Source: an uncultured Enterobacteriaceae bacterium
GTDB lineage: Bacteria > Pseudomonadota > Gammaproteobacteria > Burkholderiales > SG8-39
Assembly (NCBI GenBank): GCA_964477695.1
Contig: CAYZFN010000224.1
Location: forward strand, 1-58,855
DNA: 58,855 nucleotides
Reading direction: 5' to 3'
Shown here: piece by piece, positions 1 to 58,855 of the stretch
Layout: each line of letters begins with the position of its first letter
Position numbering within the stretch: position 1 is the first letter of the stretch
Notes under the pieces: model-generated
The model's input: the letters and a program-made list of their open reading frames with translations, nothing else
Told to the model about the DNA's origin: nothing
The model's database searches: none
Made by a program: the position numbers and the translations under genes

Positions 1-1
1 G

Positions 2-310
2 TTCCGCGAGTACGGCGCCGCGAACGCGGACACGATCCTCAGCTTCGCCTCGAACTGGGACGACATCCAGCTCGACGGCAGCGCCTTCTCGGCCGCCGGA
101 GCGGCTGGACGCTTCTCCGCGAACGATCCGCGCTTCTACGCGGCTGCTGGCGCGTCTGGCGGGCATGATTCCGACGACCGCTTGGTCTACAACACGTCGA
201 CCGGGCAGCTCTATTACGACGATGACGGCTCGGGCGCGCATGCCCCGCAGCTCGTCGCTACGTTGGATGGGGGAGCGACGCTCGCGGCGAGCGATATCAG
301 CGTGATCTAG
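2..310 (+). CDS. C-terminal part of RTX/hemolysin-type calcium-binding secreted protein (runs off window start)
   Basis: Frame from nt 2 reads ...ADTILSF...DDRLVYNTSTGQLYYDDDGSGAHAPQLVATL...SDISVI*, the typical C-terminal tail of RTX-repeat proteins. Not in the ORF track because it has no start codon. Confidence 0.7.
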   Translation, partial: FREYGAANADTILSFASNWDDIQLDGSAFSAAGAAGRFSANDPRFYAAAGASGGHDSDDRLVYNTSTGQLYYDDDGSGAHAPQLVATLDGGATLAASDISVI

Positions 311-1110
311 TCGACGCGCAGCTCGGCCGTGCCCAGGTTCTCGACCGAGAACTGGACGAGGTCGCCCGGCTTCACCGTCTTGCTGGTGATGATGCTGCCG
401 GTGATGACGACGTCGCGGAAGACGAGGCCGCGGCCTTGAGCGGCAAGGTGGTTGGCCAGCCAGGCGACCGCGTCGAGCGGATGGCCCATGGCGGCCGCGC
501 CGACGCCCTCGCCCACCGTCTCGCCGTTGATCTTCGCCACGCCGCGCAGCTTGGCGAGGTCGAGCGTCTTCCAATCGGTGATGGGAGTTCCAAGCACCGC
601 GCCTTCGCTCCAGGCGTTGTCGGCGATGAGCTCGTAGGGATGCTTGGCGAGCTCGGCGTAGTTCGCCTGGCGGTCGTCGGCGAGCTCGACGGCCGGCATC
701 GCGGCCCGTACCGAAGCGGCGATGCGGCTGCGCGAGAAGGGCGCGTCGGCCGCCGGCAGGTCGACCGCGAGCTGCACGGCGATCTCGAACTCGACGATCA
801 GGCGCACGTAGTCCGAAGCGCGCACCCGGGCGGGGCTCGGGTGCAGGGTCGACTCGAGCAGCACGCCTGCCTGCGGCGCGTCGACGCCCACGAAGCGCTG
901 CATGTCCTTGGAGGCCAGCGCGATCTTGTAGCCGGCGATCGCCCCCAGGGCATGCGCGCGCAGGGCGACGAACGCATCCTGGATGGCGTAGGCGTCGTCG
1001 GGGGTGCGCGGGGCGAGGTCCGCGGGAAGCGGCGCGAAGGGCTCGCGCGCCTGGTGCGCCTGGAGAAGCCGGCTCGCCGCCTGATGGATGGCCAGCGTCA
1101 CGCGGCCCAT
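307..1110 (-). CDS. 2-keto-4-pentenoate hydratase-like protein (fumarylacetoacetate hydrolase family)
   Basis: YAIQD, GYKIAL, EFEIAV, ADNA, GHPLDAVAWLANHL, DVVITGS motifs. Start moved to ATG 1110 (MGRVTL). Confidence 0.85.
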   Translation of the reverse strand: MGRVTLAIHQAASRLLQAHQAREPFAPLPADLAPRTPDDAYAIQDAFVALRAHALGAIAGYKIALASKDMQRFVGVDAPQAGVLLESTLHPSPARVRASDYVRLIVEFEIAVQLAVDLPAADAPFSRSRIAASVRAAMPAVELADDRQANYAELAKHPYELIADNAWSEGAVLGTPITDWKTLDLAKLRGVAKINGETVGEGVGAAAMGHPLDAVAWLANHLAAQGRGLVFRDVVITGSIITSKTVKPGDLVQFSVENLGTAELRVD

Positions 1111-1182
1111 TCTAGGACCGTCCGAAGGAACTAGGCGGCGCGAGATCAAAGATGCTGCAGTGCGCTTACCTTCCCGGATGCC

Positions 1183-3105
1183 ATGTGCGGTATCGCCGGA
1201 TACTTCGCCCTCGAGCCGCGCCGCCTGCCCGGCCGGGAGGTGCTCGAGCGCATGGTCGATGCGGTGCGCCACCGCGGCCCGGACGATTCCGGCGTCTACC
1301 TGGACGCCCGCGCCGGCCTCGGCCACCGGCGCCTGTCGATCATCGACCTCTCGGGCGGCCACCAGCCCCTCGCCAGCCGCGACCGGACGCTATGGGTGAC
1401 GTTCAACGGCGAGATCTTCAACTATGTCGAGCTCGGCGAGGCGCTGGCGAAGCGCGGCCACGCGTTCCGCACGAAGAGCGATACCGAAGTGATCCTGCAC
1501 GCGTACGCCGAGCACGGGCCGTCGTGCGTCGAGCACTTCAACGGCGACTTCGCCTACGCCCTCTGGGACCGCCAGCGCGAGCGGCTGGTGCTCGCCCGCG
1601 ACCGCATGGGCGTGCGGCCGCTCTACTACACGCAGAAGGACGGCGTCCTGGTCTTCGCCTCCGAGATCAAGGCCCTCCTCGCCTACCCCGGCCTGCGCGC
1701 CGAGCTCGATCCGCTCGCGCTCGACCAGTGCTTCACGTTCTGGGCGCCGCTCGCGCCGCGCACCGCGTTCAAGGACATCCTCGAGCTGCCGCCCGGGCAC
1801 CAGCTCATCGCACAAAACGGCAGCGTGCGCGTGCAACCGTACTGGCGCCTGAGCTTTCCCAAGCACGATGGACGGGCGAATGAAGCCGAGGCGATGGAGG
1901 AGGTGGAGGCGTTGCTCGACGATGCGACGCGCATCCGCCTGCGCGCCGACGTGCCGGTGGGCGCCTATCTCTCCGGCGGCTTCGATTCGTCGGTCACAAC
2001 GGCGCTCGCACGGCGGCACAACGGCGCAAAGCTGCGCACCTTCTCGCTCGAATTCGAGTCGCCCGAGCTGAACGAGGCGCCCTGGCAGCGCACGCTGGTG
2101 CAGGCGCTGCGCACCGAGCATTCGGCGCTGCATTGCAAGGGCGCCGACATCGCCGAGCACTTTCCCGAGGTCATCCGCCATACCGAGCGGCCGGTCGTGC
2201 GCTCGGCGCCCGCCGCACTCTATCTCCTCGCGCGCCAGGTGCGCGACCACGGCTTCAAGGTGGTCCTGACCGGCGAAGGCGCCGACGAGGTCTTCGGCGG
2301 CTACGACATCTTCAAGGAAGCGAAGGTGCGGCGCTTCTGGGCGCGCCAGCCGCGCTCGAAGTGGCGGCCCCTGCTCCTGCGCCGGCTCTATCCGTACCTG
2401 GGCGGCCTGCAATCGCAGCCGCCGGGGTACCTGGAGGCGTTCTTCCGCATCGGCCTCGATCGCGCCGACGACCCGCTCTTCTCGCACCTGCCGCGCTTCG
2501 TGCTCACGCGGCGCATCGGCCAGTTCTATTCCGGCGAGCTGCGGCGCGCGATCAACGGCTACGAGCCGCTGGAAGAGCTGCGTTCGAGCCTGCCGGCCGA
2601 GTTCGGCTCGTGGCATCCGCTCGAGCGGGCGCAATACCTGGAGACGGCCTGCCTCCTGCCCGGCTACATCCTCTCCTCGCAGGGCGACCGCGTGGCCATG
2701 GCGCACGCCGTCGAAGGCCGCTTCCCGTTCCTCGACCACCGCGTGGTCGAGCTCGGCGCGCGCCTCGCGCCGAGCCTCAAGCTCAAGGGGCTGCGCGAGA
2801 AGCACGTGCTGCGCCGTGCGCTGGGTCGCTACCTGCCCGGCGAGATCGCCGAGCGGCCCAAGCAACCCTACCGCGCGCCCGACAGCGAGAGCTTCCTGCA
2901 CGCCGGCGCGCCGGACTACGTGCGCGCCCTGCTCTCGCCCGAGGCCATCGCCCGGGCGGGCTATTTCGAGCCGCGCGCCGTGGGCCACTTGGTGGCCAAG
3001 TGCACCCGGCCGCACGGCGCCGTGTCTGCGGGCGACAACATGGCCTTCATGGCGCTCCTCTCGACCCAGCTCCTGCATTCGCACTTCATCGCCGCTCTGC
3101 TCTGA
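1183..3105 (+). CDS. asnB: Asparagine synthase (glutamine-hydrolysing)-like amidotransferase
   Basis: N-terminal MCGIAG Ntn cysteine, HRGPD, FNGEIFNY, LSGGFDSS, LTGEGADEVFGGY, RFPFLDHRVVE. Confidence 0.92.
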   Translation: MCGIAGYFALEPRRLPGREVLERMVDAVRHRGPDDSGVYLDARAGLGHRRLSIIDLSGGHQPLASRDRTLWVTFNGEIFNYVELGEALAKRGHAFRTKSDTEVILHAYAEHGPSCVEHFNGDFAYALWDRQRERLVLARDRMGVRPLYYTQKDGVLVFASEIKALLAYPGLRAELDPLALDQCFTFWAPLAPRTAFKDILELPPGHQLIAQNGSVRVQPYWRLSFPKHDGRANEAEAMEEVEALLDDATRIRLRADVPVGAYLSGGFDSSVTTALARRHNGAKLRTFSLEFESPELNEAPWQRTLVQALRTEHSALHCKGADIAEHFPEVIRHTERPVVRSAPAALYLLARQVRDHGFKVVLTGEGADEVFGGYDIFKEAKVRRFWARQPRSKWRPLLLRRLYPYLGGLQSQPPGYLEAFFRIGLDRADDPLFSHLPRFVLTRRIGQFYSGELRRAINGYEPLEELRSSLPAEFGSWHPLERAQYLETACLLPGYILSSQGDRVAMAHAVEGRFPFLDHRVVELGARLAPSLKLKGLREKHVLRRALGRYLPGEIAERPKQPYRAPDSESFLHAGAPDYVRALLSPEAIARAGYFEPRAVGHLVAKCTRPHGAVSAGDNMAFMALLSTQLLHSHFIAALL

Positions 3106-3191
3106 AAGTACTCTGAAAGGCGCTGCGCGACGTGAATCCGGTGTCACGAAGCTCCGCTATCGTTTCCTTCGCTTCGTAACTCCGATCGCTC

Positions 3192-3467
3192 ATGACCCAC
3201 GACATCAGCCTGGCCGTACGCCGTTTCATCGCCGAGAACTTCCTGTTTCGCGACGAGGCCGACGCGATCGCGCACGACGCGTCGCTGCTCGACGCAGGCA
3301 TCATCGACTCCACGGGCGTGCTCGAGCTCGTGTGCTTTCTCGAAACCACGTTCGGCATCCAGGTCGCCGACGAGGACATGCTGCCGGACAACCTCGACTC
3401 GATCCGGGCCATCAGCAACTACGTCAGCCGCAAGCTGAGCGAGCGCCGCATCGAGCTCGTCGCCTGA
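3192..3467 (+). CDS. Stand-alone acyl carrier protein
   Basis: Acidic 91-aa protein with GIIDSTGVLELV phosphopantetheine-serine motif. Confidence 0.9.
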   Translation: MTHDISLAVRRFIAENFLFRDEADAIAHDASLLDAGIIDSTGVLELVCFLETTFGIQVADEDMLPDNLDSIRAISNYVSRKLSERRIELVA

Positions 3468-3473
3468 GGCGCC

Positions 3474-4967
3474 GTGCGCGTCGAACGGTTCCTGTGGAAC
3501 GCGGCGCAACGCTTCCCCGATAAGGCGGCGATCGTCTCGGGCGATGCGCGCCTCACTTACGCCGAGCTGGCGAGCCGCGCCGCCGGCCTGGCGCGCGAGC
3601 TCAAGCGGCTCGGCCTGCGCCGCGGCGAGCGCGTGGTCATCTTGCTGCAGAACTCGCCCGAGGCGGTGATCAGCGTCTTCGGCACGCTCGCCGCCGGCGG
3701 CGTTTTCAGCTTGATCAACCCGAGCACCAAGGCGGAAAAGCTCGCCTACATCCTGAACAACGCGCGCGCTTCGGCGATCATCACCGAGCCGCGCCTTGCC
3801 GCCGTGGCGAACGAGGCGGCCTCGCGCGCGCCCTCCGTCACGATGCAGCTCGTGACGCCGCTCGAGCTCGAAGATGGCGCAAGGCCGGAAGGCGGCATCG
3901 ATCTCGACCTGGCGATGATCATCTACACCTCGGGCTCGACCGGCTTCCCGAAGGGCGTGATGATGACGCACGCCAACATCGTCGCGGCCGCCACCTCGAT
4001 CACGACCTATCTCGAGAGCCGCGCCGACGACGTCGTGCTCTCGGTGCTGCCGATGGCGTTCGACTACGGCCTGTACCAGGCGCTCATGTGCGCCAAGCTC
4101 GGCGCCACGCTGGTGCTGGAGAAATCCTTCACCTACCCCGCCGTGGTGCTCGAGCGCCTGCGCGCGGAAAAGGTGACCGGCTTCCCGCTCGTGCCGACCC
4201 TCGCCGCGATGCTCCTGCAGATGAAGCAGCTACAGCCCGGCATGTTCCCGGACCTGCGCTACCTTACCAACACCGCCGCGGCGCTGCCGCCGGCGCACAT
4301 CCTGCGCCTGAGCGAGCTGTTCCCGCAGGCCAGGCTCTACTCCATGTACGGCGTCACGGAGTGCAAGCGCTGCACGTACCTGCCGCCCGAGCAGCTGGCG
4401 ACGCGGCCGGCCTCGGTGGGCAGGCCGATTCCCGGCAGCGAAGCCTGGATCGTCGACGAAGCGGGCGAGCGCGTGCCGCCCGGCACCGTGGGCGAGCTGG
4501 TCATCCGCGGCGCGCACGTGATGAAGGGCTACTGGGAGAACGAAGAGGCGACGCGTCACGCGCTGCGTGCCGGCCCGTACCCCTGGGAAAACGTGCTGCA
4601 CACCGGCGACCTGTTCCGCGCCGACGAGGAGGGCTACCTCTACTTCGTCGCGCGCAAGGACGACATCATCAAGACGCGCGGCGAGAAAGTGAGCCCGCGC
4701 GAGGTGGAGAACTGCCTCTACGAGCTGGCCGGGGTGCGCGAGGCGGCGGTGATCGGCGTTCCCGACCCGCTGCTCGGCAATGCCGTCAAGGCGGTGCTGG
4801 CGGTCGATCCCGAAAGCGGCCTGAACGAGCGCGAGGTGATCCGCCATTGCGCCGCGCGCCTGGAGGATTTCATGGTACCGAAGCACGTCGAGTTCCGCGG
4901 CGAGCTGCCGAAGAGCGAGAACGGCAAGATCGCGCGCCGCCAGATTGCCGAGGAGGCTTTGACATGA
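3474..4967 (+). CDS. AMP-forming acyl-CoA/acyl-ACP ligase (class I adenylate-forming enzyme)
   Basis: IIYTSGSTGFPKG, YGVTE, LHTGDL, RKDDIIK, PKSENGK motifs. Confidence 0.9.
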   Translation: MRVERFLWNAAQRFPDKAAIVSGDARLTYAELASRAAGLARELKRLGLRRGERVVILLQNSPEAVISVFGTLAAGGVFSLINPSTKAEKLAYILNNARASAIITEPRLAAVANEAASRAPSVTMQLVTPLELEDGARPEGGIDLDLAMIIYTSGSTGFPKGVMMTHANIVAAATSITTYLESRADDVVLSVLPMAFDYGLYQALMCAKLGATLVLEKSFTYPAVVLERLRAEKVTGFPLVPTLAAMLLQMKQLQPGMFPDLRYLTNTAAALPPAHILRLSELFPQARLYSMYGVTECKRCTYLPPEQLATRPASVGRPIPGSEAWIVDEAGERVPPGTVGELVIRGAHVMKGYWENEEATRHALRAGPYPWENVLHTGDLFRADEEGYLYFVARKDDIIKTRGEKVSPREVENCLYELAGVREAAVIGVPDPLLGNAVKAVLAVDPESGLNEREVIRHCAARLEDFMVPKHVEFRGELPKSENGKIARRQIAEEALT

Positions 4968-5956
4968 GCGCCCCGGTGCAAGCGGCCTTCGACGCGGCGG
5001 CGCTCGCCATCGATCCGGCGCTCGAGGCCGAGCGCATCTGCGCCTCGTTGCGCGGCCAGGTGCTGAAGCAGCTGCGCCGGCGCGGCGTCGTGCTCGGCCT
5101 CTCGGGCGGCGTCGATTCGAGCGTCGTCGCGGCGCTCTGCGTGCGCGCCTTCGGCGCCTCCGCGGTGTTCGGCGTGCTGATGCCGGAGCAGGACTCCGAC
5201 CCCGACAGCCTGCGCCTGGGCCGCACCGTGGCGAGCTGGCTCGGCGTCGACCTCGCGCTCGAGGACATCACGCCGATGCTGGTCGCGGCCGGGTGCTACC
5301 GGCGGCGCGACGACTTCATCCGCCGCGTGTTCCCCGAATACGGGCCGGGCTGGCGCTCGAAGATCGTGCTGCGCAAGGCCAACGGCACCGCCGGCTACAA
5401 CGTCTTCCATCTCGTCGTGCGCGGCCCGCACGGCGAGCAGAAGGAAGCGCGCATGCCGCCCGAGGTCTACCTCGGCGTGGTGGCGACGACCAACATGAAG
5501 CAGCGCACGCGCAAGCAGCTCGAGTACTACCACGCCGACCGGCTGAACTACGCCGTGGCCGGCACGCCGAACCGCCTCGAGTACGACCAGGGCTTCTTCG
5601 TCAAGAACGGCGACGGCGCGGCCGACGTGAAGCCGATCGCGCATCTTTACAAGTCGCAGGTGTACCAGCTCGCCGCCCACCTCGGCGTGCCCCAGGAGAT
5701 CCGCACCCGCCCGCCGACCACCGACACCTATTCGCTGTCGCAGACCCAGGAAGAGTTCTTCTTCGGCATCCCCCTGCGCACGCTGGATGCGTGCATGTAC
5801 GCGCTCGACCACCACATCCCGCCCGAGACCGTCGCCCCCGTGGTCGGACTTTCCCCCGAGCAGGTGAACGAGGTTTATCGCGACATTGCCGGGCGGCGGC
5901 GCACGACGCGTTATCAGCACGAGGCACCGCTCCTCGTCGATGCGCGCGGCAGCTAA
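4964..5956 (+). CDS. nadE: NH3-dependent NAD(+) synthetase-like (NadE family) amidoligase
   Basis: PP-loop GLSGGVDSS, NMKQRTR, GTPNRLEYDQGFFVKNGDG, PIAHLYKSQVY. ATG at 4964 overlaps the ligase stop (ATGA). Confidence 0.8.
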   Translation: MSAPVQAAFDAAALAIDPALEAERICASLRGQVLKQLRRRGVVLGLSGGVDSSVVAALCVRAFGASAVFGVLMPEQDSDPDSLRLGRTVASWLGVDLALEDITPMLVAAGCYRRRDDFIRRVFPEYGPGWRSKIVLRKANGTAGYNVFHLVVRGPHGEQKEARMPPEVYLGVVATTNMKQRTRKQLEYYHADRLNYAVAGTPNRLEYDQGFFVKNGDGAADVKPIAHLYKSQVYQLAAHLGVPQEIRTRPPTTDTYSLSQTQEEFFFGIPLRTLDACMYALDHHIPPETVAPVVGLSPEQVNEVYRDIAGRRRTTRYQHEAPLLVDARGS

Positions 5957-6629
5957 GGAAAAAGCGCGCACGGTGTGGGCGCAGGTGGGCGATGCGCCGA
6001 GCCTTGAGCTGCACCATACGTCGTGGTGGCGCCACATCCGCCGCGACTACCGCCGCTACGCGATGACCGGCGACGCGCCGCTGCGCACGGTCTTCCTGTC
6101 CCAGGGCTTCTGGGCGAGCTGCATCTACCGGCTATGCCGCGCCATGCTGCACGGGGCGCGGCCGCGCTTCCTGCGCATCGGGCTGCGCCCGCTCGCCGCG
6201 ATGCTGCAGACGCTGGCCGAGATCGTGACCGGGATCTCCCTTCCTGCGGACTGCGAGATCGGCGAGGGGCTGTACATCGGGCACTTCGGCGGTATCGTGC
6301 TCTGCGGCGCCGTGCGCATTGGGCACAACTGCAACATCGCGCAGAATGTCACGCTCGGCACCCTCGGCAACGGCAAGGGAGGCGCGCCGACGATCGGCAA
6401 CCGCGTGTTCATCGGCGCGCATTCCGTGCTGGTCGGCGATGTCACCGTGGGCGACGACGCGATGATCTGCGCGGGGTCGGTGGTGAACCGCCCGGTGCCG
6501 GCGCGTGCCGTCGTGCTCGGCAACCCGGCGCGCGTCATCTCGTACGACGGCAGCTTCGACTACGTGCTCTACGACGGCATGGACGTCGACCCGGCGCGCC
6601 GCGCGTCCCTCGATGCGCGCCGGCTCTAG
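5940..6629 (+). CDS. Serine O-acetyltransferase-like (CysE/LacA hexapeptide) acyltransferase
   Basis: TGISLPADCEIGEGLYIGHFGGIV, QNVTLG, PTIGNRVFIGA, IGDD-like hexapeptide repeats, VLGNPARVI. Confidence 0.85.
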   Translation: MRAAAKEKARTVWAQVGDAPSLELHHTSWWRHIRRDYRRYAMTGDAPLRTVFLSQGFWASCIYRLCRAMLHGARPRFLRIGLRPLAAMLQTLAEIVTGISLPADCEIGEGLYIGHFGGIVLCGAVRIGHNCNIAQNVTLGTLGNGKGGAPTIGNRVFIGAHSVLVGDVTVGDDAMICAGSVVNRPVPARAVVLGNPARVISYDGSFDYVLYDGMDVDPARRASLDARRL

Positions 6630-6829
6630 AGGGTCAGCGCCCAGCCGACCAGGCCGAGCAGGAGCAGCAGGCCGATCACCGCCGCGGTGATCTCCTGGCG
6701 CAGCCGGCGGTCCTCGGCATCGGTCGGAGAGCGCGCGAAGCGGCGATAGGCCGCCGCGGCGTTCTGGCTACCGAGCCGGTCGACCGTCGCGAGGATGCGT
6801 CCGAGCTTGAACATGGCGCGCAGGCTCAC
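6626..6829 (-). CDS. Small membrane protein (one C-terminal transmembrane helix)
   Basis: GTG start overlaps the upstream kinase stop (GTGA). Ends ITAAVIGLLLLLGLVGWALTL. Confidence 0.5.
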   Translation of the reverse strand: MSLRAMFKLGRILATVDRLGSQNAAAAYRRFARSPTDAEDRRLRQEITAAVIGLLLLLGLVGWALTL

Positions 6830-7941
6830 GCGACTCCTCGGTCGGGCAGCGTCAGGCGGAAGGTCGCGCCCTTGCCCGGCGCCGACTCGGCGATGATCCG
6901 CCCGCCGTGGCGGCGCACGATGCGTTGCACGATCGCCAGGCCGATGCCGTGCCCCTCGAAGTCCGCCGCCGAGGCGAGGCGCTGGAAGGCATTGAACAGG
7001 CGCGCGGCATCGCGCATGTCGAAGCCCACGCCGTTGTCGCGCACGGTGTACTCGACCCCTTCGCCGCGCCGCTCGCCGCTGATCTCGACCAGCGGCGCCG
7101 CGCTGTGGCGCGAGTACTTGAGCGCGTTTTCGATGAGATTGGTCCACACCTGCCGCAGCAGCACGGGGTCGCCGTGCGCCTTGGGCAGGTTGCCGACCTT
7201 CACCGCCCCGCCCGCCGGCACGGCGAGCGAGAGCTCGGCGAGCACGTCGGCCACCTGGTGCGCGACGTCGACTTCGGCGAGCCGCAAGGCGCCGCGGCCG
7301 CTCTCGGCGAGGCGGCGCAGCGACTCGATGATCTGGTTCATGCGCGCCGCGTTGGCGTCGATCTCGCGCGCGCAGGTCTGCGCGAGGCTATCCATCGTGT
7401 CGACCTGCTCGAGCAGCAGGTCGGCGAAGCCGGCGATCGCGGCGATCGGCTGGCGCAGATCGTGGGAAAGCGAATAGTTGTAGCTCTCGAGCTCGCGGTT
7501 GGCCTCCTCGAGCTCGCGCAGGGTGCGCTCGGCTTCCTTGTGGCGGGTGACGTCCACCCAGGTGCACACCCGATAGCGCTCGCCATCGAGGGATACCGCG
7601 CGCGCCGACACCAGCACGTCCACGCGCCGCCCGTCACCCCGCTCGATGCGCGCCGGGTGGCTTTCGCCGTCCGCGCCGTTCTCGGGCAGCCCGAATTCCG
7701 CGGCCGGGCGGCCGAGCACCTCGGCGCTGCGCCGGCCGATCAGCCGCTCCCAGCTCGGATTGACTTCGATCAACGCGCCGCGCGCATCGCTCAGCGCGGT
7801 TGCGGCGCCGCTCGCCTCGAAGAGCAGCGCGTATTTGCCGCGCTGCACGTGCGCGGGCCGCCACAGCGCCTGCAGGCGCAGCACGGCGCGCCGCAGCAGC
7901 GTGGGAATCATCGGCACCGCGCCAGGGGTGAGGACCAGCAC
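6826..7941 (-). CDS. PAS-domain sensor histidine kinase
   Basis: PAS region, H-box SHDLRQP, N-box NLIENALKYS, G1 DNGVGFD, F-box FNAFQRL, G2 GHGIGLAIV. Confidence 0.92.
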   Translation of the reverse strand: MLVLTPGAVPMIPTLLRRAVLRLQALWRPAHVQRGKYALLFEASGAATALSDARGALIEVNPSWERLIGRRSAEVLGRPAAEFGLPENGADGESHPARIERGDGRRVDVLVSARAVSLDGERYRVCTWVDVTRHKEAERTLRELEEANRELESYNYSLSHDLRQPIAAIAGFADLLLEQVDTMDSLAQTCAREIDANAARMNQIIESLRRLAESGRGALRLAEVDVAHQVADVLAELSLAVPAGGAVKVGNLPKAHGDPVLLRQVWTNLIENALKYSRHSAAPLVEISGERRGEGVEYTVRDNGVGFDMRDAARLFNAFQRLASAADFEGHGIGLAIVQRIVRRHGGRIIAESAPGKGATFRLTLPDRGVA

Positions 7942-8057
7942 GGGCTCAACGATAGGGTGAGCATCATCGCTTTAGTTCGATCGTCTGCAAGGCTTTGTCA
8001 TCGACTGTCAACGCACGGGCGGCAAAGCGTGCATTTTGCCTCGTCGCGGACAGCGTC

Positions 8058-8417
8058 CTACTTGCCAGCGAAATGGCGCTCCATGCGGCTATGGCTCGCG
8101 TCCAGGACCCGCAGGGCCTGGTTGATGCGCGCCTCGAGCGCCGCGCAATCGGCCTCGCCTGCGCTGCGCTCGAGCGCACTGCATTCGCCCGACAGGCGCT
8201 CGGCGCCCATCGAGCCGCTGCTGCCCTTCAGGCGATGCGCCTCGCGTGCCAGGCGCCCCCGGTCGCCCTCGCGCGCGCAGCCGCGCATGCGCTCGAGCGC
8301 AGCGCGCGCTTCGCGGGTGAACGACTCGAGCAGGCCGGCCATGAAGCGCTTGCCGGAGCGCGCCTCGACCGCGAGCAGCTCGTCGAGGGTCTGCAGGTTG
8401 AGCAATTCTTCAGGCAT
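8058..8417 (-). CDS. Stand-alone Hpt phosphotransfer protein
   Basis: LAREAHRLKGSSGSMGAERLSGEC Hpt signature. Confidence 0.9.
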   Translation of the reverse strand: MPEELLNLQTLDELLAVEARSGKRFMAGLLESFTREARAALERMRGCAREGDRGRLAREAHRLKGSSGSMGAERLSGECSALERSAGEADCAALEARINQALRVLDASHSRMERHFAGK

Positions 8418-9411
8418 CGACGTCTTCCTCGAGGCAGGGCAGCTCGACCACGATGCGAGTGCCCTTATGCGGGCGCTGCTCCAGCGACAGCGTGCCGTCG
8501 CAACGCTTGATGATCGCCTGCGCGACGAGCAGGCCGAGGTCGCCGCCCAGCGCGGCGTGCGGGCCGTCGTCGGCGACGGTTACGGCCGCGCGGCGCCCGC
8601 GCACGGCAAGAGCCACGCGTACTGTGCTTCCGGCCGGCGAGCGGTCGATCGCCCCGGCGATGAGCTGGGCGATCGCCTGGCGCAACCGCTTCGCGTCGGC
8701 CTTGACGCGCGCGCGCGCCGTGGCGCTCGCTACCTCGAGCCGCACGCCTGCCTCGCCGCTCGGCGCCAACTCGGCGAGCAGCCCTGCGAGGAGCGGCTCG
8801 AGCTCAAGCGGCGTGGCGCAAAGCAGCGTCCCATCGGCTTGCAGCCGCTCCATGTCGAGCCACTGCTCCACGACCGCGGCGAGGCGGCCCGCGTTCTCGA
8901 GCGCGAGCGCGACCAGCGACTCGGGCGTGCCGGCGGCGCCGGCGAGCGTCTCTTCCTTCAGCAGCTCGAGTGCCGCGATGATCGAGGCGAGGGGCGTGCG
9001 GAGCGCGTGGTTCGCCGCGGCAAGGCGCTCCCGCTCGCCGACGGTGGCCGCGAAACCCGCCTGGCCGTCCGACGTGCTCAGCACGTAGCCGACGCTTTGG
9101 CCGGCCGGATCGCGGTCGGCTACCGCGGTGACCTGGACGAATTTCCTGCTGCCGTCCTTGTGCCGCAGGACGTACTGACGCGGCCCGGTCCCGCCCTGCT
9201 CGGCTTCCGCGACGTGGCGCGGAACGACGCGCATCGTCGCCGTGTCGACCAGCTCGGCGATATCGCAGCCATGCAGGGTATCGGGCGCATGGCCGAGCAA
9301 TTCGTGGCAACGGCGGTTCGCGAAGCGCACGCGCAGGCTCTTGTCGACGTAGACCAGCGTCGCGCCGGCCTGCTGCGCGATGCGGCGGATCGTGTCGTCC
9401 TTAACGGCCAT
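8410..9411 (-). CDS. PAS + HisKA protein with degenerate ATP-binding domain (pseudo-histidine kinase)
   Basis: PAS/PAC and H-box NHALRTPL are present. N-box reads QLIAGAIDRS (no Asn), and DDGPHAALGGDLGL lacks the F-box/ATP lid. Confidence 0.75.
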   Translation of the reverse strand: MAVKDDTIRRIAQQAGATLVYVDKSLRVRFANRRCHELLGHAPDTLHGCDIAELVDTATMRVVPRHVAEAEQGGTGPRQYVLRHKDGSRKFVQVTAVADRDPAGQSVGYVLSTSDGQAGFAATVGERERLAAANHALRTPLASIIAALELLKEETLAGAAGTPESLVALALENAGRLAAVVEQWLDMERLQADGTLLCATPLELEPLLAGLLAELAPSGEAGVRLEVASATARARVKADAKRLRQAIAQLIAGAIDRSPAGSTVRVALAVRGRRAAVTVADDGPHAALGGDLGLLVAQAIIKRCDGTLSLEQRPHKGTRIVVELPCLEEDVDA

Positions 9412-9796
9412 GGCCGCGGCTCCCGAGCACGCGATCGATGGTCTGGACGAGCGCGCGCGGCCGGAACGGCTTGATCAGGACCTCGCTCACGCCGAGGGTT
9501 TCGCGCTCCTCGCCGAGCTCCATCTCGGCGGCGGCGGTGAGAAATACGACCGGCACGTCGCGCAGCTCGGCGGTGGCGCGCATGGCGCGCAGGACCGCCA
9601 CGCCGTTCATGCCCGGCAGGTCGACGTCGAGCAGCACGAGGTGCGGCGCCGCTTCGCGGGCCGCGTCGAGCGCCCGCGCCCCATCGGCGACCGTCTGCAC
9701 CGCATAGCCGCCGATCTGCTCCAGGACGACGCGCACCAGCCGCTGCAGGCTGGCGTCGTCCTCCACGTGCAGTATCTTTCGGCGGGGCTCGCTCAT
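9401..9796 (-). CDS. Single-domain response regulator (REC)
   Basis: ILHVEDD, VLLDVDLPGMNG, FLTA, LIKPF. Start at ATG 9796 (MSEPRRK). Confidence 0.9.
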   Translation of the reverse strand: MSEPRRKILHVEDDASLQRLVRVVLEQIGGYAVQTVADGARALDAAREAAPHLVLLDVDLPGMNGVAVLRAMRATAELRDVPVVFLTAAAEMELGEERETLGVSEVLIKPFRPRALVQTIDRVLGSRGHGR

Positions 9797-9846
9797 CGCG
9801 CTCTGCGCAAGGGGCCTGCGCTCGGTAGAATGCTTTCCCGGAGGCG

Positions 9847-10605
9847 ATGGTGGGACAAAGAGAAGCGAGACCGGCGCCGGGGGCGCCGCGCATTGCCGTG
9901 CTGGAAGACGACGCGTCGCAAGCCAAGCTGCTCGAGCACTGGATCGTCTCCCAGGGCTACCTGTGCCGCACCTTCGCACGCGGGCAGGACATCCTGCAGG
10001 CGCTCCTGCACGACACCTACGACCTGGCCGTGCTCGACTGGCGGGTGCCCGACCTGAGCGGCGAAGAGGTGCTGCGCACCCTGCGCAAGTCGCTGCGCCA
10101 GCCGCTTCCGGTGCTCTTCACCACGGCGCGCGACCGCGAGGAAGACATCGTCCACGCCCTTAAGAGCGGCGCCGACGACTACCTCGTCAAGCCGCTGCGC
10201 CGGATGGAGTTCCTCGCCCGCCTGGAGGCGCTGCTTCGGCGCTTCCACGGCCCGGCGCGCGAGCCGAACCAGCCGATCGAGGCGGAGCCCTTCCGCATCG
10301 ATCCGCAGGGCCGCACCGTGCACAAGGGCGGCGTCATGGTCGAGCTCACCCAGAAGGAGTTCGAGATGGCGGTGCTGCTGTTCCGCAACGTCGGACGGCT
10401 GCTCTCGCGCTCCTACCTGCTCGACACGGTCTGGGGCATCAGCGCCGAGGTCAGCACGCGTACCGTCGACACGCACGCGAGCCAGCTGCGCAGCAAGCTC
10501 GGGCTCTATCCCGACCAGGGCTGGCGCCTGAGCGCCGTGTACCAGCATGGCTATCGGCTGGAGCGGATCGCGGCGCAGCCCGAGGCCAAGGGCAAAGCCT
10601 CCTAA
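9847..10605 (+). CDS. OmpR/PhoB-family DNA-binding response regulator
   Basis: REC (LEDD, VLDWRVPD, VKP) followed by winged helix (LTQKEFEMA, RTVDTHASQLRSKL). Confidence 0.92.
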   Translation: MVGQREARPAPGAPRIAVLEDDASQAKLLEHWIVSQGYLCRTFARGQDILQALLHDTYDLAVLDWRVPDLSGEEVLRTLRKSLRQPLPVLFTTARDREEDIVHALKSGADDYLVKPLRRMEFLARLEALLRRFHGPAREPNQPIEAEPFRIDPQGRTVHKGGVMVELTQKEFEMAVLLFRNVGRLLSRSYLLDTVWGISAEVSTRTVDTHASQLRSKLGLYPDQGWRLSAVYQHGYRLERIAAQPEAKGKAS

Positions 10606-10610
10606 GCGGC

Positions 10611-11651
10611 TCATTTCGCCTCCGGCATGCAAAGCTCGACCAGCCGGCGGGCAATCGCCTGCGGCGGCATCACGTCGTGCACCGCATTGAGCGCGATCGC
10701 ACGCTTCGGCATCCCGAACACGACGCAGCTCGCCTCGTCCTGCGCGATGTTGTGCGCGCCCTTGCCGCGCAGCTCGACCATGGCTTCGGCGCCGTCGCCG
10801 CCCATGCCCGACATCAGCACCGCGATGCAGTGCCGTCCGGCCGCCTCGGAAGCCGAGCGGAACAGCGTATCGATCGAGGGCCGGTGGCGGTTCACCGGCG
10901 GATCCTGCGACAGGCGCGTCTCCAGCCGTCCGGAACGCGAGGCGACCGTCATGTGGAGCCCGCCGGGCGCGATGTAGGCCTGGCTCGGCTGCAGCGCGTC
11001 GCCATGCACGCCTTCCTTGACGCCGATGGCGCACAGGCTGTTCAGCCGCTGCGCGAAGCTGCGGGTGAAGCCCGCGGGCATGTGCTGCACGATCAGGATC
11101 GGCGGCATGCCGCGTGGCAGCGGCACGAGCAGCTCGCGCAACGCTTCCACGCCGCCGGTCGATGCGCCGACGACGATGAACTTGCTGGCGATCGCGCGTC
11201 CGGCGGCGAGCCGCGGCACGGCGGCGCCCGACGGGCGCGCGGGCTTCGGCGCAAGGCGCGCCCCGGCCGCCGCGCGCAGCTTCTCGGCCACCTCTTCGGC
11301 GTACGCGTTGATTTCCTGCTCGCTGGTCAGCACCGGCTTGGTCACGAAGTCGACCGCGCCGAGCTCGAGCGCGCGCAGCGTAACGTCCGCGCCATGGGCC
11401 GTGAGCGAGGACACCATGACCACCGGGACCGGCCGCGACGCCATGAGGCGCGGCAGGAACTCCAGGCCGTTCATGCGCGGCATCTCGACGTCGAGCGTGA
11501 TCACGTCGGGGCTCACACGGCGCAGGTGCTCCATCGCCACGACCGGGTCGCTCGCCACCGCGGCGACCGTCATGTCGGGCTGCGCGTTGATGATGCGGCT
11601 CATGATGCCGCGCATCACCGCCGAGTCGTCGATCACGAGCACGCGGATCAT
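10611..11651 (-). CDS. cheB: Chemotaxis methylesterase/response regulator CheB
   Basis: REC, then GASTGG, IVQHMPAGFT, HRPSID, SGMGGDGA. Start ATG 11651 (MIRVLVIDDS). Confidence 0.95.
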   Translation of the reverse strand: MIRVLVIDDSAVMRGIMSRIINAQPDMTVAAVASDPVVAMEHLRRVSPDVITLDVEMPRMNGLEFLPRLMASRPVPVVMVSSLTAHGADVTLRALELGAVDFVTKPVLTSEQEINAYAEEVAEKLRAAAGARLAPKPARPSGAAVPRLAAGRAIASKFIVVGASTGGVEALRELLVPLPRGMPPILIVQHMPAGFTRSFAQRLNSLCAIGVKEGVHGDALQPSQAYIAPGGLHMTVASRSGRLETRLSQDPPVNRHRPSIDTLFRSASEAAGRHCIAVLMSGMGGDGAEAMVELRGKGAHNIAQDEASCVVFGMPKRAIALNAVHDVMPPQAIARRLVELCMPEAK

Positions 11652-12223
11652 TTGCGCTTCCTGAAGATCTCGATCTCGCCCGCCCCGCCGCGCTGCAGCT
11701 TGGCGAGGTAGTCGCGCTCCTCGCGGCGCAGGCCGTCGTCGCGCAGCGCCTGCAGGCGCTTGACCAGCGCACGCCCGCTCTGCGGGAAGAACGCCACCTT
11801 GCGCGGGTAGAGATCTTCCAGGTCCTGCGCCGCCACCGGAATGCGCTCCTCGGCGAGAAATTCGAGCACGAACGCGGCGTTGCGGCTGCCGATGTTCAGG
11901 GTCTCCATGCCCTCGAGCACGTTGGCGCCGCCGAACACCTTGGCCACCAGGCTGCCGCGCTCCGCGCCGCACTTGAGCATGCGGTTGATCAGGACCTCCA
12001 TGGCATAGATGCCAAGCCGCGCCGAATCGCCCGCGCCGGGCAGCATGAAGTGATTCATGCCGCCGATGCGCCGGCGGGTGTCCCACAGGCAGGCGGAGAC
12101 GCACGAGCCGAGCACCGTCACCATCGCGAGGTCGCTCGGCGTCGCGAAGAATTCCCCCGGCGGCACCTTGACGACGTCGCGCTGGAGGGTCTTGTCGAAG
12201 TAGCGGCTGACGGGCTCTTCCAT
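11648..12223 (-). CDS. cheD: Chemoreceptor glutamine deamidase CheD
   Basis: TVLGSCVSACLWD, GGMNHFMLP, AKVFGGA, YPRKVAF. Confidence 0.95.
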   Translation of the reverse strand: MEEPVSRYFDKTLQRDVVKVPPGEFFATPSDLAMVTVLGSCVSACLWDTRRRIGGMNHFMLPGAGDSARLGIYAMEVLINRMLKCGAERGSLVAKVFGGANVLEGMETLNIGSRNAAFVLEFLAEERIPVAAQDLEDLYPRKVAFFPQSGRALVKRLQALRDDGLRREERDYLAKLQRGGAGEIEIFRKRK

Positions 12224-12227
12224 CGCG

Positions 12228-13055
12228 CTAGCGCCTCGTGTAGGCCGTCTTGCCGTGCGGACGAAAAGCGGGATGACCGGCCGCGCAGCTCTCGGAGTGG
12301 CCGAGAAAGAGCAGCGCCCCGGGCACCAGCACGTCGGCCAGCCGCTCGAGCAGCCGCTGCTGCGACGCGCGGTCGAAGTAGATCAGCACGTTGCGGCAGA
12401 AGACGGCGTCGAAGCGCTCGCCGCCCGCCCAGTGCGGCGCGAGCAGGTTGCGGAACTCGAAGCTCACCATGGCGCGCACCTCGGGGCGCAGCAGTGCGAG
12501 GCCGTCGTTGCGCCCGGTGCCCTTCAGGAAATGCGGCTGCATGCGCTTGAAGCCGGCGCGCTCGAGCAGATCCGTCTTGTACACGCCCCGCTGCGCGGTG
12601 GCGAGCGCTTCGGTGTCCACGTCGCTCGCGAGGATGCGCGCCGTGCAACCCGCCTCGCGCAGCGTGATCGCGGCCGAGTACGGTTCCTCGCCGGTCGAGC
12701 AGGCGCTGCTCCAGACGCGCAGCGGCGCGCGCCCCCGTGCGTGCTCGAGCAGCATCTCGAAATGATGCGGCTCGCGGAAAAACGCCGTCAGGTTGGTGGT
12801 GAGGGCGTTGATGAAGCGCTCGCGCTCCTCGGAATCGGGCTGCTCCACCCAGTCGAGGTAGTCGCGAAAGCTGCGCCGCCCGGTAGCGCGCAGCCGCCGG
12901 GAGAGCCGGTTGTAGACCATGTTCTCCTTGCGCTCGTGCAGCGAGATCCCGGCGTAGGCCAGGATCAGCTCGCGCACCCGCCGGAAGTCCTGGTGCGTGA
13001 AGGAGAAATCGTGTTCCAAGGCTTGCATGGCGGGGGCGCTCGGCGTCCGGGGCAC
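12228..13055 (-). CDS. cheR: Chemotaxis methyltransferase CheR
   Basis: LTTNLTAFFREPHHF, WSSACSTGEEPYS, FCRNVLIYFD, LFLGHSES. Start may be the Met of MQALEHDF. Confidence 0.95.
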   Translation of the reverse strand: MPRTPSAPAMQALEHDFSFTHQDFRRVRELILAYAGISLHERKENMVYNRLSRRLRATGRRSFRDYLDWVEQPDSEERERFINALTTNLTAFFREPHHFEMLLEHARGRAPLRVWSSACSTGEEPYSAAITLREAGCTARILASDVDTEALATAQRGVYKTDLLERAGFKRMQPHFLKGTGRNDGLALLRPEVRAMVSFEFRNLLAPHWAGGERFDAVFCRNVLIYFDRASQQRLLERLADVLVPGALLFLGHSESCAAGHPAFRPHGKTAYTRR

Positions 13056-13067
13056 GGACGCCGTCGC

Positions 13068-14816
13068 CTAGAACTCCTGCCAGCCTTCTTCGGCGTGGCC
13101 GTTGCCCTTGCGTTTGCCTGCCTTGGGCGAGTGGCTGTACGTCTCCACCTTCTTCGGGCTCGCAGCGAGAGTCTTCTCCGGCGCGGGCTTCCTGGGCGCC
13201 GCCGGCGCTTCCGCCGGATGAGCTTCGATCTTCCTCGGCTGCGCCAGGGGCTTCGGCGCGGGTGCGCTGTGCGCGGGCTCCTGGCCGAGCCGGAACGCCG
13301 CCACCGCGCTCGAGAGCGTGCGCGACTGCTCTTCCAGGCTGCCGGCGGCCGCGCTCGCCTCCTCCACCATCGCCGCGTTCTGCTGCGTCACCTTCTCGAG
13401 CTGCGTCATGGTCTCGCTCACCTGCTCGATCCCCTGCGCCTGCTCCGTGCTCGCCGCCGTGATCTCGGCAATGAGGCTGGTCACCTTCTTCACCGACTCC
13501 ACCACCTCCTGCATCGTGCGCCCGGCGTCGTTCACCTGGCGCGAGCCGGCGTCCACCTTCGATACCGAGTCGGTGATCAATTCCTTGATCTCCTTGGCCG
13601 CCCCGGCCGAGCGCTGCGCTAGGCTGCGCACCTCGGAGGCCACCACGGCGAAGCCGCGCCCCTGCTCGCCCGCGCGCGCCGCCTCCACCGCGGCGTTGAG
13701 CGCCAGGATGTTGGTCTGGAAGGCGATGCCGTCGATCACGCCGATGATGTCCGAGATCTTCTTCGACGCTTCGGTGATCGCGTTCATCGTGCCCACCGCC
13801 TCGCGCACCACCTCGCCGCCCTTCGCGGCGACGCTCGAGGCCTGCGCGGCGAGCTCGTTCGCCTTTTTCGCGTTCTGCGCGTTCTGTCCGACCGTGGCGG
13901 TCATCTGCTGCATCGACGCCGAGGTCTCCTCGAGCGCGCTCGCCTGCTGCTCGGTGCGCGTCGAGAGGTCCGAGTTGCCCTGCGCGATCTCGCGCGAAGC
14001 GTTGGCGACCATGTCGGTGCCGTTGCGCACGCCGGACACGATGCGCTTCAGGCTGTCGTTCATGTCCTTCAGCGCGCGCGACAGCTCCGCCGTCTCGTCG
14101 GCACCCTGGACGCGCACCTCGGAGGTCAGGTCGCCGCCCGCGATGCGCCGCGCCACGACGATCGCGCGCTGCAGGGGCTGCACGATGCGCCGGCTCATGA
14201 AGAGCGAGATGCTGATCGAGATCAGCAGCGCGGCCGCGACCAGGATGACCAGTGCGACCGTCACCTTGGCGAACGCGGCCCGCGCATCGTCGTAATCCTC
14301 CTGCGCGCCGCGCGTCTCGAGCGCGACCAGCTCGTCGAACTGCTTGGCCATGTCCTGGAAGTCGGCATCCGCGGTCTGCATGGCGGCCGCGCCGGTGTTG
14401 ACGTCGCCGGCGCTGAGATCGATCGCCAGGTCGACGTCCTTGCGGTATTTCGCGAGCTTCGCTCCGACGGCGGCCGCGGCCCGGCGCTCCTCCGGCGAGC
14501 GCTCCGACCGCGCCGCGAAGGCGGCGACGTCCCGGGACACGGCGTCGACCTTCGAGAGCAGCCCGCTGGCGGTCTGCTTGATGCGGTCATCGCTTAGGCT
14601 GCCGATCACGCTGAACAGGCGGTACACGCCGGAGTGCACCTCGCCGATGTCGTGCACCGAGCGCGCGGCGAGCTGATAGCTCGTGAAGCGCTGCTCGAAG
14701 AGCTCCGACAGCGTGTGCTGCTGACCGATCAGCACGCTGTAGACCGTGATCCCGAGCGCGAGCAGGAATGCGATCGCTACGCCCGGGGCGATGAGTATCT
14801 TGTGCCAGACCTTCAT
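13068..14816 (-). CDS. Methyl-accepting chemotaxis protein with C-terminal CheR/CheB-tethering pentapeptide
   Basis: Two transmembrane segments, helical periplasmic domain, HAMP, IAFQTNILALNAAVEAARAGEQGRGFAVVA, C-terminal GWQEF. Confidence 0.95.
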   Translation of the reverse strand: MKVWHKILIAPGVAIAFLLALGITVYSVLIGQQHTLSELFEQRFTSYQLAARSVHDIGEVHSGVYRLFSVIGSLSDDRIKQTASGLLSKVDAVSRDVAAFAARSERSPEERRAAAAVGAKLAKYRKDVDLAIDLSAGDVNTGAAAMQTADADFQDMAKQFDELVALETRGAQEDYDDARAAFAKVTVALVILVAAALLISISISLFMSRRIVQPLQRAIVVARRIAGGDLTSEVRVQGADETAELSRALKDMNDSLKRIVSGVRNGTDMVANASREIAQGNSDLSTRTEQQASALEETSASMQQMTATVGQNAQNAKKANELAAQASSVAAKGGEVVREAVGTMNAITEASKKISDIIGVIDGIAFQTNILALNAAVEAARAGEQGRGFAVVASEVRSLAQRSAGAAKEIKELITDSVSKVDAGSRQVNDAGRTMQEVVESVKKVTSLIAEITAASTEQAQGIEQVSETMTQLEKVTQQNAAMVEEASAAAGSLEEQSRTLSSAVAAFRLGQEPAHSAPAPKPLAQPRKIEAHPAEAPAAPRKPAPEKTLAASPKKVETYSHSPKAGKRKGNGHAEEGWQEF

Positions 14817-14852
14817 GAGCTCCTCCTTTGGCCTTGACGGAGTGCGCGCACC

Positions 14853-15335
14853 TTAATCCTTGTACACGCCGCCGCAGACGACCGTCTCTTCCAGGCGCTC
14901 GCAGTACATCTGCTTGGCCTCGATCTTCTTGGTGAGCGGATCGGTGAACTTGTAGTCCTGCCAGAAGCTCGGCTTGGACTTGCCCAGCTCGACGCGCTCG
15001 CGCACGAACTCCTTGCCGTCGATGTCCTTCAGGTCGATCACCACCTTGCCGACCATGCGCTCGTTCTGGCCGTGCGCCCAGACCTTGCCGTCGAGGCCGT
15101 ACACCACGAGGTAGAGGTCGCGGTCGTGGAACTTGCCGCCCTTGGCGGTGAAATCGGCGTACGCCTTCTCTTTGCCGCTGGCCTTGATGTACTGCACGCC
15201 CTTCTTGACCATCGCGACCGCTTCCTCCTTGGTCGCCCTGCGCTCCACCGGCGCGGCGAGCGCGCTGGCGCAGGTGAGCGCCGCGGCCGTGCCGAGCGCG
15301 ATGAGGGTGAGCTGCTTGCGGGTTGCGTTTTTCAT
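14853..15335 (-). CDS. Secreted stand-alone single Cache (sCache_2-like) domain protein
   Basis: Signal peptide MKNATRKQLTLIALGTAAALTCASALA; LYLVVYGLDG, AHG, DLKDIDGKEFVRE, WQDYKF. Confidence 0.82.
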   Translation of the reverse strand: MKNATRKQLTLIALGTAAALTCASALAAPVERRATKEEAVAMVKKGVQYIKASGKEKAYADFTAKGGKFHDRDLYLVVYGLDGKVWAHGQNERMVGKVVIDLKDIDGKEFVRERVELGKSKPSFWQDYKFTDPLTKKIEAKQMYCERLEETVVCGGVYKD

Positions 15336-15367
15336 GGCACTTCCTCCCTTCGGTTGATGGGGGTTAT

Positions 15368-15775
15368 TCATTTCGGCAGACGGTCGTAGCGCGCGTCGGC
15401 AACGCGTACCAGCGCCGCGAGCTGCTGCACGCGGGCGCGGTCCTTTTGGCCCTCGGCCAGCGCTCCCGCGCTGCGCGTGAGCTCGTCGATGCGCCGGCGC
15501 GCTTCGTCGCGGCGCACCCGGTAGTAGGTACTCTTCTGCGCGCCCGGCGCGGCGAGCATGTTCTTCTCCAGCTCGCGCAGGAACTGCACGCGGCCCTGGA
15601 CGCCGGCCGCGGCGCGGACGAACTCGTTGCGCCGCGCTTCGGCGGCCTCGCGCGGCAGCGTCGCGGCCTGCGCGACCAGCATCGCGCTCGTGCCCATGAC
15701 CAGCAGCAGGAGGGCCCAGGCGAGGCTCGGCGCGCTGGCGGCGAAGTCGTGCGCCGCGGGGCCGGCGTGCCTCAT
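15368..15775 (-). CDS. Hypothetical membrane-anchored helical protein
   Basis: ATGA overlap with cheW stop; N-terminal hydrophobic stretch followed by amphipathic helices. Confidence 0.6.
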
Positions 15776-16293
15776 GAGCGGGCCTCCGCGCGGGCGTGGT
15801 CGACGAGCTGCATGTCCTCGCTCGTCATCAGCCGCTCGATGTCGACCAGGATCAGCATGCGCTCGGCAACGGTGCCGAGGCCGGTGATGAAGCGCATGTC
15901 GAGTGCGCCGCCGAACTCGGGCGCCGGGCGGATCTGCTCGGCGCCGAGCGTGATCACGTCCGACACCGCGTCGACCACGATGCCGAGCACGCGCCGCGCG
16001 ACGCTGAGAATGATGACCACCGTGAACGCGTCGTACTTGGGCTCGGCGAGACCGAACTTCACGCGCAGATCGACGATCGGCACGATCGTGCCGCGCAGGT
16101 TGATCACGCCCTTGATGAAGGCCGGCGTGTTGGCGATCCCGGTCGGCGTCTCCCAGCCGCGGATCTCCTGCGCATTGAGGATGTCGATGCCGTACTCCTC
16201 GGCGCCGAGCCGGAAGGTGAGGAACTCGCGGCCCACGGCGTCGCCGCCGCTCGCCGCGGACTGCGGCGCCGGCCTGATCAGTGCAGCTTCCAC
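15772..16293 (-). CDS. cheW: Chemotaxis coupling protein CheW
   Basis: [42 protein letters not shown]. Confidence 0.95.
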
Positions 16294-18290
16294 TGTGCTC
16301 TCCCTGAGGGTTGACCGATGATGTGGGCGAGGTCGAGGATCAGCGCGACCTTGCCGTCGCCCATGATCGTCGCCCCGCTGATGCCGGGCACCTTGCGGAA
16401 ATTGGCCTCCAGGCTCTTCACGACCACCTGCTGCTGGCCGATCAGCTCGTCGACCAGCAGCGCGGCGCGCGCGCCGTCGGCTTCGACGATCACGGCGATC
16501 TCGTCGCTGCGCCCGAGGCGGCGCACCGGGACATATTCGTCGCGCACGCGCAGCGTGTGGCCCTGGCCGGCCACGCTGCGGATCTCGTCGGCCTGCACGC
16601 TGCGCGACTCGACGACCGAGGCGAGCGGCAGCACGTAGGTCTCGCCCGCGGCGCCGACGGTCATCGCTTCGATGATGGCCAGCGTCAGCGGCACGCTCAC
16701 GGTGACCGCCATGCCCTTGCCGGCGGTCGAGGCGAGCTCGACGTTGCCGCTGAGCAGCTGGATGTTGCGCCGGACGACGTCCATGCCGACGCCGCGCCCG
16801 GAGACGTCGGTGACGGTTTCCGCGGTGGAGAAGCCGGGCTCGAAGATGATGCGCCAGACGTCCTGGTCGGCTGCGTCGGCGGCGATGGTCATGGCGCGCT
16901 CGGCGGCGCGCCTGAGGATGCGTTCGCGGTCGAGGCCGCGGCCGTCGTCGCGCACTTCGATGATGATGCGGCCGCCGCGCTGCATCGCCGACAGCCAGAT
17001 CGTGCCGCAGCGCGGCTTGCCCGCGGCCTCGCGCACCTGCGGCGTCTCGATGCCGTGGTCGATGGCGTTGCGTACCAGGTGCGTGAGCGGATCGGTGATG
17101 CGCTCGATCAGGCCGCGGTCGAGCTCGGTCGCCTCGCCCGCGACCTTGATCTCGACCTCCTTGCCCAGCCGCTGCGAGAGCTCGCGCACCAGGCGCGGGA
17201 AGCGGGAGAACACCGCCGAGATCGGGACCATGCGGATCGCCATCACGGCTTCCTGGAGATTGCGCGTATGCCGTGCGAGCTCGCCCAGGCCGCTTAATCC
17301 CGCGCCATCGCCATCGGCGCGGGCGGCCTGCTGCGACAGCATGGCCTCGGTGATCACCAGCTCGCCGACCAGGTTGACCAGGCGATCGATCTTTTCGACG
17401 CTGACGCGGATCGAGCCGGCCTCGCTTTGCTGGGCGGCCGTGCGGTCCGACTCGCGCCGTCCGTGCGTGGTCGTGGCGAGCGCATCGCTCGAGCGCCGGC
17501 CGCGCCCTTTGCGGCGCTCGCGCCAGGCCTCGGGAGAGGTGAAGATATCCACGCCGGCGCCATCCGCCGCGGCCGGCGCGGCTTGCGGCGCTGCCTCTTG
17601 CGCTACGGGAGCGGCCGCGACTTCAGGTTCCTCGGCAGCGCCCGCAGGAGCTATGTGGATCTGCTCGGCCGGCACCACCAGCGAAAGCACGCTGCGCAGG
17701 TCGGCCTCGCAGGCAGCGAGCGACACGCCGAAGCGGATCTCGCCGCCCGCGACGTTGTTGATCTGCGGCGCATCGACCCTGCCCATGCCGGCGAGGCCGC
17801 CGAGCATGGTCTCGAGCGCGGCGGCGTCGATCGGCTCGCCGAGCGGCCCGAGCTTCACCGCGAAGCCGTGCTCGGCGTCGGGGGCCGAGGCGCTGATCAG
17901 CGCGCGCAGCTCGGCCTCGGCGATGCTCATGTCGGGCGGCGAGGCGAGCGCGCCGCGGCGGAAGGCCACCTGCATCTTGACCACGTCGCCCGAGCGCAGC
18001 ATCGCCTCGACGTCGGCGTGGCTCACGGCGCGCTGCTGCTTGCGCAGCAGGTCGAGCAGGTTCTCGAACGCGTGGGTGAGCGACACGATCTCGGTGAAGC
18101 CGAGCATCCCGGCGCTGCCCTTGATCGAGTGCACGGCGCGGAAGATGGCATTCAGCGCCTCGGCATCGGGCGCCTCGGGGTCGAGGCGCAGCAGCATCGT
18201 CTCCACGCAGGCCAGGTGCTCGTCGGCCTCCTCGAAGAAGATGGCGTGGAACGCGCTCGGCTCGAGCCCTTTTGCGCCGGGACCGGTCAT
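16278..18290 (-). CDS. cheA: Chemotaxis histidine kinase CheA
   Basis: P1 [56 protein letters not shown]5 CheW-like domain; no C-terminal REC. Confidence 0.95.
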
Positions 18291-18652
18291 GACACGAACT
18301 GGCGGACGATCTCGACCATCTTCTGCGGATCGAACGGCTTGGCCATCCAGCCGGTGGCGCCGGCCTCGCGGCCTTTCGCCTTCAGCTCGGCGCCCGTCTC
18401 GGTCGAGAGCACGAGCAGCGCCACGTCGTCGTATTGCGGCAGCTGGCGCAGCGCGCGCACCAGCGTCACGCCGTCCATCTTCGGCATGTTGTGGTCGGTG
18501 ACCACCATGTCGAACACGCGCGCCTTCGCCTTCTCCAGCGCTTCGGCGCCGTCGGCCGCCTCTTCCACCTGGTAGCCGGCCGCCTGCAGGACGCTCGCCA
18601 CCATCTTGCGCATCGAGCGGGTGTCGTCCACTACAAGAATCGCGTTGCTCAT
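18287..18652 (-). CDS. cheY: Chemotaxis response regulator CheY
   Basis: VVDDTRSMR, TDHNMPKMDG, LSTE, GATGWMAKPF. Confidence 0.93.
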   Translation of the reverse strand: MSNAILVVDDTRSMRKMVASVLQAAGYQVEEAADGAEALEKAKARVFDMVVTDHNMPKMDGVTLVRALRQLPQYDDVALLVLSTETGAELKAKGREAGATGWMAKPFDPQKMVEIVRQFVS

Positions 18653-18674
18653 CGACGAAGTCTCCGGTCGGTCG

Positions 18675-19502
18675 TCAGGCCGCGGCCCGCGCGGTGGGAA
18701 GGAACTTGGCGATCACCTCGAGCAAGCGGTTCTCGTCGACCGGCTTGGTGAGGTACTCGTCGCATCCGGCGAGCGAGCCGCGCAGCTTGTCGAACGGCGA
18801 GCTGCGGCTCGTCAGCATGACCACCGCGGTGCGCTTCACCGCCTGCTTGTTGGACTTGATCAGCTTGCACACCTGGTAGCCGTCGATGCCGGGCAGCACC
18901 ACGTCGAGGAACACGCAGGTGTATTCCTTGTTGCCGGTGAGCCCGACCGCCTCCTCGCCGGTTTCCGCGAAGTCGGCGCTGAAGCCGTACGGCGCGAGCT
19001 TCGCCTCCATGAACTTGCGCACGGTCAGGTTGTCGTCGACCACCAGCACGGCGTCGGTGAACTCCTTCACCTTGCCTGCCGGGCGGGGCGCGGCGGCCGG
19101 CCTGGCGGACGGTGCGTTGGTGCTGGTACGGCGCAGGACCCTCTCGGTCTCGATCGCCGGGGCGCCGGCCTGTCCGCCGAGCACGGCGTCGTCGAAGCTT
19201 TGCAGGAGCTTCGCCCACTGCAGCGGCCGCGGCAGCACCGGCAGGCCCAGCTTGGAATCGCCTTCGCCGATCAGGATGGCCGGCGCCGCATAGCGGGCGC
19301 GCACCGCGCGGAACTCGGTCATGGCGGCAGCATCGCTGCCGTCCACGAGGTACAGGTCGGCGGGCCGGGAAGCGCCCGCCTCGCGCTGCACGAAGCTCGG
19401 ATCACGCCGGGCCGCCAGGCCGAAGATGCTGGAGAGCAGCAGCCGTTCGGTCTGGTTGAACCCGATTACGTCGACGCAGTAGCTGTTGTCGTTGTCGGCC
19501 AT
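18675..19502 (-). CDS. Response regulator with degenerate N-terminal receiver-like domain and PilG-like C-terminal REC
   Basis: C-terminal VVDDNLTVR, FLDVVLPGIDGYQVCKLIK, MLTSRSSPFDKLRGSLAGCDEYLTKP. Confidence 0.82.
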   Translation of the reverse strand: MADNDNSYCVDVIGFNQTERLLLSSIFGLAARRDPSFVQREAGASRPADLYLVDGSDAAAMTEFRAVRARYAAPAILIGEGDSKLGLPVLPRPLQWAKLLQSFDDAVLGGQAGAPAIETERVLRRTSTNAPSARPAAAPRPAGKVKEFTDAVLVVDDNLTVRKFMEAKLAPYGFSADFAETGEEAVGLTGNKEYTCVFLDVVLPGIDGYQVCKLIKSNKQAVKRTAVVMLTSRSSPFDKLRGSLAGCDEYLTKPVDENRLLEVIAKFLPTARAAA

Positions 19503-19580
19503 AGGATCGTCCAGGCAACTAGGGTTAAGGCACTGTAGCGGCGGGCATTCGCCGAATTGGCAGGCTATGCAAGAGCTTTG

Positions 19581-21665
19581 TCAGGTCGTGCAAACGTCTT
19601 TGCGCAGCGCGATCTGCGTCCACACTTCGTCGATCGCCCCGAGCAGCGCGTCGGCGCTGCGGAAGCGCGCTTCCGGCCGCTTCGCGAGCATGCCGTCGAC
19701 GAGCGCCTGGTATTCGGCGAGCTCCGCCGGCAGGCCCGGCACGGGCGCCGCGACGTGCTGCGAGAGGATCTCGAGGATCGTCGTGCCGTTGAACGGCCGC
19801 TGGCCGGTGAGCATCTCGTAGAAGATGATGCCGAGGCTGTAGAAGTCGCTCGCCGGCGTGACCTCGCCGCCGTCCGCCTGCTCGGGCGAGATGTAGTACG
19901 GCGTGCCGAGGATCTCGCCGTGCAGCGTCTGGTTGGCCGAGTTGTCGAGCCGCTTGGCGACGCCGAAATCCGTGAGAACCAGCACGCCCGCATCGCGCAG
20001 CATGAGGTTGGCCGGCTTCACGTCGCGGTGCACGATGCCGCGTCCGTGAATTTCTCCCAGGCCGCTCGCCGCCTGCGAAAGCAGCGACAGCGCCTGGCGC
20101 GGCGTAAGGCCGCGATCGATCTGCTCGCGCAGGCTGCCGCCGCGCAGGTACTCCATCGCCAGGTAGGCGAGCTCCTCGCCGAAGCCCTGGTCGTAGATGC
20201 GCACGACGTGCTCGTGCTCGATCGAGGACAGGATCGCGCATTCCTGGAAAAAGCGCTTCCACAGGCCGTCGTCGTCGCTGCGCCGGCCCTTCAGGACCTT
20301 CAGCACCACCTTGCGGTGGCCGCCGTCCTGCTCCTCGGCGAGGAACACGCTCGACATGCCGCCCTGACCGATCTTCGCCAGCACGCGATAGCCGTGGATC
20401 AGCGGCTCGCTGTCGCTCGCCAGGTCGGCGGCGCGCTTCGGCGCGCCGATCGCGTTCAGCGTGCTGTCGAGCGCGTGCTTCGCCGCCTCGGCGGTCGTCA
20501 GCGCGCTCTCCTGCAGCACCGCCTGGATGCCGAAGCTGAGCGGCGGCTCGGCCGCGCTCGCGGGCGCGCTCGCCGGTATGACGAGGCGGCCGACGCTGAT
20601 GCGCGCGCCGCGCCCGGCGAGCTCGAGCTCCCTCGTCTCGGCGACGCTGAAGCCCGCGCCCGCATAGTCGAGCGTGGCCTGGCTCGCCACGATCGGCCAG
20701 CCGAGCTCCTTGGATTTCGCTTCCAGCCGCGCCGCAACGTTCACCGTATCGCCGATCGCCGTCAGGTCGCCCGAGCCGCCGACCGAGAGCTGGAACAGCA
20801 TCACCTCGCCGGTGTGGATGCCGACGCCGATATCGAACGGCGGCAGGATCACCGAATCGAAGCGCGAGGCGACCCAGCTGCGAAACTGCTGCGCCACCTG
20901 CACGATTTCCAGGGCAGCGCGCAGCCCGGCCGCGGCATGCTGCGGCACTTGGTCGGGCGCCTCGTGGCCGAACAGCGCCATGAGCCCGTCGCCCATGATC
21001 TTCATGATGCGGCCGCGCTGCGCGAGGATCGGCTTGCAAGCCTCGCGCAGATAGGTGGTCAGGAGCTCGGCGATGTCCGTGACCGGCAGGCGCTCCGACA
21101 TGGTGGTGAAGCCGCGGATATCGGTGAACAGCACGGTCTGCGTGACGCGCCGGCCGGTCAGCCCGGCCAGATCCGCGTCGGTGGCGAGCTGCGGCTCGCC
21201 GCCTTCGATCTTCGATTCGTAGCGCGCGCGCAGCTCCCTCTCCACGGGCAGAGCGCGGCCGGAGACGAGCGCGCTCAGGCGGCGGCGCTTGTCGAGCGCG
21301 ACGTTGACCGCGTCGACGAGCTCGACCGGCTGCACCGGCTTGCACAGGAAGTCGTCTGCGCCCAGGCGCATGCCGCGGCGCACGCTGTCACGGTCGTTGA
21401 GCGACGTGAGCAGGACGAACGGCAGCGTGGCGGTCTTGGCATCGGCGCGCACCCGCTCGAGCACCTGGAAGCCGTCGAGGCCCGGCATCTGCACGTCGCA
21501 AACGACGAGGTCGGGCAGCGCGAGGCGGATCCTCTCCAGCCCGGCATTGCCGTCGGCGGCCACCTCGACCTCGAAGCCGGCCGCGCCCAAGAGGTGCGAC
21601 ACCAGGACGCGCATGGTCGGGTCATCGTCGATCGCGACGATGCGCTTTACGGTCGGAAGGGTCAT
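19581..21665 (-). CDS. REC - class III adenylate cyclase - Ser/Thr kinase fusion protein
   Basis: REC (DDD, CDVQMP, LTS, KP); cyclase FTDIRGFT, KIMGDG, GIHTGEV, TAIGDTVNVAARLE; kinase GQGGMS, VLKVL, HRDVKPAN, DFG, GTPYYISPE. Start ATG 21665. Confidence 0.9.
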   Translation of the reverse strand: MTLPTVKRIVAIDDDPTMRVLVSHLLGAAGFEVEVAADGNAGLERIRLALPDLVVCDVQMPGLDGFQVLERVRADAKTATLPFVLLTSLNDRDSVRRGMRLGADDFLCKPVQPVELVDAVNVALDKRRRLSALVSGRALPVERELRARYESKIEGGEPQLATDADLAGLTGRRVTQTVLFTDIRGFTTMSERLPVTDIAELLTTYLREACKPILAQRGRIMKIMGDGLMALFGHEAPDQVPQHAAAGLRAALEIVQVAQQFRSWVASRFDSVILPPFDIGVGIHTGEVMLFQLSVGGSGDLTAIGDTVNVAARLEAKSKELGWPIVASQATLDYAGAGFSVAETRELELAGRGARISVGRLVIPASAPASAAEPPLSFGIQAVLQESALTTAEAAKHALDSTLNAIGAPKRAADLASDSEPLIHGYRVLAKIGQGGMSSVFLAEEQDGGHRKVVLKVLKGRRSDDDGLWKRFFQECAILSSIEHEHVVRIYDQGFGEELAYLAMEYLRGGSLREQIDRGLTPRQALSLLSQAASGLGEIHGRGIVHRDVKPANLMLRDAGVLVLTDFGVAKRLDNSANQTLHGEILGTPYYISPEQADGGEVTPASDFYSLGIIFYEMLTGQRPFNGTTILEILSQHVAAPVPGLPAELAEYQALVDGMLAKRPEARFRSADALLGAIDEVWTQIALRKDVCTT

Positions 21666-23158
21666 AGGCCTAGCCTCGCGCAATCGTCGAGCAGCGCCTG
21701 TGCGCTCGAATAGCGTTCTTCGCGGTCCTTCGCCATGAGCTGGTCGAGGATCGGCTGCAGCGATTCGTGCGGCTGCGGCAGCTGCGGCACCGGCGCATTG
21801 GCGTGCAGGTCGAGCAGCTCCTCGGCGGTCGACGCGCGGTAGGGCTTTTGCCCGGTCAGCATCTCGAACAGGATCACGCCCAGGCTGTACAGGTCGCAGC
21901 GCTGGTCCACCGGCTGCGCCGTCGCCTGCTCCGGGCTCAGGTAGTAGGGCGTGCCGACCACCTCGCCGTGCGCGGTGTCGGTGATCAGCATGCCGACGTG
22001 CTTCGCGACGCCGAAGTCGGCGAGCGCGAGGCTGCCGTCCCTGCGCAGCATGAGGTTGTCCGGCTTGAGATCGCGATGCACGATGCCCGCCTCGTGGATG
22101 GCGCCCAGCGCCGCCGCGGTCTGCTTGACGTAGGAGATCGCCGCGCCGGGGGCGACGCCGGCGGCAATGCGCGCGCGCAGGTCGCCGCGCGAGAAGTACT
22201 CCATCGCGATATAGGCGTGCCCCGACGAGAAACCCTGGCGGTGGATGTGCGCGACGTTCGGATGCTGCACCTGGGCGAGCAGCGCGAACTCCTGGATGAA
22301 GCGCTGCAGGTGATCGTTGTCGCCCTCGCCGACGATGCGCATGACCTTCAGCACCTGCGGCTCGCCCGTGCCGTCGGCGGCGAGATAGATCGACGCCATG
22401 CCGCCCTCGCCGATCTTCTTCAGGATACGGTACCCCTCGATGGAAAAATGCAGGCCGGCGGCCTGCGCCGCGGCGGTCGCGGCACGCGCGAAGTCCTGCG
22501 GCCGGTCGTATTGCTTCTGGTTGGCGGCGATCGCGTCGCGCAGCGCCTGGTAGATCGCGGGCGCGCTGCGCGAGTTCTTCTGCGGCGCGAGGCCGGTCAC
22601 CTCGGCGATGTTGACGAACGACTCGTCGGGCATCGCCACCGAGCCGAAACGCCCGGACTCGATGCGCGCCCCGGCGGCGCGGCAGGCTTCGTCGGACGCG
22701 ACGATGCTCCAGCCGACGTCCGGGGCCGTGCATTCCAGCGCGCGGGCGATCTCGACGGCCTCGCCGGTCGCGCGCACCGCACCGCTCGTGCCGCGTGCGG
22801 CCGGTGCGACTTCGACGCGGCCGAGGTGCACGCCCGCCGCGACGGTGACCGGCGGCGCGTCGTGGCGCAGGCGCTCGGCGTTGCGCCGGTTGAGCGCGTC
22901 GGTCTCGTAGACCGCCAGGGTCGCCGCATGCAGCGCGCGGCGCGCGTGGTCCGGCTTCTCGTTCGGATCGTTGGCGAAGATGGCGAGGATGGAATCGGGA
23001 CGGCGCTGCACGATGATGCCCTTCTGGCGGCTGATGGGCGACTCGAGCACGCCGCGCAACTCGTCGACGAAGCCGGCGCTCAGATGCGGCGGCATCGCGT
23101 TGCAGGTCGGCAGCACGTTGCGCAGGCGCGCGTAGAGAATGGTCGCTACCGTTTCCAT
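21662..23158 (-). CDS. Degenerate (pseudo) class III cyclase domain - Ser/Thr kinase fusion protein
   Basis: N-terminus aligns with the neighbouring cyclase but catalytic residues are lost; kinase GEGGMAS, VLKVM, HRDLKPDN, DFG, GTPYYLSPE. Start at METVATIL. Confidence 0.85.
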   Translation of the reverse strand: METVATILYARLRNVLPTCNAMPPHLSAGFVDELRGVLESPISRQKGIIVQRRPDSILAIFANDPNEKPDHARRALHAATLAVYETDALNRRNAERLRHDAPPVTVAAGVHLGRVEVAPAARGTSGAVRATGEAVEIARALECTAPDVGWSIVASDEACRAAGARIESGRFGSVAMPDESFVNIAEVTGLAPQKNSRSAPAIYQALRDAIAANQKQYDRPQDFARAATAAAQAAGLHFSIEGYRILKKIGEGGMASIYLAADGTGEPQVLKVMRIVGEGDNDHLQRFIQEFALLAQVQHPNVAHIHRQGFSSGHAYIAMEYFSRGDLRARIAAGVAPGAAISYVKQTAAALGAIHEAGIVHRDLKPDNLMLRRDGSLALADFGVAKHVGMLITDTAHGEVVGTPYYLSPEQATAQPVDQRCDLYSLGVILFEMLTGQKPYRASTAEELLDLHANAPVPQLPQPHESLQPILDQLMAKDREERYSSAQALLDDCARLGL

Positions 23159-23333
23159 GCCGGCGAATGGGCTCTCCTCACGGCGCGTATGGTTGCGCGG
23201 GAGGGCGAGCGCAAATGTCAGCAACTGTCGGCCATTGGCAAGGTTGTAAGAGCCGCCAGGTCGCACATTCCCTGACAAAGGCTTTACGCATGCTGCCGAT
23301 CGGCGCGGCCGACGCCGTCTACATTGCGCTTCG

Positions 23334-24266
23334 ATGGGCAGGCAAGCGAACCAGCCACTGCGCGACGGCACCCTCCTCGACGAATACCGCATCGAGCGCC
23401 TGCTCGCTTCGGGCGGCTTTTCGTTCGTCTATCTCGCGCGCGACGCGCTGGGCTCGCCCTGCGCGATCAAGGAATATCTTCCCGCCACGCTGCCGATGCG
23501 CACCGGAGCCGATGCCGCGCTCAGCGTGCCGGAGATGCACCGCGCGGTGTTTCGCCACGGCCTGCAGTGCTTTTTCGCCGAGGCGAAGGCGCTCGCGGGC
23601 TTGCGCCATCCGAACGTAGTGCGCGTGCTGAAGTTCTTTCGCGGCAACGGCACGGCGTACATGGCGATGCGCTATGAGCGCGGGCGCACGCTCCAGCACT
23701 GCATCGAGCACGGCGGCGCCCGGCCGCGCGAGAGCTGGATCCGCGCCAAGTTCGCGCAGCTCTTGAACGGGCTGCGCGAAGTGCACTCGAGCCGCCTGGT
23801 TCACCTCGACATCAAGCCGGCGAACATCTATCTGCGCGAGGGCGACGATCCGATGCTGATCGACTTCGGCGCCGCGCGCGCCGCGCTGGGACGCGACGCC
23901 GCCGACCTGCCGCCGACCTATACGCCGGGCTTCGCCGCGCCCGAGCACCACGGCGGGCGCGGCCAGCTCGGGCCGTGGAGCGACATCTACTCAATCGGCG
24001 CCTGCATGTATGCCTGCCTGTCCGGCGAGGTGCCGCCGGCGGCGATCGAGCGCCGTGCGCAGGAACGCCTGCGCGCGCTGCACGAGCGCGCGGCCAGCCA
24101 ATATTCGAAGGAGCTCGTGCGCATCGTCGAAGCGTGCATGCGCCTCGATCCCGAGCAGCGGCCGGGCAGCGTGCTTTCGCTCCAGAAGGCGCTCCTCGGC
24201 GAGGCGTCGCTGCCGCAGATCGATGTGCCTGTGCAGCCGGCGCGCGGGCAGGCTCTGGCGATCTGA
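23334..24266 (+). CDS. Hanks-type Ser/Thr protein kinase
   Basis: LASGGFSFVYLA, AIKEYLP, HLDIKPANI, IDFG, TPGFAAPEH. Confidence 0.92.
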   Translation: MGRQANQPLRDGTLLDEYRIERLLASGGFSFVYLARDALGSPCAIKEYLPATLPMRTGADAALSVPEMHRAVFRHGLQCFFAEAKALAGLRHPNVVRVLKFFRGNGTAYMAMRYERGRTLQHCIEHGGARPRESWIRAKFAQLLNGLREVHSSRLVHLDIKPANIYLREGDDPMLIDFGAARAALGRDAADLPPTYTPGFAAPEHHGGRGQLGPWSDIYSIGACMYACLSGEVPPAAIERRAQERLRALHERAASQYSKELVRIVEACMRLDPEQRPGSVLSLQKALLGEASLPQIDVPVQPARGQALAI

Positions 24267-24269
24267 GCC

Positions 24270-25016
24270 ATGAACATCTCCGTGGTGCAGGAGACGCGCA
24301 AAGGCGGGCGGCCCTACAACCAGGACCACCTCGCGCACTGGATTACGCCCAAGGCCCTGCTGCTCGCCGTCGCCGACGGCATGGGCGGCTACGCCGGCGG
24401 CGAGCTCGCCGCGCGGGCCGCGGTGGAGTGCCTGGGCGAGGCGTTCCGTTCCCAGGCAAAGCCGGCGCTTTCCGATCCGCAAGCGTTTCTGTCCGGAGCG
24501 ATCGGCAAGGCGCATGCCGCCGTGGTGCGGCAGGCGGCCAAGGCGGGACTCGGCGAGGAGCCGCGCACCACGCTCGTCGCCTGCGTCGTGCAGGCCGGCC
24601 AGGCCTACTGGACGTTCATCGGCGACTCGCGCTTCTACCTGATCCGCGAGGGCAAGATCGTCGTACGCACCAAGGACCACACCTACGTGCAGCAGCTGAT
24701 CGACGCCGGCCGCATGCGCGAGGAAGCGGCCGCCGCGCATCCTGAGCGAAGCAAGCTGCTGCGCTGCCTCGGCGGAACCGTGGCGCCGGCCGGCGAGCCG
24801 ATTGCCAGCGCGCGGCTCGCGAAGGACGACATCATCCTGCTCTGCTCGGACGGCCTATGGGGTCCGCTCACCCCGCGGCTGCTCGTCATGGGCCTGACCG
24901 GCAAGGATCCGCGCCGCGCAGTTCCGGAGCTCATGAACCTCGCCGAGGCGCACGGCGGCCCGGGTTGCGACAACCTCTCGGCGCTGGCGCTTCAGTGGCA
25001 TACGGAGGCCGCCTAG
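24270..25016 (+). CDS. PP2C/PPM-family Ser/Thr phosphatase
   Basis: NQDH, VADGMGG, IGDSRFY, LCSDGLWG, DNLS. Confidence 0.92.
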   Translation: MNISVVQETRKGGRPYNQDHLAHWITPKALLLAVADGMGGYAGGELAARAAVECLGEAFRSQAKPALSDPQAFLSGAIGKAHAAVVRQAAKAGLGEEPRTTLVACVVQAGQAYWTFIGDSRFYLIREGKIVVRTKDHTYVQQLIDAGRMREEAAAAHPERSKLLRCLGGTVAPAGEPIASARLAKDDIILLCSDGLWGPLTPRLLVMGLTGKDPRRAVPELMNLAEAHGGPGCDNLSALALQWHTEAA

Positions 25017-25582
25017 ACCTCGCTCCCGGGCAGGCGGCGATCGCCGCGGCCGGAACGGCGTTCAAGGTCGACGGCTGCGCCCTGCTGCCTGCGATCGGAC
25101 GCAAGGACGTTGCGGCGCTCGGTGGAGGCGGCCGGACGCCATCCGACGTACGCGGCAATCGCGGCCGTGCCGCCATGCAGCCAGACGTCGTGTCCTTCGA
25201 GCGGCAGCAGGCCGAACAGCGTGTTCAGGTGCGGAATGAGGCCCAGCAGCGCCAGCGCGGCAAACAACACCGCGATCGAGCGTGCGTAGAGCGTCGGGTT
25301 CATGAGCGAGCGGCCGGCGAGAATGCCCCACACGCCGATGGCGAGATGCACGGCGCTATGCAGCACGTTCACGGGAAAGAGCCCGAGCAGGTAGCCGTTG
25401 AAGAGCGTCACGTGCACCTGCGGCGAATCCGGCGGCGCGAGCCGCAGCGCCTCGGGCACGAGGCCGAGCAGGCCGGCGGCGAAGTACGCCATGCCGCAGA
25501 AGAACGCAAAAGTTTCGGCTCTCGTAATCCCTCCCGGCGCCAGTCTATCCGCGCCGCGCGCAGGCTTGTCAAGGATTGTCAC
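25013..25582 (-). CDS. DUF4383-like membrane protein with ERR..DRR repeat tail
   Basis: Four hydrophobic segments, LLGLFPVNVLHSAVHLAIGVWG, DVWLH. Start could be a downstream Met. Confidence 0.7.
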   Translation of the reverse strand: MTILDKPARGADRLAPGGITRAETFAFFCGMAYFAAGLLGLVPEALRLAPPDSPQVHVTLFNGYLLGLFPVNVLHSAVHLAIGVWGILAGRSLMNPTLYARSIAVLFAALALLGLIPHLNTLFGLLPLEGHDVWLHGGTAAIAAYVGWRPAASTERRNVLASDRRQQGAAVDLERRSGRGDRRLPGSEV

Positions 25583-25644
25583 GCGAGGCTCGCGGGACGG
25601 GCTCGCGTCAGGTCAATCGCCTAATCTTCTTGCCGCCTTCGTCC

Positions 25645-26067
25645 ATGAAACGCGAGCGCCTGAAGAGCTGGGAGAGCTTCTGGATCGTGGCGGCCGTCCT
25701 CTGGGTCGCCGCGGTGGCGCTTTACGCCATCTGGACCCGCGGCATCGAGGTAGAGCGGCTGCGCTTCTGGGCCGACAGCATCGAGTGGACGATCAACGCC
25801 GATCCGATGGTCGAGGTGAGCGCAAAGGAGCTGCGCGCGAGCCTGGGCGACGAGCAGTTCATCGCCACGGCGCCCGCCGCTTATCCGCGCGTCAATCTCA
25901 AGGAGACGATGCAGCGCTATGAAGCCGACCTGGCGCGTCGTCCGCGGGGCATGCACGATGGCCTGACTTTCATCGCGTGGGCGCTCGTGCCGCCGACGCT
26001 GCTCTATCTGCTCACGCTGCTCGCGATGCGCCTGCGCGCCGTGTTGCGTCCGACGCGGCCGGAATAG
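25645..26067 (+). CDS. Hypothetical membrane protein (two transmembrane segments around a soluble loop)
   Basis: GC-rich codon usage; N- and C-terminal hydrophobic helices. Confidence 0.6.
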   Translation: MKRERLKSWESFWIVAAVLWVAAVALYAIWTRGIEVERLRFWADSIEWTINADPMVEVSAKELRASLGDEQFIATAPAAYPRVNLKETMQRYEADLARRPRGMHDGLTFIAWALVPPTLLYLLTLLAMRLRAVLRPTRPE

Positions 26068-26093
26068 CGGCGCACCGCGCCAGCGCGATCGTG

Positions 26094-26177
26094 TGCCCGG
26101 GGCCGGACTCGAACCGGCACGGCCTCGCGGCCGGCAGATTTTAAGTCTGCTGCGTCTACCCGTTTCGCCACCCGGGC
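26094..26177 (-). tRNA. tRNA-Leu (anticodon TAA), CCA not encoded
   Basis: GCCCGGG/CCCGGGC acceptor stem, GGGTAGACGCA D arm, GCAGAC-TTAAAA-TCTGC anticodon arm, long variable arm, GGTTCGAGTCC T arm; followed by CAC rather than CCA. Confidence 0.93.
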
Positions 26178-26210
26178 GAGCCTGCGCCTGCCGGCTCACA
26201 GGCTACCCGA

Positions 26211-28502
26211 TTAGCTTGCCCGCCGCAGGAACGTCAGCAGCTCCGCCACGGCAAGCGGCTTGGCAAACAGGTAGCCCTGCATCTGGTCGCATCCGAGTTC
26301 GAGCAAGAGCGTAGCCTGGCTCTCCGTCTCGACGCCCTCGGCAACGACCTTGAGCCGTAGCGAATGCGCGAGCGAGATTATCGTCTGAACGAGGGTCCGC
26401 GCCGTCGAATCGTCGTCCATGGCCTTGACGAACGAGCGGTCGATCTTGAGCGTCTCGACGGGGAGGCGCGCCAGGTAGGCCAGCGAGGAATAGCCGGTGC
26501 CGAAGTCGTCGACTGCAATGCCGACGCCCAGACGCCGAACTTCGATGAGCTTCTCCATGCTCGCCTGGATGTCCTCCATGACCACGCTTTCGGTGAGCTC
26601 CAGGTCGATCCCGGTCGGTGACAGGCCGTCGCGGATCGCCTGCTCCAGGGTGCGCACGAAGTTCCGCTGGCGCAATTGGATAGCCGATAGGTTGACCGCG
26701 ACCTTGGGTGGGCGCAGGCCCGCCTCGGCCCATGCGCGATGGTCGAGCGCGGCACGCCGCAGTGCCCACGAGCCGACGTCCAGGATCAAGCCGGTTTCCT
26801 CGAGCAAGCCGATGAACTTGATCGGCGGCACGAGCCCGAGTTCGGGGTTCTGCCAACGGATCAGCGCTTCCAAGCCGACGATGCGACGGCTGGCGGCGTC
26901 GATCTTCGGTTGGTAGTGCAGAACGAACTCTTCGTTCTCCAGCGCCCGGTGCAGCTGACTCTCGAGCGACAGCTTCTCGGCGATTCGCTCCGTCATTTCC
27001 CGCCGGTAGAAAAGAAAGCGCTCGCCAGAGCCCTTGGCCTTCTTGAGGGCCGCTTCCGCGTTGCGTAGCAACGTGTCAGTGTCGCTTCCGTCCGAAGGAA
27101 AAACGGCGATGCCCATTCGGGCGGAAATCCGCAGCTCCGTCGATCCGACCGGGAAAGGGGCGCCAAACGTCGCGCCGAACCGGCGGCCGGTAAGGACGGC
27201 CAGCTCCTCCTCGCTCTCGACGTCGGGGGTGACAATGGCGAATTGATCGCCGCCGAGGCGGGCGCACCAACTATCCCCCGGCCCGACCGTGCTCAGGCGC
27301 CTGACGACCTCGAGGAGCAGCGCGTCGCCCGCCTGACGCCCTATGCCATCGTTGATCGTCTTGAAACGCTCGATATCGAGAATCTTCAGCGCCACTCGAT
27401 CGCCGGTGCGAGCTGCATCGTGCAGCTGCTGCCTGAGGCGCTCGTGGAAGAGCGCGCGGTTGGGCAGCCCGGTCAGGGCGTCGTAGTACGAAACGTACTC
27501 GAGGCGCTGCGCCTTTGCGATGTGGTCGAGCGCAAAGGAGACGTCACCGGCCAGCTCCTCGAGCAGGCGCAGCTCCTCGGCATCGAAGAAGCCGGCGTCG
27601 GCCGCGTACAGGGCAAGGGTTCCCACAGCCTCGTCATCCACGACCAGCGGCAGGATCGCGAGCGAATTGATGCCGCGCTCGGCCAGCTCGCGGCGCATCA
27701 GCCGCTGCGGATCATTCTGCACGTCATTCGACAGGATGGGGCGCTTGGCGCGCACCGCTTGCCCCGCCAGACCATGGCCGCCAGGCTTGGTCTCGAGCAC
27801 CGCCATCGGTGCCGTGGCAAAGAAATCGCCGACGTTGCCGGCCCTGGCGACGGGCTCCACCAACGAGCGCGCCCGGTCGACAAGGCCGATCCACGCCATC
27901 ACGAAGCCGCCGGCTTCCACGGCAATGCGGCACGCTTCCTCGAGCAACTGCGGGCGCTCGCGGATGCGAACGATGGCCCCGTTGATGCCGCTCAGCACCG
28001 CGTAGACGCGGTTCAGGCGGTTGATGCGTTCCTGCGCCCGGACTTGCTCGGTGATGTCCTGCAGCGTGTTGAACCAGCGCAGCCGGCCCCGCTCGTCGGC
28101 GTTGCCTGGAATCGGCTCCATCACTTGCCGCACGTGGACCCATGCGCCGTCACTGCGCCATAGGCGGTACTGGACCTCTTTGCGCGCCTTGTCGCCTCGC
28201 GCCAGGAGCGCCGCCGCGCGAAATCGCTCGCGGTCAGCAGGGTGAATAAGGTCGAGCCAGCGCCGGGTACTGCCGACCACCTGTTCCGGCGCGATGCCGA
28301 GCAGACGCGGCAAGGTCTCGGACCAGGTCTCGAAAGAGCCCTCCGGCCCCGTGATGACGTGCGCGAGGCCTGCCATGAGCTGCGCATGGCGAAGACCGGC
28401 AGCCTGCTCGCGTAAATCGCTTAGCGAGATCGCCGGCGTCCGTGCCTCGGCCTCGGCGACCACGTGGACTGCCTTTTCCGCTGGAGAAGGTTTCCGCGGC
28501 AT
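26211..28502 (-). CDS. PAS-GAF-GGDEF(degenerate)-EAL protein, probable c-di-GMP phosphodiesterase
   Basis: DALTGLPNR, RLGGDQF, EALIRW, DDFGTGYSSLAYL, LKIDRSFV, AEGVE, QGYLF. Start moved to MPRKPS. Confidence 0.88.
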   Translation of the reverse strand: MPRKPSPAEKAVHVVAEAEARTPAISLSDLREQAAGLRHAQLMAGLAHVITGPEGSFETWSETLPRLLGIAPEQVVGSTRRWLDLIHPADRERFRAAALLARGDKARKEVQYRLWRSDGAWVHVRQVMEPIPGNADERGRLRWFNTLQDITEQVRAQERINRLNRVYAVLSGINGAIVRIRERPQLLEEACRIAVEAGGFVMAWIGLVDRARSLVEPVARAGNVGDFFATAPMAVLETKPGGHGLAGQAVRAKRPILSNDVQNDPQRLMRRELAERGINSLAILPLVVDDEAVGTLALYAADAGFFDAEELRLLEELAGDVSFALDHIAKAQRLEYVSYYDALTGLPNRALFHERLRQQLHDAARTGDRVALKILDIERFKTINDGIGRQAGDALLLEVVRRLSTVGPGDSWCARLGGDQFAIVTPDVESEEELAVLTGRRFGATFGAPFPVGSTELRISARMGIAVFPSDGSDTDTLLRNAEAALKKAKGSGERFLFYRREMTERIAEKLSLESQLHRALENEEFVLHYQPKIDAASRRIVGLEALIRWQNPELGLVPPIKFIGLLEETGLILDVGSWALRRAALDHRAWAEAGLRPPKVAVNLSAIQLRQRNFVRTLEQAIRDGLSPTGIDLELTESVVMEDIQASMEKLIEVRRLGVGIAVDDFGTGYSSLAYLARLPVETLKIDRSFVKAMDDDSTARTLVQTIISLAHSLRLKVVAEGVETESQATLLLELGCDQMQGYLFAKPLAVAELLTFLRRAS

Positions 28503-28771
28503 GGGTGTCGTTGTCGAACTGAAACCGCGTACCGAGTCTAGCCGGAGGCGAGCTATGGGGCTATGAACGCTCTTGCAAAAGACCGTGCAGTTGCGTCGCG
28601 CTTGTCGGGAGCTTCCCGACACCGACGCCGCAGTCCGAGGACCAGCACACTTCGCTTTATCCGGACGTCTTAGATGAGCACGCCAAGGAACGTCCGTTGA
28701 CACATCTTCACTCGAGCAAAACGATGTCAGGCGCTGCTCTGGTACTGCAGGTGTGCGGTTATCGTCGGCGG

Positions 28772-29059
28772 GTGAGCAGTAATGAAAGCCTTCGCCTATT
28801 GGACTCGCTCGTTGCGCTCGTTGGGCGCTCGAAACTCGCTACGCGGCTCAACGTGCCGCACGCCATTCTGGATGACTGGATCAGCGGGCAAAGCACGATG
28901 CCCGAGGGAAAAGTCGAAATCCTCATCGGCCTCGCTGACCAAACCGGCGGACTCAGAGGCCAAGATGGCGCCGTTGAGCGCCACATCCAGTTTGCGAGGT
29001 TCAACCCAGCCGACAATCCACGGCAGGCACATCGACGAAGAGCGAGCCAAGTGGAATGA
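28772..29059 (+). CDS. Small Cro-like HTH protein
   Basis: G-x3-LA-x2-L-x-V-x4-L-x2-W-x2-G-x4-P pattern (GRSKLATRLNVPHAILDDWISGQSTMP). GTG start is uncertain. Confidence 0.5.
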   Translation: MSSNESLRLLDSLVALVGRSKLATRLNVPHAILDDWISGQSTMPEGKVEILIGLADQTGGLRGQDGAVERHIQFARFNPADNPRQAHRRRASQVE

Positions 29060-29063
29060 GTAA

Positions 29064-29426
29064 TTACCGATTAGCCAACCGCCGCAGTGTCGCTTGAAGT
29101 TCCGCCAAGCTTGAGGGCTTAATGAGGTGGGCAGAGATGCCGGCTTCGCGGCTACGATCCCGAGCTTCTTTCGAACCATATCCGCTGAGCGCGATTATCG
29201 GTACGCCCTCGAGCGCGGATGCCGCGCGCAACTGCTTTGCCAGCTCGTAGCCGTCAAGCGCCGGCATGCCAATATCGATGATGATGGCTTCCGGCCGAAA
29301 GGCAATTGCCGGGGCCAGCGCGGTTTGCGGTTCGTGAGTGCAATGAAGCGCGTGGCCCGCGGCTTCTAGCAGGCGGCACAGCGTATAGAGGGCATGAACG
29401 TTGTCGTCCACAACAAGGATGCGCAT
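29064..29426 (-). CDS. Single-domain response regulator (REC)
   Basis: RILVVDDN, IIIDIGMPALDGYELA, ALSGYG, HLIKP. Confidence 0.85.
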   Translation of the reverse strand: MRILVVDDNVHALYTLCRLLEAAGHALHCTHEPQTALAPAIAFRPEAIIIDIGMPALDGYELAKQLRAASALEGVPIIALSGYGSKEARDRSREAGISAHLIKPSSLAELQATLRRLANR

Positions 29427-29833
29427 GTACCCGTGCCCAAGCGAAACCTCAGAGCATAGCAACCGGTCCGGCGGTCATCTGTCCGGCTAGCCCGCGTTCG
29501 TCTGTCAGGGATGCCCGTTTCTCGCATAGGCATGCGCGTTGCTGCCATTCGGTAACGCTGCGCCAGGGCGCGCCAAGCCAGCGAGTCTCCCGATGGATAC
29601 CCGTCAGCTTTCCCCGTCCCAGCGCGGCGCCAGGTTCAAAGAAAAGGCCCCGAAGCTTTCTTAGGGAAGAAAGCCATGACCGGGGCCAGACGCAGCGCAA
29701 TCGGGAGGGCGCGCCGCGTGGTCAGCAGACTGCGCCGGTTGCCCAGCGCCGTCCATGGGGCGCTCGCCCCAGTTAAACCCTAGAGCGTTCGGCACGGCCG
29801 TTGCTGTAAGCCTCGTGAAAGGACCTACCAGCT

Positions 29834-30010
29834 ATGGCCGATGATCTCAGCAAGCGCGGCAGCCGCGACCGCGACCGCATCAACGTCAACGAGGATTGGG
29901 AAGTACGCGATTGGGCGCAGAAGTTCAACGTTAGCGAGGACGAGCTGCGCCAGGCCGTCGCGAGGGTCGGAGACCGGGCAGACGCCGTACAAAAGCATCT
30001 AGGCAAGTAA
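29834..30010 (+). CDS. DUF3606-family small protein (58 aa, missed by ORF track)
   Basis: MADDLSKRGSRDRDRINVNEDWEVRDWAQKFNVSEDELRQAVARVGDRADAVQKHLGK. Confidence 0.85.
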   Translation: MADDLSKRGSRDRDRINVNEDWEVRDWAQKFNVSEDELRQAVARVGDRADAVQKHLGK

Positions 30011-30085
30011 GCGGAAATAACGCGGTTACATCGAACGAATGCTCGGCATGCAATGTGAATGACGGCGGCCTTAAAGGCCATGCGA

Positions 30086-32016
<1,931 letters not shown>

Positions 32017-32335
32017 TGACGGCTCCTTTAGTGGCTGGGGCGCGTCGTTGCCACGGAGCGCCAGTACGGGCGTATTTTTATTGAAGCGCGGTGGGTGCCG
32101 GGCAGATCGATGTCCAGCAGGATCGCTTCCCTCGCCATAGAGGCGAGCTTCGCACGACCCGACTCACGGCACCGTGCGCTGGAGCGCATAGCGGGTGCCT
32201 GCGTTACCTCGGCTATGACCTTCAGTCACAATAGCGAGATAGAGGGTAGCGCATTCGCCCCGCTAATACTGGCGGCCTAAACGGGAGCGGCTTCAATCTG
32301 CTGATTCGCAATCACCTGCTTGGCGGCGCTTCGGA

Positions 32336-32576
32336 TTAGACCGGTTCGCGTATGGAGCGACGCGGTAGGTCAATAGTGAAGACGCAGCCCGTACCGGGGA
32401 CGTCGCGAACGCGGAGAACACCGTTACTCGCCTCGACGCCACTGCGGGAGATCGAAAGGCCCAGGCCGAGTCCGGATTTATCGTGCGCGAGCTCCGCGTC
32501 GCTTGCTTTCGGGGCTCGCCTTTGAGCGACCTTCAGCCTGCATCGGTCGATAAGGTCGGCTCTATTGGCAGTAATG
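32336..32576 (-). pseudogene. Internally deleted histidine kinase remnant (N-terminus joined to G2 box/C-terminus)
   Basis: ITANRADLIDRCRLKVAQRRAPKASDAELAH runs directly into DKSGLGLGLSISRSGVEASNGVLRVRDVPGTGCVFTIDLPR; no H-, N- or G1-box and no clear start. Confidence 0.7.
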
Positions 32577-32762
32577 CAGCGACGAAACCTCCCGAGAACC
32601 GCGCATCCTGATCGGCGCATTGCTGAAGGTGGCCGTGCCGAAGTTAGGCCGCAGCTTGCTTCGCTGCGCCGCTCTGCTTCTTGCGTTGCTTCGCTTGCTG
32701 GCGCAGGCGTTTGCCGATCTTCTGGTAGCGCATCCGGTTGTCGCGATTGCGCGAGGTATTTC

Positions 32763-33329
32763 TCACGAGGTCTCTCCGCGGCGCGCGTAGGCGATCGCGT
32801 CGGCCAGCCGGTCGTAGCGGTATTCACCCCAGGAGAAGACGCCGTCGGCATAGGTGATGCCAAGCGTGCGCATGTGCTCGCGCTCGACAGCGCTCGGGCG
32901 AGGCACGCGCTCGAGCGGCGCGGCGTCGTCCGCGCCCGGGTCGGCAAAGGCGCGCGAGCGGTCGAGTTCGGCGTAGTTCACTGCGTCGGCGAGGTGGTCG
33001 TAGCGGAAGCCGCGGTAGCTATACCTGCGGCCATTGAAGGTGATGCCCGGCGCCGCCTGGCCAGCGCTCGCGTCGGGCGAAGCAGCGGGCGATGCAATGT
33101 AGACGCTCCCGGCTTCGGCCGCCGCTGGAAAGCGCCGGGTCCGTTCGAGCGCTTCGAGCTGCATAGCGAGCGCTTCAACCATGGAGTACGCCGCGAGGTA
33201 GTTCTCCTGGTTGCGCGCAGCGCGCCAGGTATCGCGCCCGGACTCGGCGATGGCGAGGCGCGCCTTGAGCTCGGCGATCTGGGCATCGACGGTTATGGCG
33301 CGAGGGCCGTTCATGTCTTTCGTTGTCAT
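32763..33329 (-). CDS. Hypothetical protein with two internal repeats of about 26 aa
   Basis: GITFNGRRYSYRGFRYDHLADAVNYA and GITYADGVFSWGEYRYDRLADAIAYA. Confidence 0.7.
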   Translation of the reverse strand: MTTKDMNGPRAITVDAQIAELKARLAIAESGRDTWRAARNQENYLAAYSMVEALAMQLEALERTRRFPAAAEAGSVYIASPAASPDASAGQAAPGITFNGRRYSYRGFRYDHLADAVNYAELDRSRAFADPGADDAAPLERVPRPSAVEREHMRTLGITYADGVFSWGEYRYDRLADAIAYARRGETS

Positions 33330-33348
33330 CGGCGGGCGCGCGGCAGAG

Positions 33349-33498
33349 TCAGTCGTTCTGGACGTTAGGAAACACGAACCCGAACGTGACGATGCAGGTG
33401 AGGAGCTTCGCCAAAAAGATGAATTTCTGCGCGCGGCTCATTTCGTCGAACTTTTTGCCTCCTGAGACCTCGAGCGGCTTCTGGAATTCGCTTGGCAT
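33349..33498 (-). CDS. Small membrane protein (49 aa)
   Basis: MPSEFQKPLEVSGGKKFDEMSRAQKFIFLAKLLTCIVTFGFVFPNVQND; the paralog at 37184 shows mainly synonymous changes in this frame. Confidence 0.65.
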   Translation of the reverse strand: MPSEFQKPLEVSGGKKFDEMSRAQKFIFLAKLLTCIVTFGFVFPNVQND

Positions 33499-33787
33499 CG
33501 TGAGGCTAGATGGTGTTGAGCGCGGCGTCGAGCTCGCCCTCGCTGGCCGCTTCCAGGCGCTGCTGCTCGCGCATCGCGCACCCATAGATACCGCGGCCGA
33601 CTTGGTTCCTCGACGAGTTCCACCACTTAGGGTCTGCGCGCTTGCGTTCCTCGAAGAAGCTCAGGCTGTAGCGCGCATCGAGGATCCTGTGACTCTCGCG
33701 TGTGCGTTGCGAAACCGATCTTCCCCAGGATGAGAGGCTGACGACTGACATGCTCATTGCACAGTGGCCCCTTGGAGATGCGCCGTC

Positions 33788-33803
33788 TGTACGAGAACGA
33801 ACA
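33788..33803. promoter_or_regulatory. Candidate operator palindrome TGTnCG-N4-CGnACA
   Basis: TGTACG-AGAA-CGAACA, about 37 nt upstream of ATG 33840. Confidence 0.5.
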
Positions 33804-33839
33804 TACACCCCGCGCCGCCGGGCGCACGATGTAGCCGCG

Positions 33840-34103
33840 ATGCTGACGAAAAGCAAATCGACGCTGCAGGCGCCCGCCGAAGCTGCGCTGGAAGGCGAAG
33901 TCGCGGCACTGGGCGCCTGGCTCATGGCGCAGGGGCTCGACGTGCGGCGCGAGAATGCGCACGAGGATGCAGGCAGCCGCGACCGCCTCTATTGGCGCTA
34001 TGGCTACTTCGTCGGCCTGAACCGGGCGCTGGCGATGTTCGCCGCGGGCGCGCAGGCCACCCCGCAGGCCACCCCGCAGGCCACCCAAATGCCGCCGCGA
34101 TGA
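33840..34103 (+). CDS. Hypothetical small protein
   Basis: Preceded by the palindrome; SRDRLYWRYGYFVGL core; stop overlaps the next ATG. Confidence 0.55.
   Translation: MLTKSKSTLQAPAEAALEGEVAALGAWLMAQGLDVRRENAHEDAGSRDRLYWRYGYFVGLNRALAMFAAGAQATPQATPQATQMPPR
34051..34086 (+). repeat. 3 x 12-bp tandem repeat (CGCAGGCCACCC) encoding QATP repeats
   Basis: Read directly from the sequence. Confidence 0.9.
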
Positions 34104-34447
34104 GACTCCTGCTCCGTATGCTGCTTGTCGCCGCGCTGCTCGCAGCGAGCGGCTGCTTCTCGCACGCCAGCGCGCAGGCGAAGCGCGCGGTGGCGGGCGC
34201 GACCGGCGCTGTGCCCGAACGCGCAGCCATCGATCTAAGGCAGGGGATGTCGCTCGAGGAAGTGCAGCAGCTTCTCGGCAAGCCCTGGCGCACCGCGCTG
34301 TCGAGCGGCGGCTCCTCGGGTACGCTGCGCTGGATCTACATCTGGCCACGCTCCATGTCGCTGGCGGAGCGCAATCTCAACATCGACTTCGCCGCCAAGG
34401 CTCCCGAGCAGTGGAGCGTGAGCGGCTGGAGCTGGTCGACCTACTAG
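34100..34447 (+). CDS. Putative lipoprotein with SmpA/BamE-like motif
   Basis: Lipobox LAASGC; LRQGMSLEEVQQLLGKPW...WIY. Confidence 0.65.
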   Translation: MRLLLRMLLVAALLAASGCFSHASAQAKRAVAGATGAVPERAAIDLRQGMSLEEVQQLLGKPWRTALSSGGSSGTLRWIYIWPRSMSLAERNLNIDFAAKAPEQWSVSGWSWSTY

Positions 34448-34498
34448 ATCGTGAATTCCCGCTTGCGCGGGGACGACGATTCGCGGAGCGATGATTCG

Positions 34499-34678
34499 CT
34501 AGGCCAGCTTTGCGGCGCCGCCGCGCGCCGGCCGGCGGTCGTACTTTTGCTTCACCACCGCGTAGCACTCGCACACACGCTCCTCGAGGCGCCGGCGCTC
34601 GAGCACCGTGATCCTGCCGCGGCTGTATTCAATCAAGCCGTCGCTCTGCAGTTTACGAGCGGCTTCGGTGACACCCTC
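34499..34678 (-). pseudogene. 3' fragment of Crp/Fnr regulator (paralog of 37303-38034)
   Basis: EGVTEAARKLQSDGLIEYSRGRITVLERRRLEERVCECYAVVKQKYDR; 34537-34678 aligns without gaps to 37335-37476. Confidence 0.8.
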
Positions 34679-34810
34679 CCAGCCGGTGAGCAGGACGTCG
34701 CTGCCGCGCTTGGTGGACTTGAACGCGTTATGCAGCAGGTTGCCCAGGGCGACAAGCCAGCATCTCGCGGTCGCCTTCGACGGCCAGCCCGACGCCGGCC
34801 GCGCGAACCA
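34679..34810 (-). pseudogene. Histidine kinase N-box fragment joined in frame to the Crp fragment
   Basis: GLAVEGDREML, then a frameshift, then VALGNLLHNAFKSTKRGSDVLLTGW running into EGVTEAA; no start codon. Confidence 0.6.
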
Positions 34811-34843
34811 CCGGCCATCATGCGCACGTCGGCGAGGGAGTGA

Positions 34844-35029
34844 TCAGCGCCGGCGCACGCCGGCGAGGTAGCGTGCCCGCAGGTACATACTCGGCGGGAC
34901 AAGCTCGTGGCCGCGCAGCCAGCCCGACAGGACTTCGATGGACACGCCGAGCTTCGCGGCGAGCGGTGCTTCGCCCCCGCAGTCCTGCAGGCGCGCGAAA
35001 GGGTGAGCATTTGAGGCGACGCTTTGGGC
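34844..35029 (-). pseudogene. Cro-like HTH gene with frameshift in a G5 run
   Basis: MPKASPQMLTLSRACRTAG continues as GEAPLAAKLGVSIEVLSGWLRGHELVP only if one G is added at 34974-34978. Confidence 0.55.
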
Positions 35030-35066
35030 ATGGCGCGGCATCTTGGCCGGCGCGCCGGTCTCGTAC

Positions 35067-35082
35067 CGTGCGATAGCGTACA
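35067..35082. promoter_or_regulatory. Candidate operator palindrome (CGTGCG-ATAG-CGTACA)
   Basis: About 38 nt upstream of ATG 35029 on the minus strand. Confidence 0.45.
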
Positions 35083-35454
35083 TAAGGCCCGCATTGTGTG
35101 CGTGGTGCGATGGTTAAGAACACCAAGGAAGCTCGCGGCAGGCGCGCTTCCACGTCGAAATGCGAGGCGAGGAATACCGGGCAGTCTGCGGTAAGAAGGT
35201 CCGAGCGCCATCCTAGGCCGCACGGCGCATGCGCGCCGCGGTTCGTTGGCGCTGCCGGCGCTCACAATGGCCAATGGGTCCCTTCGTTCCGGCCAATGCC
35301 GGCGCACCGGTCGACCGCCCGCCCCTTGAGCTGCCGCCGTTTGTTTCCGACCTTGTGCTCTGGCGTCTCGACATCCGCTCGGTCTGGTCCCTGGATCACC
35401 GCCCTGGCGAGACACCGTTACAGCCCGCAACGCGACAACTTCTCGTGTTTGCCG

Positions 35455-35885
35455 ACCTGATGACGCTCCGGGATTTGCGCAAACGCGAAGACCTCCATCG
35501 CACAGACGTCGGTTTGCTCGTGGTGGTCGATGGCGACGCCTTCGAAAACGCTTGGGGCTCGTCCTGCCGGGGTTCGCTCGCCCGCTGGGCTTGGCGGCAA
35601 GTGTCCGCGCACGAAGCCTATTACGACGAAGCGCGCTGGGACGGGCCGGACGGTAATGGGGGTAATGTCGTGCGCATTCGCAGCAAAGCGCTGCTGCTCT
35701 GGCAGGAACCGCCAGTCTCGCGCCGTAGCTTCGCGTTGCACCAATGACAGCGCTCTGCGACTGGCGCGCCCGTCGATCAACTGTTTCGGCGATTGGACTT
35801 TCCGCTGTGCCTCTTCGCACAAAATCCGCACGTCGTCGCGTAGCTGCTTGGACGTTCTTATCGCGACGTCCGTCGGTCTCAGCAA
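35455..35885. repeat. Diverged inverted duplication, partner 38123-38420
   Basis: Reverse complement of 35720-35885 matches 38123-38300, and of 35455-35565 matches 38316-38420; copy A has about 150 extra nt in the middle. Confidence 0.85.
35460..35747 (+). CDS. Hypothetical small protein (MTLxxLRKREDL family), copy A
   Basis: MTLRDLRKREDLHRTDVGLLVVVDGDAFENAWG...; inverted paralog at 38265-38414. Confidence 0.5.
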   Translation: MTLRDLRKREDLHRTDVGLLVVVDGDAFENAWGSSCRGSLARWAWRQVSAHEAYYDEARWDGPDGNGGNVVRIRSKALLLWQEPPVSRRSFALHQ

Positions 35886-36044
35886 GCGCGCCAGCGCACC
35901 GACGCCGGTAAGCGCGCCAGCGCACAGAGGCGCGCCGCGGCGGGGCGTAGCGTGCGCTCTCATATGCAGGCGATCGATTGCTACTACGGCGAGGGCGGCA
36001 ATACGCAGACGCGCATTGCCCGGCGCGCGCGCGCCACATAGCCG

Positions 36045-36275
36045 ATGGACTGGGAGCGCATTCAAGCCGACTGGCGGCACTTCAAGGTGCTCGCGCGGCT
36101 GCGCTGGGCGAAGATCAGCGCGGCGCAATTCGACCTGATTGGCGGCCGGCGCGACGTGCTCGTCGGCCAGCTCCACGAGGTGTACGGCATCTCGGCCGGG
36201 ATGGCGCAGATGCAGGTCGAGTCGTGGCAGGGGCAGCAGCGCGAGCCGCAGGCCGGCAGCCCGCGAGCGCCTTAG
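36045..36275 (+). CDS. CsbD/YjbJ-like stress protein
   Basis: MDWERIQADWRHFK...RWAKIS...GRRDVLVGQLHEVYG. Confidence 0.8.
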   Translation: MDWERIQADWRHFKVLARLRWAKISAAQFDLIGGRRDVLVGQLHEVYGISAGMAQMQVESWQGQQREPQAGSPRAP

Positions 36276-36282
36276 CGTAGCA

Positions 36283-36483
36283 ATGGACTGGGCGAGCATC
36301 CAGCGCGACTGGGACGCGTATCAGACGAACGCCGGAGGGCGCTGGGGCCGGCTCACGCGCAAGGATCTCGTGCGCATCGCCGGCAACCGCGAGCGGCTGC
36401 TCGCCAAGCTGCGCGAGCGCTACGGCTTCGACGAGGCGCAGGCGCTGCAGCAGCTCGCGAGATGGCAGACCGCCCTGCATTGA
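36283..36483 (+). CDS. CsbD/YjbJ-like stress protein (second, tandem)
   Basis: MDWASIQRDW...RWGRLTRKDLVRIAGNRERLLAKLRERYG. Confidence 0.8.
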   Translation: MDWASIQRDWDAYQTNAGGRWGRLTRKDLVRIAGNRERLLAKLRERYGFDEAQALQQLARWQTALH

Positions 36484-36529
36484 CAACGCGCTAAGCGCTG
36501 CAGCACACCCACGGCGCCCGCCGCGGCGC

Positions 36530-36983
36530 CTACCCTGCAGGTCTCTCGAGGCAGCCGATCTCGCCGGCCGCATCCCGCAGGCGTACGGCCTCTGCAGGGA
36601 CGAGGCGGAGAAGCAGCTTTCCGCCTGGCAGGAGACGCAGCGAGGTCCTAGCGCCGCGCAGTAGCGGCGCGCATGAATGGCCGGCCGGTACGCCGGCCGC
36701 CGGCATCTCGGCGAGGAGCTGCGCATCGCTCGCGAGCACAAGGCGCTGCTTCTCGCGCATCGCCTCGCCGTGCCATGTCGCTGCGCGGCGAATCCCAGTA
36801 CGCGGCGTTGGTACGCCGCACGTGCTCGTAGGCAGCCACGCTGAAGCGCGCCTCGAGGATGGCGCCAATGGCGCGCCGGCGCTCGCGCAGGTCAGGTTGC
36901 GGTTCATCGACCACCTTAGCGCCTGCGGCCGCCGCGTGCCGCCGGCCGGCGAAATAAAATAAAGGGGCGCGCGCCGCGCTCAT
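36530..36983 (-). pseudogene. Probable frameshifted hypothetical gene
   Basis: Protein-like segments switch frames (EARFSVAAYEHVRRTNAAYWDS, then HGEAMREKQRLVLASDAQLLAEM). Confidence 0.3.
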
Positions 36984-37183
36984 CAGCCTCTGGTGGGTGA
37001 CGCTAATTCGCCGACTTGCCGTTCTCCTTCTCGCCGCAAGCCTCTCCGCGGGCGCTTGCGCAGCACTCGATACCGATCGACGACAAGACGATCGCGGATG
37101 CGCGGAGTGAGCGCGGTCTAGAACAGAATCCGCGTCGCCACCGCCCGCCGCGCGCGTAGCGCACCGACGCCTGCTGAAACCAG

Positions 37184-37300
37184 TCAGTCGTTCTGGACGT
37201 TGGGAAACACGAAGCCGAACGTGGCGATGCAGAGAGCAGCTTCGCCACGAAGAGAGCAGCTGGAGCAGTTCGTGGGTTCCCGCTCCCGCGGGAACTGCTT
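37184..37300 (-). pseudogene. Frameshifted copy of the 49-aa membrane protein gene
   Basis: 37182-37253 matches 33347-33419, with a 1-nt deletion beside a 10-bp direct repeat (AGAGAGCAGC at 37231 and 37251). Confidence 0.75.
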
Positions 37301-37302
37301 TC

Positions 37303-38034
37303 CTAGCTGACCCTTGCGGGCGCGGGCAGGAGTCGGTCGTACTCCTTCTTCACTACCGCATAGCACTCGCACACGCGCTTCTCGAGCCGCTTTCTGTCGA
37401 GCACCGTGATCTTGCCGCGGCTGTAGCTGATGAGGCCGTCCGCCTGCAGCTTGCCGGCGGCCTCGGTGACGCCCTCGCGACGTACGCCGAGCATATTTGC
37501 GATCAGCTCCTGCGTCATCACCAGCTCGTTGGCGGGCAGCCGGTCGAGGCTCAGCAGCAGCCAGCGGCATAGCTGCTGGTCAACCGAATGGTGGCGGTTG
37601 CACACCGCGGTCTGCGCCATCTGCGTGATCAGCGCCTGGGTGTAGCGAAGGAGGAGGCTCTGCAGCGCGCCGCCACGCTCGAACTCGCGCTTCAGCACCG
37701 AGGCGCGCAGGCGGTAGCCTTCGCCTGCGCTCTGCACCACGGCGCGGCTCGGCGTGGTCTCGCCGCCCATGAAGAGCGAGATCCCCACCAAGCCCTCCCT
37801 GCCGGTGACGGCAATCTCCGCCGAGCCGCCGTCCGCCAGCACGAAGAGAAGCGAAACGATGCTGGTCGTGGGGAAATACACATAGCCCTGCGTTGCGCCC
37901 GACTCGTACACCGACTGGCCGAGCGGCATCTGCACGCACTCGAGCGAGGCGGCGAGCTGCTCGTACTCCACAGACGGCATGGCCGCGAGCAGCCGGTTGT
38001 CCGTCGGTGGTGCGCTGACCGCGATCCTAGCCAT
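37303..38034 (-). CDS. Crp/Fnr-family transcriptional regulator (C-terminal CECY type)
   Basis: cNMP-binding region (YFPTTSIVSLL, EIAVTGREGLVG), QLCRWLL, MTQELIANMLGVRREGVTEAA HTH, CECY. Start MARIAV. Confidence 0.9.
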   Translation of the reverse strand: MARIAVSAPPTDNRLLAAMPSVEYEQLAASLECVQMPLGQSVYESGATQGYVYFPTTSIVSLLFVLADGGSAEIAVTGREGLVGISLFMGGETTPSRAVVQSAGEGYRLRASVLKREFERGGALQSLLLRYTQALITQMAQTAVCNRHHSVDQQLCRWLLLSLDRLPANELVMTQELIANMLGVRREGVTEAAGKLQADGLISYSRGKITVLDRKRLEKRVCECYAVVKKEYDRLLPAPARVS

Positions 38035-38056
38035 CGCGGCCCATCGTACTCCTCTT

Positions 38057-38072
38057 TGTGCGCTACCAGACA
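38057..38072. promoter_or_regulatory. Candidate autoregulatory palindrome (TGTGCG-CTAC-CAGACA)
   Basis: About 23 nt upstream of the Crp ATG, next to the GAGGAG ribosome-binding site. Confidence 0.45.
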
Positions 38073-38264
38073 CGAGCAGCAGCCGCTGCCGCGCAACAGG
38101 CAGAAGGATGAGAGCAGACGAATTGTTGACACCGGGCGGACGTCGCGGTGAAAACGTCCGAGCAGCTATGCGACGACATGCGGATGTTGTGCGAAGAGGC
38201 ACAGCGGAAGTCCAATCGTCGAAGCAGCTGATCTACGGGGCGCGCGAGCTGTGCGAGCAAACGC

Positions 38265-38414
38265 CTAGGCGTGTGGAAATGTCATCGGTACAACGCGAAG
38301 CTCGCGCGCGCACAGGCCCCATGCGTTTTCGAAGCGGTCGCCATCGACCACCACGAGCAAACTGACCTCCCTGCAACGCAAGTCTTCTCGTTTGCGCAAA
38401 TGCGCGAGCGTCAT
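38265..38414 (-). CDS. Small protein (MTLxxLRKREDL family), shorter copy B; may be a pseudogene
   Basis: MTLAHLRKREDLRCREVSLLVVVDGDRFENAWGLCARELRVVPMTFPHA. Confidence 0.4.
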   Translation of the reverse strand: MTLAHLRKREDLRCREVSLLVVVDGDRFENAWGLCARELRVVPMTFPHA

Positions 38415-38540
38415 CGGGGCGGCATCGGCGACACTACTGGGCGAAATGGGGATCCGCTAGCCGCGTTGTACCGTCAGTGCTTTACGAACTCCCGCGCTGG
38501 CCGATTGCTGGCCCTCTTGAGATGCGTCTGGGTAGGTTTC

Positions 38541-38614
38541 TGGAGGCGGGAGTCGGAATCGAACCGGCGTCCACGGCTTTGCAGGCCGCTGCATGACCAC
38601 TCTGCCATCCCGCC
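38541..38614 (-). tRNA. tRNA-Cys (GCA)
   Basis: GGCGGGATGGCAGAGTGGTCATGCAGCGGCCTGCAAAGCCGTGGACGCCGGTTCGATTCCGACTCCCGCCTCCA. Confidence 0.96.
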
Positions 38615-38630
38615 CGGGCATGCGGAGATG

Positions 38631-38663
38631 AAAAAAGGGAAGGCCTCGCACAGGACCTTCCCT
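38631..38663 (-). terminator. Intrinsic terminator-like hairpin between tRNA-Gly and tRNA-Cys
   Basis: AGGGAAGG...CCTTCCC stem followed by a T-run on the minus strand. Confidence 0.6.
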
Positions 38664-38670
38664 CGGAATC

Positions 38671-38746
38671 TGGAGCGGGAAACGAGTCTCGAACTCGCGA
38701 CCTCAACCTTGGCAAGGTTGCGCTCTACCAACTGAGCTATTCCCGC
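38671..38746 (-). tRNA. tRNA-Gly (GCC)
   Basis: GCGGGAATAGCTCAGTTGGTAGAGCGCAACCTTGCCAAGGTTGAGGTCGCGAGTTCGAGACTCGTTTCCCGCTCCA. Confidence 0.97.
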
Positions 38747-38763
38747 AGGGCATGGCCATTATA

Positions 38764-39339
38764 TCAACTGCCGACCGCCGCATGGGGCAGCGCCTTGCGC
38801 ACGTAATAGAGCAGCGACACGACCGTGAGCACCGCCGCCACGATGATGAGCAGCGTCCCGTACCAGAGCGTGTCCAGACCGAAAATAGGATCGTGGTAAA
38901 GGAGCAACGGAATCGCGATCATCTGGAACGCGGTCTTCAGCTTGCCCACGAAAGCGACCGCCACGCTGCTCGCCTGCCCGACCTTCGCCATCCACTCGCG
39001 CAGCGCGGAAACGCCGATCTCGCGGCCGATGATGATCAGCGCGACCAGCATGTCGACGCGCTTCAGGTGCAGCAGCACGATGAGCGCCCCGGCGACGATC
39101 AGCTTGTCCGCCACCGGATCGAGGAACGCGCCAAACGCCGACATCTGGTTCAGCCGCCGCGCGAGGTAGCCGTCCAGCCAGTCGGTCACGGCCGCGACGA
39201 TGAACACGATCGTCGCCGAGACGTTCTTGCCGTGCAGCGACAGCCAATCCTCCGGAAGGTAATACAGCGCGATGATGAGCGGGATCAGCACGATGCGCGA
39301 GAACGTGATGACGTTCGGCACGTTGACGAGCCGTTTCAT
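38764..39339 (-). CDS. pgsA: CDP-diacylglycerol--glycerol-3-phosphate 3-phosphatidyltransferase
   Basis: PNVITFSR, TDWLDGYLARR, GAFLDPVADK, GREIGVSALRE. Confidence 0.95.
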   Translation of the reverse strand: MKRLVNVPNVITFSRIVLIPLIIALYYLPEDWLSLHGKNVSATIVFIVAAVTDWLDGYLARRLNQMSAFGAFLDPVADKLIVAGALIVLLHLKRVDMLVALIIIGREIGVSALREWMAKVGQASSVAVAFVGKLKTAFQMIAIPLLLYHDPIFGLDTLWYGTLLIIVAAVLTVVSLLYYVRKALPHAAVGS

Positions 39340-41123
39340 CCGGCAACCCTCATTTGCGCGCCCTCGTGCAGGTGCCGGTAGATGCGCTCGGCGAGCGGCC
39401 GGCTGATGCCCGCCACCTTGGCGATGTCGTCGATCGCAGCGGCCTGCACGCCTCTCAAGCCGCCAAAGTGCTCGATCAGCGCCTGACGGCGCTTCGCGCC
39501 GATCCCGGGGATCTCGTTCAGCAGCGAAGTCGTGCGCGCCTTGCCGCGCCGCGCCCGGTGGCCGACGATCGCGAAGCGATGCGCCTCGTCGCGGATCGCC
39601 TGGATGAGGTGCAGGCCCGGATGCGAGGGGGCGAGCTCGAGCGAGCGCGCCTCGGATTCGACGATCAGCTCTTCCTGCCCGGGCTTGCGCGCGGGCCCTT
39701 TCGCCACGCCGACCACGCATACCTGGTGCAGTCCCAGGTCGGCGAGCGCGGCGCGCGCGGCGGCGACCTGCCCGCGGCCGCCGTCGATCAGGATCAGGTC
39801 CGGGATGCGCCCGCCTTCGGCGCTCACTCTCTCGTGGCGGCGCGACAGCGCCTGCCGCATCGCCGCGTAGTCGTCGCCCGGCGTGATGTCGCGGATGTTG
39901 AACCGGCGGTATTCGGACTTCTGCATCTGGTTGCGGTCGTACACCACGCACGAGGCGACCGTCGCCTCGCCCATGGTATGGCTGATGTCGAAGCATTCGA
40001 TGCGCTGCGCGCCTTCCGCAAGGCCGAGCGCTTCGCGCAGCGCGGCCAGGCGCGCCTCCTGCGTGGCGCGGTCGCGCACGCGCTGCGCGATGGCGAGCAG
40101 CGCGTTCTTGCGCGCCATTTCCAGCCAGACGCGGCGCTCGCCGTGCACCGGGTTGACGACATTCTGCAGCTCCACCGGCTCGTCGGTGACGATGAGCGCC
40201 GGCGCCGGCTGCTCGACGTAATGCTGCTCGAGGAAGGCGCCCACCACCTCGCCGCTCGCCGCGCCTTCCGCGTTCGAGGGAAAGAAGCTGCGGTCGCCGA
40301 CATGCCGTCCGCCGCGGATCATGACCAGGTTGACGCAGGCGATCGCGCCCTCGATCGCGCACGCCACGACGTCCGCGTCGACGCCGCGCTCCGACTCGAC
40401 GTACTGGCGAGCCTGCACGCGCGCGAGGGCGCGCACCTGGTCGCGATACGCGGCCGCCTCCTCATAGCGGCGCGCCTCCGAAGCGGTGTGCATGCGGGCA
40501 TTCAACCTGTCGATCACGTCGGCCTCGCGGCCCTCGAGGAACAGCATCGCGTTGGCGACGTCGTCGGCATAGGCGTCGGCTGCGATCTTGCCCGTGCACG
40601 GCGCCGTGCAGCGCTGGATCTGGTGCAGCAGGCACGGCCGCGAGCGGTTCTCGAACACCGAGTCCTCGCAGGTGCGCAGCCGGAACACGCGCTGCAGCAG
40701 CTGGATCGATTCGCGCACCGCGTAGGCGTGCGGGAAGGGCCCGAAGTAGCGGTGCCGCCGGTCCTTGGCGCCGCGGTGGAATCCGAGGCGCGGGAACTCG
40801 TCGCCCGTGACCACGAGGTACGGATAGGACTTGTCATCGCGAAAGAGGATGTTGTAGCGCGGGTTGAGGCTCTTGATGAGGTTGTTTTCCAGCAGGAGGG
40901 CTTCTCCCTCCGAGCGGGTCGCCGTCACCTCCATGCGGGTGACCTGCGACAGCATCATCTCGATGCGCGGGCTCTGCGCCTGCTTCTGGAAGTACGAGGC
41001 GACGCGTTTCTTCAGGTCGCGCGCCTTGCCGACGTACAACGCGTCGCCCTCCTTTCCCAGCATGCGGTAGACGCCCGGAAGATTCGGCAGCCCGGCGACG
41101 AACGTCTTTGCATCAAATGCCAT
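39336..41123 (-). CDS. uvrC: Excinuclease ABC subunit C
   Basis: PGVYRM, YVGKARDLKKRV, PRYNILFRDDKSYPY, ECFDISH, LIDGGRGQ, RDEAHRFAI, C-terminal HhH. Confidence 0.95.
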   Translation of the reverse strand: MAFDAKTFVAGLPNLPGVYRMLGKEGDALYVGKARDLKKRVASYFQKQAQSPRIEMMLSQVTRMEVTATRSEGEALLLENNLIKSLNPRYNILFRDDKSYPYLVVTGDEFPRLGFHRGAKDRRHRYFGPFPHAYAVRESIQLLQRVFRLRTCEDSVFENRSRPCLLHQIQRCTAPCTGKIAADAYADDVANAMLFLEGREADVIDRLNARMHTASEARRYEEAAAYRDQVRALARVQARQYVESERGVDADVVACAIEGAIACVNLVMIRGGRHVGDRSFFPSNAEGAASGEVVGAFLEQHYVEQPAPALIVTDEPVELQNVVNPVHGERRVWLEMARKNALLAIAQRVRDRATQEARLAALREALGLAEGAQRIECFDISHTMGEATVASCVVYDRNQMQKSEYRRFNIRDITPGDDYAAMRQALSRRHERVSAEGGRIPDLILIDGGRGQVAAARAALADLGLHQVCVVGVAKGPARKPGQEELIVESEARSLELAPSHPGLHLIQAIRDEAHRFAIVGHRARRGKARTTSLLNEIPGIGAKRRQALIEHFGGLRGVQAAAIDDIAKVAGISRPLAERIYRHLHEGAQMRVAG

Positions 41124-41174
41124 TGATTTCATTATAAATGGGGTAAAATTCGCGCCTTTTTGGTGGCGGCAAAC

Positions 41175-41741
41175 ATGGCAAAAGTCGAAGCAGTCGAAAT
41201 CCGTCCCGGCCAGCTCCTCGAATGGGACAAGCGCGTCTGGCGCGTCCTCAAGAGCTACCACGTCCATGTCGGCGGCCGCGGCGGCGCGTTCATGCAGGTC
41301 GAGATGAAGGACATCGAGGCCGGCACCAAGACCAACCAGCGCTTCCGCACCGAAGACAAGGTCGAGCGCGCCTTCGTCGATCCGCGCGACATGCAATACC
41401 TCTACCAGGACGGCGACAGCTACGTATTCATGGACAAGGAGAACTACGAGCAGCTTTCGCTGCCGGAGGATTTCCTTGAAGGCCAGGCCGGATACCTGCT
41501 TCCGAACACCGACGTGCAGATCAATTTCTACAACGGGCGGCCGATCGGCGTCGAGCTTCCGCCGTCGGTCGTGCTGACGGTCGCCGACACCGAGCCAGGC
41601 ATCAGGAACGCCACCGCCACCAATACCTTCAAGCCGGCGAAGATGGAGACCGGCATCACCGTGCAGGTGCCCCCGTTCATCAACAAGGGCGAGAAGATCA
41701 AGATCGACACCGTCGAAGGCACCTACATGGAGCGCGCCTAG
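41175..41741 (+). CDS. efp: Elongation factor P with atypical HVHVGGRGGAF loop
   Basis: EIRPG, QVEMKD, RFRTEDKVE, MQYLY, FMDKENYEQ, ELPPSVVLTV, KPAKMETG, VPPFI. Confidence 0.92.
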   Translation: MAKVEAVEIRPGQLLEWDKRVWRVLKSYHVHVGGRGGAFMQVEMKDIEAGTKTNQRFRTEDKVERAFVDPRDMQYLYQDGDSYVFMDKENYEQLSLPEDFLEGQAGYLLPNTDVQINFYNGRPIGVELPPSVVLTVADTEPGIRNATATNTFKPAKMETGITVQVPPFINKGEKIKIDTVEGTYMERA

Positions 41742-41748
41742 CCCGGGC

Positions 41749-41769
41749 AATTGGTGACTGTCACCAATT
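41749..41769. repeat. Perfect AT-rich palindrome between convergent efp and nagZ
   Basis: AATTGGTGAC-T-GTCACCAATT. Confidence 0.8.
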
Positions 41770-42793
41770 AGGCTCTGAGCAGGCTCAGCGCTTCCTGCCC
41801 CTCCCGATAGGCAACGCTCTTGCGCAGGTCGCGCCCCCCCTGCTTGCGCATGCGGTCCAGCCGCGCGGGCTTCGCCAGCGGCACGTCCCTGAGCGACTCC
41901 AGCAGCCGGTTCTGACCTTCCGGGTCGTTGCAGAGGAGGACCATGTCGCAGCCGGCCTCGAGCGCGGCGCGCGCGCGTTCCGGCGGTCCGCCGGCGGCAC
42001 GCGCGCCTTCCATCGACAGGTCGTCGCTGAACACGAGTCCGTCGAAGCCGAGCTTGCCGCGCAGCACCTCCTGCAGCCAGAAGCGTGAATAGCCGGCCGG
42101 CTCGGCGTCGCACTGCGGATAGATGACGTGCGCCGGCATGACGGCGGCGAGTCCGGCGTCGATCGCGGCGCGGTAGGGCACGAGATCCTTGCCGGCCATC
42201 ACCTTGAAAGGCCGATCGTCCACCGGCACGGCGACGTGCGAATCGGCGGCAGCGAAGCCGTGCCCGGGAAAATGCTTGCCGACGGCCGCCATCCCGGCGT
42301 CCTTGAACCCGAGTACCAGCTGCGAAGCGAGCGTGCCGACTGCGCTCGGATCGAAGTGCAGCGCCCGGTCGCCGATGACGCTGCTCGTGCCGTAGTCGAG
42401 ATCGAGCACGGGCGCGAAGCTGAAGTCGATGCCGAGCGCGCCGAGCTCGGCGCCGCTCACATACGCGGCGGCGCGCGCAGCGGCCTTCGCGGCCTCGCGC
42501 TCGCGGTCCCACAGCCTTCCGAGCTCGCGCATCGCCGGAATGGCGGTGAAGCCGTCGCGGAAGCGCTGCACGCGGCCGCCCTCGTGGTCGACGCACAGCA
42601 CGAGCTCGGGCTCCCGCAGCTTGCCGATTTCCCCGGTGAGGAGCCGCAGCTGCTCCGGGTTCTGGTAGTTGCGCGAAAAGAGGATCACCGCGCCGGCCGC
42701 CGGATGGCGCAGGCGCTCGCGATCGTCGTCCGTGAGCTCGGGACCGAGCACGTCGATCACCGCGGGTCCGGGCGGCAGCCTTACTTTTCGCAT
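41768..42793 (-). CDS. nagZ: Beta-N-acetylhexosaminidase
   Basis: ILFSRNY, VDHEGGRVQRF, FAPVLD, KHFPGHG, DSH, VMPAHV, SDDLSM. Confidence 0.95.
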   Translation of the reverse strand: MRKVRLPPGPAVIDVLGPELTDDDRERLRHPAAGAVILFSRNYQNPEQLRLLTGEIGKLREPELVLCVDHEGGRVQRFRDGFTAIPAMRELGRLWDREREAAKAAARAAAYVSGAELGALGIDFSFAPVLDLDYGTSSVIGDRALHFDPSAVGTLASQLVLGFKDAGMAAVGKHFPGHGFAAADSHVAVPVDDRPFKVMAGKDLVPYRAAIDAGLAAVMPAHVIYPQCDAEPAGYSRFWLQEVLRGKLGFDGLVFSDDLSMEGARAAGGPPERARAALEAGCDMVLLCNDPEGQNRLLESLRDVPLAKPARLDRMRKQGGRDLRKSVAYREGQEALSLLRA

Positions 42794-43164
42794 TCCAGGA
42801 CCACCGTCGCGAAGGCGACGCCTTTCTCGTCCGAGAGCGAGACGTGGGCGGTGATGACTCCCCTCGCCTTCAGGAGCGCCTTCAGCGGATCGGAAAATTC
42901 CAGCACCGGCTTGCCCGAGGGCAGGTTGCGCACCCAAACGCCGTGCCAGTTGGCCGGCGAGCGAATCCCCGTGCCGAGCGCCTTGGTGAAGGCTTCCTTG
43001 GCCGCGAAACGCTTGGCCAGGTAATTCGCCGGCAAGCGATGCCCCTGGAAGCGGCGCAGCTCGCTTTCGCACAGGATCTTGCGCGCAAAACGCTCGCCGT
43101 ACTTGTGCAGCACCGAGCGGATGCGCTCGATCTCGACCACGTCGGTGCCCACCCCGTAGATCAT
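42781..43164 (-). CDS. acpS: Holo-ACP synthase
   Basis: [34 protein letters not shown]. Confidence 0.95.
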
Positions 43165-43907
43165 CGCGCCGCGCGCAGCATCAGCTGCTTCATCTCGCGC
43201 ACCGCCTCGCGCATGCCGACGAAGACAGCGCGGCTGACGATCGCGTGGCCGATATGCAGCTCGCGCACGCCGGGCAGCGCCGCCACCGGCTCGACGTTGA
43301 AGTAGTTGAGCGCGTGGCCGGCGTTGAAACGCATGCCGAGCGCGCGGATGGCCTCGCCCGCGCGCTCGATCCTCTCCAGCTCGGAAACCACCGCCGGGCT
43401 CTCGGCATCGCGCCCCCTCGAATGGAACGCGTGCGCATACGGGCCGGTATGGATCTCGCACACGGCAGCGCCGACGCGCGCGGCCGCTTCGACCTGGCCC
43501 GGCTCGGCGTCGATGAACACGGACACCACGATACCGGCGGCTTTGAGTCGCGAGACCACTTTCTTTAGGACCGCTTCGTGTCCGGCGACATCGAGCCCGC
43601 CTTCGGTGGTGATCTCCATGCGCCCCTCGGGCACGAGCATCGCCATCTCGGGCTTGATGCGGCACGCTATGTCGAGCATCTCCTCGGTCGCCGCCATCTC
43701 CAGGTTGAGGCGGATGTGCGTGAGCTCGCGCAGGCGGCGCACATCCTCGTCCTGGATGTGGCGCCGGTCCTCGCGCAGATGGCACGTGATGCCGTCCGCG
43801 CCGCCGAGGTGCGCCTCGATCGCCGCCCAGACCGGGTCGGGCTCGTAGGTGCGGCGCGCCTGGCGCACGGTAGCGACGTGGTCGATGTTGACGCCCAGTT
43901 CGATCAT
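43161..43907 (-). CDS. pdxJ: Pyridoxine 5'-phosphate synthase
   Basis: [49 protein letters not shown]. Confidence 0.95.
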
Positions 43908-43917
43908 AGATGCGCAA

Positions 43918-44628
43918 TCACAGCTCATTCAGCTCCATCAGCACGCTGCGCGTATGCAGCACCTGGCCATGCAGGCGCTGCCCGATGAGCGCGCGCAGGA
44001 GGTAGCGCGCCTCGTCGCGGGTTTCGGCGCGGCTATAGTCGTCGGCGGCCAGGTCGAGCAACGTGCGCCCGCTTACCGTGAGATCGCCGCCGTTGCCGCG
44101 CACCGGTCCGCGGTCGGGCTCGTAGCAATAACGCCCGGCCGGGTCGATCGGGGCGCCGCTCGCCGCATCGCGATCGAGCAGCGGCGCGTAGCCGAGCTCG
44201 GCGAGCAGCCGCTTCTCGAAGGCGCGCAATACCGCCGAGTAAGACTGGACCCCGGACAGGGCGGCGATGGTGGCGGCGTAGTGATCGAAAAGGGTCTCGT
44301 GCGCGTCCTCGCGCGGCAGCAGGCGCAGCACGAGCTCGTTCACGTAGAAGGCGCACATCAGCCCGCGGCCGCTCAGCGGATGCAGCGCGCCGCCCCAGTC
44401 GGCGCGCATCAGCGTGGCGAGCTCTCCGGCGCCGCTCCACGCGAGCTCGAGCGGCTGGAAGGCGAGCAGCATGCCGCGCATGGCCGAGCGGGGCCGCCGC
44501 GCGCCGCGGGCGAGCAGCGCCACGCGGCCGTGTCGGCGCGTGAACGCCTCGACGATCAGGCTCGTCTCCTTGTACGGGTACGTGTGCAGCACGTAACCCG
44601 GCTCCTGGTCGGCGCGGCGCCTACTCAT
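43918..44628 (-). CDS. recO: DNA repair protein RecO
   Basis: [48 protein letters not shown]. Confidence 0.93.
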
Positions 44629-45514
44629 AGCCCAATTGTCGCAGGACGCGGGCGTCGTCGGTCCACGCGCGGCGCACCTTGACCCAGACGCCGAGATACA
44701 CCTTGCCCCCAAAAAGGCGCTCCATGTCGCGGCGCGCCGCGCTCGCCATGTGCTTCAGGCGTGCGCCGCCCGCGCCGAGGACGATCGCCTTCTGGCTGTC
44801 GCGCTCGACGAGGATCGTCGACTCGATGCGACGAAACGGACGCTGCGGCGTTCCTTCTTCCTTGAAGCTCTCGATCACGACCTCGCAGCGGTAGGGAAGC
44901 TCCTCGCCGAGCGCCTCGAAAAGCTTCTCGCGCAGCAGCTCGGCGGCAAAGAAGCGCTCGTCGCGATCGGTGAGCTGGTCGGCGGGATAGGCGGCCGGGC
45001 CTTCGGGCAGCGCCTCGCGCAGCACGCGCAGCAGCTCGGCGATGTTCCTGCCGGTCTTCGCGCTCACCGGAACGATCGCCTCGAACGCGTGCGCCTTCGC
45101 CAGCCGGTCGAGGAAGGGCACGAGCGCGATGCGTTGCCGGACGACGTCGACCTTGTTCACGACGGCGAGGACCTTCGCTCGCGCCGGGATGCGCGCCAGC
45201 GCGGCGCGGTCCTCGGGCCCGAAGCGCATCGCCTCGACGACATAGAGCACGACGTCCGCCTGCGCGGCCTCGCCGACGCGCCGGCTGAGCGCCTTGTGCA
45301 GCACGTTCTTCAGGCGCGGCGGGTTGCCCGGCGAATCGACGAACACATACTGGCAGCCCGGCAGCGTGAGCACTCCGGTCACGAGGTGACGCGTGGTCTG
45401 CGGCCGCGCCGAGACGATGGAGAGCTTCTCGCCGACCAGGCGGTTGAGCAGGCTCGACTTCCCGGTGTTCGGTCGGCCGACGATGCCGACCGTGCCGCAG
45501 CGATGGCCTTTCAA
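44621..45514 (-). CDS. era: GTPase Era
   Basis: GRPNTGKSSL, QTTR, DSPG, NKVD, ELPY, KH domain. TTG start overlaps the rnc stop. Confidence 0.93.
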   Translation of the reverse strand: MKGHRCGTVGIVGRPNTGKSSLLNRLVGEKLSIVSARPQTTRHLVTGVLTLPGCQYVFVDSPGNPPRLKNVLHKALSRRVGEAAQADVVLYVVEAMRFGPEDRAALARIPARAKVLAVVNKVDVVRQRIALVPFLDRLAKAHAFEAIVPVSAKTGRNIAELLRVLREALPEGPAAYPADQLTDRDERFFAAELLREKLFEALGEELPYRCEVVIESFKEEGTPQRPFRRIESTILVERDSQKAIVLGAGGARLKHMASAARRDMERLFGGKVYLGVWVKVRRAWTDDARVLRQLGYE

Positions 45515-46176
45515 GTCAATTTTTCCAGCATCGCCGCGGCCGCCTCCTGCTCGGCGCGTTGCCGCGAGCTGCCGCTGCCGCGCGCGCTCAGCCCGCCGGC
45601 GACCAGGCACTCGACCTCGAAGGACTGGCGGTGCGCGGCGCCCTGCACCGCCACGACGCGGTATTCGGGCAGCGGCTTGTGCGCGGCCTGCAGCACCTCC
45701 TGCAGCTGGGTCTTGGCGTCCTTCGCCGGCCGCTCCGGGTCGAGGCGCTCGATGTGCCGGCCGAACACCGCCAGCACCGCCTTGCATGCGGCGGCGTATC
45801 CGCCGTCGAGAAACACCGCGCCGAAAATCGCTTCCAGCGCGTCGGCGAGGATCGAGGGCCGAGGCTCGGGAGCGGCGGCGAGCTCGCCTTCGCCGAGGCG
45901 CATGAGCTCGGCCAGGCCGAGCGCGCGCGCCAGCTCGGCGAGCGTCTCCTCGCGCACCAGGCTCGCGCGCAGGCGCGTCAGCTTGCCCTCGGAAAGCTGC
46001 GGGAAGCGGGCGAACAGCTCCTCGGCTACCGCGCAGCCGAGCACGCCGTCGCCCAGGAATTCCAGCCGCTCGTTGTTGACCGCGCCGTAGCTGCGATGCG
46101 TCAGCGCCTGCTCGAGGAGCTCCGGCTGGGCGAAGCGGTGCCCGAGCCGCTCTTGCAGCGCGCGCGCGCGGGCGAT
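45511..46176 (-). CDS. rnc: Ribonuclease III (start codon non-canonical or uncertain)
   Basis: LGHRF, ALTHRS, NERLEFLGD, LSEGKLTRLRASLV, ILADALEAIFGA, dsRBD KDAKTQLQE. No ATG/GTG/TTG upstream of the signature in frame. Confidence 0.93.
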   Translation of the reverse strand: MARARALQERLGHRFAQPELLEQALTHRSYGAVNNERLEFLGDGVLGCAVAEELFARFPQLSEGKLTRLRASLVREETLAELARALGLAELMRLGEGELAAAPEPRPSILADALEAIFGAVFLDGGYAAACKAVLAVFGRHIERLDPERPAKDAKTQLQEVLQAAHKPLPEYRVVAVQGAAHRQSFEVECLVAGGLSARGSGSSRQRAEQEAAAAMLEKLT

Positions 46177-46530
46177 CTACTGCCCTCCCGCGTGCGCCGT
46201 GTAGTCGATGTACAGGCCGACGCCCTTGAAGAGCGGCACTTCCTTGCGGTAGGCAAACGAGATGACGAACGCGTTGCCGTCCTTCGCGATGTCGAGGTCG
46301 GTCGGCTTGATGGTGTTGATGTCGTCGATGGCCGAGCGCAGCTCGAACGCCTTGCGCACCTCGCCGGCGCTCGTCAGGTTCTGCGCGGCGATCGCCTCGA
46401 TCGCGCTCTTGGCGCTGCGGTACTCGACGAAGGAGGGCACGAGCTTCATCGCGAAGAGCACGACGAGCACGACCACGAAAAGTACCACGATGAGGCCGAC
46501 CAGGCTGAGGCCGCGTTGCTTCTGTAGCAT
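46177..46530 (-). CDS. DUF4845-family protein
   Basis: QRGLSL prepilin-like N-terminus, YRKEVPLF; conserved position between lepB and rnc. Confidence 0.85.
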   Translation of the reverse strand: MLQKQRGLSLVGLIVVLFVVVLVVLFAMKLVPSFVEYRSAKSAIEAIAAQNLTSAGEVRKAFELRSAIDDINTIKPTDLDIAKDGNAFVISFAYRKEVPLFKGVGLYIDYTAHAGGQ

Positions 46531-46551
46531 GTTGTTGTCCCTCCCGAGTGG

Positions 46552-47330
46552 CTAGTGGAACGGCCCGAAGCGCCCCAGCTCGTTCAGGTTGAGCCAGATG
46601 AAGAAGGCCTTGCCTACGATGTTCTCGTCCGGCACGAACCCCCAGACGCGGCTGTCGCTCGAGTTGTCCCGGTTGTCCCCCATCACGAAATAATGCCCCG
46701 GCGGCACGGTGCAGACGAGGCCCGCCGTATTGTAGTTGCAATTGCCCGCGGTCGCGCGCGTCGGCACCACGGCTGCGGGCGCGTCGTCCTCGAGCAGGAT
46801 CTCGTGCGGCACGCCGCCGAGCGTCTCGATGAAGCGGCGGGAAAACTGCATGCGCTCGCGCGACAGGTAGTCGTCGATCTGGCGCACCGGCACCGGCTGG
46901 CCGTTGATCGTCAGCCGCTTGTTCTGGTACTCGACGCGGTCGCCCGGCAGGCCGACCACGCGCTTGATGTAGTCGAGCGACGGGTCCTCGGGATAGCGGA
47001 ACACCATCACGTCGCCGCGCCGCGGGCTGCCGATCTCGATCACCTTCTTGTTCGCCACCGGCAGGCGGATGCCGTACGTGAATTTGTTCACGAGGATGAA
47101 GTCGCCGACCAGCAGCGTCGGCACCATGGAGCTCGACGGAATCTTGAACGGCTCGACCAGGAACGAGCGCAGCAGGAACACGATCAGGATGACCGGGAAG
47201 AAGCTGACCGAGTACTCGACCCACCACGGCTGCTTCGCGCCGGCGGCGCGTCGCCGCCTCAGCCAGAGCGCCTCGAGCGCCCAGACGGCGCCCGTCACCA
47301 CGAGCAGGATCAGCAGAAAAAGGGCGAAAT

Positions 47331-47334
<4 letters not shown>
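46552..47334 (-). CDS. lepB: Signal peptidase I
   Basis: [52 protein letters not shown] start overlaps the lepA stop. Confidence 0.95.
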
Positions 47335-49130
<1,796 letters not shown>

Positions 49131-49133
49131 ATA

Positions 49134-49176
49134 AAGAAAGAGGGTGCCCGCGGCCGACGCGTATCAGGGCACCCTC
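49134..49176 (-). terminator. Hairpin plus T-rich tail immediately upstream of lepA
   Basis: GAGGGTGCCC ... GGGCACCCTC inverted repeat, then TTTCTTT, then ATATG on the minus strand. Confidence 0.45.
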
Positions 49177-49191
49177 CTCAGGCCGGCTATT

Positions 49192-49410
49192 CTAGGGGAT
49201 TTGCTGCAGCACGGCGTCGTCGAGCCGGGTGCGGCACAGCTCTTTGCCCCGGGCGTCGGTGAGCACCGGCACGAAGCGCCCGTAGCGCTCCCTCAGCTCG
49301 GGCGAGCTGTCGACATCCAGCTCGTCGAACGCCACGCCGCGCCGGCGCAGCGCCTCGGCCATCTCCTCGCACAGATGGCAGTGGCGCCGTCCGTACAGTT
49401 TCAGGCGCAC
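49192..49410 (-). CDS. Glutaredoxin-like protein (DUF836 type)
   Basis: LYGRRHCHLCEEM (CxxC), VPVL. GTG start. Confidence 0.85.
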   Translation of the reverse strand: MRLKLYGRRHCHLCEEMAEALRRRGVAFDELDVDSSPELRERYGRFVPVLTDARGKELCRTRLDDAVLQQIP

Positions 49411-50849
49411 TAGCCTTTGTCGGTGAGGCCGGAGACCGTGACGAACGCCATGATCTCGCCGCGCTTCACCTGCAGCGTGAACACGCTGTTCTTGTCGAGC
49501 GAGGCGAGCAGCTTGTTGAACTGCTCGACCGACTTGAGCTCGGTCTGCTGACCCTTGTGGACGAGCGTGAGCAGCACGTCGCCCTTGCGCACGTCGGCGC
49601 GCGAATCGGGCCGCACCTCGCTGACCATCAGGCCGTGCGGCAGCTTCATCTCCTTCTTCTGGTCGGCGGTGAGCTCGCTCACCACGATGCCCAGGCGGTT
49701 GGCCTGCGCCTCGGGCGCCTTCTGCGGCTTGGGCCGATCGGCCGCCGCCACGCGATCCTCGACCAGCTCGCCGACCGTGATGCTCAGCTTGCGCGTCGCG
49801 CCCTTGTGCCACACCTCGAGCGGCACCTGCGATGCCGGACGCGTGCCGCCGACGATGCGCGGCAGGTCGCTCGAGCTCTCGACCGCCTTGCCGTCGAACG
49901 AGACGATGATGTCGGTCGCCTCCACGCCCGCCTTCTCGGCCGGGCTGCCCTTCTCCACCGAATTGACGAGCGCGCCGCGCGCGCGATCCAGGCCGAACGA
50001 AGTGGCGAGGTCGCGCGTCACTTCCTGGATCACCACGCCGATGCGGCCGCGGGAAACTCGACCCTTGTCTTTCAACTGCTTCTGCACATCCAGGGCAACA
50101 TCCGCGGGGATGGCGAAGGAGAGGCCCATGAAGCCGCCGGTGCGGCTGTAGATCTGCGAGTTGATGCCGACCACCTCGCCGCGCAGGTTGAAGAGCGGCC
50201 CGCCCGAGTTGCCCGGGTTGATCGCCACGTCGGTCTGGATGAACGGCACGAAGTTCTCCTGCGGCAGCGAGCGGCCCTTGGCGCTGACGATGCCCGCGGT
50301 CACCGAGTTCTCGAAGCCGAACGGCGCGCCGATCGCCACCACCCACTCGCCCACCTTGAGCTTCCCCGGATCGCCGAAGCGCACCGCCGGCAGGCCCGCG
50401 GCGTCGATCTTGATCAGCGCGATGTCGCTGCGCTTGTCGGCGCCGATCACCTTGGCCTTGAACTCGCGCTTGTCGGGCAGCTTGACGTTGATCTCGTCGG
50501 CGCCTTCCACGACGTGGGCATTGGTGAGCACGTAGCCGTCGGCGCTGATGATGAAGCCCGAGCCGAGCGAGCGGCTCTCCGAGCGCGGCGAAGGCGCCTG
50601 CGGGCCCTGGCCGGGCCCGGGCCGCGGAATGAAGCGCCGGAAGAATTCCTGGATTTCCTCGTCCTCGAGGCCCGGAACCTGCGGCAGCGCCTGCGTGCGC
50701 CGCACGGCCTGCGTGGTGCTGATGTTGACCACCGCCGCACCTTGTTCCTCGACGAGCCGCGTGAAATCCGGCAGGTCGCGGCCTTGCGCCAGGGCCGCCG
50801 CGCAGAATGCGGCGAGCCACAGGGTGGCCACGGCTCTAATTGTTTGCAT
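49410..50849 (-). CDS. degP: DegP/MucD-family periplasmic serine protease
   Basis: Signal peptide, LGSGFII, TNAHV, DIAL, INPGNSGGPL, two PDZ domains. Confidence 0.93.
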   Translation of the reverse strand: MQTIRAVATLWLAAFCAAALAQGRDLPDFTRLVEEQGAAVVNISTTQAVRRTQALPQVPGLEDEEIQEFFRRFIPRPGPGQGPQAPSPRSESRSLGSGFIISADGYVLTNAHVVEGADEINVKLPDKREFKAKVIGADKRSDIALIKIDAAGLPAVRFGDPGKLKVGEWVVAIGAPFGFENSVTAGIVSAKGRSLPQENFVPFIQTDVAINPGNSGGPLFNLRGEVVGINSQIYSRTGGFMGLSFAIPADVALDVQKQLKDKGRVSRGRIGVVIQEVTRDLATSFGLDRARGALVNSVEKGSPAEKAGVEATDIIVSFDGKAVESSSDLPRIVGGTRPASQVPLEVWHKGATRKLSITVGELVEDRVAAADRPKPQKAPEAQANRLGIVVSELTADQKKEMKLPHGLMVSEVRPDSRADVRKGDVLLTLVHKGQQTELKSVEQFNKLLASLDKNSVFTLQVKRGEIMAFVTVSGLTDKG

Positions 50850-50866
50850 GATCCTCTCCTGAGTCC

Positions 50867-51826
50867 CTAGCGGGACGGCTGCTCATTGGCGGGTCGATAC
50901 TCCACCGCTTCGGCTATGCGCTGCACGCTGGCAGCGGGCGCCTCGCCCACCACCGTGATGCGATGGTTGGCGAGTTCGCGAGTATAGATGTGGATCGCCC
51001 CCAGGCTCGCAAGGCCGGGGCCGCTTTCCTGTCCGGCCTGCAGCGGCTCGATGAAGACCGACACGGCGGCGAGGCCATCGGAGTACACGAGCTGGCCCAC
51101 CGGACGCGACTCCCCCATGCGGCGCTTCACCTCGACCACCTTCTGGAAGCCGGGCAGCTCGGGCTTGACGCTCCAGCCTTCCAGGCGTGCCGGCACCGCG
51201 TCGGCATCCTCGACGCGCCAGGTGCGCGAGTAATGGCGCGGCTTCACCATGTCCGGGGTAACGTGGCCGATCGTCAGCTGCGTGAAAGTAAACTGCTCGA
51301 CCATTTTCCCCGCCGCGTCGACCGTCATGGCGCGCACCAGCATGCCGCTGTTGACGTCGGCGTAAAGACGGTAGCCGTAGCGCAGGCTGTCCTTCGGCGT
51401 CAGCACCACCGCCTGGCATTCAAAGCCGCCGACCCGTTGCTTGTCGCCGAGGCTGATCGCGTAATGCTCGTTGAGCGGGCCGACCCGCTCGGGAAGCACG
51501 GCCGGAAAGCTGCGGTTCGGCGTGCGCCGCTCCACCTTCACCACGTTGCTCTGCGGCAGGTAGCAGCGCAGCGTGTCGCGTGTCCGCACGATCTCGCGCG
51601 GCATGCCGTCGAGCACTTCCAGACGCTCGACGTCGCCGTCGGCGAGGCGGGTAATGCGCGAGGTCTCGGTGCGACCGCCCTGCTGGTAGACGAAAGTACC
51701 GGTGTAAGAAAGCCGGTGCGAAGCGTCCTGGATCTTCTTCAGCCAGGCCAGCGTCTCCGGCGACTGGGCTTGCGCCGCCCCTGCGAGCACCACGCATGCC
51801 GCTGCGAGCGTCGCTCGCAGCCTCAC
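50867..51826 (-). CDS. rseB: Anti-sigma-E regulator RseB/MucB
   Basis: LSYTGTFVYQQ, ERLEVLDGMPRE, DSLRYGY, VYSDGLAAVSVFIEP. GTG start overlaps the rseA stop. Confidence 0.9.
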   Translation of the reverse strand: MRLRATLAAACVVLAGAAQAQSPETLAWLKKIQDASHRLSYTGTFVYQQGGRTETSRITRLADGDVERLEVLDGMPREIVRTRDTLRCYLPQSNVVKVERRTPNRSFPAVLPERVGPLNEHYAISLGDKQRVGGFECQAVVLTPKDSLRYGYRLYADVNSGMLVRAMTVDAAGKMVEQFTFTQLTIGHVTPDMVKPRHYSRTWRVEDADAVPARLEGWSVKPELPGFQKVVEVKRRMGESRPVGQLVYSDGLAAVSVFIEPLQAGQESGPGLASLGAIHIYTRELANHRITVVGEAPAASVQRIAEAVEYRPANEQPSR

Positions 51827-52326
51827 TTGGCCGGCTCGTCCATCGGCTCGGAGACCGTGCGCACATAAGGTGCCATGCCCTGCAGGTACACCCGCGGCGA
51901 GAAACCCTGGTGCGCAAGAAGGTAGTCGTTGGCGGCCTTCGGCAGCGTCGTCAACCGGACGGCGGGCGCCTTCGGTGGCTGCGCCGGGCCCTGGGCGACC
52001 TGCGGACCCCGCTGCGGCGGTGGTCCGAACGCGAGCCAGCCGACCAGGCCTACCGCGGCGACGCTCGCTGCAGCGGCCCACAAGAGGCGCGGCCGCGCCG
52101 CGCCGGCTGCGGGCGCAAGGACGGTCGGCTCGGCGGACAGCCGCTCGGCAAACCGGGCGCTGAACCCGTCGGAAAACACCGGCGTGTCGCGCAGGGCGTC
52201 GCTGATCAGGTGGTAGGTGCACCACACCTCGAGCGCGGCGCCGTCGCGCCGCAGCGCCTCGAGCGCCTCGGCGCCGGTTCGTTCGTCCAGCTCACCGTCC
52301 ATCAGCTGCGAGATCTTGTCTTTCAT
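51823..52326 (-). CDS. rseA: Anti-sigma-E factor RseA/MucA
   Basis: ISQLMDGEL, WCTYHLISDALR, transmembrane segment, DYLLAHQ. Confidence 0.9.
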   Translation of the reverse strand: MKDKISQLMDGELDERTGAEALEALRRDGAALEVWCTYHLISDALRDTPVFSDGFSARFAERLSAEPTVLAPAAGAARPRLLWAAAASVAAVGLVGWLAFGPPPQRGPQVAQGPAQPPKAPAVRLTTLPKAANDYLLAHQGFSPRVYLQGMAPYVRTVSEPMDEPAK

Positions 52327-52333
52327 AGAACCC

Positions 52334-52933
52334 CTACCATCGCTTGTCCTTGCGCGTGCCGAGCAGCGGCCGCAGCTGCTCCGCGATCGCCTCGCGCGCG
52401 CGGAAAATGCGCGAGCGTACCGTGCCGATCGGGCAATCCATCACTCTCGCGATGTCCTCATAGCTCATGCCCTCGATCTCGCGCAGCTGGATCGCGGTCC
52501 GCAGCTCTTCGGGCAGTTGCTCGATCGTCCGGTTCACCGTCTGTGCGATCTCGTTCGACAGCAGCACGCTTTCCGGCGTGTTGATGTCGCGCAACTGCTC
52601 GCCCTCCTCGAAGCCTTCCGCCTCTTCGGCCTCTACCTCGGTCGAGGTCGGCGCCCGCCGCCCCATGGCCATGAGGTAGTTCTTGGCCGTATTGATACCG
52701 ATCCGGTACAGCCACGTATAAAAGGCGCTGTCGCCACGGAACGCGGGGAGCGCACGGTAGGCCTTGATGAACGCTTCCTGCGTCACATCCTCGACCTCGG
52801 AAGGATCGCGGATGAAGCGCGAAAGCAGCCGGCCCAGCTTGCGCTGGTACTTCTCCACGAGGAGCTCGAACGCTCGTTTGTCGCCACGCTGTGCCCGCGC
52901 GACCAGCTCGCGGTCGATATCGCGGTCAGACAT
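52334..52933 (-). CDS. rpoE: ECF sigma factor RpoE
   Basis: AFELLVEKYQ, DVTQEAFIKAYRAL, FYTWLYRIGINTAKN, GTVRSRIFRARE. Confidence 0.95.
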   Translation of the reverse strand: MSDRDIDRELVARAQRGDKRAFELLVEKYQRKLGRLLSRFIRDPSEVEDVTQEAFIKAYRALPAFRGDSAFYTWLYRIGINTAKNYLMAMGRRAPTSTEVEAEEAEGFEEGEQLRDINTPESVLLSNEIAQTVNRTIEQLPEELRTAIQLREIEGMSYEDIARVMDCPIGTVRSRIFRAREAIAEQLRPLLGTRKDKRW

Positions 52934-53051
52934 CGCGTAGCGAGGGCTCCCCACCCCCGGACTGCCGCCCTGCGACTGCGGTCCGTTTGCAACGCCTATG
53001 TGCCATAGACGCAGGCTCTTGGAAATAGTTCGGCGCCAGGGCGGCGCCTCT

Positions 53052-53510
53052 TCAGCGCGCCAGTTGCTCGGCCGCCACGTCCGGCAGCTTGCCCCACAGC
53101 GCCCAGACCCGCAGCCTGCGGAACTCGCCGCGCCCGAGCATGTCGGCCGTGACCAGCAGCGTGCGCCCGCCGTACACGCGATCCGCGAGCGGGCCGACGC
53201 GCAGCGTCACGAGCAGCCGGCTGACGTACCGGCGCGGAGCCACGCGGCCGCGCACCGCCTCGCCGCTCGCGAGCTGCACGACCACTTCTTCGCCGGCGAG
53301 CTCGAGCGCGCGCACCGCGCCGCGGCCGCGCAGCAGCGCACGGCGCCATGCACTGGCGGCGCCGAGCGCGAGCAACGCGCCGCCGACCAGGGCGCCCGCT
53401 GCACCTCTCACCAGGAACCACGCCGAAAGCGCAGCGGCGGCATGTGCGGCCATGATCGCGGCGGCAAGCGCGGCGGACGGACGCAGCTCGAGCCGTCGTG
53501 CGGCGCTCAA
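53052..53510 (-). CDS. YgfX-like membrane protein
   Basis: [11 protein letters not shown], two transmembrane segments, ADML...[11 protein letters not shown] start overlaps the fabF stop. Confidence 0.7.
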
Positions 53511-54745
53511 GCGCGCGCCAGGACGAGCGTCCCGTTGGTGCCGCCGAAGCCGAACGAGTTGGACAGCGCGGCGCGGATCGGCATGCGCCGCGCTTCGTTC
53601 GGCACGTAGTCGAGGTCGCATGCCGGATCGGGCGTGCGCAGGTTGATGGTCGGCGGCGAAACCTGGTCGCGCAGCGCGAGGGCGGTGAAGACCGCCTCGA
53701 CCGCACCCGCCGCGCCGAGCAGGTGGCCGGTCATGGACTTGGTCGAGTTGACCGCCACCTTGTAGGCGCGCTCGCCGAGCATGCGCTTGACGGCGATCGT
53801 CTCCGCGACGTCGCCGAGCGGCGTGGACGTGCCGTGCGCGTTGATGTAGTCGATGAGCGAAGGGTCGACCTGGGCGTCGCGCAGCGCGTTGCGCATGGCG
53901 CGGAACGCGCCGTCGCCGTCCTCGGGCGGCGCGGTCATGTGGTGCGCGTCGGCCGACACGCCGTAGCCGGCGAGCTCGCAATAGATGGTTGCGCGGCGCG
54001 CCTTGGCGTGCTCGAGCTCCTCGAGCACCACCGCGCCGGCGCCCTCGCCGAGCACGAACCCGTCGCGCTCCTTGTCCCACGGCCGGCTCGCGCTCGCCGG
54101 ATCGTCGTTGCGCGTGGAGAGGGCACGCGCCGCGGCGAAGCCGCCCACGGCGAGCTCGCTCACCACCGCCTCCGCGCCGCCGGCGATCATCACGTCGGCA
54201 TCGCCGTAGCGTATCGACTTCGCCGCCTCGCCGATGCAGTGCGTCGATGTCGTGCAGGCGGTGACCATGGCGAGGTTGGGTCCCTTCGCGCCGAGCTCGA
54301 TCGAGAGCAGCCCGGCCACCATGTTGATGATGCTGCCCGGGATGAAGAACGGCGAGATGCGCCGCGGGCCGTTCTTGCTCAGCTCGTCGTGCATGGCCTC
54401 GATGAGCGGCAGGCCGCCGATGCCGGAGCCGAAGTTGATGCCCACGCGCTCGGCGTTCTCCGGCGTCACCGTCAGCGCCGCGTCGCGCCAGGCCTGCAGG
54501 CCGGCCGCCATGCCGTAATGGATGAACAAGTCCATGCGCCGCGCTTCCTTGGGCGACATGTACGGCGCGAGATCGAAGTTCTTCACTTCGCCGGCGATCT
54601 GGCAGGCGAGGCGCGAAGGATCGAAGCGCGTGATGCGCGTGATGCCGGGCATGCCGGCGAGGCAGTTTTGCCACGCCTGCGCGACGGTATTGCCGATCGG
54701 GCTGACGATTCCCAGCCCCGTGACGACGACTCTGCGGCGCGCCAC
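53507..54745 (-). CDS. fabF: 3-oxoacyl-ACP synthase II
   Basis: [47 protein letters not shown]. Confidence 0.96.
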
Positions 54746-54985
54746 TTAGGTCTTGGCGTGCGCCTTGATGTAATCGATGGCCTGCTGCACCGTCGTGATC
54801 TTCTCCGCCTCCTCGTCGGGGATCTCGGTCTCGAACTCCTCCTCGAGCGCCATGACGAGCTCCACGGTGTCGAGCGAATCGGCGCCCAGGTCGTCGACGA
54901 AGGACGATTCGTTCTTGATCTCGGCCTCGTTGACGCCCAGCTGCTCGGCGATGATTTTCTTGACCGCTTGCTCGATGTTTTCCAT
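54746..54985 (-). CDS. acpP: Acyl carrier protein
   Basis: [20 protein letters not shown]. Confidence 0.97.
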
Positions 54986-55015
54986 CGCTGCTCCTTCCCA
55001 AAAAGGGGGCGTATT

Positions 55016-55735
55016 TTACGACATGTACATGCCGCCGTTGACGTGCAGGACCGCGCCGGTCACGTAGCCCGCGCCGGGCGAAACGAGATAGCCGACCGCC
55101 GCCGCGACGTCGCCGGCGGCGCCCAGCCGGCCGAGCGGGATCTGCGCGAGCAGCGCGTTTCTCTGCTCGTCCGACAGCGCGCGCGTCATGTCGGTGTCGA
55201 TGAATCCCGGGGCGACGCAGTTCACCGTGATGTTGCGGCTGCCGAGCTCGCGCGCCAGCGACTTGGTCATGCCGACCACGCCGGCCTTGGCGGCCGCGTA
55301 GTTCGCCTGTCCGGGGTTGCCCGCCGCGCCCACCACCGAGGTGATGTTGACGATGCGCCCCCAGCGCGCCTTCATCATGCCGCGCATCACCGCGCGCGAC
55401 AGGCGGAACACCGCGCGCAGGTTGGTGTCGAGCACCTCGTCCCAATCGCCATCCTTCATGCGCAGCGCCAGGTTGTCGCGCGTGATAGCGGCGTTGTTGA
55501 CGAGGATCGCCACGTCCCCGAGCTCCTTCTGGATCGTCTCGACCAGCGCGTCGCAACGGCTCGCGTCCTTCACGTCGAGCACCTTGCCGATGCCCGGCAC
55601 ATTGGCCGCGCCGGCTTCGCTGGTCGAAGTGCCGACGACTTTCGCGCCGAGCCGTTGCAGCTCCTGCGCGATCGCGTGGCCGATGCCGCGCGAGGCGCCG
55701 GTGACGAGAGCCACTCTACCTTCCAGCATGGTCAT
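55016..55735 (-). CDS. fabG: 3-oxoacyl-ACP reductase
   Basis: VTGASRGIG, NNAAITRDNL, NYAAAK, NCVAPGFIDTDMT. Confidence 0.96.
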   Translation of the reverse strand: MTMLEGRVALVTGASRGIGHAIAQELQRLGAKVVGTSTSEAGAANVPGIGKVLDVKDASRCDALVETIQKELGDVAILVNNAAITRDNLALRMKDGDWDEVLDTNLRAVFRLSRAVMRGMMKARWGRIVNITSVVGAAGNPGQANYAAAKAGVVGMTKSLARELGSRNITVNCVAPGFIDTDMTRALSDEQRNALLAQIPLGRLGAAGDVAAAVGYLVSPGAGYVTGAVLHVNGGMYMS

Positions 55736-56658
55736 CCTTTCAGCGCGCCGAGCGCCTGCTCGACGGCCGCGCGGTCGGCGAGCGTGAACGACTGCACCTG
55801 CGGCGCGATGCGCTTGGTCATGCCGGCGAGCACCTTGCCGGGACCGCATTCGACGATGTGCGTGGCGCCCATCGCCGCCATCGCCTGGATCGTCTCGACC
55901 CAGCGCACCGGCGAGGCGGCCTGGCGCACCAGCGCATCCCTGATCGACGCCGGCTCGCTCTCCACCTTCACGTCGACGTTGTTGACCACCGGGAGCGCGG
56001 TTTTCCGCAGCGCAACGCTGCTCAGGTAATCGCGCAGCCGCTCCGCCGCGGGCCGCATCAACGTGGAATGAAAAGGCGCGCTCACGGGCAGCGCCATGGC
56101 GCGCTTCGCGCCGCGCAGCTTGCACTTCTCGATCGCCCGGTCCACCGCGGCCTTCTCGCCGGCGATGACGACCTGTCCGGGCGCGTTGAAATTGACCGCC
56201 TGCACTTCGCCGTCGGCCTCGGCGCACGCCGCCCTCGCCGCCGCGTCGTCCAAGCCGAGGATCGCCGCCATGGCGCCCTGCCCCGCCGGCACCGCGTCCT
56301 GCATCGCCTGCGCTCGGAAGCGAACCAGCGGCAGGCAGTCCCTGAAGCTCACTGCTGCGGCTGCCGTGAGCGCCGTGTACTCGCCGAGCGAATGGCCGGC
56401 GACCACGGCGGGCGCCGGGCCGCCGAGCGCGCGCCAGGCGCGGTAGACGGCGTAGCCCGCTGTCACCATCGCCGGCTGCGTGTTGACCGTCAGGTTGAGC
56501 GTCTCCGCCGGCCCCTCGTCCAGCAGGCCAACGAAATCGGCGCCGAGAACGGCCGCGGCCTCTGCGCGAACCGAGGCGATTTCCGGAAGGCCGTCGTAGC
56601 CGCGCAGCATGCCCACCGACTGCGAGCCCTGGCCGGGGAAGACCATCGCGAGCTTCAT
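55732..56658 (-). CDS. fabD: Malonyl-CoA:ACP transacylase
   Basis: [29 protein letters not shown]. Confidence 0.96.
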
Positions 56659-57614
56659 AGCGTCACCACGCAGGAGCCCCAAGTGAAGCCGCCGCCGACC
56701 CCTTGCAGCAACAGCCGCTGCCCGGCGCGGATGCGCCCAGCGCGCACGTACTCGTCGAGGGCGAGCGGTACCGATGCGGCCGAGGTATTGCCATGATGGT
56801 CCACCGTCACCACCAGCTTCTCGCGCGCCAGATCGAGCTTGCGTGCCACTGCCTCGAGGATGCGCACGTTGGCCTGGTGCGGGATCAGCCAGTCGACATC
56901 CGCGAGCGTGAGGCCAGCCTTGGCGAGCGTCTCGCGCGCCGACTCCTCGAGCACACGGACCGCGAACTTGAACACCGCCTGCCCGTCCATCTGCAGGAAC
57001 GGCGAGCCGGCTATGCCGCCACGACACACGTTGCCCGGCACCGAGAGCATGCCCGCGTGGCTGCCGTCGGCGCGCAGCACGCTCGCATGGATGCCCGGCT
57101 TCGCGGCGGCGGCGAGGACCACCGCGCCGGCGCCATCGCCGAACAGCACGCACGTGCCGCGATCGTTCCAGTCGAGGATGCGCGAGAACACTTCCGCCCC
57201 GACCACGAGCGCCGTCTTGTGGCTGCCGCTGCGGATGAAGCTGTCGGCAGTGGCGAGCGCATAAACGAAACCGCTGCAGACGGCCTGCACGTCGAAGGCG
57301 GCGCTGCCCTTCGCGCCGAGCTTCGCCTGCACGAGACACGCGGTGCTCGGGAAGACAAAGTCGGGGGTCGAGGTCGCCACGATGATCAAATCGATATCGC
57401 CGGCCGCGACGCCGGCCGAGCGAAGCGCGGCGCTGGCCGCCTGCAGCGCGAGGTCGCTCGAAGTCTGCCCTTCGTCGGCGATGTGCCGGCTGCGGATTCC
57501 GGTGCGCTCGCGGATCCAGGCGTCGCTCGTCTCCAGTCGGCGCGCGAAGTCATCGTTCGTCATGATGCGCGGCGGAAGGTGGCTCCCCGTGCCGACGATG
57601 CGTGAGAAGATCAT
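56655..57614 (-). CDS. fabH: 3-oxoacyl-ACP synthase III
   Basis: [35 protein letters not shown]. Confidence 0.96.
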
Positions 57615-58630
57615 GCCGAAATTCCAAGCTGCGCCATGCGCTGCGCAATGCGCTGCGGCACATCGTTGCGCACCTCGTCGAGCGCGCGCTCGAGCGCCTG
57701 ACCGAAGGCGAACACACCGGCCGAGCCGTGGCTCTTGATGACGATGCCCTTCAGCCCGAGCAGGCTCGCGCCGTTGTACTTGCCGGGATCCATGCGCGCG
57801 CGCAGCGCGTTGCGCACCGGGGTCGCGAGCAGCGCGAGCGCCTTGCGCCATGGGTTGCGCATGAATTCGTGGCGCAGGAAGCCGACGATCATCTGCGCCA
57901 CGCCTTCGGAGGCCTTCAGCAGCACGTTGCCGACGAACCCGTCGCACACCACTACGTCGGTCGTTCCTTTGTAGATGTCGTCGCCCTCGACGTTGCCCTG
58001 GAAATTGAGGCCGCTCGAGCGCAGCAGCTCCGCGGCTCTTTTCACCGTGTCATTGCCCTTGATGTCCTCCACGCCGATGTTGAGCAGGCCGACGCTCGGC
58101 CGCTCCTTGTGGTCGACGGCGGAGACGAGCATCGCGCCCATGACGCCGAACTGCATCAGCTGCTCGGGCGTACAGTCGACGTTGGCGCCGAGATCGAGGA
58201 CGTAGGTGTAGCCGCCCCTCATGTTGGGCAGGACCGTCGCGATCGCCGGGCGGTCGATGCCGGGCAGCGTCTTCAGCACGAAGCGCGAGATCGCCATCAG
58301 CGCGCCGGTGTTGCCGGCACTCACGCACGCATGCGCTTCGCCGTTCTTGACCAGGTTGACCGCCACGCGCATCGACGAGTCCTTCTTGTAGCGCAACGCG
58401 AGCGCCGGGGGCTCGTCCATCGCCACAACCTCGCTCGCCGCGCAAATACGAAGGCGATCGCGCTCGCCGCCCGCCACGCCGCGCGCTGCCAGTTCACGCG
58501 CCAGCGCCTCGGGCTCGCCGACCAGAACGACCGCGACGTCCGGCCAGCGCGAATGGAAGTCGAGCGCAGCCGGCACCGTCACATGGGGGCCGTGGTCTCC
58601 GCCCATGCAATCGACCGCTACCGTGATCAG
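57611..58630 (-). CDS. plsX: Phosphate acyltransferase PlsX (apparent CTG start)
   Basis: [49 protein letters not shown]. Confidence 0.93.
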
Positions 58631-58635
58631 CGGGG

Positions 58636-58815
58636 TTACTCGCCTTTGGTCTTGACGACCTTCTTGCCGCGGTAGAACCCCGTCGGGCTGACGTGGTGCC
58701 GCAGGTGCGTCTCGCCGGTGGTGGGCTCGACGGCGAGCGCCGGGTTGCTCAGGTGATCGTGCGCCCTGTGCATGCCGCGGCGCGACGGGGACTTCTTGTT
58801 CTGCTGGACTGCCAT
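58636..58815 (-). CDS. rpmF: 50S ribosomal protein L32 (missed by ORF track)
   Basis: [22 protein letters not shown]...[17 protein letters not shown]. Confidence 0.95.
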
Positions 58816-58834
58816 GGTGAAGCTCCTCTTTGTC

Positions 58835-58855
58835 TCAATGCTTCAGTTTGTCGCG
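58835..58855 (-). CDS. Last codons of an upstream gene, probably yceD/DUF177
   Basis: RDKLKH* directly upstream of rpmF; identity inferred from synteny only. Confidence 0.35.

Follow-up and report, generated by a model that had tools for sequence, protein, structure and literature searches.

What does a chemoreceptor array control when its genes lie beside those of Ser/Thr kinases carrying cyclase-homologous domains? Chemosensory outputs other than motility are known, e.g. c-di-GMP (Wsp), cAMP (Chp), cyst formation and development. However, full-text literature searches revealed no report of a chemosensory system with a Hanks kinase-class III cyclase as its dedicated response regulator. The locus that raises this question was inspected within a 58,855-nt stretch of DNA (here called the window). 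ORF calls and Pfam searches bore out the 12 genes, order, domains and coordinates given in an earlier, sequence-only reading: between positions 10611 and 23158 the genes are tightly packed on the minus strand in the order A-B-C-cheY-cheA-cheW-orf-sCache_2-MCP-cheR-cheD-cheB. Each junction in this run is an overlap or a gap of at most 78 nt. The start codon of B overlaps the stop codon of A (ATGA), while 78 nt separate B from C, and 22 nt separate C from cheY. The scanned window ORFs include no cheZ and no flagellar or pilus genes, as that reading had also stated. The arrangement is not due to chance, because the same order occurs in 16 independent related loci. We consider the locus to be a real, conserved and uncharacterized variant of a chemosensory pathway, with a predicted alternative output.

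The linkage of A, B and C to che genes was found in 16 of the 18 related loci of this clade (L001, L003, L004, L019-L025, L041, L043, L044 and L103-L105), in which B is 51-82% identical; the remaining two, L002 and L026, have no che genes nearby. The sequence-only reading had named absence of the linkage from relatives as a point against itself, and on this point it is not refuted. All locus sequences originate from metagenomes or metagenome-assembled genomes (MAGs) of uncultured soil and freshwater Burkholderiales, the only setting in which the system has been seen so far, which is a practical limit. None of the named B and C homologues comes from a cultured host; all are from MAGs labelled Burkholderiales or 'Ideonella sp.'.

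Gene B (19581..21665; 694 aa) encodes a protein with a receiver (REC), a class III adenylyl-cyclase-like domain and a Hanks-type kinase (Pfam Response_reg, Guanylate_cyc and Pkinase). An alignment of 117 homologues shows conservation of the receiver residues D13, D14, D57, T87 and K109 and of the kinase motifs. A midpoint-rooted neighbor-joining tree divides the B homologues into the che-linked clade and a clade without che genes. Members of this sister clade are three-domain response regulators of the same type (43-51% identity), with intact receiver and kinase motifs, but they are paired with a classical histidine kinase and lack A, C and che genes. A PAS-HisKA-HATPase kinase is encoded directly upstream of the B homologue in all 13 sister-clade loci with enough flanking sequence (L028, L029, L031, L032, L034, L036-L040 and L047-L049). 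Since the sister clade is paired in this way without any che genes, the B family behaves as response regulators of whichever histidine kinase is encoded next to it. B itself has both the receiver residues and a histidine kinase nearby, i.e. CheA here and the PAS kinase in the sister clade. CheA is the sole histidine kinase conserved beside B in the che-linked clade, in which A-B has no conserved neighbor of the classical histidine kinase type. The gene content upstream of A-B varies, with metabolic genes in L004 and a divergent kinase in the window.

The closest solved relatives of the cyclase domain of B are Spirulina CyaC (1WC0) and P. aeruginosa CyaB (3R5G). B contains all six residues expected of a class III adenylyl cyclase (two metal-binding Asp, the substrate-binding Lys and Thr/Asp, and the transition-state Asn and Arg); these are D182, K222, D226, T302, N309 and R313, which align with the CyaC 1WC0 motifs. 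All six are kept in about 110 of the 117 homologues. One che-linked lineage (L021/L022) has a degenerate cyclase, and P0114-P0119 share the degenerate residues. The sequence-only reading had proposed cAMP as an output; this is consistent with the six residues kept in B, but it does not extend to the whole clade, because the L021/L022 cyclase is degenerate while the kinase motifs are invariant. The kinase is thus the predicted invariant output of B, and cAMP an optional one. Only L019 and L020 encode a 147-aa cNMP-binding protein, about 4 kb upstream of A, and no such gene was found near the cluster in the window, L004, L024 or L025; as support for a cAMP output this neighbor is weak at best.

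Gene A (21662..23158; 498 aa) encodes a pseudo-cyclase joined to a Hanks-type Ser/Thr kinase (Pkinase E=1.4e-48, residues 243-489). Its N-terminal 165 aa are homologous to the cyclase domain of B (BLASTP E=4e-18), and we regard the homology of fold indicated by this alignment as real, although the region has no credible Pfam match (for Guanylate_cyc, none even at E=10). The residue set of class III adenylyl cyclases is not present in A: its six catalytic positions read R/Q/D/R/E/A, with the same substitutions in nine orthologues. Because the substitutions are themselves conserved, they point to a selected, non-catalytic role of the domain. The kinase residues K/D/N/D of A are intact, and the VAIK Lys, HRD Asp, catalytic Asn and DFG Asp of Hanks kinases are present in A and B in every full-length homologue examined. 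One Hanks kinase homologue shows an alignment gap at the VAIK Lys. The 4-nt overlaps of A and B in the window, L019, L103 and L105 suggest translational coupling.

Gene C (18675..19502; 275 aa) encodes a response regulator that is PilG-like by annotation transfer only, many homologues having been named PilG by JGI. It consists of a conserved N-terminal domain of about 108 aa, a variable linker and a canonical REC (Pfam, residues 152-264). The N-terminal domain has no credible Pfam match even at E=10 and no sequence relative in the PDB; in an AlphaFold model of low confidence (pLDDT 60, pTM 0.35) it resembles a receiver, with alternating beta/alpha elements. At least 120 homologues, among the matches listed, are 68-95% identical to C, with an almost invariant REC.

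The che core begins with (i) cheY (18287..18652; 121 aa; Response_reg E=1e-27), which is 72-98% identical in related loci, (ii) cheA (16278..18290; 670 aa; Hpt, H-kinase_dim, HATPase_c and CheW domains), with a single Hpt and no fused REC, and (iii) cheW (15772..16293; CheW E=7e-37). The MCP (13068..14816; Pfam 4HB_MCP_1, HAMP and MCPsignal) has a 4HB-HAMP-36H architecture and ends in EEGWQEF, i.e. with the C-terminal pentapeptide GWQEF. It was assigned to heptad class 36H because its whole cytoplasmic domain aligns without gaps to residues 248-541 of E. coli Tsr (E=4e-88); the alignment with Thermotoga 2CH7 spans 14 more residues in the 2CH7 chain than in the query. The core is completed by cheR (12228..13055; CheR_N and CheR), cheD (11648..12223; CheD) and cheB (10611..11654; REC and methylesterase, Pfam). 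The MCP gene is separated from cheW by two extra genes. The first, orf135 (15368..15775), encodes a protein with a hydrophobic N-terminus and no family match, with no credible Pfam match even at E=10; it was found elsewhere only in L025 (33% identity). The second (14853..15371) encodes a predicted secreted sCache_2 protein of 172 aa (E=4e-10), conserved in L004 and L025, which is a likely ligand-binding partner of the MCP. In L104, a Peripla_BP_6 protein is encoded between the two MCP genes.

The 36H receptor and the order cheY-cheA-cheW-mcp-cheR-cheD-cheB, interrupted only by the two extra genes, fit the F7 (E. coli-type) class. This order is that of stages 2-4 of F7 systems (Ortega et al. 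2020, PMC7184735), and the assignment as F7/Che2-like made from the sequence alone agrees with the beta-proteobacterial stage 3 gene order described there. Two other classes were considered and rejected: the ACF (Wsp-like) class, since CheA has only Hpt, dimerization, HATPase and CheW domains and CheY and CheD are present, and the Tfp (Pil-Chp) class, since CheA has a single Hpt and no pil genes occur among the scanned window ORFs.

Both ends of the cluster adjoin further signaling genes. An OmpR-family response regulator (9847..10605, plus strand; Response_reg and Trans_reg_C) is convergent with cheB across a 5-nt gap, and it has counterparts placed and oriented alike in L004, L019 and L025 (66-75% identity). 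Beyond A lie a divergent Hanks kinase gene (23334-24266, plus strand; Pkinase) and a PP2C phosphatase gene (24270-25016, plus strand; PP2C_2). This pair (23334..25016) is also found beside the cluster in L105, divergently, and in L004, beyond the OmpR gene. Two PAS histidine kinases are encoded 1-4 kb from the cluster in the window.

The spacer between B and C contains a 29-nt element, CTGACAAAGCTCTTGCATAGCCTGCCAAT (19556..19584, minus strand), followed by TACAGT at 19537-19532. It has no other match in the window at up to three mismatches, and none was obtained in 100 shuffles. A fuzzy regular expression located the element at the same place in 12 related loci, among them L001, L003, L004, L019, L023, L024, L025, L043, L044, L103 and L105, in each case with a TAnAnT hexamer after it; it is absent from the lineages L020, L041, L104 and L021. 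A second copy, CTGACAAAGGCTTTACGCATGCTGCCGAT (23272..23300, plus strand), precedes the divergent kinase gene, with TACATT at 23320-23325, 8 nt before the ATG; a second site upstream of this kinase gene also occurs in L105 and L001. The hexamer stands at a fixed 18-19 nt after the element, without a -35 match.

Consensus scanning of positions 9500-24500 revealed no sigma-70 promoter, and terminator-like hairpins in this region were no more frequent than in shuffled sequences, with none in the B-C gap. A terminator or riboswitch between B and C was rejected, given the ordinary RNA structure of the spacer (z=+0.6), the lack of a hairpin there and the fact that the only Rfam matches in the window are three tRNAs. 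The E. coli consensus of sigma-28 (FliA) is TAAAGTTT-N11-GCCGATAA, with CGA as the -10 core. Compared with this consensus, the element has the exact spacing and 5/8 + 5/8 matching bases. In the B-C spacer its -10 core reads CAA in the window and eight other loci, and CGA in L003, L103 and L105; the second sites of the window and L105 also read CGA. An activator-dependent sigma-70 promoter fits the element at least as well as a sigma-28 promoter.

Since the 78-nt gap contains a conserved promoter-like element, the C-che genes probably have their own regulated promoter. The run is tightly spaced, but the proposed strict co-transcription of A-B with C-che is doubtful; read-through from A-B into C-che is possible because no terminator is present. 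The separation by this element also means that A-B and C-che may be expressed under different conditions. The presence of the same element upstream of C-che and of the kinase/PP2C pair suggests that they form one regulon.

In our estimation, the balance tips slightly towards a lineage-specific module in which a 36H, CheD-containing F7 core is joined to a receiver-controlled pair of Hanks kinases. Because the che cluster is linked to a kinase-cyclase pair, one of which has a receiver, the output of the chemoreceptor array is probably Ser/Thr phosphorylation, perhaps with cAMP synthesis, rather than motility alone. Ligand would be bound by the sCache_2 protein in the periplasm, by the 4HB domain of the MCP or by both, and the MCP-CheW-CheA array would set the autophosphorylation of CheA, with adaptation by CheR (tethered via GWQEF), CheD and CheB. 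From its single Hpt, CheA could supply four receivers: CheY, C, CheB and B. The predicted phosphotransfer to the B receiver gains comparative support from the PAS kinase pairing of the sister clade and from the status of CheA as the only conserved adjacent histidine kinase. Phosphorylation of B would change the dimer state of its cyclase-homology domain and thereby switch its Ser/Thr kinase, along with cAMP synthesis where the catalytic residues are kept. Gene A is translationally coupled to B and encodes an active-type kinase and a conserved dead cyclase but no receiver; we therefore propose, as the most likely arrangement, that the cyclase-homology domains join A to B and thereby subject A to the control that acts on B. 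Further phosphorylation, or its reversal, may come from the divergent kinase/PP2C pair. The A-B heterodimer, the kinase substrates and the physiological role are speculative. The full version, in which CheA~P switches a receiver-gated A:B Hanks heterodimer via live and dead cyclase-homology domains, making protein phosphorylation the direct output of the array, is a possible but not a probable one.

The gene order with its Tar-like 36H MCP is that of stage 3 F7 systems, and for those of Betaproteobacteria control of the flagellar motor has been predicted (PMC7184735). By analogy, the cluster may also serve flagellar chemotaxis, and because of this identity of order the kinases might be accessory to a flagellar-type F7 system. 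The locus would then perform ordinary stage 3 chemotaxis via unlinked F6-type cheY/cheZ, with A and B in a separate phosphorelay (Hpt/REC or the nearby PAS kinases) and no shared phosphate flow. A small Hpt protein does precede A in L020, L026 and L104, and an extra REC protein in L003, L019, L103 and L105, so that another phosphorelay could feed B; the two PAS kinases encoded 1-4 kb from the cluster in the window are further candidates. A conserved promoter-like element moreover stands between B and C, and one reading of it has sigma-28 geometry, CAAAG-N14-GCC(A/G)AT. We nevertheless consider this explanation unlikely. A-B stays beside C-che even where identity falls to 51% and where the flanks are rearranged (e.g. 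L004 versus the window), no histidine kinase other than CheA is conserved across the loci, and cheY is the upstream F7-type copy. Moreover, no cheZ or flagellar gene occurs in the scanned window ORFs or in the gene tables inspected for other loci, and most copies of the element have CAA as their -10 core instead of the CGA of sigma-28.

The kinases could also act on the input side, or as modulators, with A, B and the kinase/PP2C pair tuning the array through Ser/Thr phosphorylation of the MCP, CheA, CheW, C or CheY, and with the B receiver providing feedback from CheA. The tight conserved linkage and the cis element common to the che operon and the kinase/PP2C pair would suit this role, as would the near invariance of the C receiver, which suggests several binding partners, and the Pfam searches revealed no FHA or other obvious substrate gene in the cluster. 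It is decidedly unlikely, in our view: the REC-cyclase-kinase of the sister clade works with a plain histidine kinase, and since that clade has no che proteins, these cannot be the substrates of the B family in general. A mainly transcriptional output appears more improbable still. Here the OmpR-family regulator would bind three putative CTGnCAA repeats, spaced by about 11 nt, and activate C-che and the kinase/PP2C pair, leaving A and B secondary. Its gene has the same place in 4/4 loci that extend past cheB (the window, L004, L019 and L025), in L004 without a histidine kinase next to it, and the element followed by TAnAnT without a -35 match is typical of activator-dependent promoters. However, the repeats are imperfect (7/11 positions) and four lineages lack the element; such regulation is, besides, compatible with the module explanation and does not exclude it.

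Among known systems, the Wsp pathway of Pseudomonas (ACF class) lacks CheY and CheD and contains a CheA-REC hybrid; its array phosphorylates WspR, a REC-GGDEF protein with diguanylate cyclase output. The likeness lies in an array acting on a receiver fused to a nucleotide cyclase, so that receptor input leads to a second messenger and not to motility; in the present locus, CheA lacks a REC and the output would be a class III cyclase and a protein kinase. In the Pil-Chp system of P. aeruginosa, too, a chemosensory pathway that includes a PilG-type regulator is connected with a class III adenylyl cyclase, CyaB, itself among the closest sequence relatives of the B cyclase domain. That cyclase is, however, a separate membrane protein under indirect control, the Hpt domains of ChpA are numerous, and pil genes are linked; the present locus shows none of these features.

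Stage 3 F7 systems share with this locus the gene order, a transmembrane MCP with only HAMP and signaling domains in addition, the lack of cheZ in the cluster and a beta-proteobacterial host, but in the published description of F7 stages cheY is not preceded by a kinase, a cyclase or a PilG-like regulator (PMC7184735). Here A-B-C are conserved parts, and the sCache_2 gene and orf are inserted before the MCP gene. The ancestral F7 systems of stages 1-2 (V. cholerae cluster III, P. aeruginosa Che2 and S. oneidensis Che1) resemble it in class, CheD, a pentapeptide-bearing 36H receptor, a non-flagellar or unknown output and linked genes for Ser phosphorylation (an anti-sigma antagonist and serine phosphatase there, Hanks kinases and PP2C here). 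They differ in their soluble Aer2-type PAS-HAMP receptors and STAS/PP2C partner switching, as opposed to the 4HB receptor in the membrane and the cyclase-linked Hanks-type kinases of the present locus. The locus also bears on a question posed by Ortega et al. (2020, PMC7184735), namely what is controlled by the ancestral F7 cheY and by F7 systems outside the enteric bacteria.

If CheA feeds B, there would be a direct wire from a methylation-adapting array to Ser/Thr phosphorylation and possibly cAMP, which would widen the catalogue of chemosensory outputs and provide a natural case of cross-talk among three bacterial signaling chemistries. If the A:B heterodimer is real, His-Asp, Ser/Thr and cAMP signaling would be coupled in one operon-sized machine, which would mirror, in bacteria, the receptor guanylyl cyclases of animals, and the upstream F7 cheY/regulator set would gain a defined non-motility role. 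The conserved pair of live and dead cyclases also offers a tractable case of pseudo-enzyme evolution. Both folds occur on one chain in other kinase-cyclase fusions, such as Myxococcus Pkn2, which comprises a kinase, a cyclase-like domain and a TM segment (PMC1262709), and the animal receptor guanylyl cyclases, in some cases with one of the two domains catalytically dead. In the present locus the order is reversed (cyclase, then kinase) and a receiver serves as the sensor, and in gene A the dead domain is the cyclase, not the kinase.

The cluster at positions 10611-23158 of the window (G+C content approximately 70%) contains 12 ORFs in the minus strand, separated by overlaps or short gaps. ORF calling and Pfam searches showed that the gene order, spacing and domain content described for it in the sequence-only reading were accurate. 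Gene A (21662-23158), matching Pkinase only, overlaps by its stop codon the start codon of gene B (ATGA). Gene B (19581-21665) encodes a protein with Response_reg, Guanylate_cyc and Pkinase domains. After a spacer of 78 nt lies the PilG-like regulator gene C (18675-19502), with a REC domain in its C-terminal half, and 22 nt further cheY (18287-18652; Response_reg). The remaining genes encode (i) CheA (16278-18290), with Hpt, dimerisation, HATPase and CheW domains and without a fused receiver, (ii) CheW (15772-16293; CheW), (iii) orf135 (15368-15775), without a family match, (iv) a Cache protein (14853-15371; sCache_2) with a hydrophobic N-terminus, (v) an MCP (13068-14816; 4HB-HAMP-MCPsignal) with the C-terminus EEGWQEF, (vi) CheR (12228-13055; CheR_N and CheR), (vii) CheD (11648-12223; CheD) and (viii) CheB (10611-11654; REC and methylesterase).

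Signalling genes were also identified (Pfam) on both flanks. An OmpR-family regulator gene (9847-10605, plus strand) is convergent with cheB, at a distance of 5 nt, and two PAS-HisKA-HATPase histidine kinase genes (6826-7971 and 8410-9474, minus strand) lie just beyond it. The opposite flank carries a divergent Hanks kinase and PP2C phosphatase pair (23334-25016, plus strand) and, 3 kb from the cluster, a gene for a PAS-GAF-GGDEF-EAL protein (26211-28703, minus strand); in the related locus L025 a REC-PAS-GGDEF-EAL protein is encoded approximately 1.5 kb upstream of A. The other large ORFs scanned in the window are of housekeeping type (groEL, uvrC, pdxJ, lepA, a DegP-like protease gene, fabF and plsX), and none of the large ORFs scanned is a flagellar, pilus or cheZ gene, as had been stated earlier.

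The solved structures closest to the cyclase domain of B are two class III adenylyl cyclases, Spirulina CyaC (1WC0) and P. aeruginosa CyaB (3R5G). The domain contains metal-binding D182 and D226, adenine-specifying K222 and T302, and transition-state N309 and R313; the Lys/Thr pair is a signature of class IIIb cyclases. The receiver has the complete D13, D14, D57, T87, K109 set, and the VAIK Lys, HRD, Asn and DFG motifs of the kinase are all present. Residues 1-165 of A are homologous to the cyclase domain of B (29% identity, E=4e-18), with R, Q, D, R, E and A at the six catalytic positions. Since identical substitutions occur in nine orthologues and the kinase residues are intact, A is predicted to be a conserved pseudo-cyclase joined to an apparently active kinase.

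A scan covering a single genome per species found orthologues of B in Burkholderiales MAGs only. Clustered at 90% identity, the full-length homologues of B make up more than 110 groups, every one of metagenome or MAG origin. All six cyclase residues are kept in approximately 110 of the 117 full-length homologues. Five proteins (P0114-P0116, P0118 and P0119), about 51% identical to B of the window, carry substitutions at most of the six positions (G-K-D-S/A/M-D/A-L/S), including P0119 of locus L021, which is still che-linked. Because of this locus, and because the kinase motifs are invariant across the homologues, the kinase would be the constant output of B, and cAMP synthesis seems dispensable in at least one lineage. 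Homologues of C share 68-95% identity (n=120 among the matches listed), with an almost invariant REC domain, and many carry the JGI annotation PilG. Sequence searches with the N-terminal domain of C (108 aa) gave no match to a family or a solved structure; in a low-confidence structure model (pLDDT 60), beta and alpha elements alternate along this domain, which recalls a degenerate receiver.

The neighbourhoods of related loci from genomes, metagenomes and assemblies were analyzed using tblastn with the window proteins and precomputed gene calls. In 16 loci (L001, L003, L004, L019-L025, L041, L043, L044, L103-L105), whose B proteins are 51-82% identical to that of the window, A is directly upstream of B, and C followed by cheY-cheA-cheW-MCP-cheR-cheD-cheB directly downstream, as far as the contigs extend. 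The A-B-che linkage, earlier named as a test of the proposed system, is thus retained in these loci and missing from two members of the same clade. One of these, L026, has the order Hpt-A-B, then a different REC gene. The other, L002, has B alone, in surroundings otherwise like those of L003; this orphan copy (4451-6508; 69% identity) lies among DUF815, ZapD and prepilin peptidase genes, and A, C and che genes are missing from its surroundings. DUF815 also precedes the complete cluster of L003 and that of L103, so L002 may have lost its che genes secondarily. Flanking genes vary from locus to locus; in L004, A is preceded by metabolic genes, and the kinase/PP2C pair is found on the far side of the OmpR gene. 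The block from A through cheB, plus the OmpR gene, therefore behaves as a unit.

The cytoplasmic domain of the MCP aligns without gaps with E. coli Tsr (E=4e-88), and the stretch aligned with Thermotoga 2CH7 is 14 residues longer in the chain than in the query; these alignments place the MCP, by prediction, in 36H, the receptor class of F7 systems. An identical order, cheY-cheA-cheW-MCP-cheR-cheD-cheB, with a Tar-like transmembrane receptor and without cheZ, characterises the "stage 3" F7 systems of beta-proteobacteria (Ortega et al. 2020, PMC7184735). Receptor class and gene order therefore support the F7-like assignment initially proposed, and CheA architecture and gene content rule out the ACF (Wsp-like) and Tfp (Chp-like) classes. 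The input side differs by locus: the sCache_2 protein is present in the window, L004 and L025, and L103 has extra MCPs. As L104 encodes a Peripla_BP_6 periplasmic binding protein (15534-16682) between two MCP genes, roughly at the place of sCache_2 in the window, the input module appears interchangeable. The cheR gene of L103 (19781-20585) was called as two overlapping ORFs and one of its MCP genes (15689-17406) is likewise split, reflecting frameshifts or assembly errors in the contig.

A further 20 loci encode full-length REC-cyclase-kinase proteins with 43-51% identity to B; A, C and che genes are absent from all of them. A PAS-HisKA-HATPase kinase gene lies immediately upstream, in the same strand, in all 13 with enough upstream sequence. 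In a midpoint-rooted NJ tree these loci are cleanly separated from the che-linked ones, with L002 and L026 inside the che clade. The B family would accordingly comprise response regulators encoded with their histidine kinase; because the loci of the window's clade have no conserved His kinase other than CheA, CheA probably takes the place of that kinase. This pairing is the strongest indirect argument for a CheA-to-B mechanism. Upstream of A there is a small REC protein gene in L003, L019, L103 and L105, and a single-domain Hpt protein gene in L020, L026 and L104. These genes indicate that A-B are part of His-Asp signalling; they also mean that B might receive phosphate from a source other than CheA. 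The two PAS histidine kinases of the window, not kept beside the cluster in L004, are possible alternative donors.

The cluster had been described as apparently co-transcribed. The B-C spacer contains no terminator-like hairpin, unusual RNA structure or Rfam match, and read-through from A-B may occur; the spacer does, however, contain a conserved promoter-like element of 29 nt. Copy 1, CTGACAAAGnnCTTGCAnnGnCTGCCAAT (19556-19584, minus strand), is located at the start of the spacer, overlapping the B stop codon, and is kept there in L001, L003, L004, L019, L023, L024, L025, L043, L044, L103 and L105, where the remainder of the spacer has diverged. A TAnAnT hexamer always follows 18-19 nt downstream (TACAGT, 19537-19532, in the window). 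Copy 2 (23272-23300, plus strand), also present in L105 and L001, is followed by TACATT (23320-23325), with only 8 nt between this hexamer and the ATG of the kinase/PP2C pair. The element had a single stray match in 1.25 Mb of related loci and none in shuffled window sequences; it is absent from the lineages of L020, L041, L104 and L021.

This sequence would fit a sigma-28-like promoter, CAAAG-N14-GCC(A/G)AT, with its parts spaced exactly as in E. coli and a core that is mostly CAA, not CGA. It would also fit an activator-dependent sigma-70 promoter, since three direct repeats of CTGnCAA, about 11 nt apart and at about -33 to -61 in the sigma-70 reading, form an arrangement typical of OmpR/PhoB-type regulators, and an OmpR-family gene is a conserved neighbour (window, L004, L019 and L025; 4 of the 4 loci that extend past cheB). 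Because no histidine kinase accompanies this gene consistently, its product could be an orphan regulator linked to the che system. Under either reading C through cheB probably has its own regulated promoter, of a kind shared with the kinase/PP2C pair, and co-transcription is at best partly true. The TACATT hexamer is only 7-9 nt upstream of the divergent kinase ATG in the window (23320-23336), L001 and L105; used as a -10 box, it would give a leaderless kinase/PP2C mRNA. Leaderless mRNAs are uncommon in proteobacteria.

From the observed genes, residues, synteny, sister-clade pairing and cis element, we somewhat favour a branched F7 pathway. CheA would phosphorylate CheY, C, CheB and, as we infer, the B receiver; B, with the translationally coupled pseudo-cyclase A as probable partner, would then carry out Ser/Thr phosphorylation and, in most lineages, cAMP synthesis. 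An A:B heterodimer, the kinase substrates and the physiology are speculative. It is unlikely that this is an ordinary motility cluster with unrelated neighbours: A and B stay beside the che genes in the 16 loci. In favour of such a cluster, stage 3 F7 systems are predicted to drive the flagellar motor via unlinked F6-type cheY/cheZ (PMC7184735); the same authors state that what the upstream F7 cheY and the ancestral F7 systems do is unknown. Quite unlikely is a scheme in which the kinases act on the che proteins and modulate them; the sister-clade proteins occur without che genes. An output that is chiefly transcriptional, through the OmpR-type regulator, has the conserved neighbour and the repeats on its side, is compatible with the branched pathway, and is very unlikely as the main route.

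There are precedents for kinase-cyclase fusions (e.g. Myxococcus Pkn2, PMC1262709), for REC-cyclases and for chemosensory pathways with a second messenger as output; full-text literature searches yielded no report of a REC-cyclase-Hanks kinase regulator in a che cluster. The cluster, read from sequence alone in uncultured hosts, is of interest to signalling specialists.

The window also encodes a Crp/Fnr-family regulator (37303-38202, minus strand; HTH_Crp_2, and a cNMP_binding match whose 25 bits fall short of the gathering score), which is 14 kb from the cluster and not linked to it; it could be a cAMP receptor. A stand-alone cNMP-binding protein of 147 aa, absent from the window, L004, L024 and L025, is encoded approximately 4 kb upstream of A in L019 (3788-4231) and L020 (6248-6688), the two proteins being 60% identical.

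Around groEL (30086-31723) the G+C content falls from approximately 0.70 to 0.625-0.64 (28000-34000), in a stretch that also holds several short ORFs without a family match. In the longest ORF (39336-42596, minus strand; 1086 aa), UvrC domains cover residues 508-1077 only; probably the GTG start was placed too far upstream or a separate gene was merged into the ORF. Three tRNA genes (26094-26177, 38544-38614 and 38674-38746, minus strand) were identified using Rfam, and the left end (1135-6629, plus strand) carries a small biosynthetic set: asparagine synthase, a PP-binding carrier protein, an AMP-binding enzyme and a hexapeptide acyltransferase.

Follow-up and report, generated by a model that had tools for sequence, protein, structure and literature searches.

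The window (the whole stretch of DNA analysed, 58,855 nucleotides) carries two tandem genes, A and B, on its minus strand. They lie where the first-pass annotation had placed them, and every motif quoted there was located. The features of the locus are the following.

21662..23158, minus strand: gene A, 498 aa, pseudo-cyclase (class III cyclase-homology, non-catalytic) plus Hanks-type Ser/Thr kinase (translation, homologues)
22589..23158, minus strand: gene A residues 1-190, degenerate class III cyclase fold
21692..22432, minus strand: gene A residues 243-489, intact protein kinase domain (Pfam Pkinase, E 1.4e-48)
21662..21665, minus strand: ATGA overlap of the gene A stop and the gene B start, translational coupling (read from the sequence)
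19581..21665, minus strand: gene B, 694 aa, receiver plus class III adenylate cyclase plus Ser/Thr kinase (translation, Pfam)
21303..21641, minus strand: gene B residues 9-121, CheY-like receiver (Pfam Response_reg, E 2.8e-25)
20604..21137, minus strand: gene B residues 177-354, canonical class III cyclase domain (Pfam Guanylate_cyc, E 4.6e-13)
19650..20390, minus strand: gene B residues 426-672, intact protein kinase domain (Pfam Pkinase, E 5.3e-48)
18675..19502, minus strand: receiver protein with a C-terminal receiver, 275 aa (Pfam; orthologues in 46 loci)
18287..18652, minus strand: CheY-like single-domain response regulator, 121 aa (Pfam; orthologues in 43 loci)
16278..18290, minus strand: CheA histidine kinase with Hpt, dimerisation, HATPase and CheW-like domains (Pfam)
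15772..16293, minus strand: CheW (Pfam)
14853..15371, minus strand: small, stand-alone sCache_2 protein (Pfam; also present in L055)
13068..14816, minus strand: methyl-accepting chemoreceptor with 4HB, HAMP and MCPsignal (Pfam)
12228..13055, minus strand: CheR methyltransferase (Pfam)
11648..12223, minus strand: CheD (Pfam)
10611..11660, minus strand: CheB methylesterase plus receiver (Pfam; gene order as in L053); start approximate, its listed ORF extending upstream into cheD

Relationship of the two genes and their operon

In the Pfam scan, Pkinase was the sole match of gene A. The N-terminal receiver of gene B, overlooked by the first-pass annotation, has the acidic pocket (D13/D14), the phospho-acceptor Asp (D57), and the Thr (T87) and Lys (K109) of the family. 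At least 120 full-length homologues of gene B were found. The kinase domains of both genes retain the G-loop, the VxxK Lys, the alphaC Glu, HRD, DFG and SPE. The corresponding residues are K271, E290, D363 and D381 in A, where the motifs are kept across 55 orthologues, and K456, E475, D548 and D566 in B. Both are Hanks-type Ser/Thr kinases, and their closest structural matches are PknB/Stk1 kinases. The earlier description of the two kinases as intact and similar thus holds, with an identity of 49% between them.

Genes A and B align colinearly over cyclase, linker and kinase with 37% identity in 513 columns (E 4e-93), a likeness far beyond chance; the cyclase-fold domains are 30% identical. 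Outside its own family, the gene A domain is closest to B-type REC-cyclase-kinase proteins of about 690 aa, which makes A and B true paralogues, as had been proposed. In neighbour-joining trees of the kinases, whose deep branches are short, the A and B clades were clean and their substructure was congruent. By these comparisons, A and B are old duplicates.

Directly downstream on the same strand, CheA, CheW, MCP, CheR, CheB and CheD occupy positions 10611..18290, and the operon order in the window is A, B, REC protein, CheY, CheA, CheW, sCache, MCP, CheR, CheD, CheB. The order A, B, REC, CheY, CheA, CheW, MCP, CheR, CheD, CheB was observed in the window as well as in all six independent metagenome contigs examined (L053-L057 and L060). 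In L053-L057, A and B either overlap by the same 4 nt as in the window or are separated by no more than 11 nt. The 275-aa receiver protein follows gene B in every related locus, including those where B stands alone; the window's copy is 45% identical to the gene following the solo B in L058. An assignment of A and B to anti-phage defence kinase/cyclase systems was rejected: PADLOC gave only generic kinase-domain matches (PD-T4-6, mad6) and no cyclase-type defence match, and the genes are surrounded by a Che operon. The TIGR03903 family (NCBIfam, TOMM system) likewise joins a protein kinase to a class III cyclase in bacteria, but its members are about 1267 aa long and begin with the kinase. A and B scored 162 and 116 bits against its cut-off of 705.75, over the kinase part only, and were not assigned to it.

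Che-like pathways with a nucleotide cyclase as output are known: WspR is the REC-GGDEF output of the Wsp pathway, and Chp of Pseudomonas is linked to CyaB and cAMP. The connection of Chp with cAMP is mentioned in PMC6391922. These pathways share with the A/B operon the CheA/CheW/MCP/CheR/CheB core and a receiver-fused nucleotide cyclase that yields, or in the A/B case should yield, a second messenger. The A/B output differs in that its class III adenylate cyclase is fused to a Hanks kinase and accompanied by a kinase paralogue bearing a pseudo-cyclase. No Che output of the A/B type was found in the literature searched.

Cyclase-homology domains of A and B

Gene B carries FTDIRG at residue 180, KIMGDG at 222 and TAIGDTVNVAARLE at 302, and its catalytic set is complete (metal D182 and D226, K222, T302, N309 and R313). 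All six residues are intact in 107 of 117 members of the gene B family. The Guanylate_cyc score of 49.6 bits is well above the Pfam cut-off of 21.9, and the closest solved relative is CyaC (1WC0, E 7.7e-18). From these residues, gene B is a cyclase of the adenine type (Lys/Thr), which should make cAMP and phosphorylate proteins.

The Pfam Guanylate_cyc model that detects the gene B domain gave no match in gene A. The AF2 model of the gene A N-terminal domain is nevertheless confident and well packed (pLDDT 89.5); in Foldseek searches against the PDB, all of the top 50 matches were class III cyclases, with a TM of 0.79 to both Cya2 (2W01) and CyaC (1WC1). A profile search against the PDB also returned CyaC (1WC0, E 3.9e-10). 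On the model and these profile matches, the domain has the class III cyclase fold. CyaC of Spirulina platensis (1WC0/1WC1) is the closest solved structure to both the A and the B domain. This active cyclase is a homodimer and carries no kinase; like gene B, it has the Lys/Thr adenine-type residues. In gene A, four of its positions are changed (first metal Asp, Lys, Thr and Asn).

The motifs of gene A are YARLRN at residue 9, QRRPDS at 51, GVHLG at 109, RATGEAVEIARALE at 129 and GWSIVAS at 149; its degenerate motifs recur in 45 of 45 genome orthologues and in 100 database homologues. In the alignment of 100 sequences, the first metal Asp is replaced by an invariant arginine (R11), while the second is retained and invariant (D55). 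The substrate-specifying Lys and Thr have become Q51 and R129, the latter being His in the Ramlibacter clade, and the transition-state Asn has become E136, which is nearly invariant. The losses of the first Asp, Lys, Thr and Asn listed by the first-pass annotation are therefore confirmed. The loss of the Arg is uncertain, as the column of the catalytic Arg holds A140, with the invariant R139 one residue earlier, and HMMER, by opening a gap of one residue, pairs R139 with the catalytic Arg. In total, 24 columns of the domain are invariant, and the former active site is lined by the invariant charged set R11, R53, D55, E136 and R139, with the exception noted for E136.

The active sites of class III cyclase dimers are located at the dimer interface. 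Gene A lacks the metal-side Asp as well as the substrate and transition-state Lys, Thr and Asn, and hence, as claimed earlier, supplies neither half-site. Given how class III dimers are built, pairing A with B would leave every active site incomplete. Pseudo-heterodimers with a regulatory degenerate site are known from mammals, namely C1/C2 of the membrane adenylyl cyclases and alpha/beta of soluble guanylyl cyclase. As in A/B, two paralogous class III cyclase-fold domains are involved, one or both of them partly degenerate. The degeneracy of C1/C2 is, however, complementary, with the metal Asps on one subunit and the Lys, Asp, Asn and Arg on the other, so that one active site results. A complementary arrangement of this kind was rejected for A:B, where gene A is without residues of both half-sites and gene B keeps all six. 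Moreover, unlike C1/C2 and alpha/beta, A and B are separate polypeptides, each fused to a kinase.

Selection on the pseudo-cyclase domain

A dN/dS analysis had been proposed as a check on the pseudo-domain. The ratios, which are only relative because dS is compressed by extreme GC3 bias, had medians over 60 close pairs of 0.27 for the gene A pseudo-domain, 0.30 for the kinase and 0.74 for the linker; in matched genomes the pseudo-domain gave 0.31 against 0.39 for the active cyclase of gene B, in the pair formed by the window and L003 it gave 0.07 against 0.15, and overall its range of 0.07-0.31 was about that of the kinase, with the linker drifting at 0.43-0.74. The dead domain of gene A is under purifying selection and is not decaying, its constraint matching that of the kinase and of the active gene B cyclase. 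The lack of purifying selection that, according to the first-pass annotation, would have spoken against its proposal was not observed.

We compared these values with loci in which gene B is altered. In Ramlibacter-type loci, gene A is followed by a kinase-only orthologue of gene B without receiver and without cyclase. Among the 40 loci of this type, in 37 of which the downstream kinase was readable, the ratio of pseudo-domain to kinase conservation in gene A was 0.93 as compared to 0.88 elsewhere, and the domain is thus at least equally conserved. In the L006/L056/L057 lineage, the gene B cyclase is itself degenerate and evolves fast, with a dN of 0.47 against 0.08 for the gene A pseudo-domain. 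Gene B occurs without gene A in L058 and L059; gene A without either gene B or a kinase-only B was found in none of the loci compared. The Ramlibacter-type and L006/L056/L057 loci show that the constraint on the pseudo-domain is independent of having a cyclase to silence. Taken together, the loci with a live, a drifting dead and an absent partner cyclase, and those with B alone, show that selection keeps the dead domain for a purpose of its own. Lineages with full B and with kinase-only B also have conserved, clade-specific differences in gene A (for example RLRN versus RLHNF, VRA versus VHA), and in the window's clade these could reflect an interface specific to the partner.

The A/B module occurs widely among Burkholderiales of soil and fresh water; the cyst-forming genus Ramlibacter is one of its hosts.

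Possible roles of the pseudo-cyclase

The explanation that we favour, with a probability of about 0.5 as a whole, is that B is an output regulator driven by CheA, and A its kinase partner with a scaffold pseudo-cyclase. A and B open a conserved non-flagellar Che-type operon as its first two cistrons and are translationally coupled. CheA would phosphorylate D57 of the gene B receiver, the phosphorylated receiver would control dimerisation of the gene B cyclase domain, and this dimerisation would in turn lead to cAMP synthesis and to control of the C-terminal Hanks kinase. Gene A derives from the REC-cyclase-kinase family by loss of the receiver and of the catalytic cyclase residues, keeping a fully competent kinase. 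Since cyclase-homology domains are obligate dimers, its pseudo-cyclase is predicted to act as a scaffold for dimerisation or regulation, by which kinase A is positioned or gated; kinase A would work with kinase B as a two-kinase output. Conservation of the dead domain even without a partner cyclase argues for a module whose role is probably structural or regulatory, and not mainly that of a cyclase silencer. Judged from its residues, salt bridges may lock the remodelled pocket (R11, R53, D55, E136 and R139), or a ligand may bind there.

Much more tentatively, and on balance we doubt it, the module could represent an undescribed class of chemosensory output in which two Hanks Ser/Thr kinases carry the signal and cAMP is an optional second output; the pseudo-cyclase of gene A would then be a repurposed ligand sensor or an obligate dimerisation gate controlling its kinase.

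The first-pass annotation had proposed that the pseudo-cyclase pairs with the gene B cyclase, turning cAMP synthesis off and letting the two kinases trans-phosphorylate, so that the balance of B:B and A:B dimers sets the output. The missing half-sites would indeed make an A:B dimer dead, the two cyclase-fold domains are mutual nearest relatives, the ATGA coupling suggests co-production, and the clade-specific residues of gene A differ between lineages with and without a gene B cyclase. We nevertheless consider this switch unlikely. In about 40 genomes with neither cyclase nor receiver in gene B, the gene A domain is under constraint as strong as elsewhere or stronger, and it is also constrained where the gene B cyclase is dead and drifting, so silencing cannot be the function that maintains it and does not stand as its conserved role. 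Silencing of the gene B cyclase by heterodimerisation would be at most a secondary, clade-specific effect; the putative heterodimerisation, silencing and trans-phosphorylation may be an additional function confined to the lineage of the window's clade. The trypanosome AdoMetDC prozyme is a dead paralogue that activates its partner by heterodimerising (PMC5201418). Gene A resembles it as a catalytically dead paralogue kept under selection alongside an active counterpart, but differs in that its heterodimer could only inactivate and that the dead domain persists without an active partner domain.

A role as an allosteric nucleotide sensor, with ATP, cAMP or another nucleotide gating kinase A, appears quite improbable; in the window's clade such a sensor could read the product of gene B. 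Degenerate GGDEF domains that bind GTP and the pseudosymmetric site of mammalian cyclases are precedents. The invariant charged residues lie exactly at the former active site, selection on the domain is as strong as on catalytic domains, and small cNMP-binding proteins encoded near the module in L053 and L054 suggest cAMP signalling around it. However, neither of the adenine-specifying residues, Lys and Thr, is retained, an Arg occupies a metal position, the same charged residues could be a structural salt-bridge network, and no cNMP-binding gene of the L053/L054 type was found in the window.

That the gene A domain is still catalytic, as a cyclase or in another nucleotidyl transfer, through migrated or non-canonical residues is very unlikely. 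D55 and R139, the latter beside the catalytic position, are invariant, and the replacements R11 and E136 are conserved and not random; yet of the six canonical residues four or five have been exchanged, one metal ligand for a cationic Arg, and the Pfam model no longer detects a cyclase domain. A functionless, decaying relic serving as a mere spacer before the kinase would account for the lost catalytic residues and the missing Pfam match, but is contradicted by the selection analysis, the 24 invariant columns and the well-packed model, a genuinely drifting dead cyclase (gene B in L006/L056) having a six-fold higher dN, and can practically be dismissed.

Pseudoenzyme domains have been well studied among kinases and GGDEF/EAL proteins; to our knowledge, those of the class III cyclase type in bacteria have received much less attention. 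The A/B family offers a natural comparison set, in which the partner cyclase is live (the window's clade), dead and drifting, or missing (Ramlibacter), or gene A is absent. On the favoured reading, the module would join His-Asp chemosensory signalling, cAMP and Ser/Thr phosphorylation in one operon. In animal receptor guanylyl cyclases, a pseudokinase (kinase-homology) domain is combined with an active cyclase. As in gene A, a kinase fold and a cyclase fold share one chain, and the dead one acts, or in gene A would act, as a regulator; gene A is the mirror case, with a dead cyclase and a live kinase, in cyclase-then-kinase order, cytoplasmic and in a bacterial Che operon. If true, an output through a kinase pair gated by a pseudo-cyclase would be the functional mirror of these receptors, where the pseudokinase controls the cyclase.

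The tandem genes and their cyclase-fold domains

Genes A and B lie in tandem and share an ATGA overlap, in which the TGA stop of A overlaps the ATG start of B. The features of the pair are as follows.

23158 to 21662, minus: gene A, 498 aa
A residues 243-489: protein kinase domain, the sole Pfam domain in A (E 1.4e-48)
21665 to 19581, minus: gene B, 694 aa
B residues 9-121: receiver domain (Pfam E 2.8e-25)
B residues 177-354: class III cyclase domain (Pfam E 4.6e-13)
B residues 426-672: protein kinase domain (Pfam E 5.3e-48)

Every motif quoted for the two proteins in the first-pass annotation was found at its expected position, and its observation of an active cyclase-kinase beside a pseudo-cyclase-kinase was confirmed; the receiver domain of B, at residues 9-121, had gone unmentioned. 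The public gene call for A (P0142, 520 aa) starts further upstream than the 498-aa version. Automatic annotations of A- and B-type proteins read 'class 3 adenylate cyclase', 'PpkA' or 'protein kinase'.

The alignment of A with B is colinear, beginning where the cyclase domain starts and running through to the kinase end, with 37% identity across 513 columns (E 4e-93). Identity is 49% between the kinases and 30% between the cyclase-fold domains. The canonical Hanks motifs are complete in both kinases. With the full-length model, Foldseek returned only kinases, of which the PknB/Stk1 kinases were the best structural matches, and the N-terminal domain of A was therefore modelled apart. The AlphaFold2 model of A residues 1-235, built with 104 homologues, reached a pLDDT of 89.5 and a pTM of 0.87. 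Its 50 best Foldseek matches among PDB structures were all class III cyclases, the best being Cya2 (2W01) and CyaC (1WC1) with a TM of about 0.79. The sequence profile of the domain also matches CyaC (1WC0, E 3.9e-10), which is likewise the best solved match of the B cyclase (E 7.7e-18).

Canonical class III residues of B and the aligned positions of A
Metal 1: B D182, A R11
Lys: B K222, A Q51
Metal 2: B D226, A D55 (retained)
Thr: B T302, A R129
Asn: B N309, A E136
Arg: B R313, A A140 (the invariant A R139 sits one residue before)

HMMER places A R139 opposite the catalytic Arg by means of a one-residue gap. Thus, of the residues earlier listed as lost from A, the loss of the Arg is uncertain, while the four others are firm. 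Judged from its modelled fold and its residues, the N-terminus of A is a dead class III cyclase domain. Its remodelled pocket (R11, R53, D55, E136 and R139) may hold salt bridges that lock it, or may accommodate a ligand.

Origin of A and selection on its pseudo-domain

Searched against 1.84 billion representative proteins, A residues 1-235 form a compact family of their own, with 15 matches at E ≤ 1e-30; a second tier (E 1e-18 to 1e-11) includes B-type receiver-cyclase-kinase proteins of ~690 aa. The N-terminal domain alone as query gave 21 homologues, which understates the family, as the full-length query gave at least 120 orthologue clusters. The nearest genomes are those of uncultured Burkholderiales (88% identity for A), and the wider A family is found mostly in Ramlibacter and allied Comamonadaceae. 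In neighbour-joining trees of the kinase domains, A and B form clean clades with congruent internal structure, and the A clade nests inside the wider radiation of receiver-cyclase-kinase proteins. A therefore descends from a B-like ancestor by loss of the receiver and of the catalytic cyclase residues. Degenerate cyclase domains recur in this wider family, for example in the database proteins P0283 and P0325.

Two related loci carry a solo B-type protein with canonical cyclase residues:

L058, 4007..7300: solo B-type protein
L059, 1998..5291: solo B-type protein

Neither gene A nor che genes were found near these proteins, which are followed only by the gene of a 321-aa receiver (REC) protein, 45% identical to a 275-aa REC protein of the window. 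This B-type and REC combination may represent a minimal or ancestral unit.

The substituted motifs of the pseudo-domain, YARL(R/H)N, R(P/A)DS and GE/DAVExAR, are present in all 45 orthologues from species-representative genomes and also in the 100 protein-database homologues. In the 100-sequence alignment 24 pseudo-domain columns are invariant, including Y9, R11, D55, E136 and R139; E136 and Y9 become only nearly invariant once four more divergent fragments are included. The dN/dS analysis, which had been put forward as a check on the pseudo-domain, indicated that it is under selection: the Nei-Gojobori medians for the 60 closest pairs were 0.27 (pseudo-domain), 0.30 (kinase) and 0.74 (linker). 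In matched genome pairs having a full-length B, the A pseudo-domain does not evolve faster than the live B cyclase (dN/dS 0.31 versus 0.39); between the window and the related locus L003 the two values are 0.07 and 0.15. All these values are relative only, since a strong GC3 bias compresses dS.

The proposed silencing of the cyclase and the constant elements of the pair

In class III dimers, the metal Asps come from one subunit, and the Lys, Thr/Asp, Asn and Arg from the other. As A is without members of both residue sets, no site of an A:B dimer would be complete. The residue logic of the switch proposed in the first-pass annotation, in which an A:B heterodimer silences the cyclase and lets the kinases trans-phosphorylate, is therefore sound. 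Overall, that proposal has partial support. However, the comparative data show that silencing cannot be what maintains the domain. We compared 40 Ramlibacter-type loci, in 37 of which the downstream kinase was readable. There, the gene that follows A encodes a protein of ~280 aa that matches only the kinase of B, falls in the B kinase clade and has no receiver and no cyclase. The ratio of pseudo-domain to kinase identity in A is 0.93 in these loci versus 0.88 in those with a full-length B.

A second lineage has a degenerate cyclase in B:

L006, 8598..10721: degenerate-cyclase B
L056, 3874..5961: degenerate-cyclase B
L057, 2893..4980: degenerate-cyclase B

These proteins keep the receiver and the kinase and have G-K-D-S-D-L, not D-K-D-T-N-R, at the cyclase residues. 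In this lineage A and B each have a dead cyclase-fold domain. Between L006 and L056, dN is 0.47 for the dead B cyclase, which is drifting, and 0.08 for the A pseudo-domain. Silencing may be an added role within the clade of the window, whose A domain has residues that are conserved in the clade and differ from those of Ramlibacter; but the A domain is constrained also where the B cyclase is absent, or dead and drifting. From the kinase-only and the drifting forms of B, it follows that the constant element is the constrained A pseudo-domain together with two kinases, and that the predicted synthesis of cAMP by B, though frequent, can be dispensed with.

The kinase-only B orthologues (L008-L050) have degenerate glycine loops and long branches; in some of them HRD reads HGD or HCD, or DFG reads DLG. 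These proteins may be on the way to becoming pseudokinases.

Chemosensory setting and proposed mechanism

Downstream of B, on the same strand and with small gaps or overlaps, follow genes for the 275-aa REC protein, CheY (121 aa), CheA, CheW, sCache, a chemoreceptor, CheR, CheD and CheB. A directly upstream of B, with the identical gene order, was found in six of six independent B-bearing metagenome contigs examined. Related loci with an orthologue number 46 for the REC protein and 43 for CheY. Genes in and around this cluster are listed below.

6826..9411, minus: two PAS-domain histidine kinases, just past cheB
13068..14816, minus: 4HB-HAMP chemoreceptor
14853..15371, minus: stand-alone sCache_2 protein, directly upstream of the chemoreceptor
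18675..19502, minus: 275-aa REC protein, receiver C-terminal
23334..25016, plus: third Ser/Thr kinase (310 aa) and PP2C phosphatase (248 aa), divergent from A
25013..25582, minus: DUF4383 protein
26211..28703, minus: PAS-GAF-GGDEF-EAL protein (830 aa)
30086..31723, minus: GroEL

The split between sCache_2 protein and chemoreceptor recurs in the related locus L055, and is thus a conserved two-gene arrangement and not a frameshift. Residues 1-150 of the REC protein have no Pfam match and by eye look like a degenerate second receiver. The kinase and phosphatase pair was rejected as a member of the module, having no orthologue in any related locus; in this genome it could still have the kinases of A and B as targets. 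GroEL and ORFs without Pfam match lie in a stretch (28000..34000) where GC falls to 0.625-0.64, versus about 0.70 elsewhere in the window. Two related loci (L053, 1788..2231; L054, 4248..4688) encode small cNMP-binding proteins (~147 aa) upstream of the module, at a distance of a few kb, and no homologue of them was found in the window. A scan for promoters and terminators gave no promoter-like site, and terminator-like sites only as often as by chance.

Membership in the known systems that the pair resembles was ruled out by tests wherever it could be checked. Both proteins fall short of the cut-off of the TOMM kinase/cyclase fusion family, and the kinase part alone matches. A defence system was rejected, as PADLOC matched only generic kinases and no NCBIfam model reached its cut-off. 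The Comamonas Flm chemosensory pathway is not an equivalent either, being Tfp-class, without CheR/CheB and without kinase or cyclase genes. C1/C2-type pseudo-heterodimeric cyclases are defined by a complementary degeneracy that A and B do not have. A resembles receptor guanylyl cyclases in mirror image; Wsp-type pathways are alike in that a Che-like pathway has a receiver-fused cyclase output; and the module resembles dead-paralogue regulators such as the trypanosome prozyme (PMC5201418).

In the most likely mechanism, B would be a CheA-driven response regulator with cAMP and Ser/Thr phosphorylation as its outputs, A would be a kinase partner co-produced with it, and the pseudo-cyclase would be a non-catalytic module through which the A kinase dimerises or is regulated. 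In this scheme we infer the steps that link CheA with B, every dimerisation state, the interplay of the A and B kinases and the production of cAMP.

No description of a paired cyclase-kinase and pseudo-cyclase-kinase was found in the literature searched, and two Ramlibacter genome papers mention CheA systems but not the A/B gene pair. Pseudoenzyme domains and enzymatic outputs of Che pathways are types already known; the A/B pair is a new form of both.

What the first reader, a model, noticed from the sequence alone, without database searches (positions are those of the whole stretch)
41124..41741. EF-P with a GGRGG loop and no earP at the usual locus
Seen: the loop reads HVHVGGRGGAFMQVE, with Arg at the tip and one residue more than HVKPGKGGAF. 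efp starts about 50 nt from uvrC, leaving no room for earP. Known: betaproteobacterial EF-P usually has an Arg loop rhamnosylated by EarP encoded beside efp, and from memory the pair lies between nagZ and uvrC in Burkholderiales. Inference: the scaffold looks more like PGKGG-type (alphaproteobacterial-like) EF-P, suggesting in-place replacement by a modification-independent or differently modified EF-P.
Basis: partly seen in the sequence, partly recalled or inferred. Interest (0 to 1): 0.65.

Follow-up and report, generated by a model that had tools for sequence, protein, structure and literature searches.

The report
Arg-tip EF-P that needs no EarP
This gene is the only copy of translation factor EF-P in a soil betaproteobacterium. 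It belongs to a widespread subfamily with a slightly longer, glycine-rich arginine loop that occurs instead of the usual sugar-modified EF-P, and a close relative from Nitrosomonas communis has already been shown to work in E. coli without any modification.

Summary
The efp CDS (41175-41741, +) encodes a 188-aa EF-P with the loop HVHVGGRGGAFMQ and Arg35 at the tip. The loop is one residue longer than the canonical 7-residue loop. The gene starts 51 nt from the divergent uvrC.

No EarP, EpmA or EpmB was found in this MAG or in 24 genomes of the same genus.

The protein belongs to a monophyletic betaproteobacterial subfamily with an invariant loop, nested among HVKPGKGGAF Lys-type EF-Ps. It is far from EarP-type EF-P and from EfpL.

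In 301 genomes of the order, 49 of 51 carriers lack EarP (Fisher p = 3e-42). The subfamily is the sole EF-P of all 27 sampled Nitrosospira genomes.

"In-place replacement" is not supported. The nagZ|uvrC slot is this gene's own conserved position. EarP-type relatives have an empty slot, and their earP-efp pair lies elsewhere in 10 of 11 cases. Some Nitrosomonas carry both loci.

The window protein is 69% identical, with an identical loop, to N. communis EF-P (A0A0F7KHW6). Brewer et al. (BMC Biol 2026) showed that protein rescues an E. coli efp mutant unmodified. Modification-independence is therefore likely but unproven in a native host.

Verdict: a new member of a known kind, of moderate interest.

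The parts
41175..41741 (+). efp CDS, 188 aa plus stop; the only EF-P gene in the MAG
   Evidence: Translation. TIGR00038 scores 237.5 bits against a cut-off of 185.8, and all three EF-P Pfam domains are present. It is the only TIGR00038 match in the genome. The MAKV N-terminus is conserved across the clade, which supports the ATG at 41175 over the TTG at 41160.
41259..41297 (+). Codons for residues 29-41, HVHVGGRGGAFMQ: the beta3-beta4 loop region. The loop HVGGRGGA has 8 residues, with the Arg35 codon at 41277-41279.
   Evidence: Sequence. A one-residue insertion relative to 7-residue loops is placed by both MAFFT and HMMER. H29 to A38 are invariant in 40 aligned homologues of 66-95% identity. 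The AlphaFold2 model has strands at 20-31 and 38-46 and a turn at 32-37.
41124..41174 (.). 51-nt divergent intergenic region between uvrC and efp
   Evidence: Coordinates. The consensus scan found no sigma-70-like promoter here.
39336..41123 (-). uvrC (595 aa), the divergent neighbour; pgsA lies further downstream of it
   Evidence: ORF and tblastn synteny.
41768..42793 (-). nagZ (341 aa), convergent with efp; it is the last gene of the era-recO-pdxJ-acpS-nagZ string
   Evidence: ORF list and synteny.
41749..41769 (.). 21-bp AT-rich palindrome (AATTGGTGACTGTCACCAATT) between the efp stop and the nagZ stop
   Evidence: Sequence. Similar hairpins follow efp in some relatives (L045, L023) but not in most. 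Its function was not tested.

Best explanation
This is the genome's sole, primary elongation factor P. It is the factor that enters the ribosomal E/P-site region and helps peptide-bond formation at Pro-Pro motifs. It belongs to a betaproteobacterial subfamily descended from PGKGG Lys-type EF-Ps, in which the tip Lys became Arg, the flanking Pro became Gly, and the loop gained one residue (KPGKGGA to HVGGRGGA). [quoted passage not shown] This is the same principle as the unmodified, loop-extended Arg33 of EfpL, reached independently. The subfamily and the earP plus EarP-type-efp module are alternative solutions in Betaproteobacteria. This gene sits in a conserved slot between nagZ and uvrC, while the earP-efp pair usually lies at another locus. 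Most lineages keep only one of the two. What is shown: gene identity, loop anatomy, phylogeny, the anti-correlation with EarP, and synteny. What is taken from a published experiment on a 69%-identical homologue: activity without modification. What is inferred: the native unmodified state and the tRNA contact.
For: Identity as EF-P comes, and the fold matches solved EF-P structures with TM 0.8-0.9. It is the only efp in the MAG. It is also the only EF-P match in complete single-contig genomes of the subfamily: G250 and Nitrosospira G335, G350 and G383. There is no EarP in 25 of 25 genomes of the genus, and no EpmA over cut-off or EpmB in the MAG plus 24 relatives. In 301 genomes of the order, 51 carry the type and 49 of those lack EarP, while 238 of the 250 others have EarP (Fisher p = 2.7e-42). 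All 27 sampled Nitrosospira/Nitrosovibrio genomes carry the type alone and have no EarP. The clade is monophyletic and nested in HVKPGKGGAF Lys types. The loop is invariant. The window protein is 69% identical, gap-free and loop-identical to N. communis A0A0F7KHW6. According to PMC12931083, that protein restored colony size of E. coli delta-efp delta-uup to 71% of the E. coli EF-P level, rescued polyproline reporters, showed no mass shift, and was not rhamnosylated by S. oneidensis EarP. EfpL gives a precedent for an unmodified Arg on an extended loop. A crude ORF set of the MAG holds about 307 PPP motifs against about 202 expected from composition, so there is no sign of EF-P dysfunction.
Against: No native-host mass measurement exists for any member, and the authors of PMC12931083 themselves say direct confirmation is needed. 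In E. coli the N. communis protein rescued only partly and did poorly on the strong LPPP motif. That could mean a native modification is missing. The loop is Gly-rich and presumably flexible, unlike the Pro-stiffened loop of the known unmodified PGKGP type. Absolute invariance of 10 loop residues would also fit recognition by a modifying enzyme. The extension is one residue, not the two of EfpL. The MAG is only 83% complete. The PPP count rests on crude ORF calling.
Confidence: 0.65

Rival explanations
1. Arg35 is modified in the native host by a still unknown enzyme encoded away from efp, which would be a further EF-P activation chemistry. The activity seen in E. coli would then be only a basal, partial activity.
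For: The loop H29-A38 is invariant across proteins of 66-95% identity. Rescue in E. coli was partial and performance on LPPP was poor. About half of bacterial EF-Ps have no assigned modification, and genomics cannot tell an unmodified protein from an unknown modification.
Against: No gene is consistently linked to efp. The extra ORFs in the slot in other families (a family-4 uracil-DNA-glycosylase-like ORF by sequence motif, a cation-diffusion-facilitator-like ORF, a small DUF-like ORF) also occur in EarP-type genomes that lack this efp. The homologue is clearly active unmodified. AT-rich, small-genome carriers (G165, 31% GC) keep efp in a different neighbourhood with no candidate partner.
Confidence: 0.22
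2. EarP is encoded in the unassembled 17% of the MAG, and Arg35 is rhamnosylated as in other Betaproteobacteria.
For: The MAG is 83% complete in 244 contigs. Two of 51 carriers in the order survey, and three Nitrosomonas genomes, do have EarP.
Against: EarP is absent from 25 of 25 genomes of the genus, several of them 94-99% complete, and from 49 of 51 carriers. It is also absent from all 27 Nitrosospira genomes, including complete ones. Wherever EarP co-occurs, a separate EarP-type efp is also present, and in four of the five such genomes the two genes are adjacent. S. oneidensis EarP did not rhamnosylate the N. communis homologue.
Confidence: 0.02
3. The protein is an auxiliary, EfpL-like paralogue, and the primary EF-P gene is simply missing from the incomplete assembly.
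For: It meets the operational EfpL criterion of Sieber et al., a loop longer than 7 residues with Arg at the tip. In N. communis and three sampled Nitrosomonas genomes it co-occurs with another EF-P.
Against: The EfpL and YeiP NCBIfam models score 155.7 and 138.1 bits against cut-offs of 216 and 264, while the efp model passes. In the tree it is far from EfpL. It is the only EF-P match in complete genomes G250, G335, G350 and G383 and in 19 genomes of the genus. It lacks the conserved Pro three residues upstream of the Arg that marks EfpL.
Confidence: 0.03

Closest known systems
Nitrosomonas communis Nm2 EF-P (UniProt A0A0F7KHW6), 'EF-PNico' of Brewer et al., BMC Biol 2026 (PMC12931083): an arginine-type EF-P without a known modification system
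   Same: It belongs to the same subfamily. It is 69% identical over 188 residues with no gaps, and residues 18-56, which include the HVHVGGRGGAFMQVEMKD loop, differ at only three conservative positions. Its Nitrosomonas relatives G382 and G400 also have the gene next to uvrC-pgsA.
   Different: In N. communis it co-occurs with a second EF-P. In this MAG, its genus, and all sampled Nitrosospira it is the only EF-P. From the text held, the paper treats it as one of eight test cases; I did not find a description of the clade, its loop extension, its locus, or its exclusion of EarP. The paper's Table 1 was not readable here.
EfpL (YeiP) of E. coli, PDB 8S8U (Sieber et al. 2024)
   Same: It has an Arg at the tip of a beta3-beta4 loop longer than the canonical 7 residues. 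EfpL's Arg33 was shown to be unmodified, with the extension proposed to compensate. Both have an Ala in place of Asp in the G-D-T stretch of domain III loop I.
   Different: The EfpL loop has 9 residues (SPTARGAAT) and a conserved Pro; here the loop has 8 residues and no Pro, and the insertion is at a different place. EfpL always accompanies a primary EF-P, whereas this protein is the sole EF-P. The EfpL models score below cut-off, and the protein lies on a different branch of the tree.
EarP-type EF-P (Arg32 rhamnosylated; P. aeruginosa 3OYY/6J7M, Neisseria, most Betaproteobacteria)
   Same: Arg sits at the loop tip, and both occur in the same bacterial order.
   Different: Identity is only 31-37%. 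The EarP-type loop is 7 residues (K[SG]GR[NS][AS]A), one residue shorter. EarP is absent here. The two types are nearly mutually exclusive in genomes and lie at different loci.
Thermus thermophilus EF-P (1UEB/4V6A) and Deinococcus EF-P: Arg-tip GRGGA loops with no known modification
   Same: They share the R-G-G-A motif after the tip and have no known modifier. The D. radiodurans protein is also active unmodified in E. coli.
   Different: The Thermus loop is 7 residues (KLGRGGA) and identity is about 38%. The lineages are separate in the tree, so the Arg was acquired independently.
PGKGP-type unmodified EF-P (Corynebacterium glutamicum 6S8Z)
   Same: Both use a built-in, modification-free activation strategy, proposed here and shown there. 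C. glutamicum gives the best overall structural match (TM 0.89).
   Different: That type has a Lys tip and a 7-residue loop stiffened by two prolines. This type has an Arg tip and an 8-residue loop with four glycines and no proline.

Membership tests
Elongation factor P (TIGR00038 / PF08207+PF01132+PF09285) | Three-domain architecture, with the family model scoring above the curated cut-off | tested here: met
   237.5 bits against a cut-off of 185.8, and all three Pfam domains are present. The AlphaFold2 model has mean pLDDT 88.5 and TM 0.8-0.9 to solved EF-Ps.
Elongation factor P (TIGR00038 / PF08207+PF01132+PF09285) | A basic residue at the apex of the beta3-beta4 loop of domain I | tested here: met
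   Arg35 aligns with E. coli K34 and T. thermophilus R32. It lies in the predicted turn 32-37.
EarP-type (rhamnosylated) EF-P | The EarP glycosyltransferase (PF10093) is encoded in the genome, usually next to efp | tested here: not met
   No match in the MAG or in 24 genomes of the same genus. EarP was found in 240 of 301 genomes of the order, which shows the search works.
EarP-type (rhamnosylated) EF-P | A 7-residue K-x-G-R-x-x-A loop and placement in the EarP-type branch | tested here: not met
   The loop is the 8-residue HVGGRGGA, identity to EarP-type proteins of relatives is 31-37%, and the protein is on a separate branch.
EfpL (YeiP) | A loop longer than 7 residues with Arg at the tip (operational criterion of Sieber et al. 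2024) | tested here: met
   The loop has 8 residues with an Arg tip. This shows the criterion alone is not specific to EfpL.
EfpL (YeiP) | Family models above cut-off, a conserved Pro three residues before the Arg, and placement in the EfpL branch | tested here: not met
   NF003392 scores 155.7 against 216 and TIGR02178 scores 138.1 against 264. There is no Pro in the loop. The protein is distant from E. coli EfpL in the tree.
EfpL (YeiP) | Strict co-occurrence with a primary EF-P | tested here: not met
   It is the only efp in the MAG and in complete genomes of the subfamily.
EpmAB(C)-type Lys EF-P | A Lys tip, with EpmA (TIGR00462) and EpmB (TIGR03821) in the genome | tested here: not met
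   The tip is Arg. Only LysRS-like matches below the EpmA cut-off were found, equally in EarP-type relatives. There was no EpmB match in 25 genomes, while E. coli was detected over the cut-off by the EpmB model and is among the two controls over the EpmA cut-off.
PGKGP-type unmodified EF-P | A Lys tip flanked by two prolines (P-G-K-G-P) | tested here: not met
   The loop is GGRGG with no proline.
Arg-type EF-P without known modification, N. communis kind (Brewer et al. 2026) | Close sequence relationship, and the same loop as the tested protein A0A0F7KHW6 | tested here: met
   69% identity, no gaps, identical loop. The UniProt identifier was confirmed through the cluster look-up.
Arg-type EF-P without known modification, N. 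communis kind (Brewer et al. 2026) | Polyproline rescue without any post-translational modification | not testable with these tools
   This was shown for the homologue in E. coli only. Nothing has been measured for this protein or in a native host.

The most novel reading that the evidence does not exclude
Arg35 of the HVGGRGGA-type EF-P carries a still undescribed modification in its native hosts, made by an enzyme encoded away from efp. The invariant Gly-rich loop would be that enzyme's recognition element. This would be a new EF-P activation chemistry, present in Nitrosospira and many soil Betaproteobacteria.
Probability: 0.15. Interest if true: 0.75.

Novelty: new member of a known kind. 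Interest (0 to 1): 0.38.

Why it matters
EF-P is usually inactive until an enzyme decorates its loop tip, and Betaproteobacteria are the textbook home of the rhamnose (EarP) solution. These data show that about a sixth of sampled betaproteobacterial genomes use a different, Lys-type-derived EF-P as their only EF-P. That group includes every sampled genome of the cultured ammonia oxidiser Nitrosospira and abundant soil lineages.

This EF-P has an 8-residue Arg loop and no known modifier. It is nearly mutually exclusive with EarP, and close relatives differ in which system they keep. That gives three things:
- a natural system for studying how modification-dependent and built-in EF-P designs replace each other;
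- a second, independent case after EfpL of "a longer loop plus Arg instead of a modification";
- a caution that the "loop longer than 7 residues with Arg at the tip" rule does not identify EfpL uniquely.

The core functional claim, activity without modification, was already published for one member in 2026. This window adds context rather than a new kind of system.

Tried and rejected
- **EarP elsewhere in the genome.** Rejected: there is none in the MAG, the genus, or 49 of 51 carriers.
- **EpmA/EpmB.** Rejected.
- **Neighbouring genes as modifier candidates.** The family-4 UDG-like ORF, the cation-diffusion-facilitator-like ORF and the small DUF-like ORF found in the slot in other families also occur in EarP-type genomes that lack this efp. 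They were named by eye from sequence motifs and not run against Pfam. I dropped them.
- **In-place replacement of earP-efp.** Tested by locating uvrC and EarP in 11 EarP-type genomes. Only G101 has the pair next to uvrC.
- **Remnants of efp in the empty slot.** In G218 the nagZ and uvrC alignments are at most 80 bp apart, and in G030 the two flanking ORFs are 217 bp apart. tblastn found no remnant.
- **Literature search for the GGRGG motif together with EF-P.** No paper was found.
- **Table 1 and supplements of PMC12931083.** They are not held as text. I established the identity of the tested N. communis protein through the cluster look-up instead.
- **IQ-TREE with bootstraps.** It timed out. 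The trees are FastTree only, so deep branch order and the direction of replacement are tentative.
- **Genome-wide phylogenetic profiling for a co-occurring modifier.** Not possible, because only the window's own genome can be loaded.
- **Consensus promoter scan of the 51-nt intergenic region.** It found nothing.

Full report
**What is at the coordinates**

The window carries, in order, pgsA(-), uvrC(-), efp(+), nagZ(-), acpS(-), pdxJ(-), recO(-) and era(-). The efp CDS runs from 41175 to 41741 and gives a 188-aa protein. The MAKV start is conserved in all relatives, so the ATG at 41175 is preferred over the TTG at 41160.

The uvrC start codon is at 41121-41123 on the other strand, which leaves 51 nt of intergenic DNA. 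nagZ ends at 41768, 27 nt after the efp stop. The finding's start coordinate, 41124, is therefore the first intergenic base and not the gene start.

The protein passes the NCBIfam efp model (237.5 bits, cut-off 185.8). It fails both EfpL/YeiP models and has the three Pfam EF-P domains. An AlphaFold2 model (mean pLDDT 88.5) shows the EF-P fold, with TM 0.81-0.89 to T. thermophilus, S. aureus and C. glutamicum EF-P.

**The loop**

Residues 29-41 read HVHVGGRGGAFMQ. Three independent alignments place one extra residue relative to the canonical 7-residue loop (KPGKGQA in E. coli, KPGKGGA in the nearest relatives, KLGRGGA in Thermus):
- MAFFT over the 150 best representatives;
- MAFFT over 130 tree sequences;
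- HMMER against solved EF-Ps.

Here the loop is HVGGRGGA, 8 residues, with Arg35 aligned to E. coli K34. The model puts strands at 20-31 and 38-46, with V32-G37 as the turn.

Positions H29 to A38 are invariant in 40 homologues of 66-95% identity. They are also invariant in every relative I extracted, from at least 17 families of the order.

**No known modification system**

The MAG is 83% complete in 244 contigs. It has one efp and no EarP. EarP is absent from all 24 other genomes of the genus. In the same search it was present in 12 of 16 genomes from other families of the order, which is the positive control.

The EpmA model finds only full-length LysRS-like frames below its cut-off, and finds them equally in EarP-type relatives. 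EpmB finds nothing in 25 genomes, while the E. coli control is detected over cut-off.

**Where the protein belongs**

The exhaustive profile-free search shows a sharp drop in identity. Members of this loop type reach down to 58%, and the next full-length proteins are at 45-52% and carry HVKPGKGGAF or HTQPGKGGAY loops.

In a FastTree phylogeny the HVGGRGGA proteins are monophyletic. Their sister is a betaproteobacterial HVKPGKGGAF protein (G043, a Nitrosomonas genome without EarP, 58% identity). The group is nested among PGKGG Lys types, one of which is from Ca. Pelagibacter. EarP-type EF-Ps of relatives (31-37% identity) cluster with E. coli EfpL on a distant branch, as the literature also reports.

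The "PGKGG-type scaffold" reading is therefore supported. The simplest history is Lys to Arg, Pro to Gly, and one inserted residue on a Lys-type background.

**Distribution**

I sampled 301 genomes evenly from the order, requiring completeness of at least 90% (the window's own 83%-complete MAG is also counted).
- 51 carry this type at 64% identity or more.
- 240 carry EarP.
- Only two (G037, G078) carry both.
- The 2x2 table is 2 / 49 / 238 / 12, Fisher p = 2.7e-42.
- Of the 12 genomes with neither, nine hold other EF-P kinds: a Lys PGKGG type, an E. coli-like PGKGQ type, a KSGTGGGAF type, and two family-f46 genomes with an unexamined type. In three, no EF-P was detected.

Cluster look-ups give names. 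Family f19 is Nitrosomonadaceae. All 27 sampled Nitrosospira/Nitrosovibrio genomes, including closed ones, have this type as their only EF-P and have no EarP. Most Nitrosomonas have earP plus an EarP-type efp. Three (G376, G382, G400) have both systems.

The window's own relatives are uncultured soil "Burkholderiales/Betaproteobacteria bacterium" MAGs.

**Synteny, and the "in-place replacement" idea**

The HVGGRGGA efp lies between uvrC-pgsA and nagZ-acpS-pdxJ-recO-era, or at least next to uvrC, in families f1, f4, f7, f14, f19, f20, f22, f45, f51 and f54.

I located uvrC in 15 genomes that lack this efp type, 11 of them with EarP. In 10 of those 11 the earP-efp pair is on another contig or hundreds of kilobases away.
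- At seven of these EarP-type junctions nagZ is the neighbour and no efp lies between nagZ and uvrC. The same is true of two EarP-free genomes, G225 and G070.
- At three EarP-type junctions (G039, G099, G100) no nagZ lay in the stretch fetched.
- In G218, from the same family as the window, nagZ and uvrC are about 80 bp apart.
- In G030, the same genus as carriers G091 and G138, only efp is missing between the small DUF-like ORF and the UDG-like ORF.
- Only G101 (family f22) has efp-earP directly beside uvrC, and there nagZ is not nearby.

Nitrosomonas G382 and G400 carry the HVGGRGGA gene at the uvrC slot and earP-efp at a second locus at the same time. The two systems are therefore not allelic.

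A uvrC tree interleaves carriers and EarP-type genomes down to genus level. In genus g7 the EarP-type genome G030 is nested among carriers, but that node has weak support (0.69). This hints that there the mobile earP-efp module replaced the resident gene, not the other way round.

The same applies to the wording of earlier scan note e1-5119589, "at exactly the same chromosomal spot". Deep direction remains tentative because I have only FastTree trees.

**How it most likely works**

The window protein is 69% identical, gap-free and loop-identical to N. communis Nm2 EF-P, UniProt A0A0F7KHW6. Brewer et al. (BMC Biol 2026, PMC12931083) expressed exactly that protein in E. coli delta-efp delta-uup and reported the following:
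- It restored colony size to 71% of the E. coli EF-P level.
- It rescued polyproline reporters, doing better than E. coli EF-P on TPPH and poorly on LPPP.
- It showed no modification by mass spectrometry.
- It was not rhamnosylated by S. oneidensis EarP.

EfpL gives the mechanistic precedent. There, an unmodified Arg on a loop extended by two residues is proposed to stack on the CCA end.

I therefore take the best explanation to be a primary EF-P with built-in activation: an 8-residue loop presents unmodified Arg35 to the P-site tRNA. The MAG's crude ORF set holds about 307 PPP motifs against about 202 expected, so polyproline translation is evidently not being avoided.

The steps that are inferred and not shown are the native unmodified state and the tRNA contact. 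The main rival, an unknown native modification, keeps about 0.2. The reasons are that rescue in E. coli was partial and that loop invariance could equally reflect enzyme recognition. Against that rival, no gene is consistently linked to efp.

**Comparison with what is known, and novelty**

The protein is not an EarP-type EF-P, not EfpL, not EpmAB-type and not PGKGP-type; defining features of each were tested and not met. It is a member of the pool of Arg-type EF-Ps without a known modification system, and specifically of the kind represented by the tested N. communis protein. I rate it "new member of a known kind".

Four points add to the literature I could read:
- the loop extension and its invariance;
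- the origin from a Lys type;
- its role as sole EF-P in whole lineages, including Nitrosospira;
- the near-exclusive relationship with EarP and the conserved slot.

It also shows that the operational definition of EfpL, a loop longer than 7 residues with an Arg tip, is met by an unrelated primary EF-P.

**Limits**
- The trees lack robust support values, because IQ-TREE timed out.
- Table 1 of PMC12931083 was not readable.
- A genome-wide search for a co-occurring modifier could not be run.

Noticed in passing
window 41749-41769: A perfect 21-bp AT-rich palindrome (AATTGGTGACTGTCACCAATT) lies between the convergent efp and nagZ stops. Near-identical or similar hairpins (AAATGGTGAC.GTCACCATTT, AATCGGGGTC..CCCGATTT) follow efp in some same-genus relatives but not in most. 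This looks like a small REP-like or terminator hairpin family.
   Followed up: partly
L150 (G181, same family as the window), L151 (G075), L153 (G205), L152 (G294): A second, divergent EF-P-like paralogue (about 190 aa, 30-32% identity) co-occurs with the HVGGRGGA EF-P in genomes without EarP. Its loops read EYHAGGGQFGG, EYHAGSGKFGS or EYRVAAGKFGS, and some copies have neither Lys nor Arg at the tip position. The copies form their own clade in the tree.
   Followed up: partly
L154 (G308), L155 (G071), family f47: These carry an EF-P with the loop RTVKSGTGGGAF, which has Thr at the tip position and is also one residue longer. It is the only EF-P match in AT-rich genomes of about 2-3 Mb without EarP. 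Other genomes of the same genus (G165, G274) carry the HVGGRGGA type instead.
   Followed up: no
L157 (G225, family f25) and L156 (G052, family f28): One betaproteobacterial genome has an E. coli-like PGKGQAF EF-P (63% identical to E. coli EF-P) and no EarP. Another has an alphaproteobacterial-style YPGKGTPVTQ EF-P in addition to earP-efp. Both look like further horizontal EF-P exchanges within the order.
   Followed up: no
representatives P0137, P0140-P0144 and others: Many of the next-best EF-P representatives have H[RH]TPGN[LK]R loops with Asn where Lys or Arg normally sits. Their organisms were not identified.
   Followed up: no
L178 (G376:C1:1759615-1760157) against EarP at G376:C1:1192560-1193672: In this closed Nitrosomonas genome the EarP-type efp and earP are about 570 kb apart instead of adjacent, and the genome also carries the HVGGRGGA efp.
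   Followed up: partly
window 38541-38614 and 38671-38746 (minus strand): tRNA-Cys(GCA) and tRNA-Gly(GCC) genes lie directly downstream of pgsA. This is an ordinary arrangement.
   Followed up: no
L118, L119, L123, L124, L127, L128, L130, L131 (carriers) and L135, L136 (EarP-type genomes): In other families the nagZ|uvrC gap also holds a roughly 215-aa ORF with a C-x-x-C-P-R-L motif. By eye it resembles a family-4 uracil-DNA glycosylase. Some loci add a His-rich cation-diffusion-facilitator-like ORF or a roughly 120-aa DUF-like ORF. These occur with or without efp, and the window's genus has none of them. They were not run against Pfam.
   Followed up: partly
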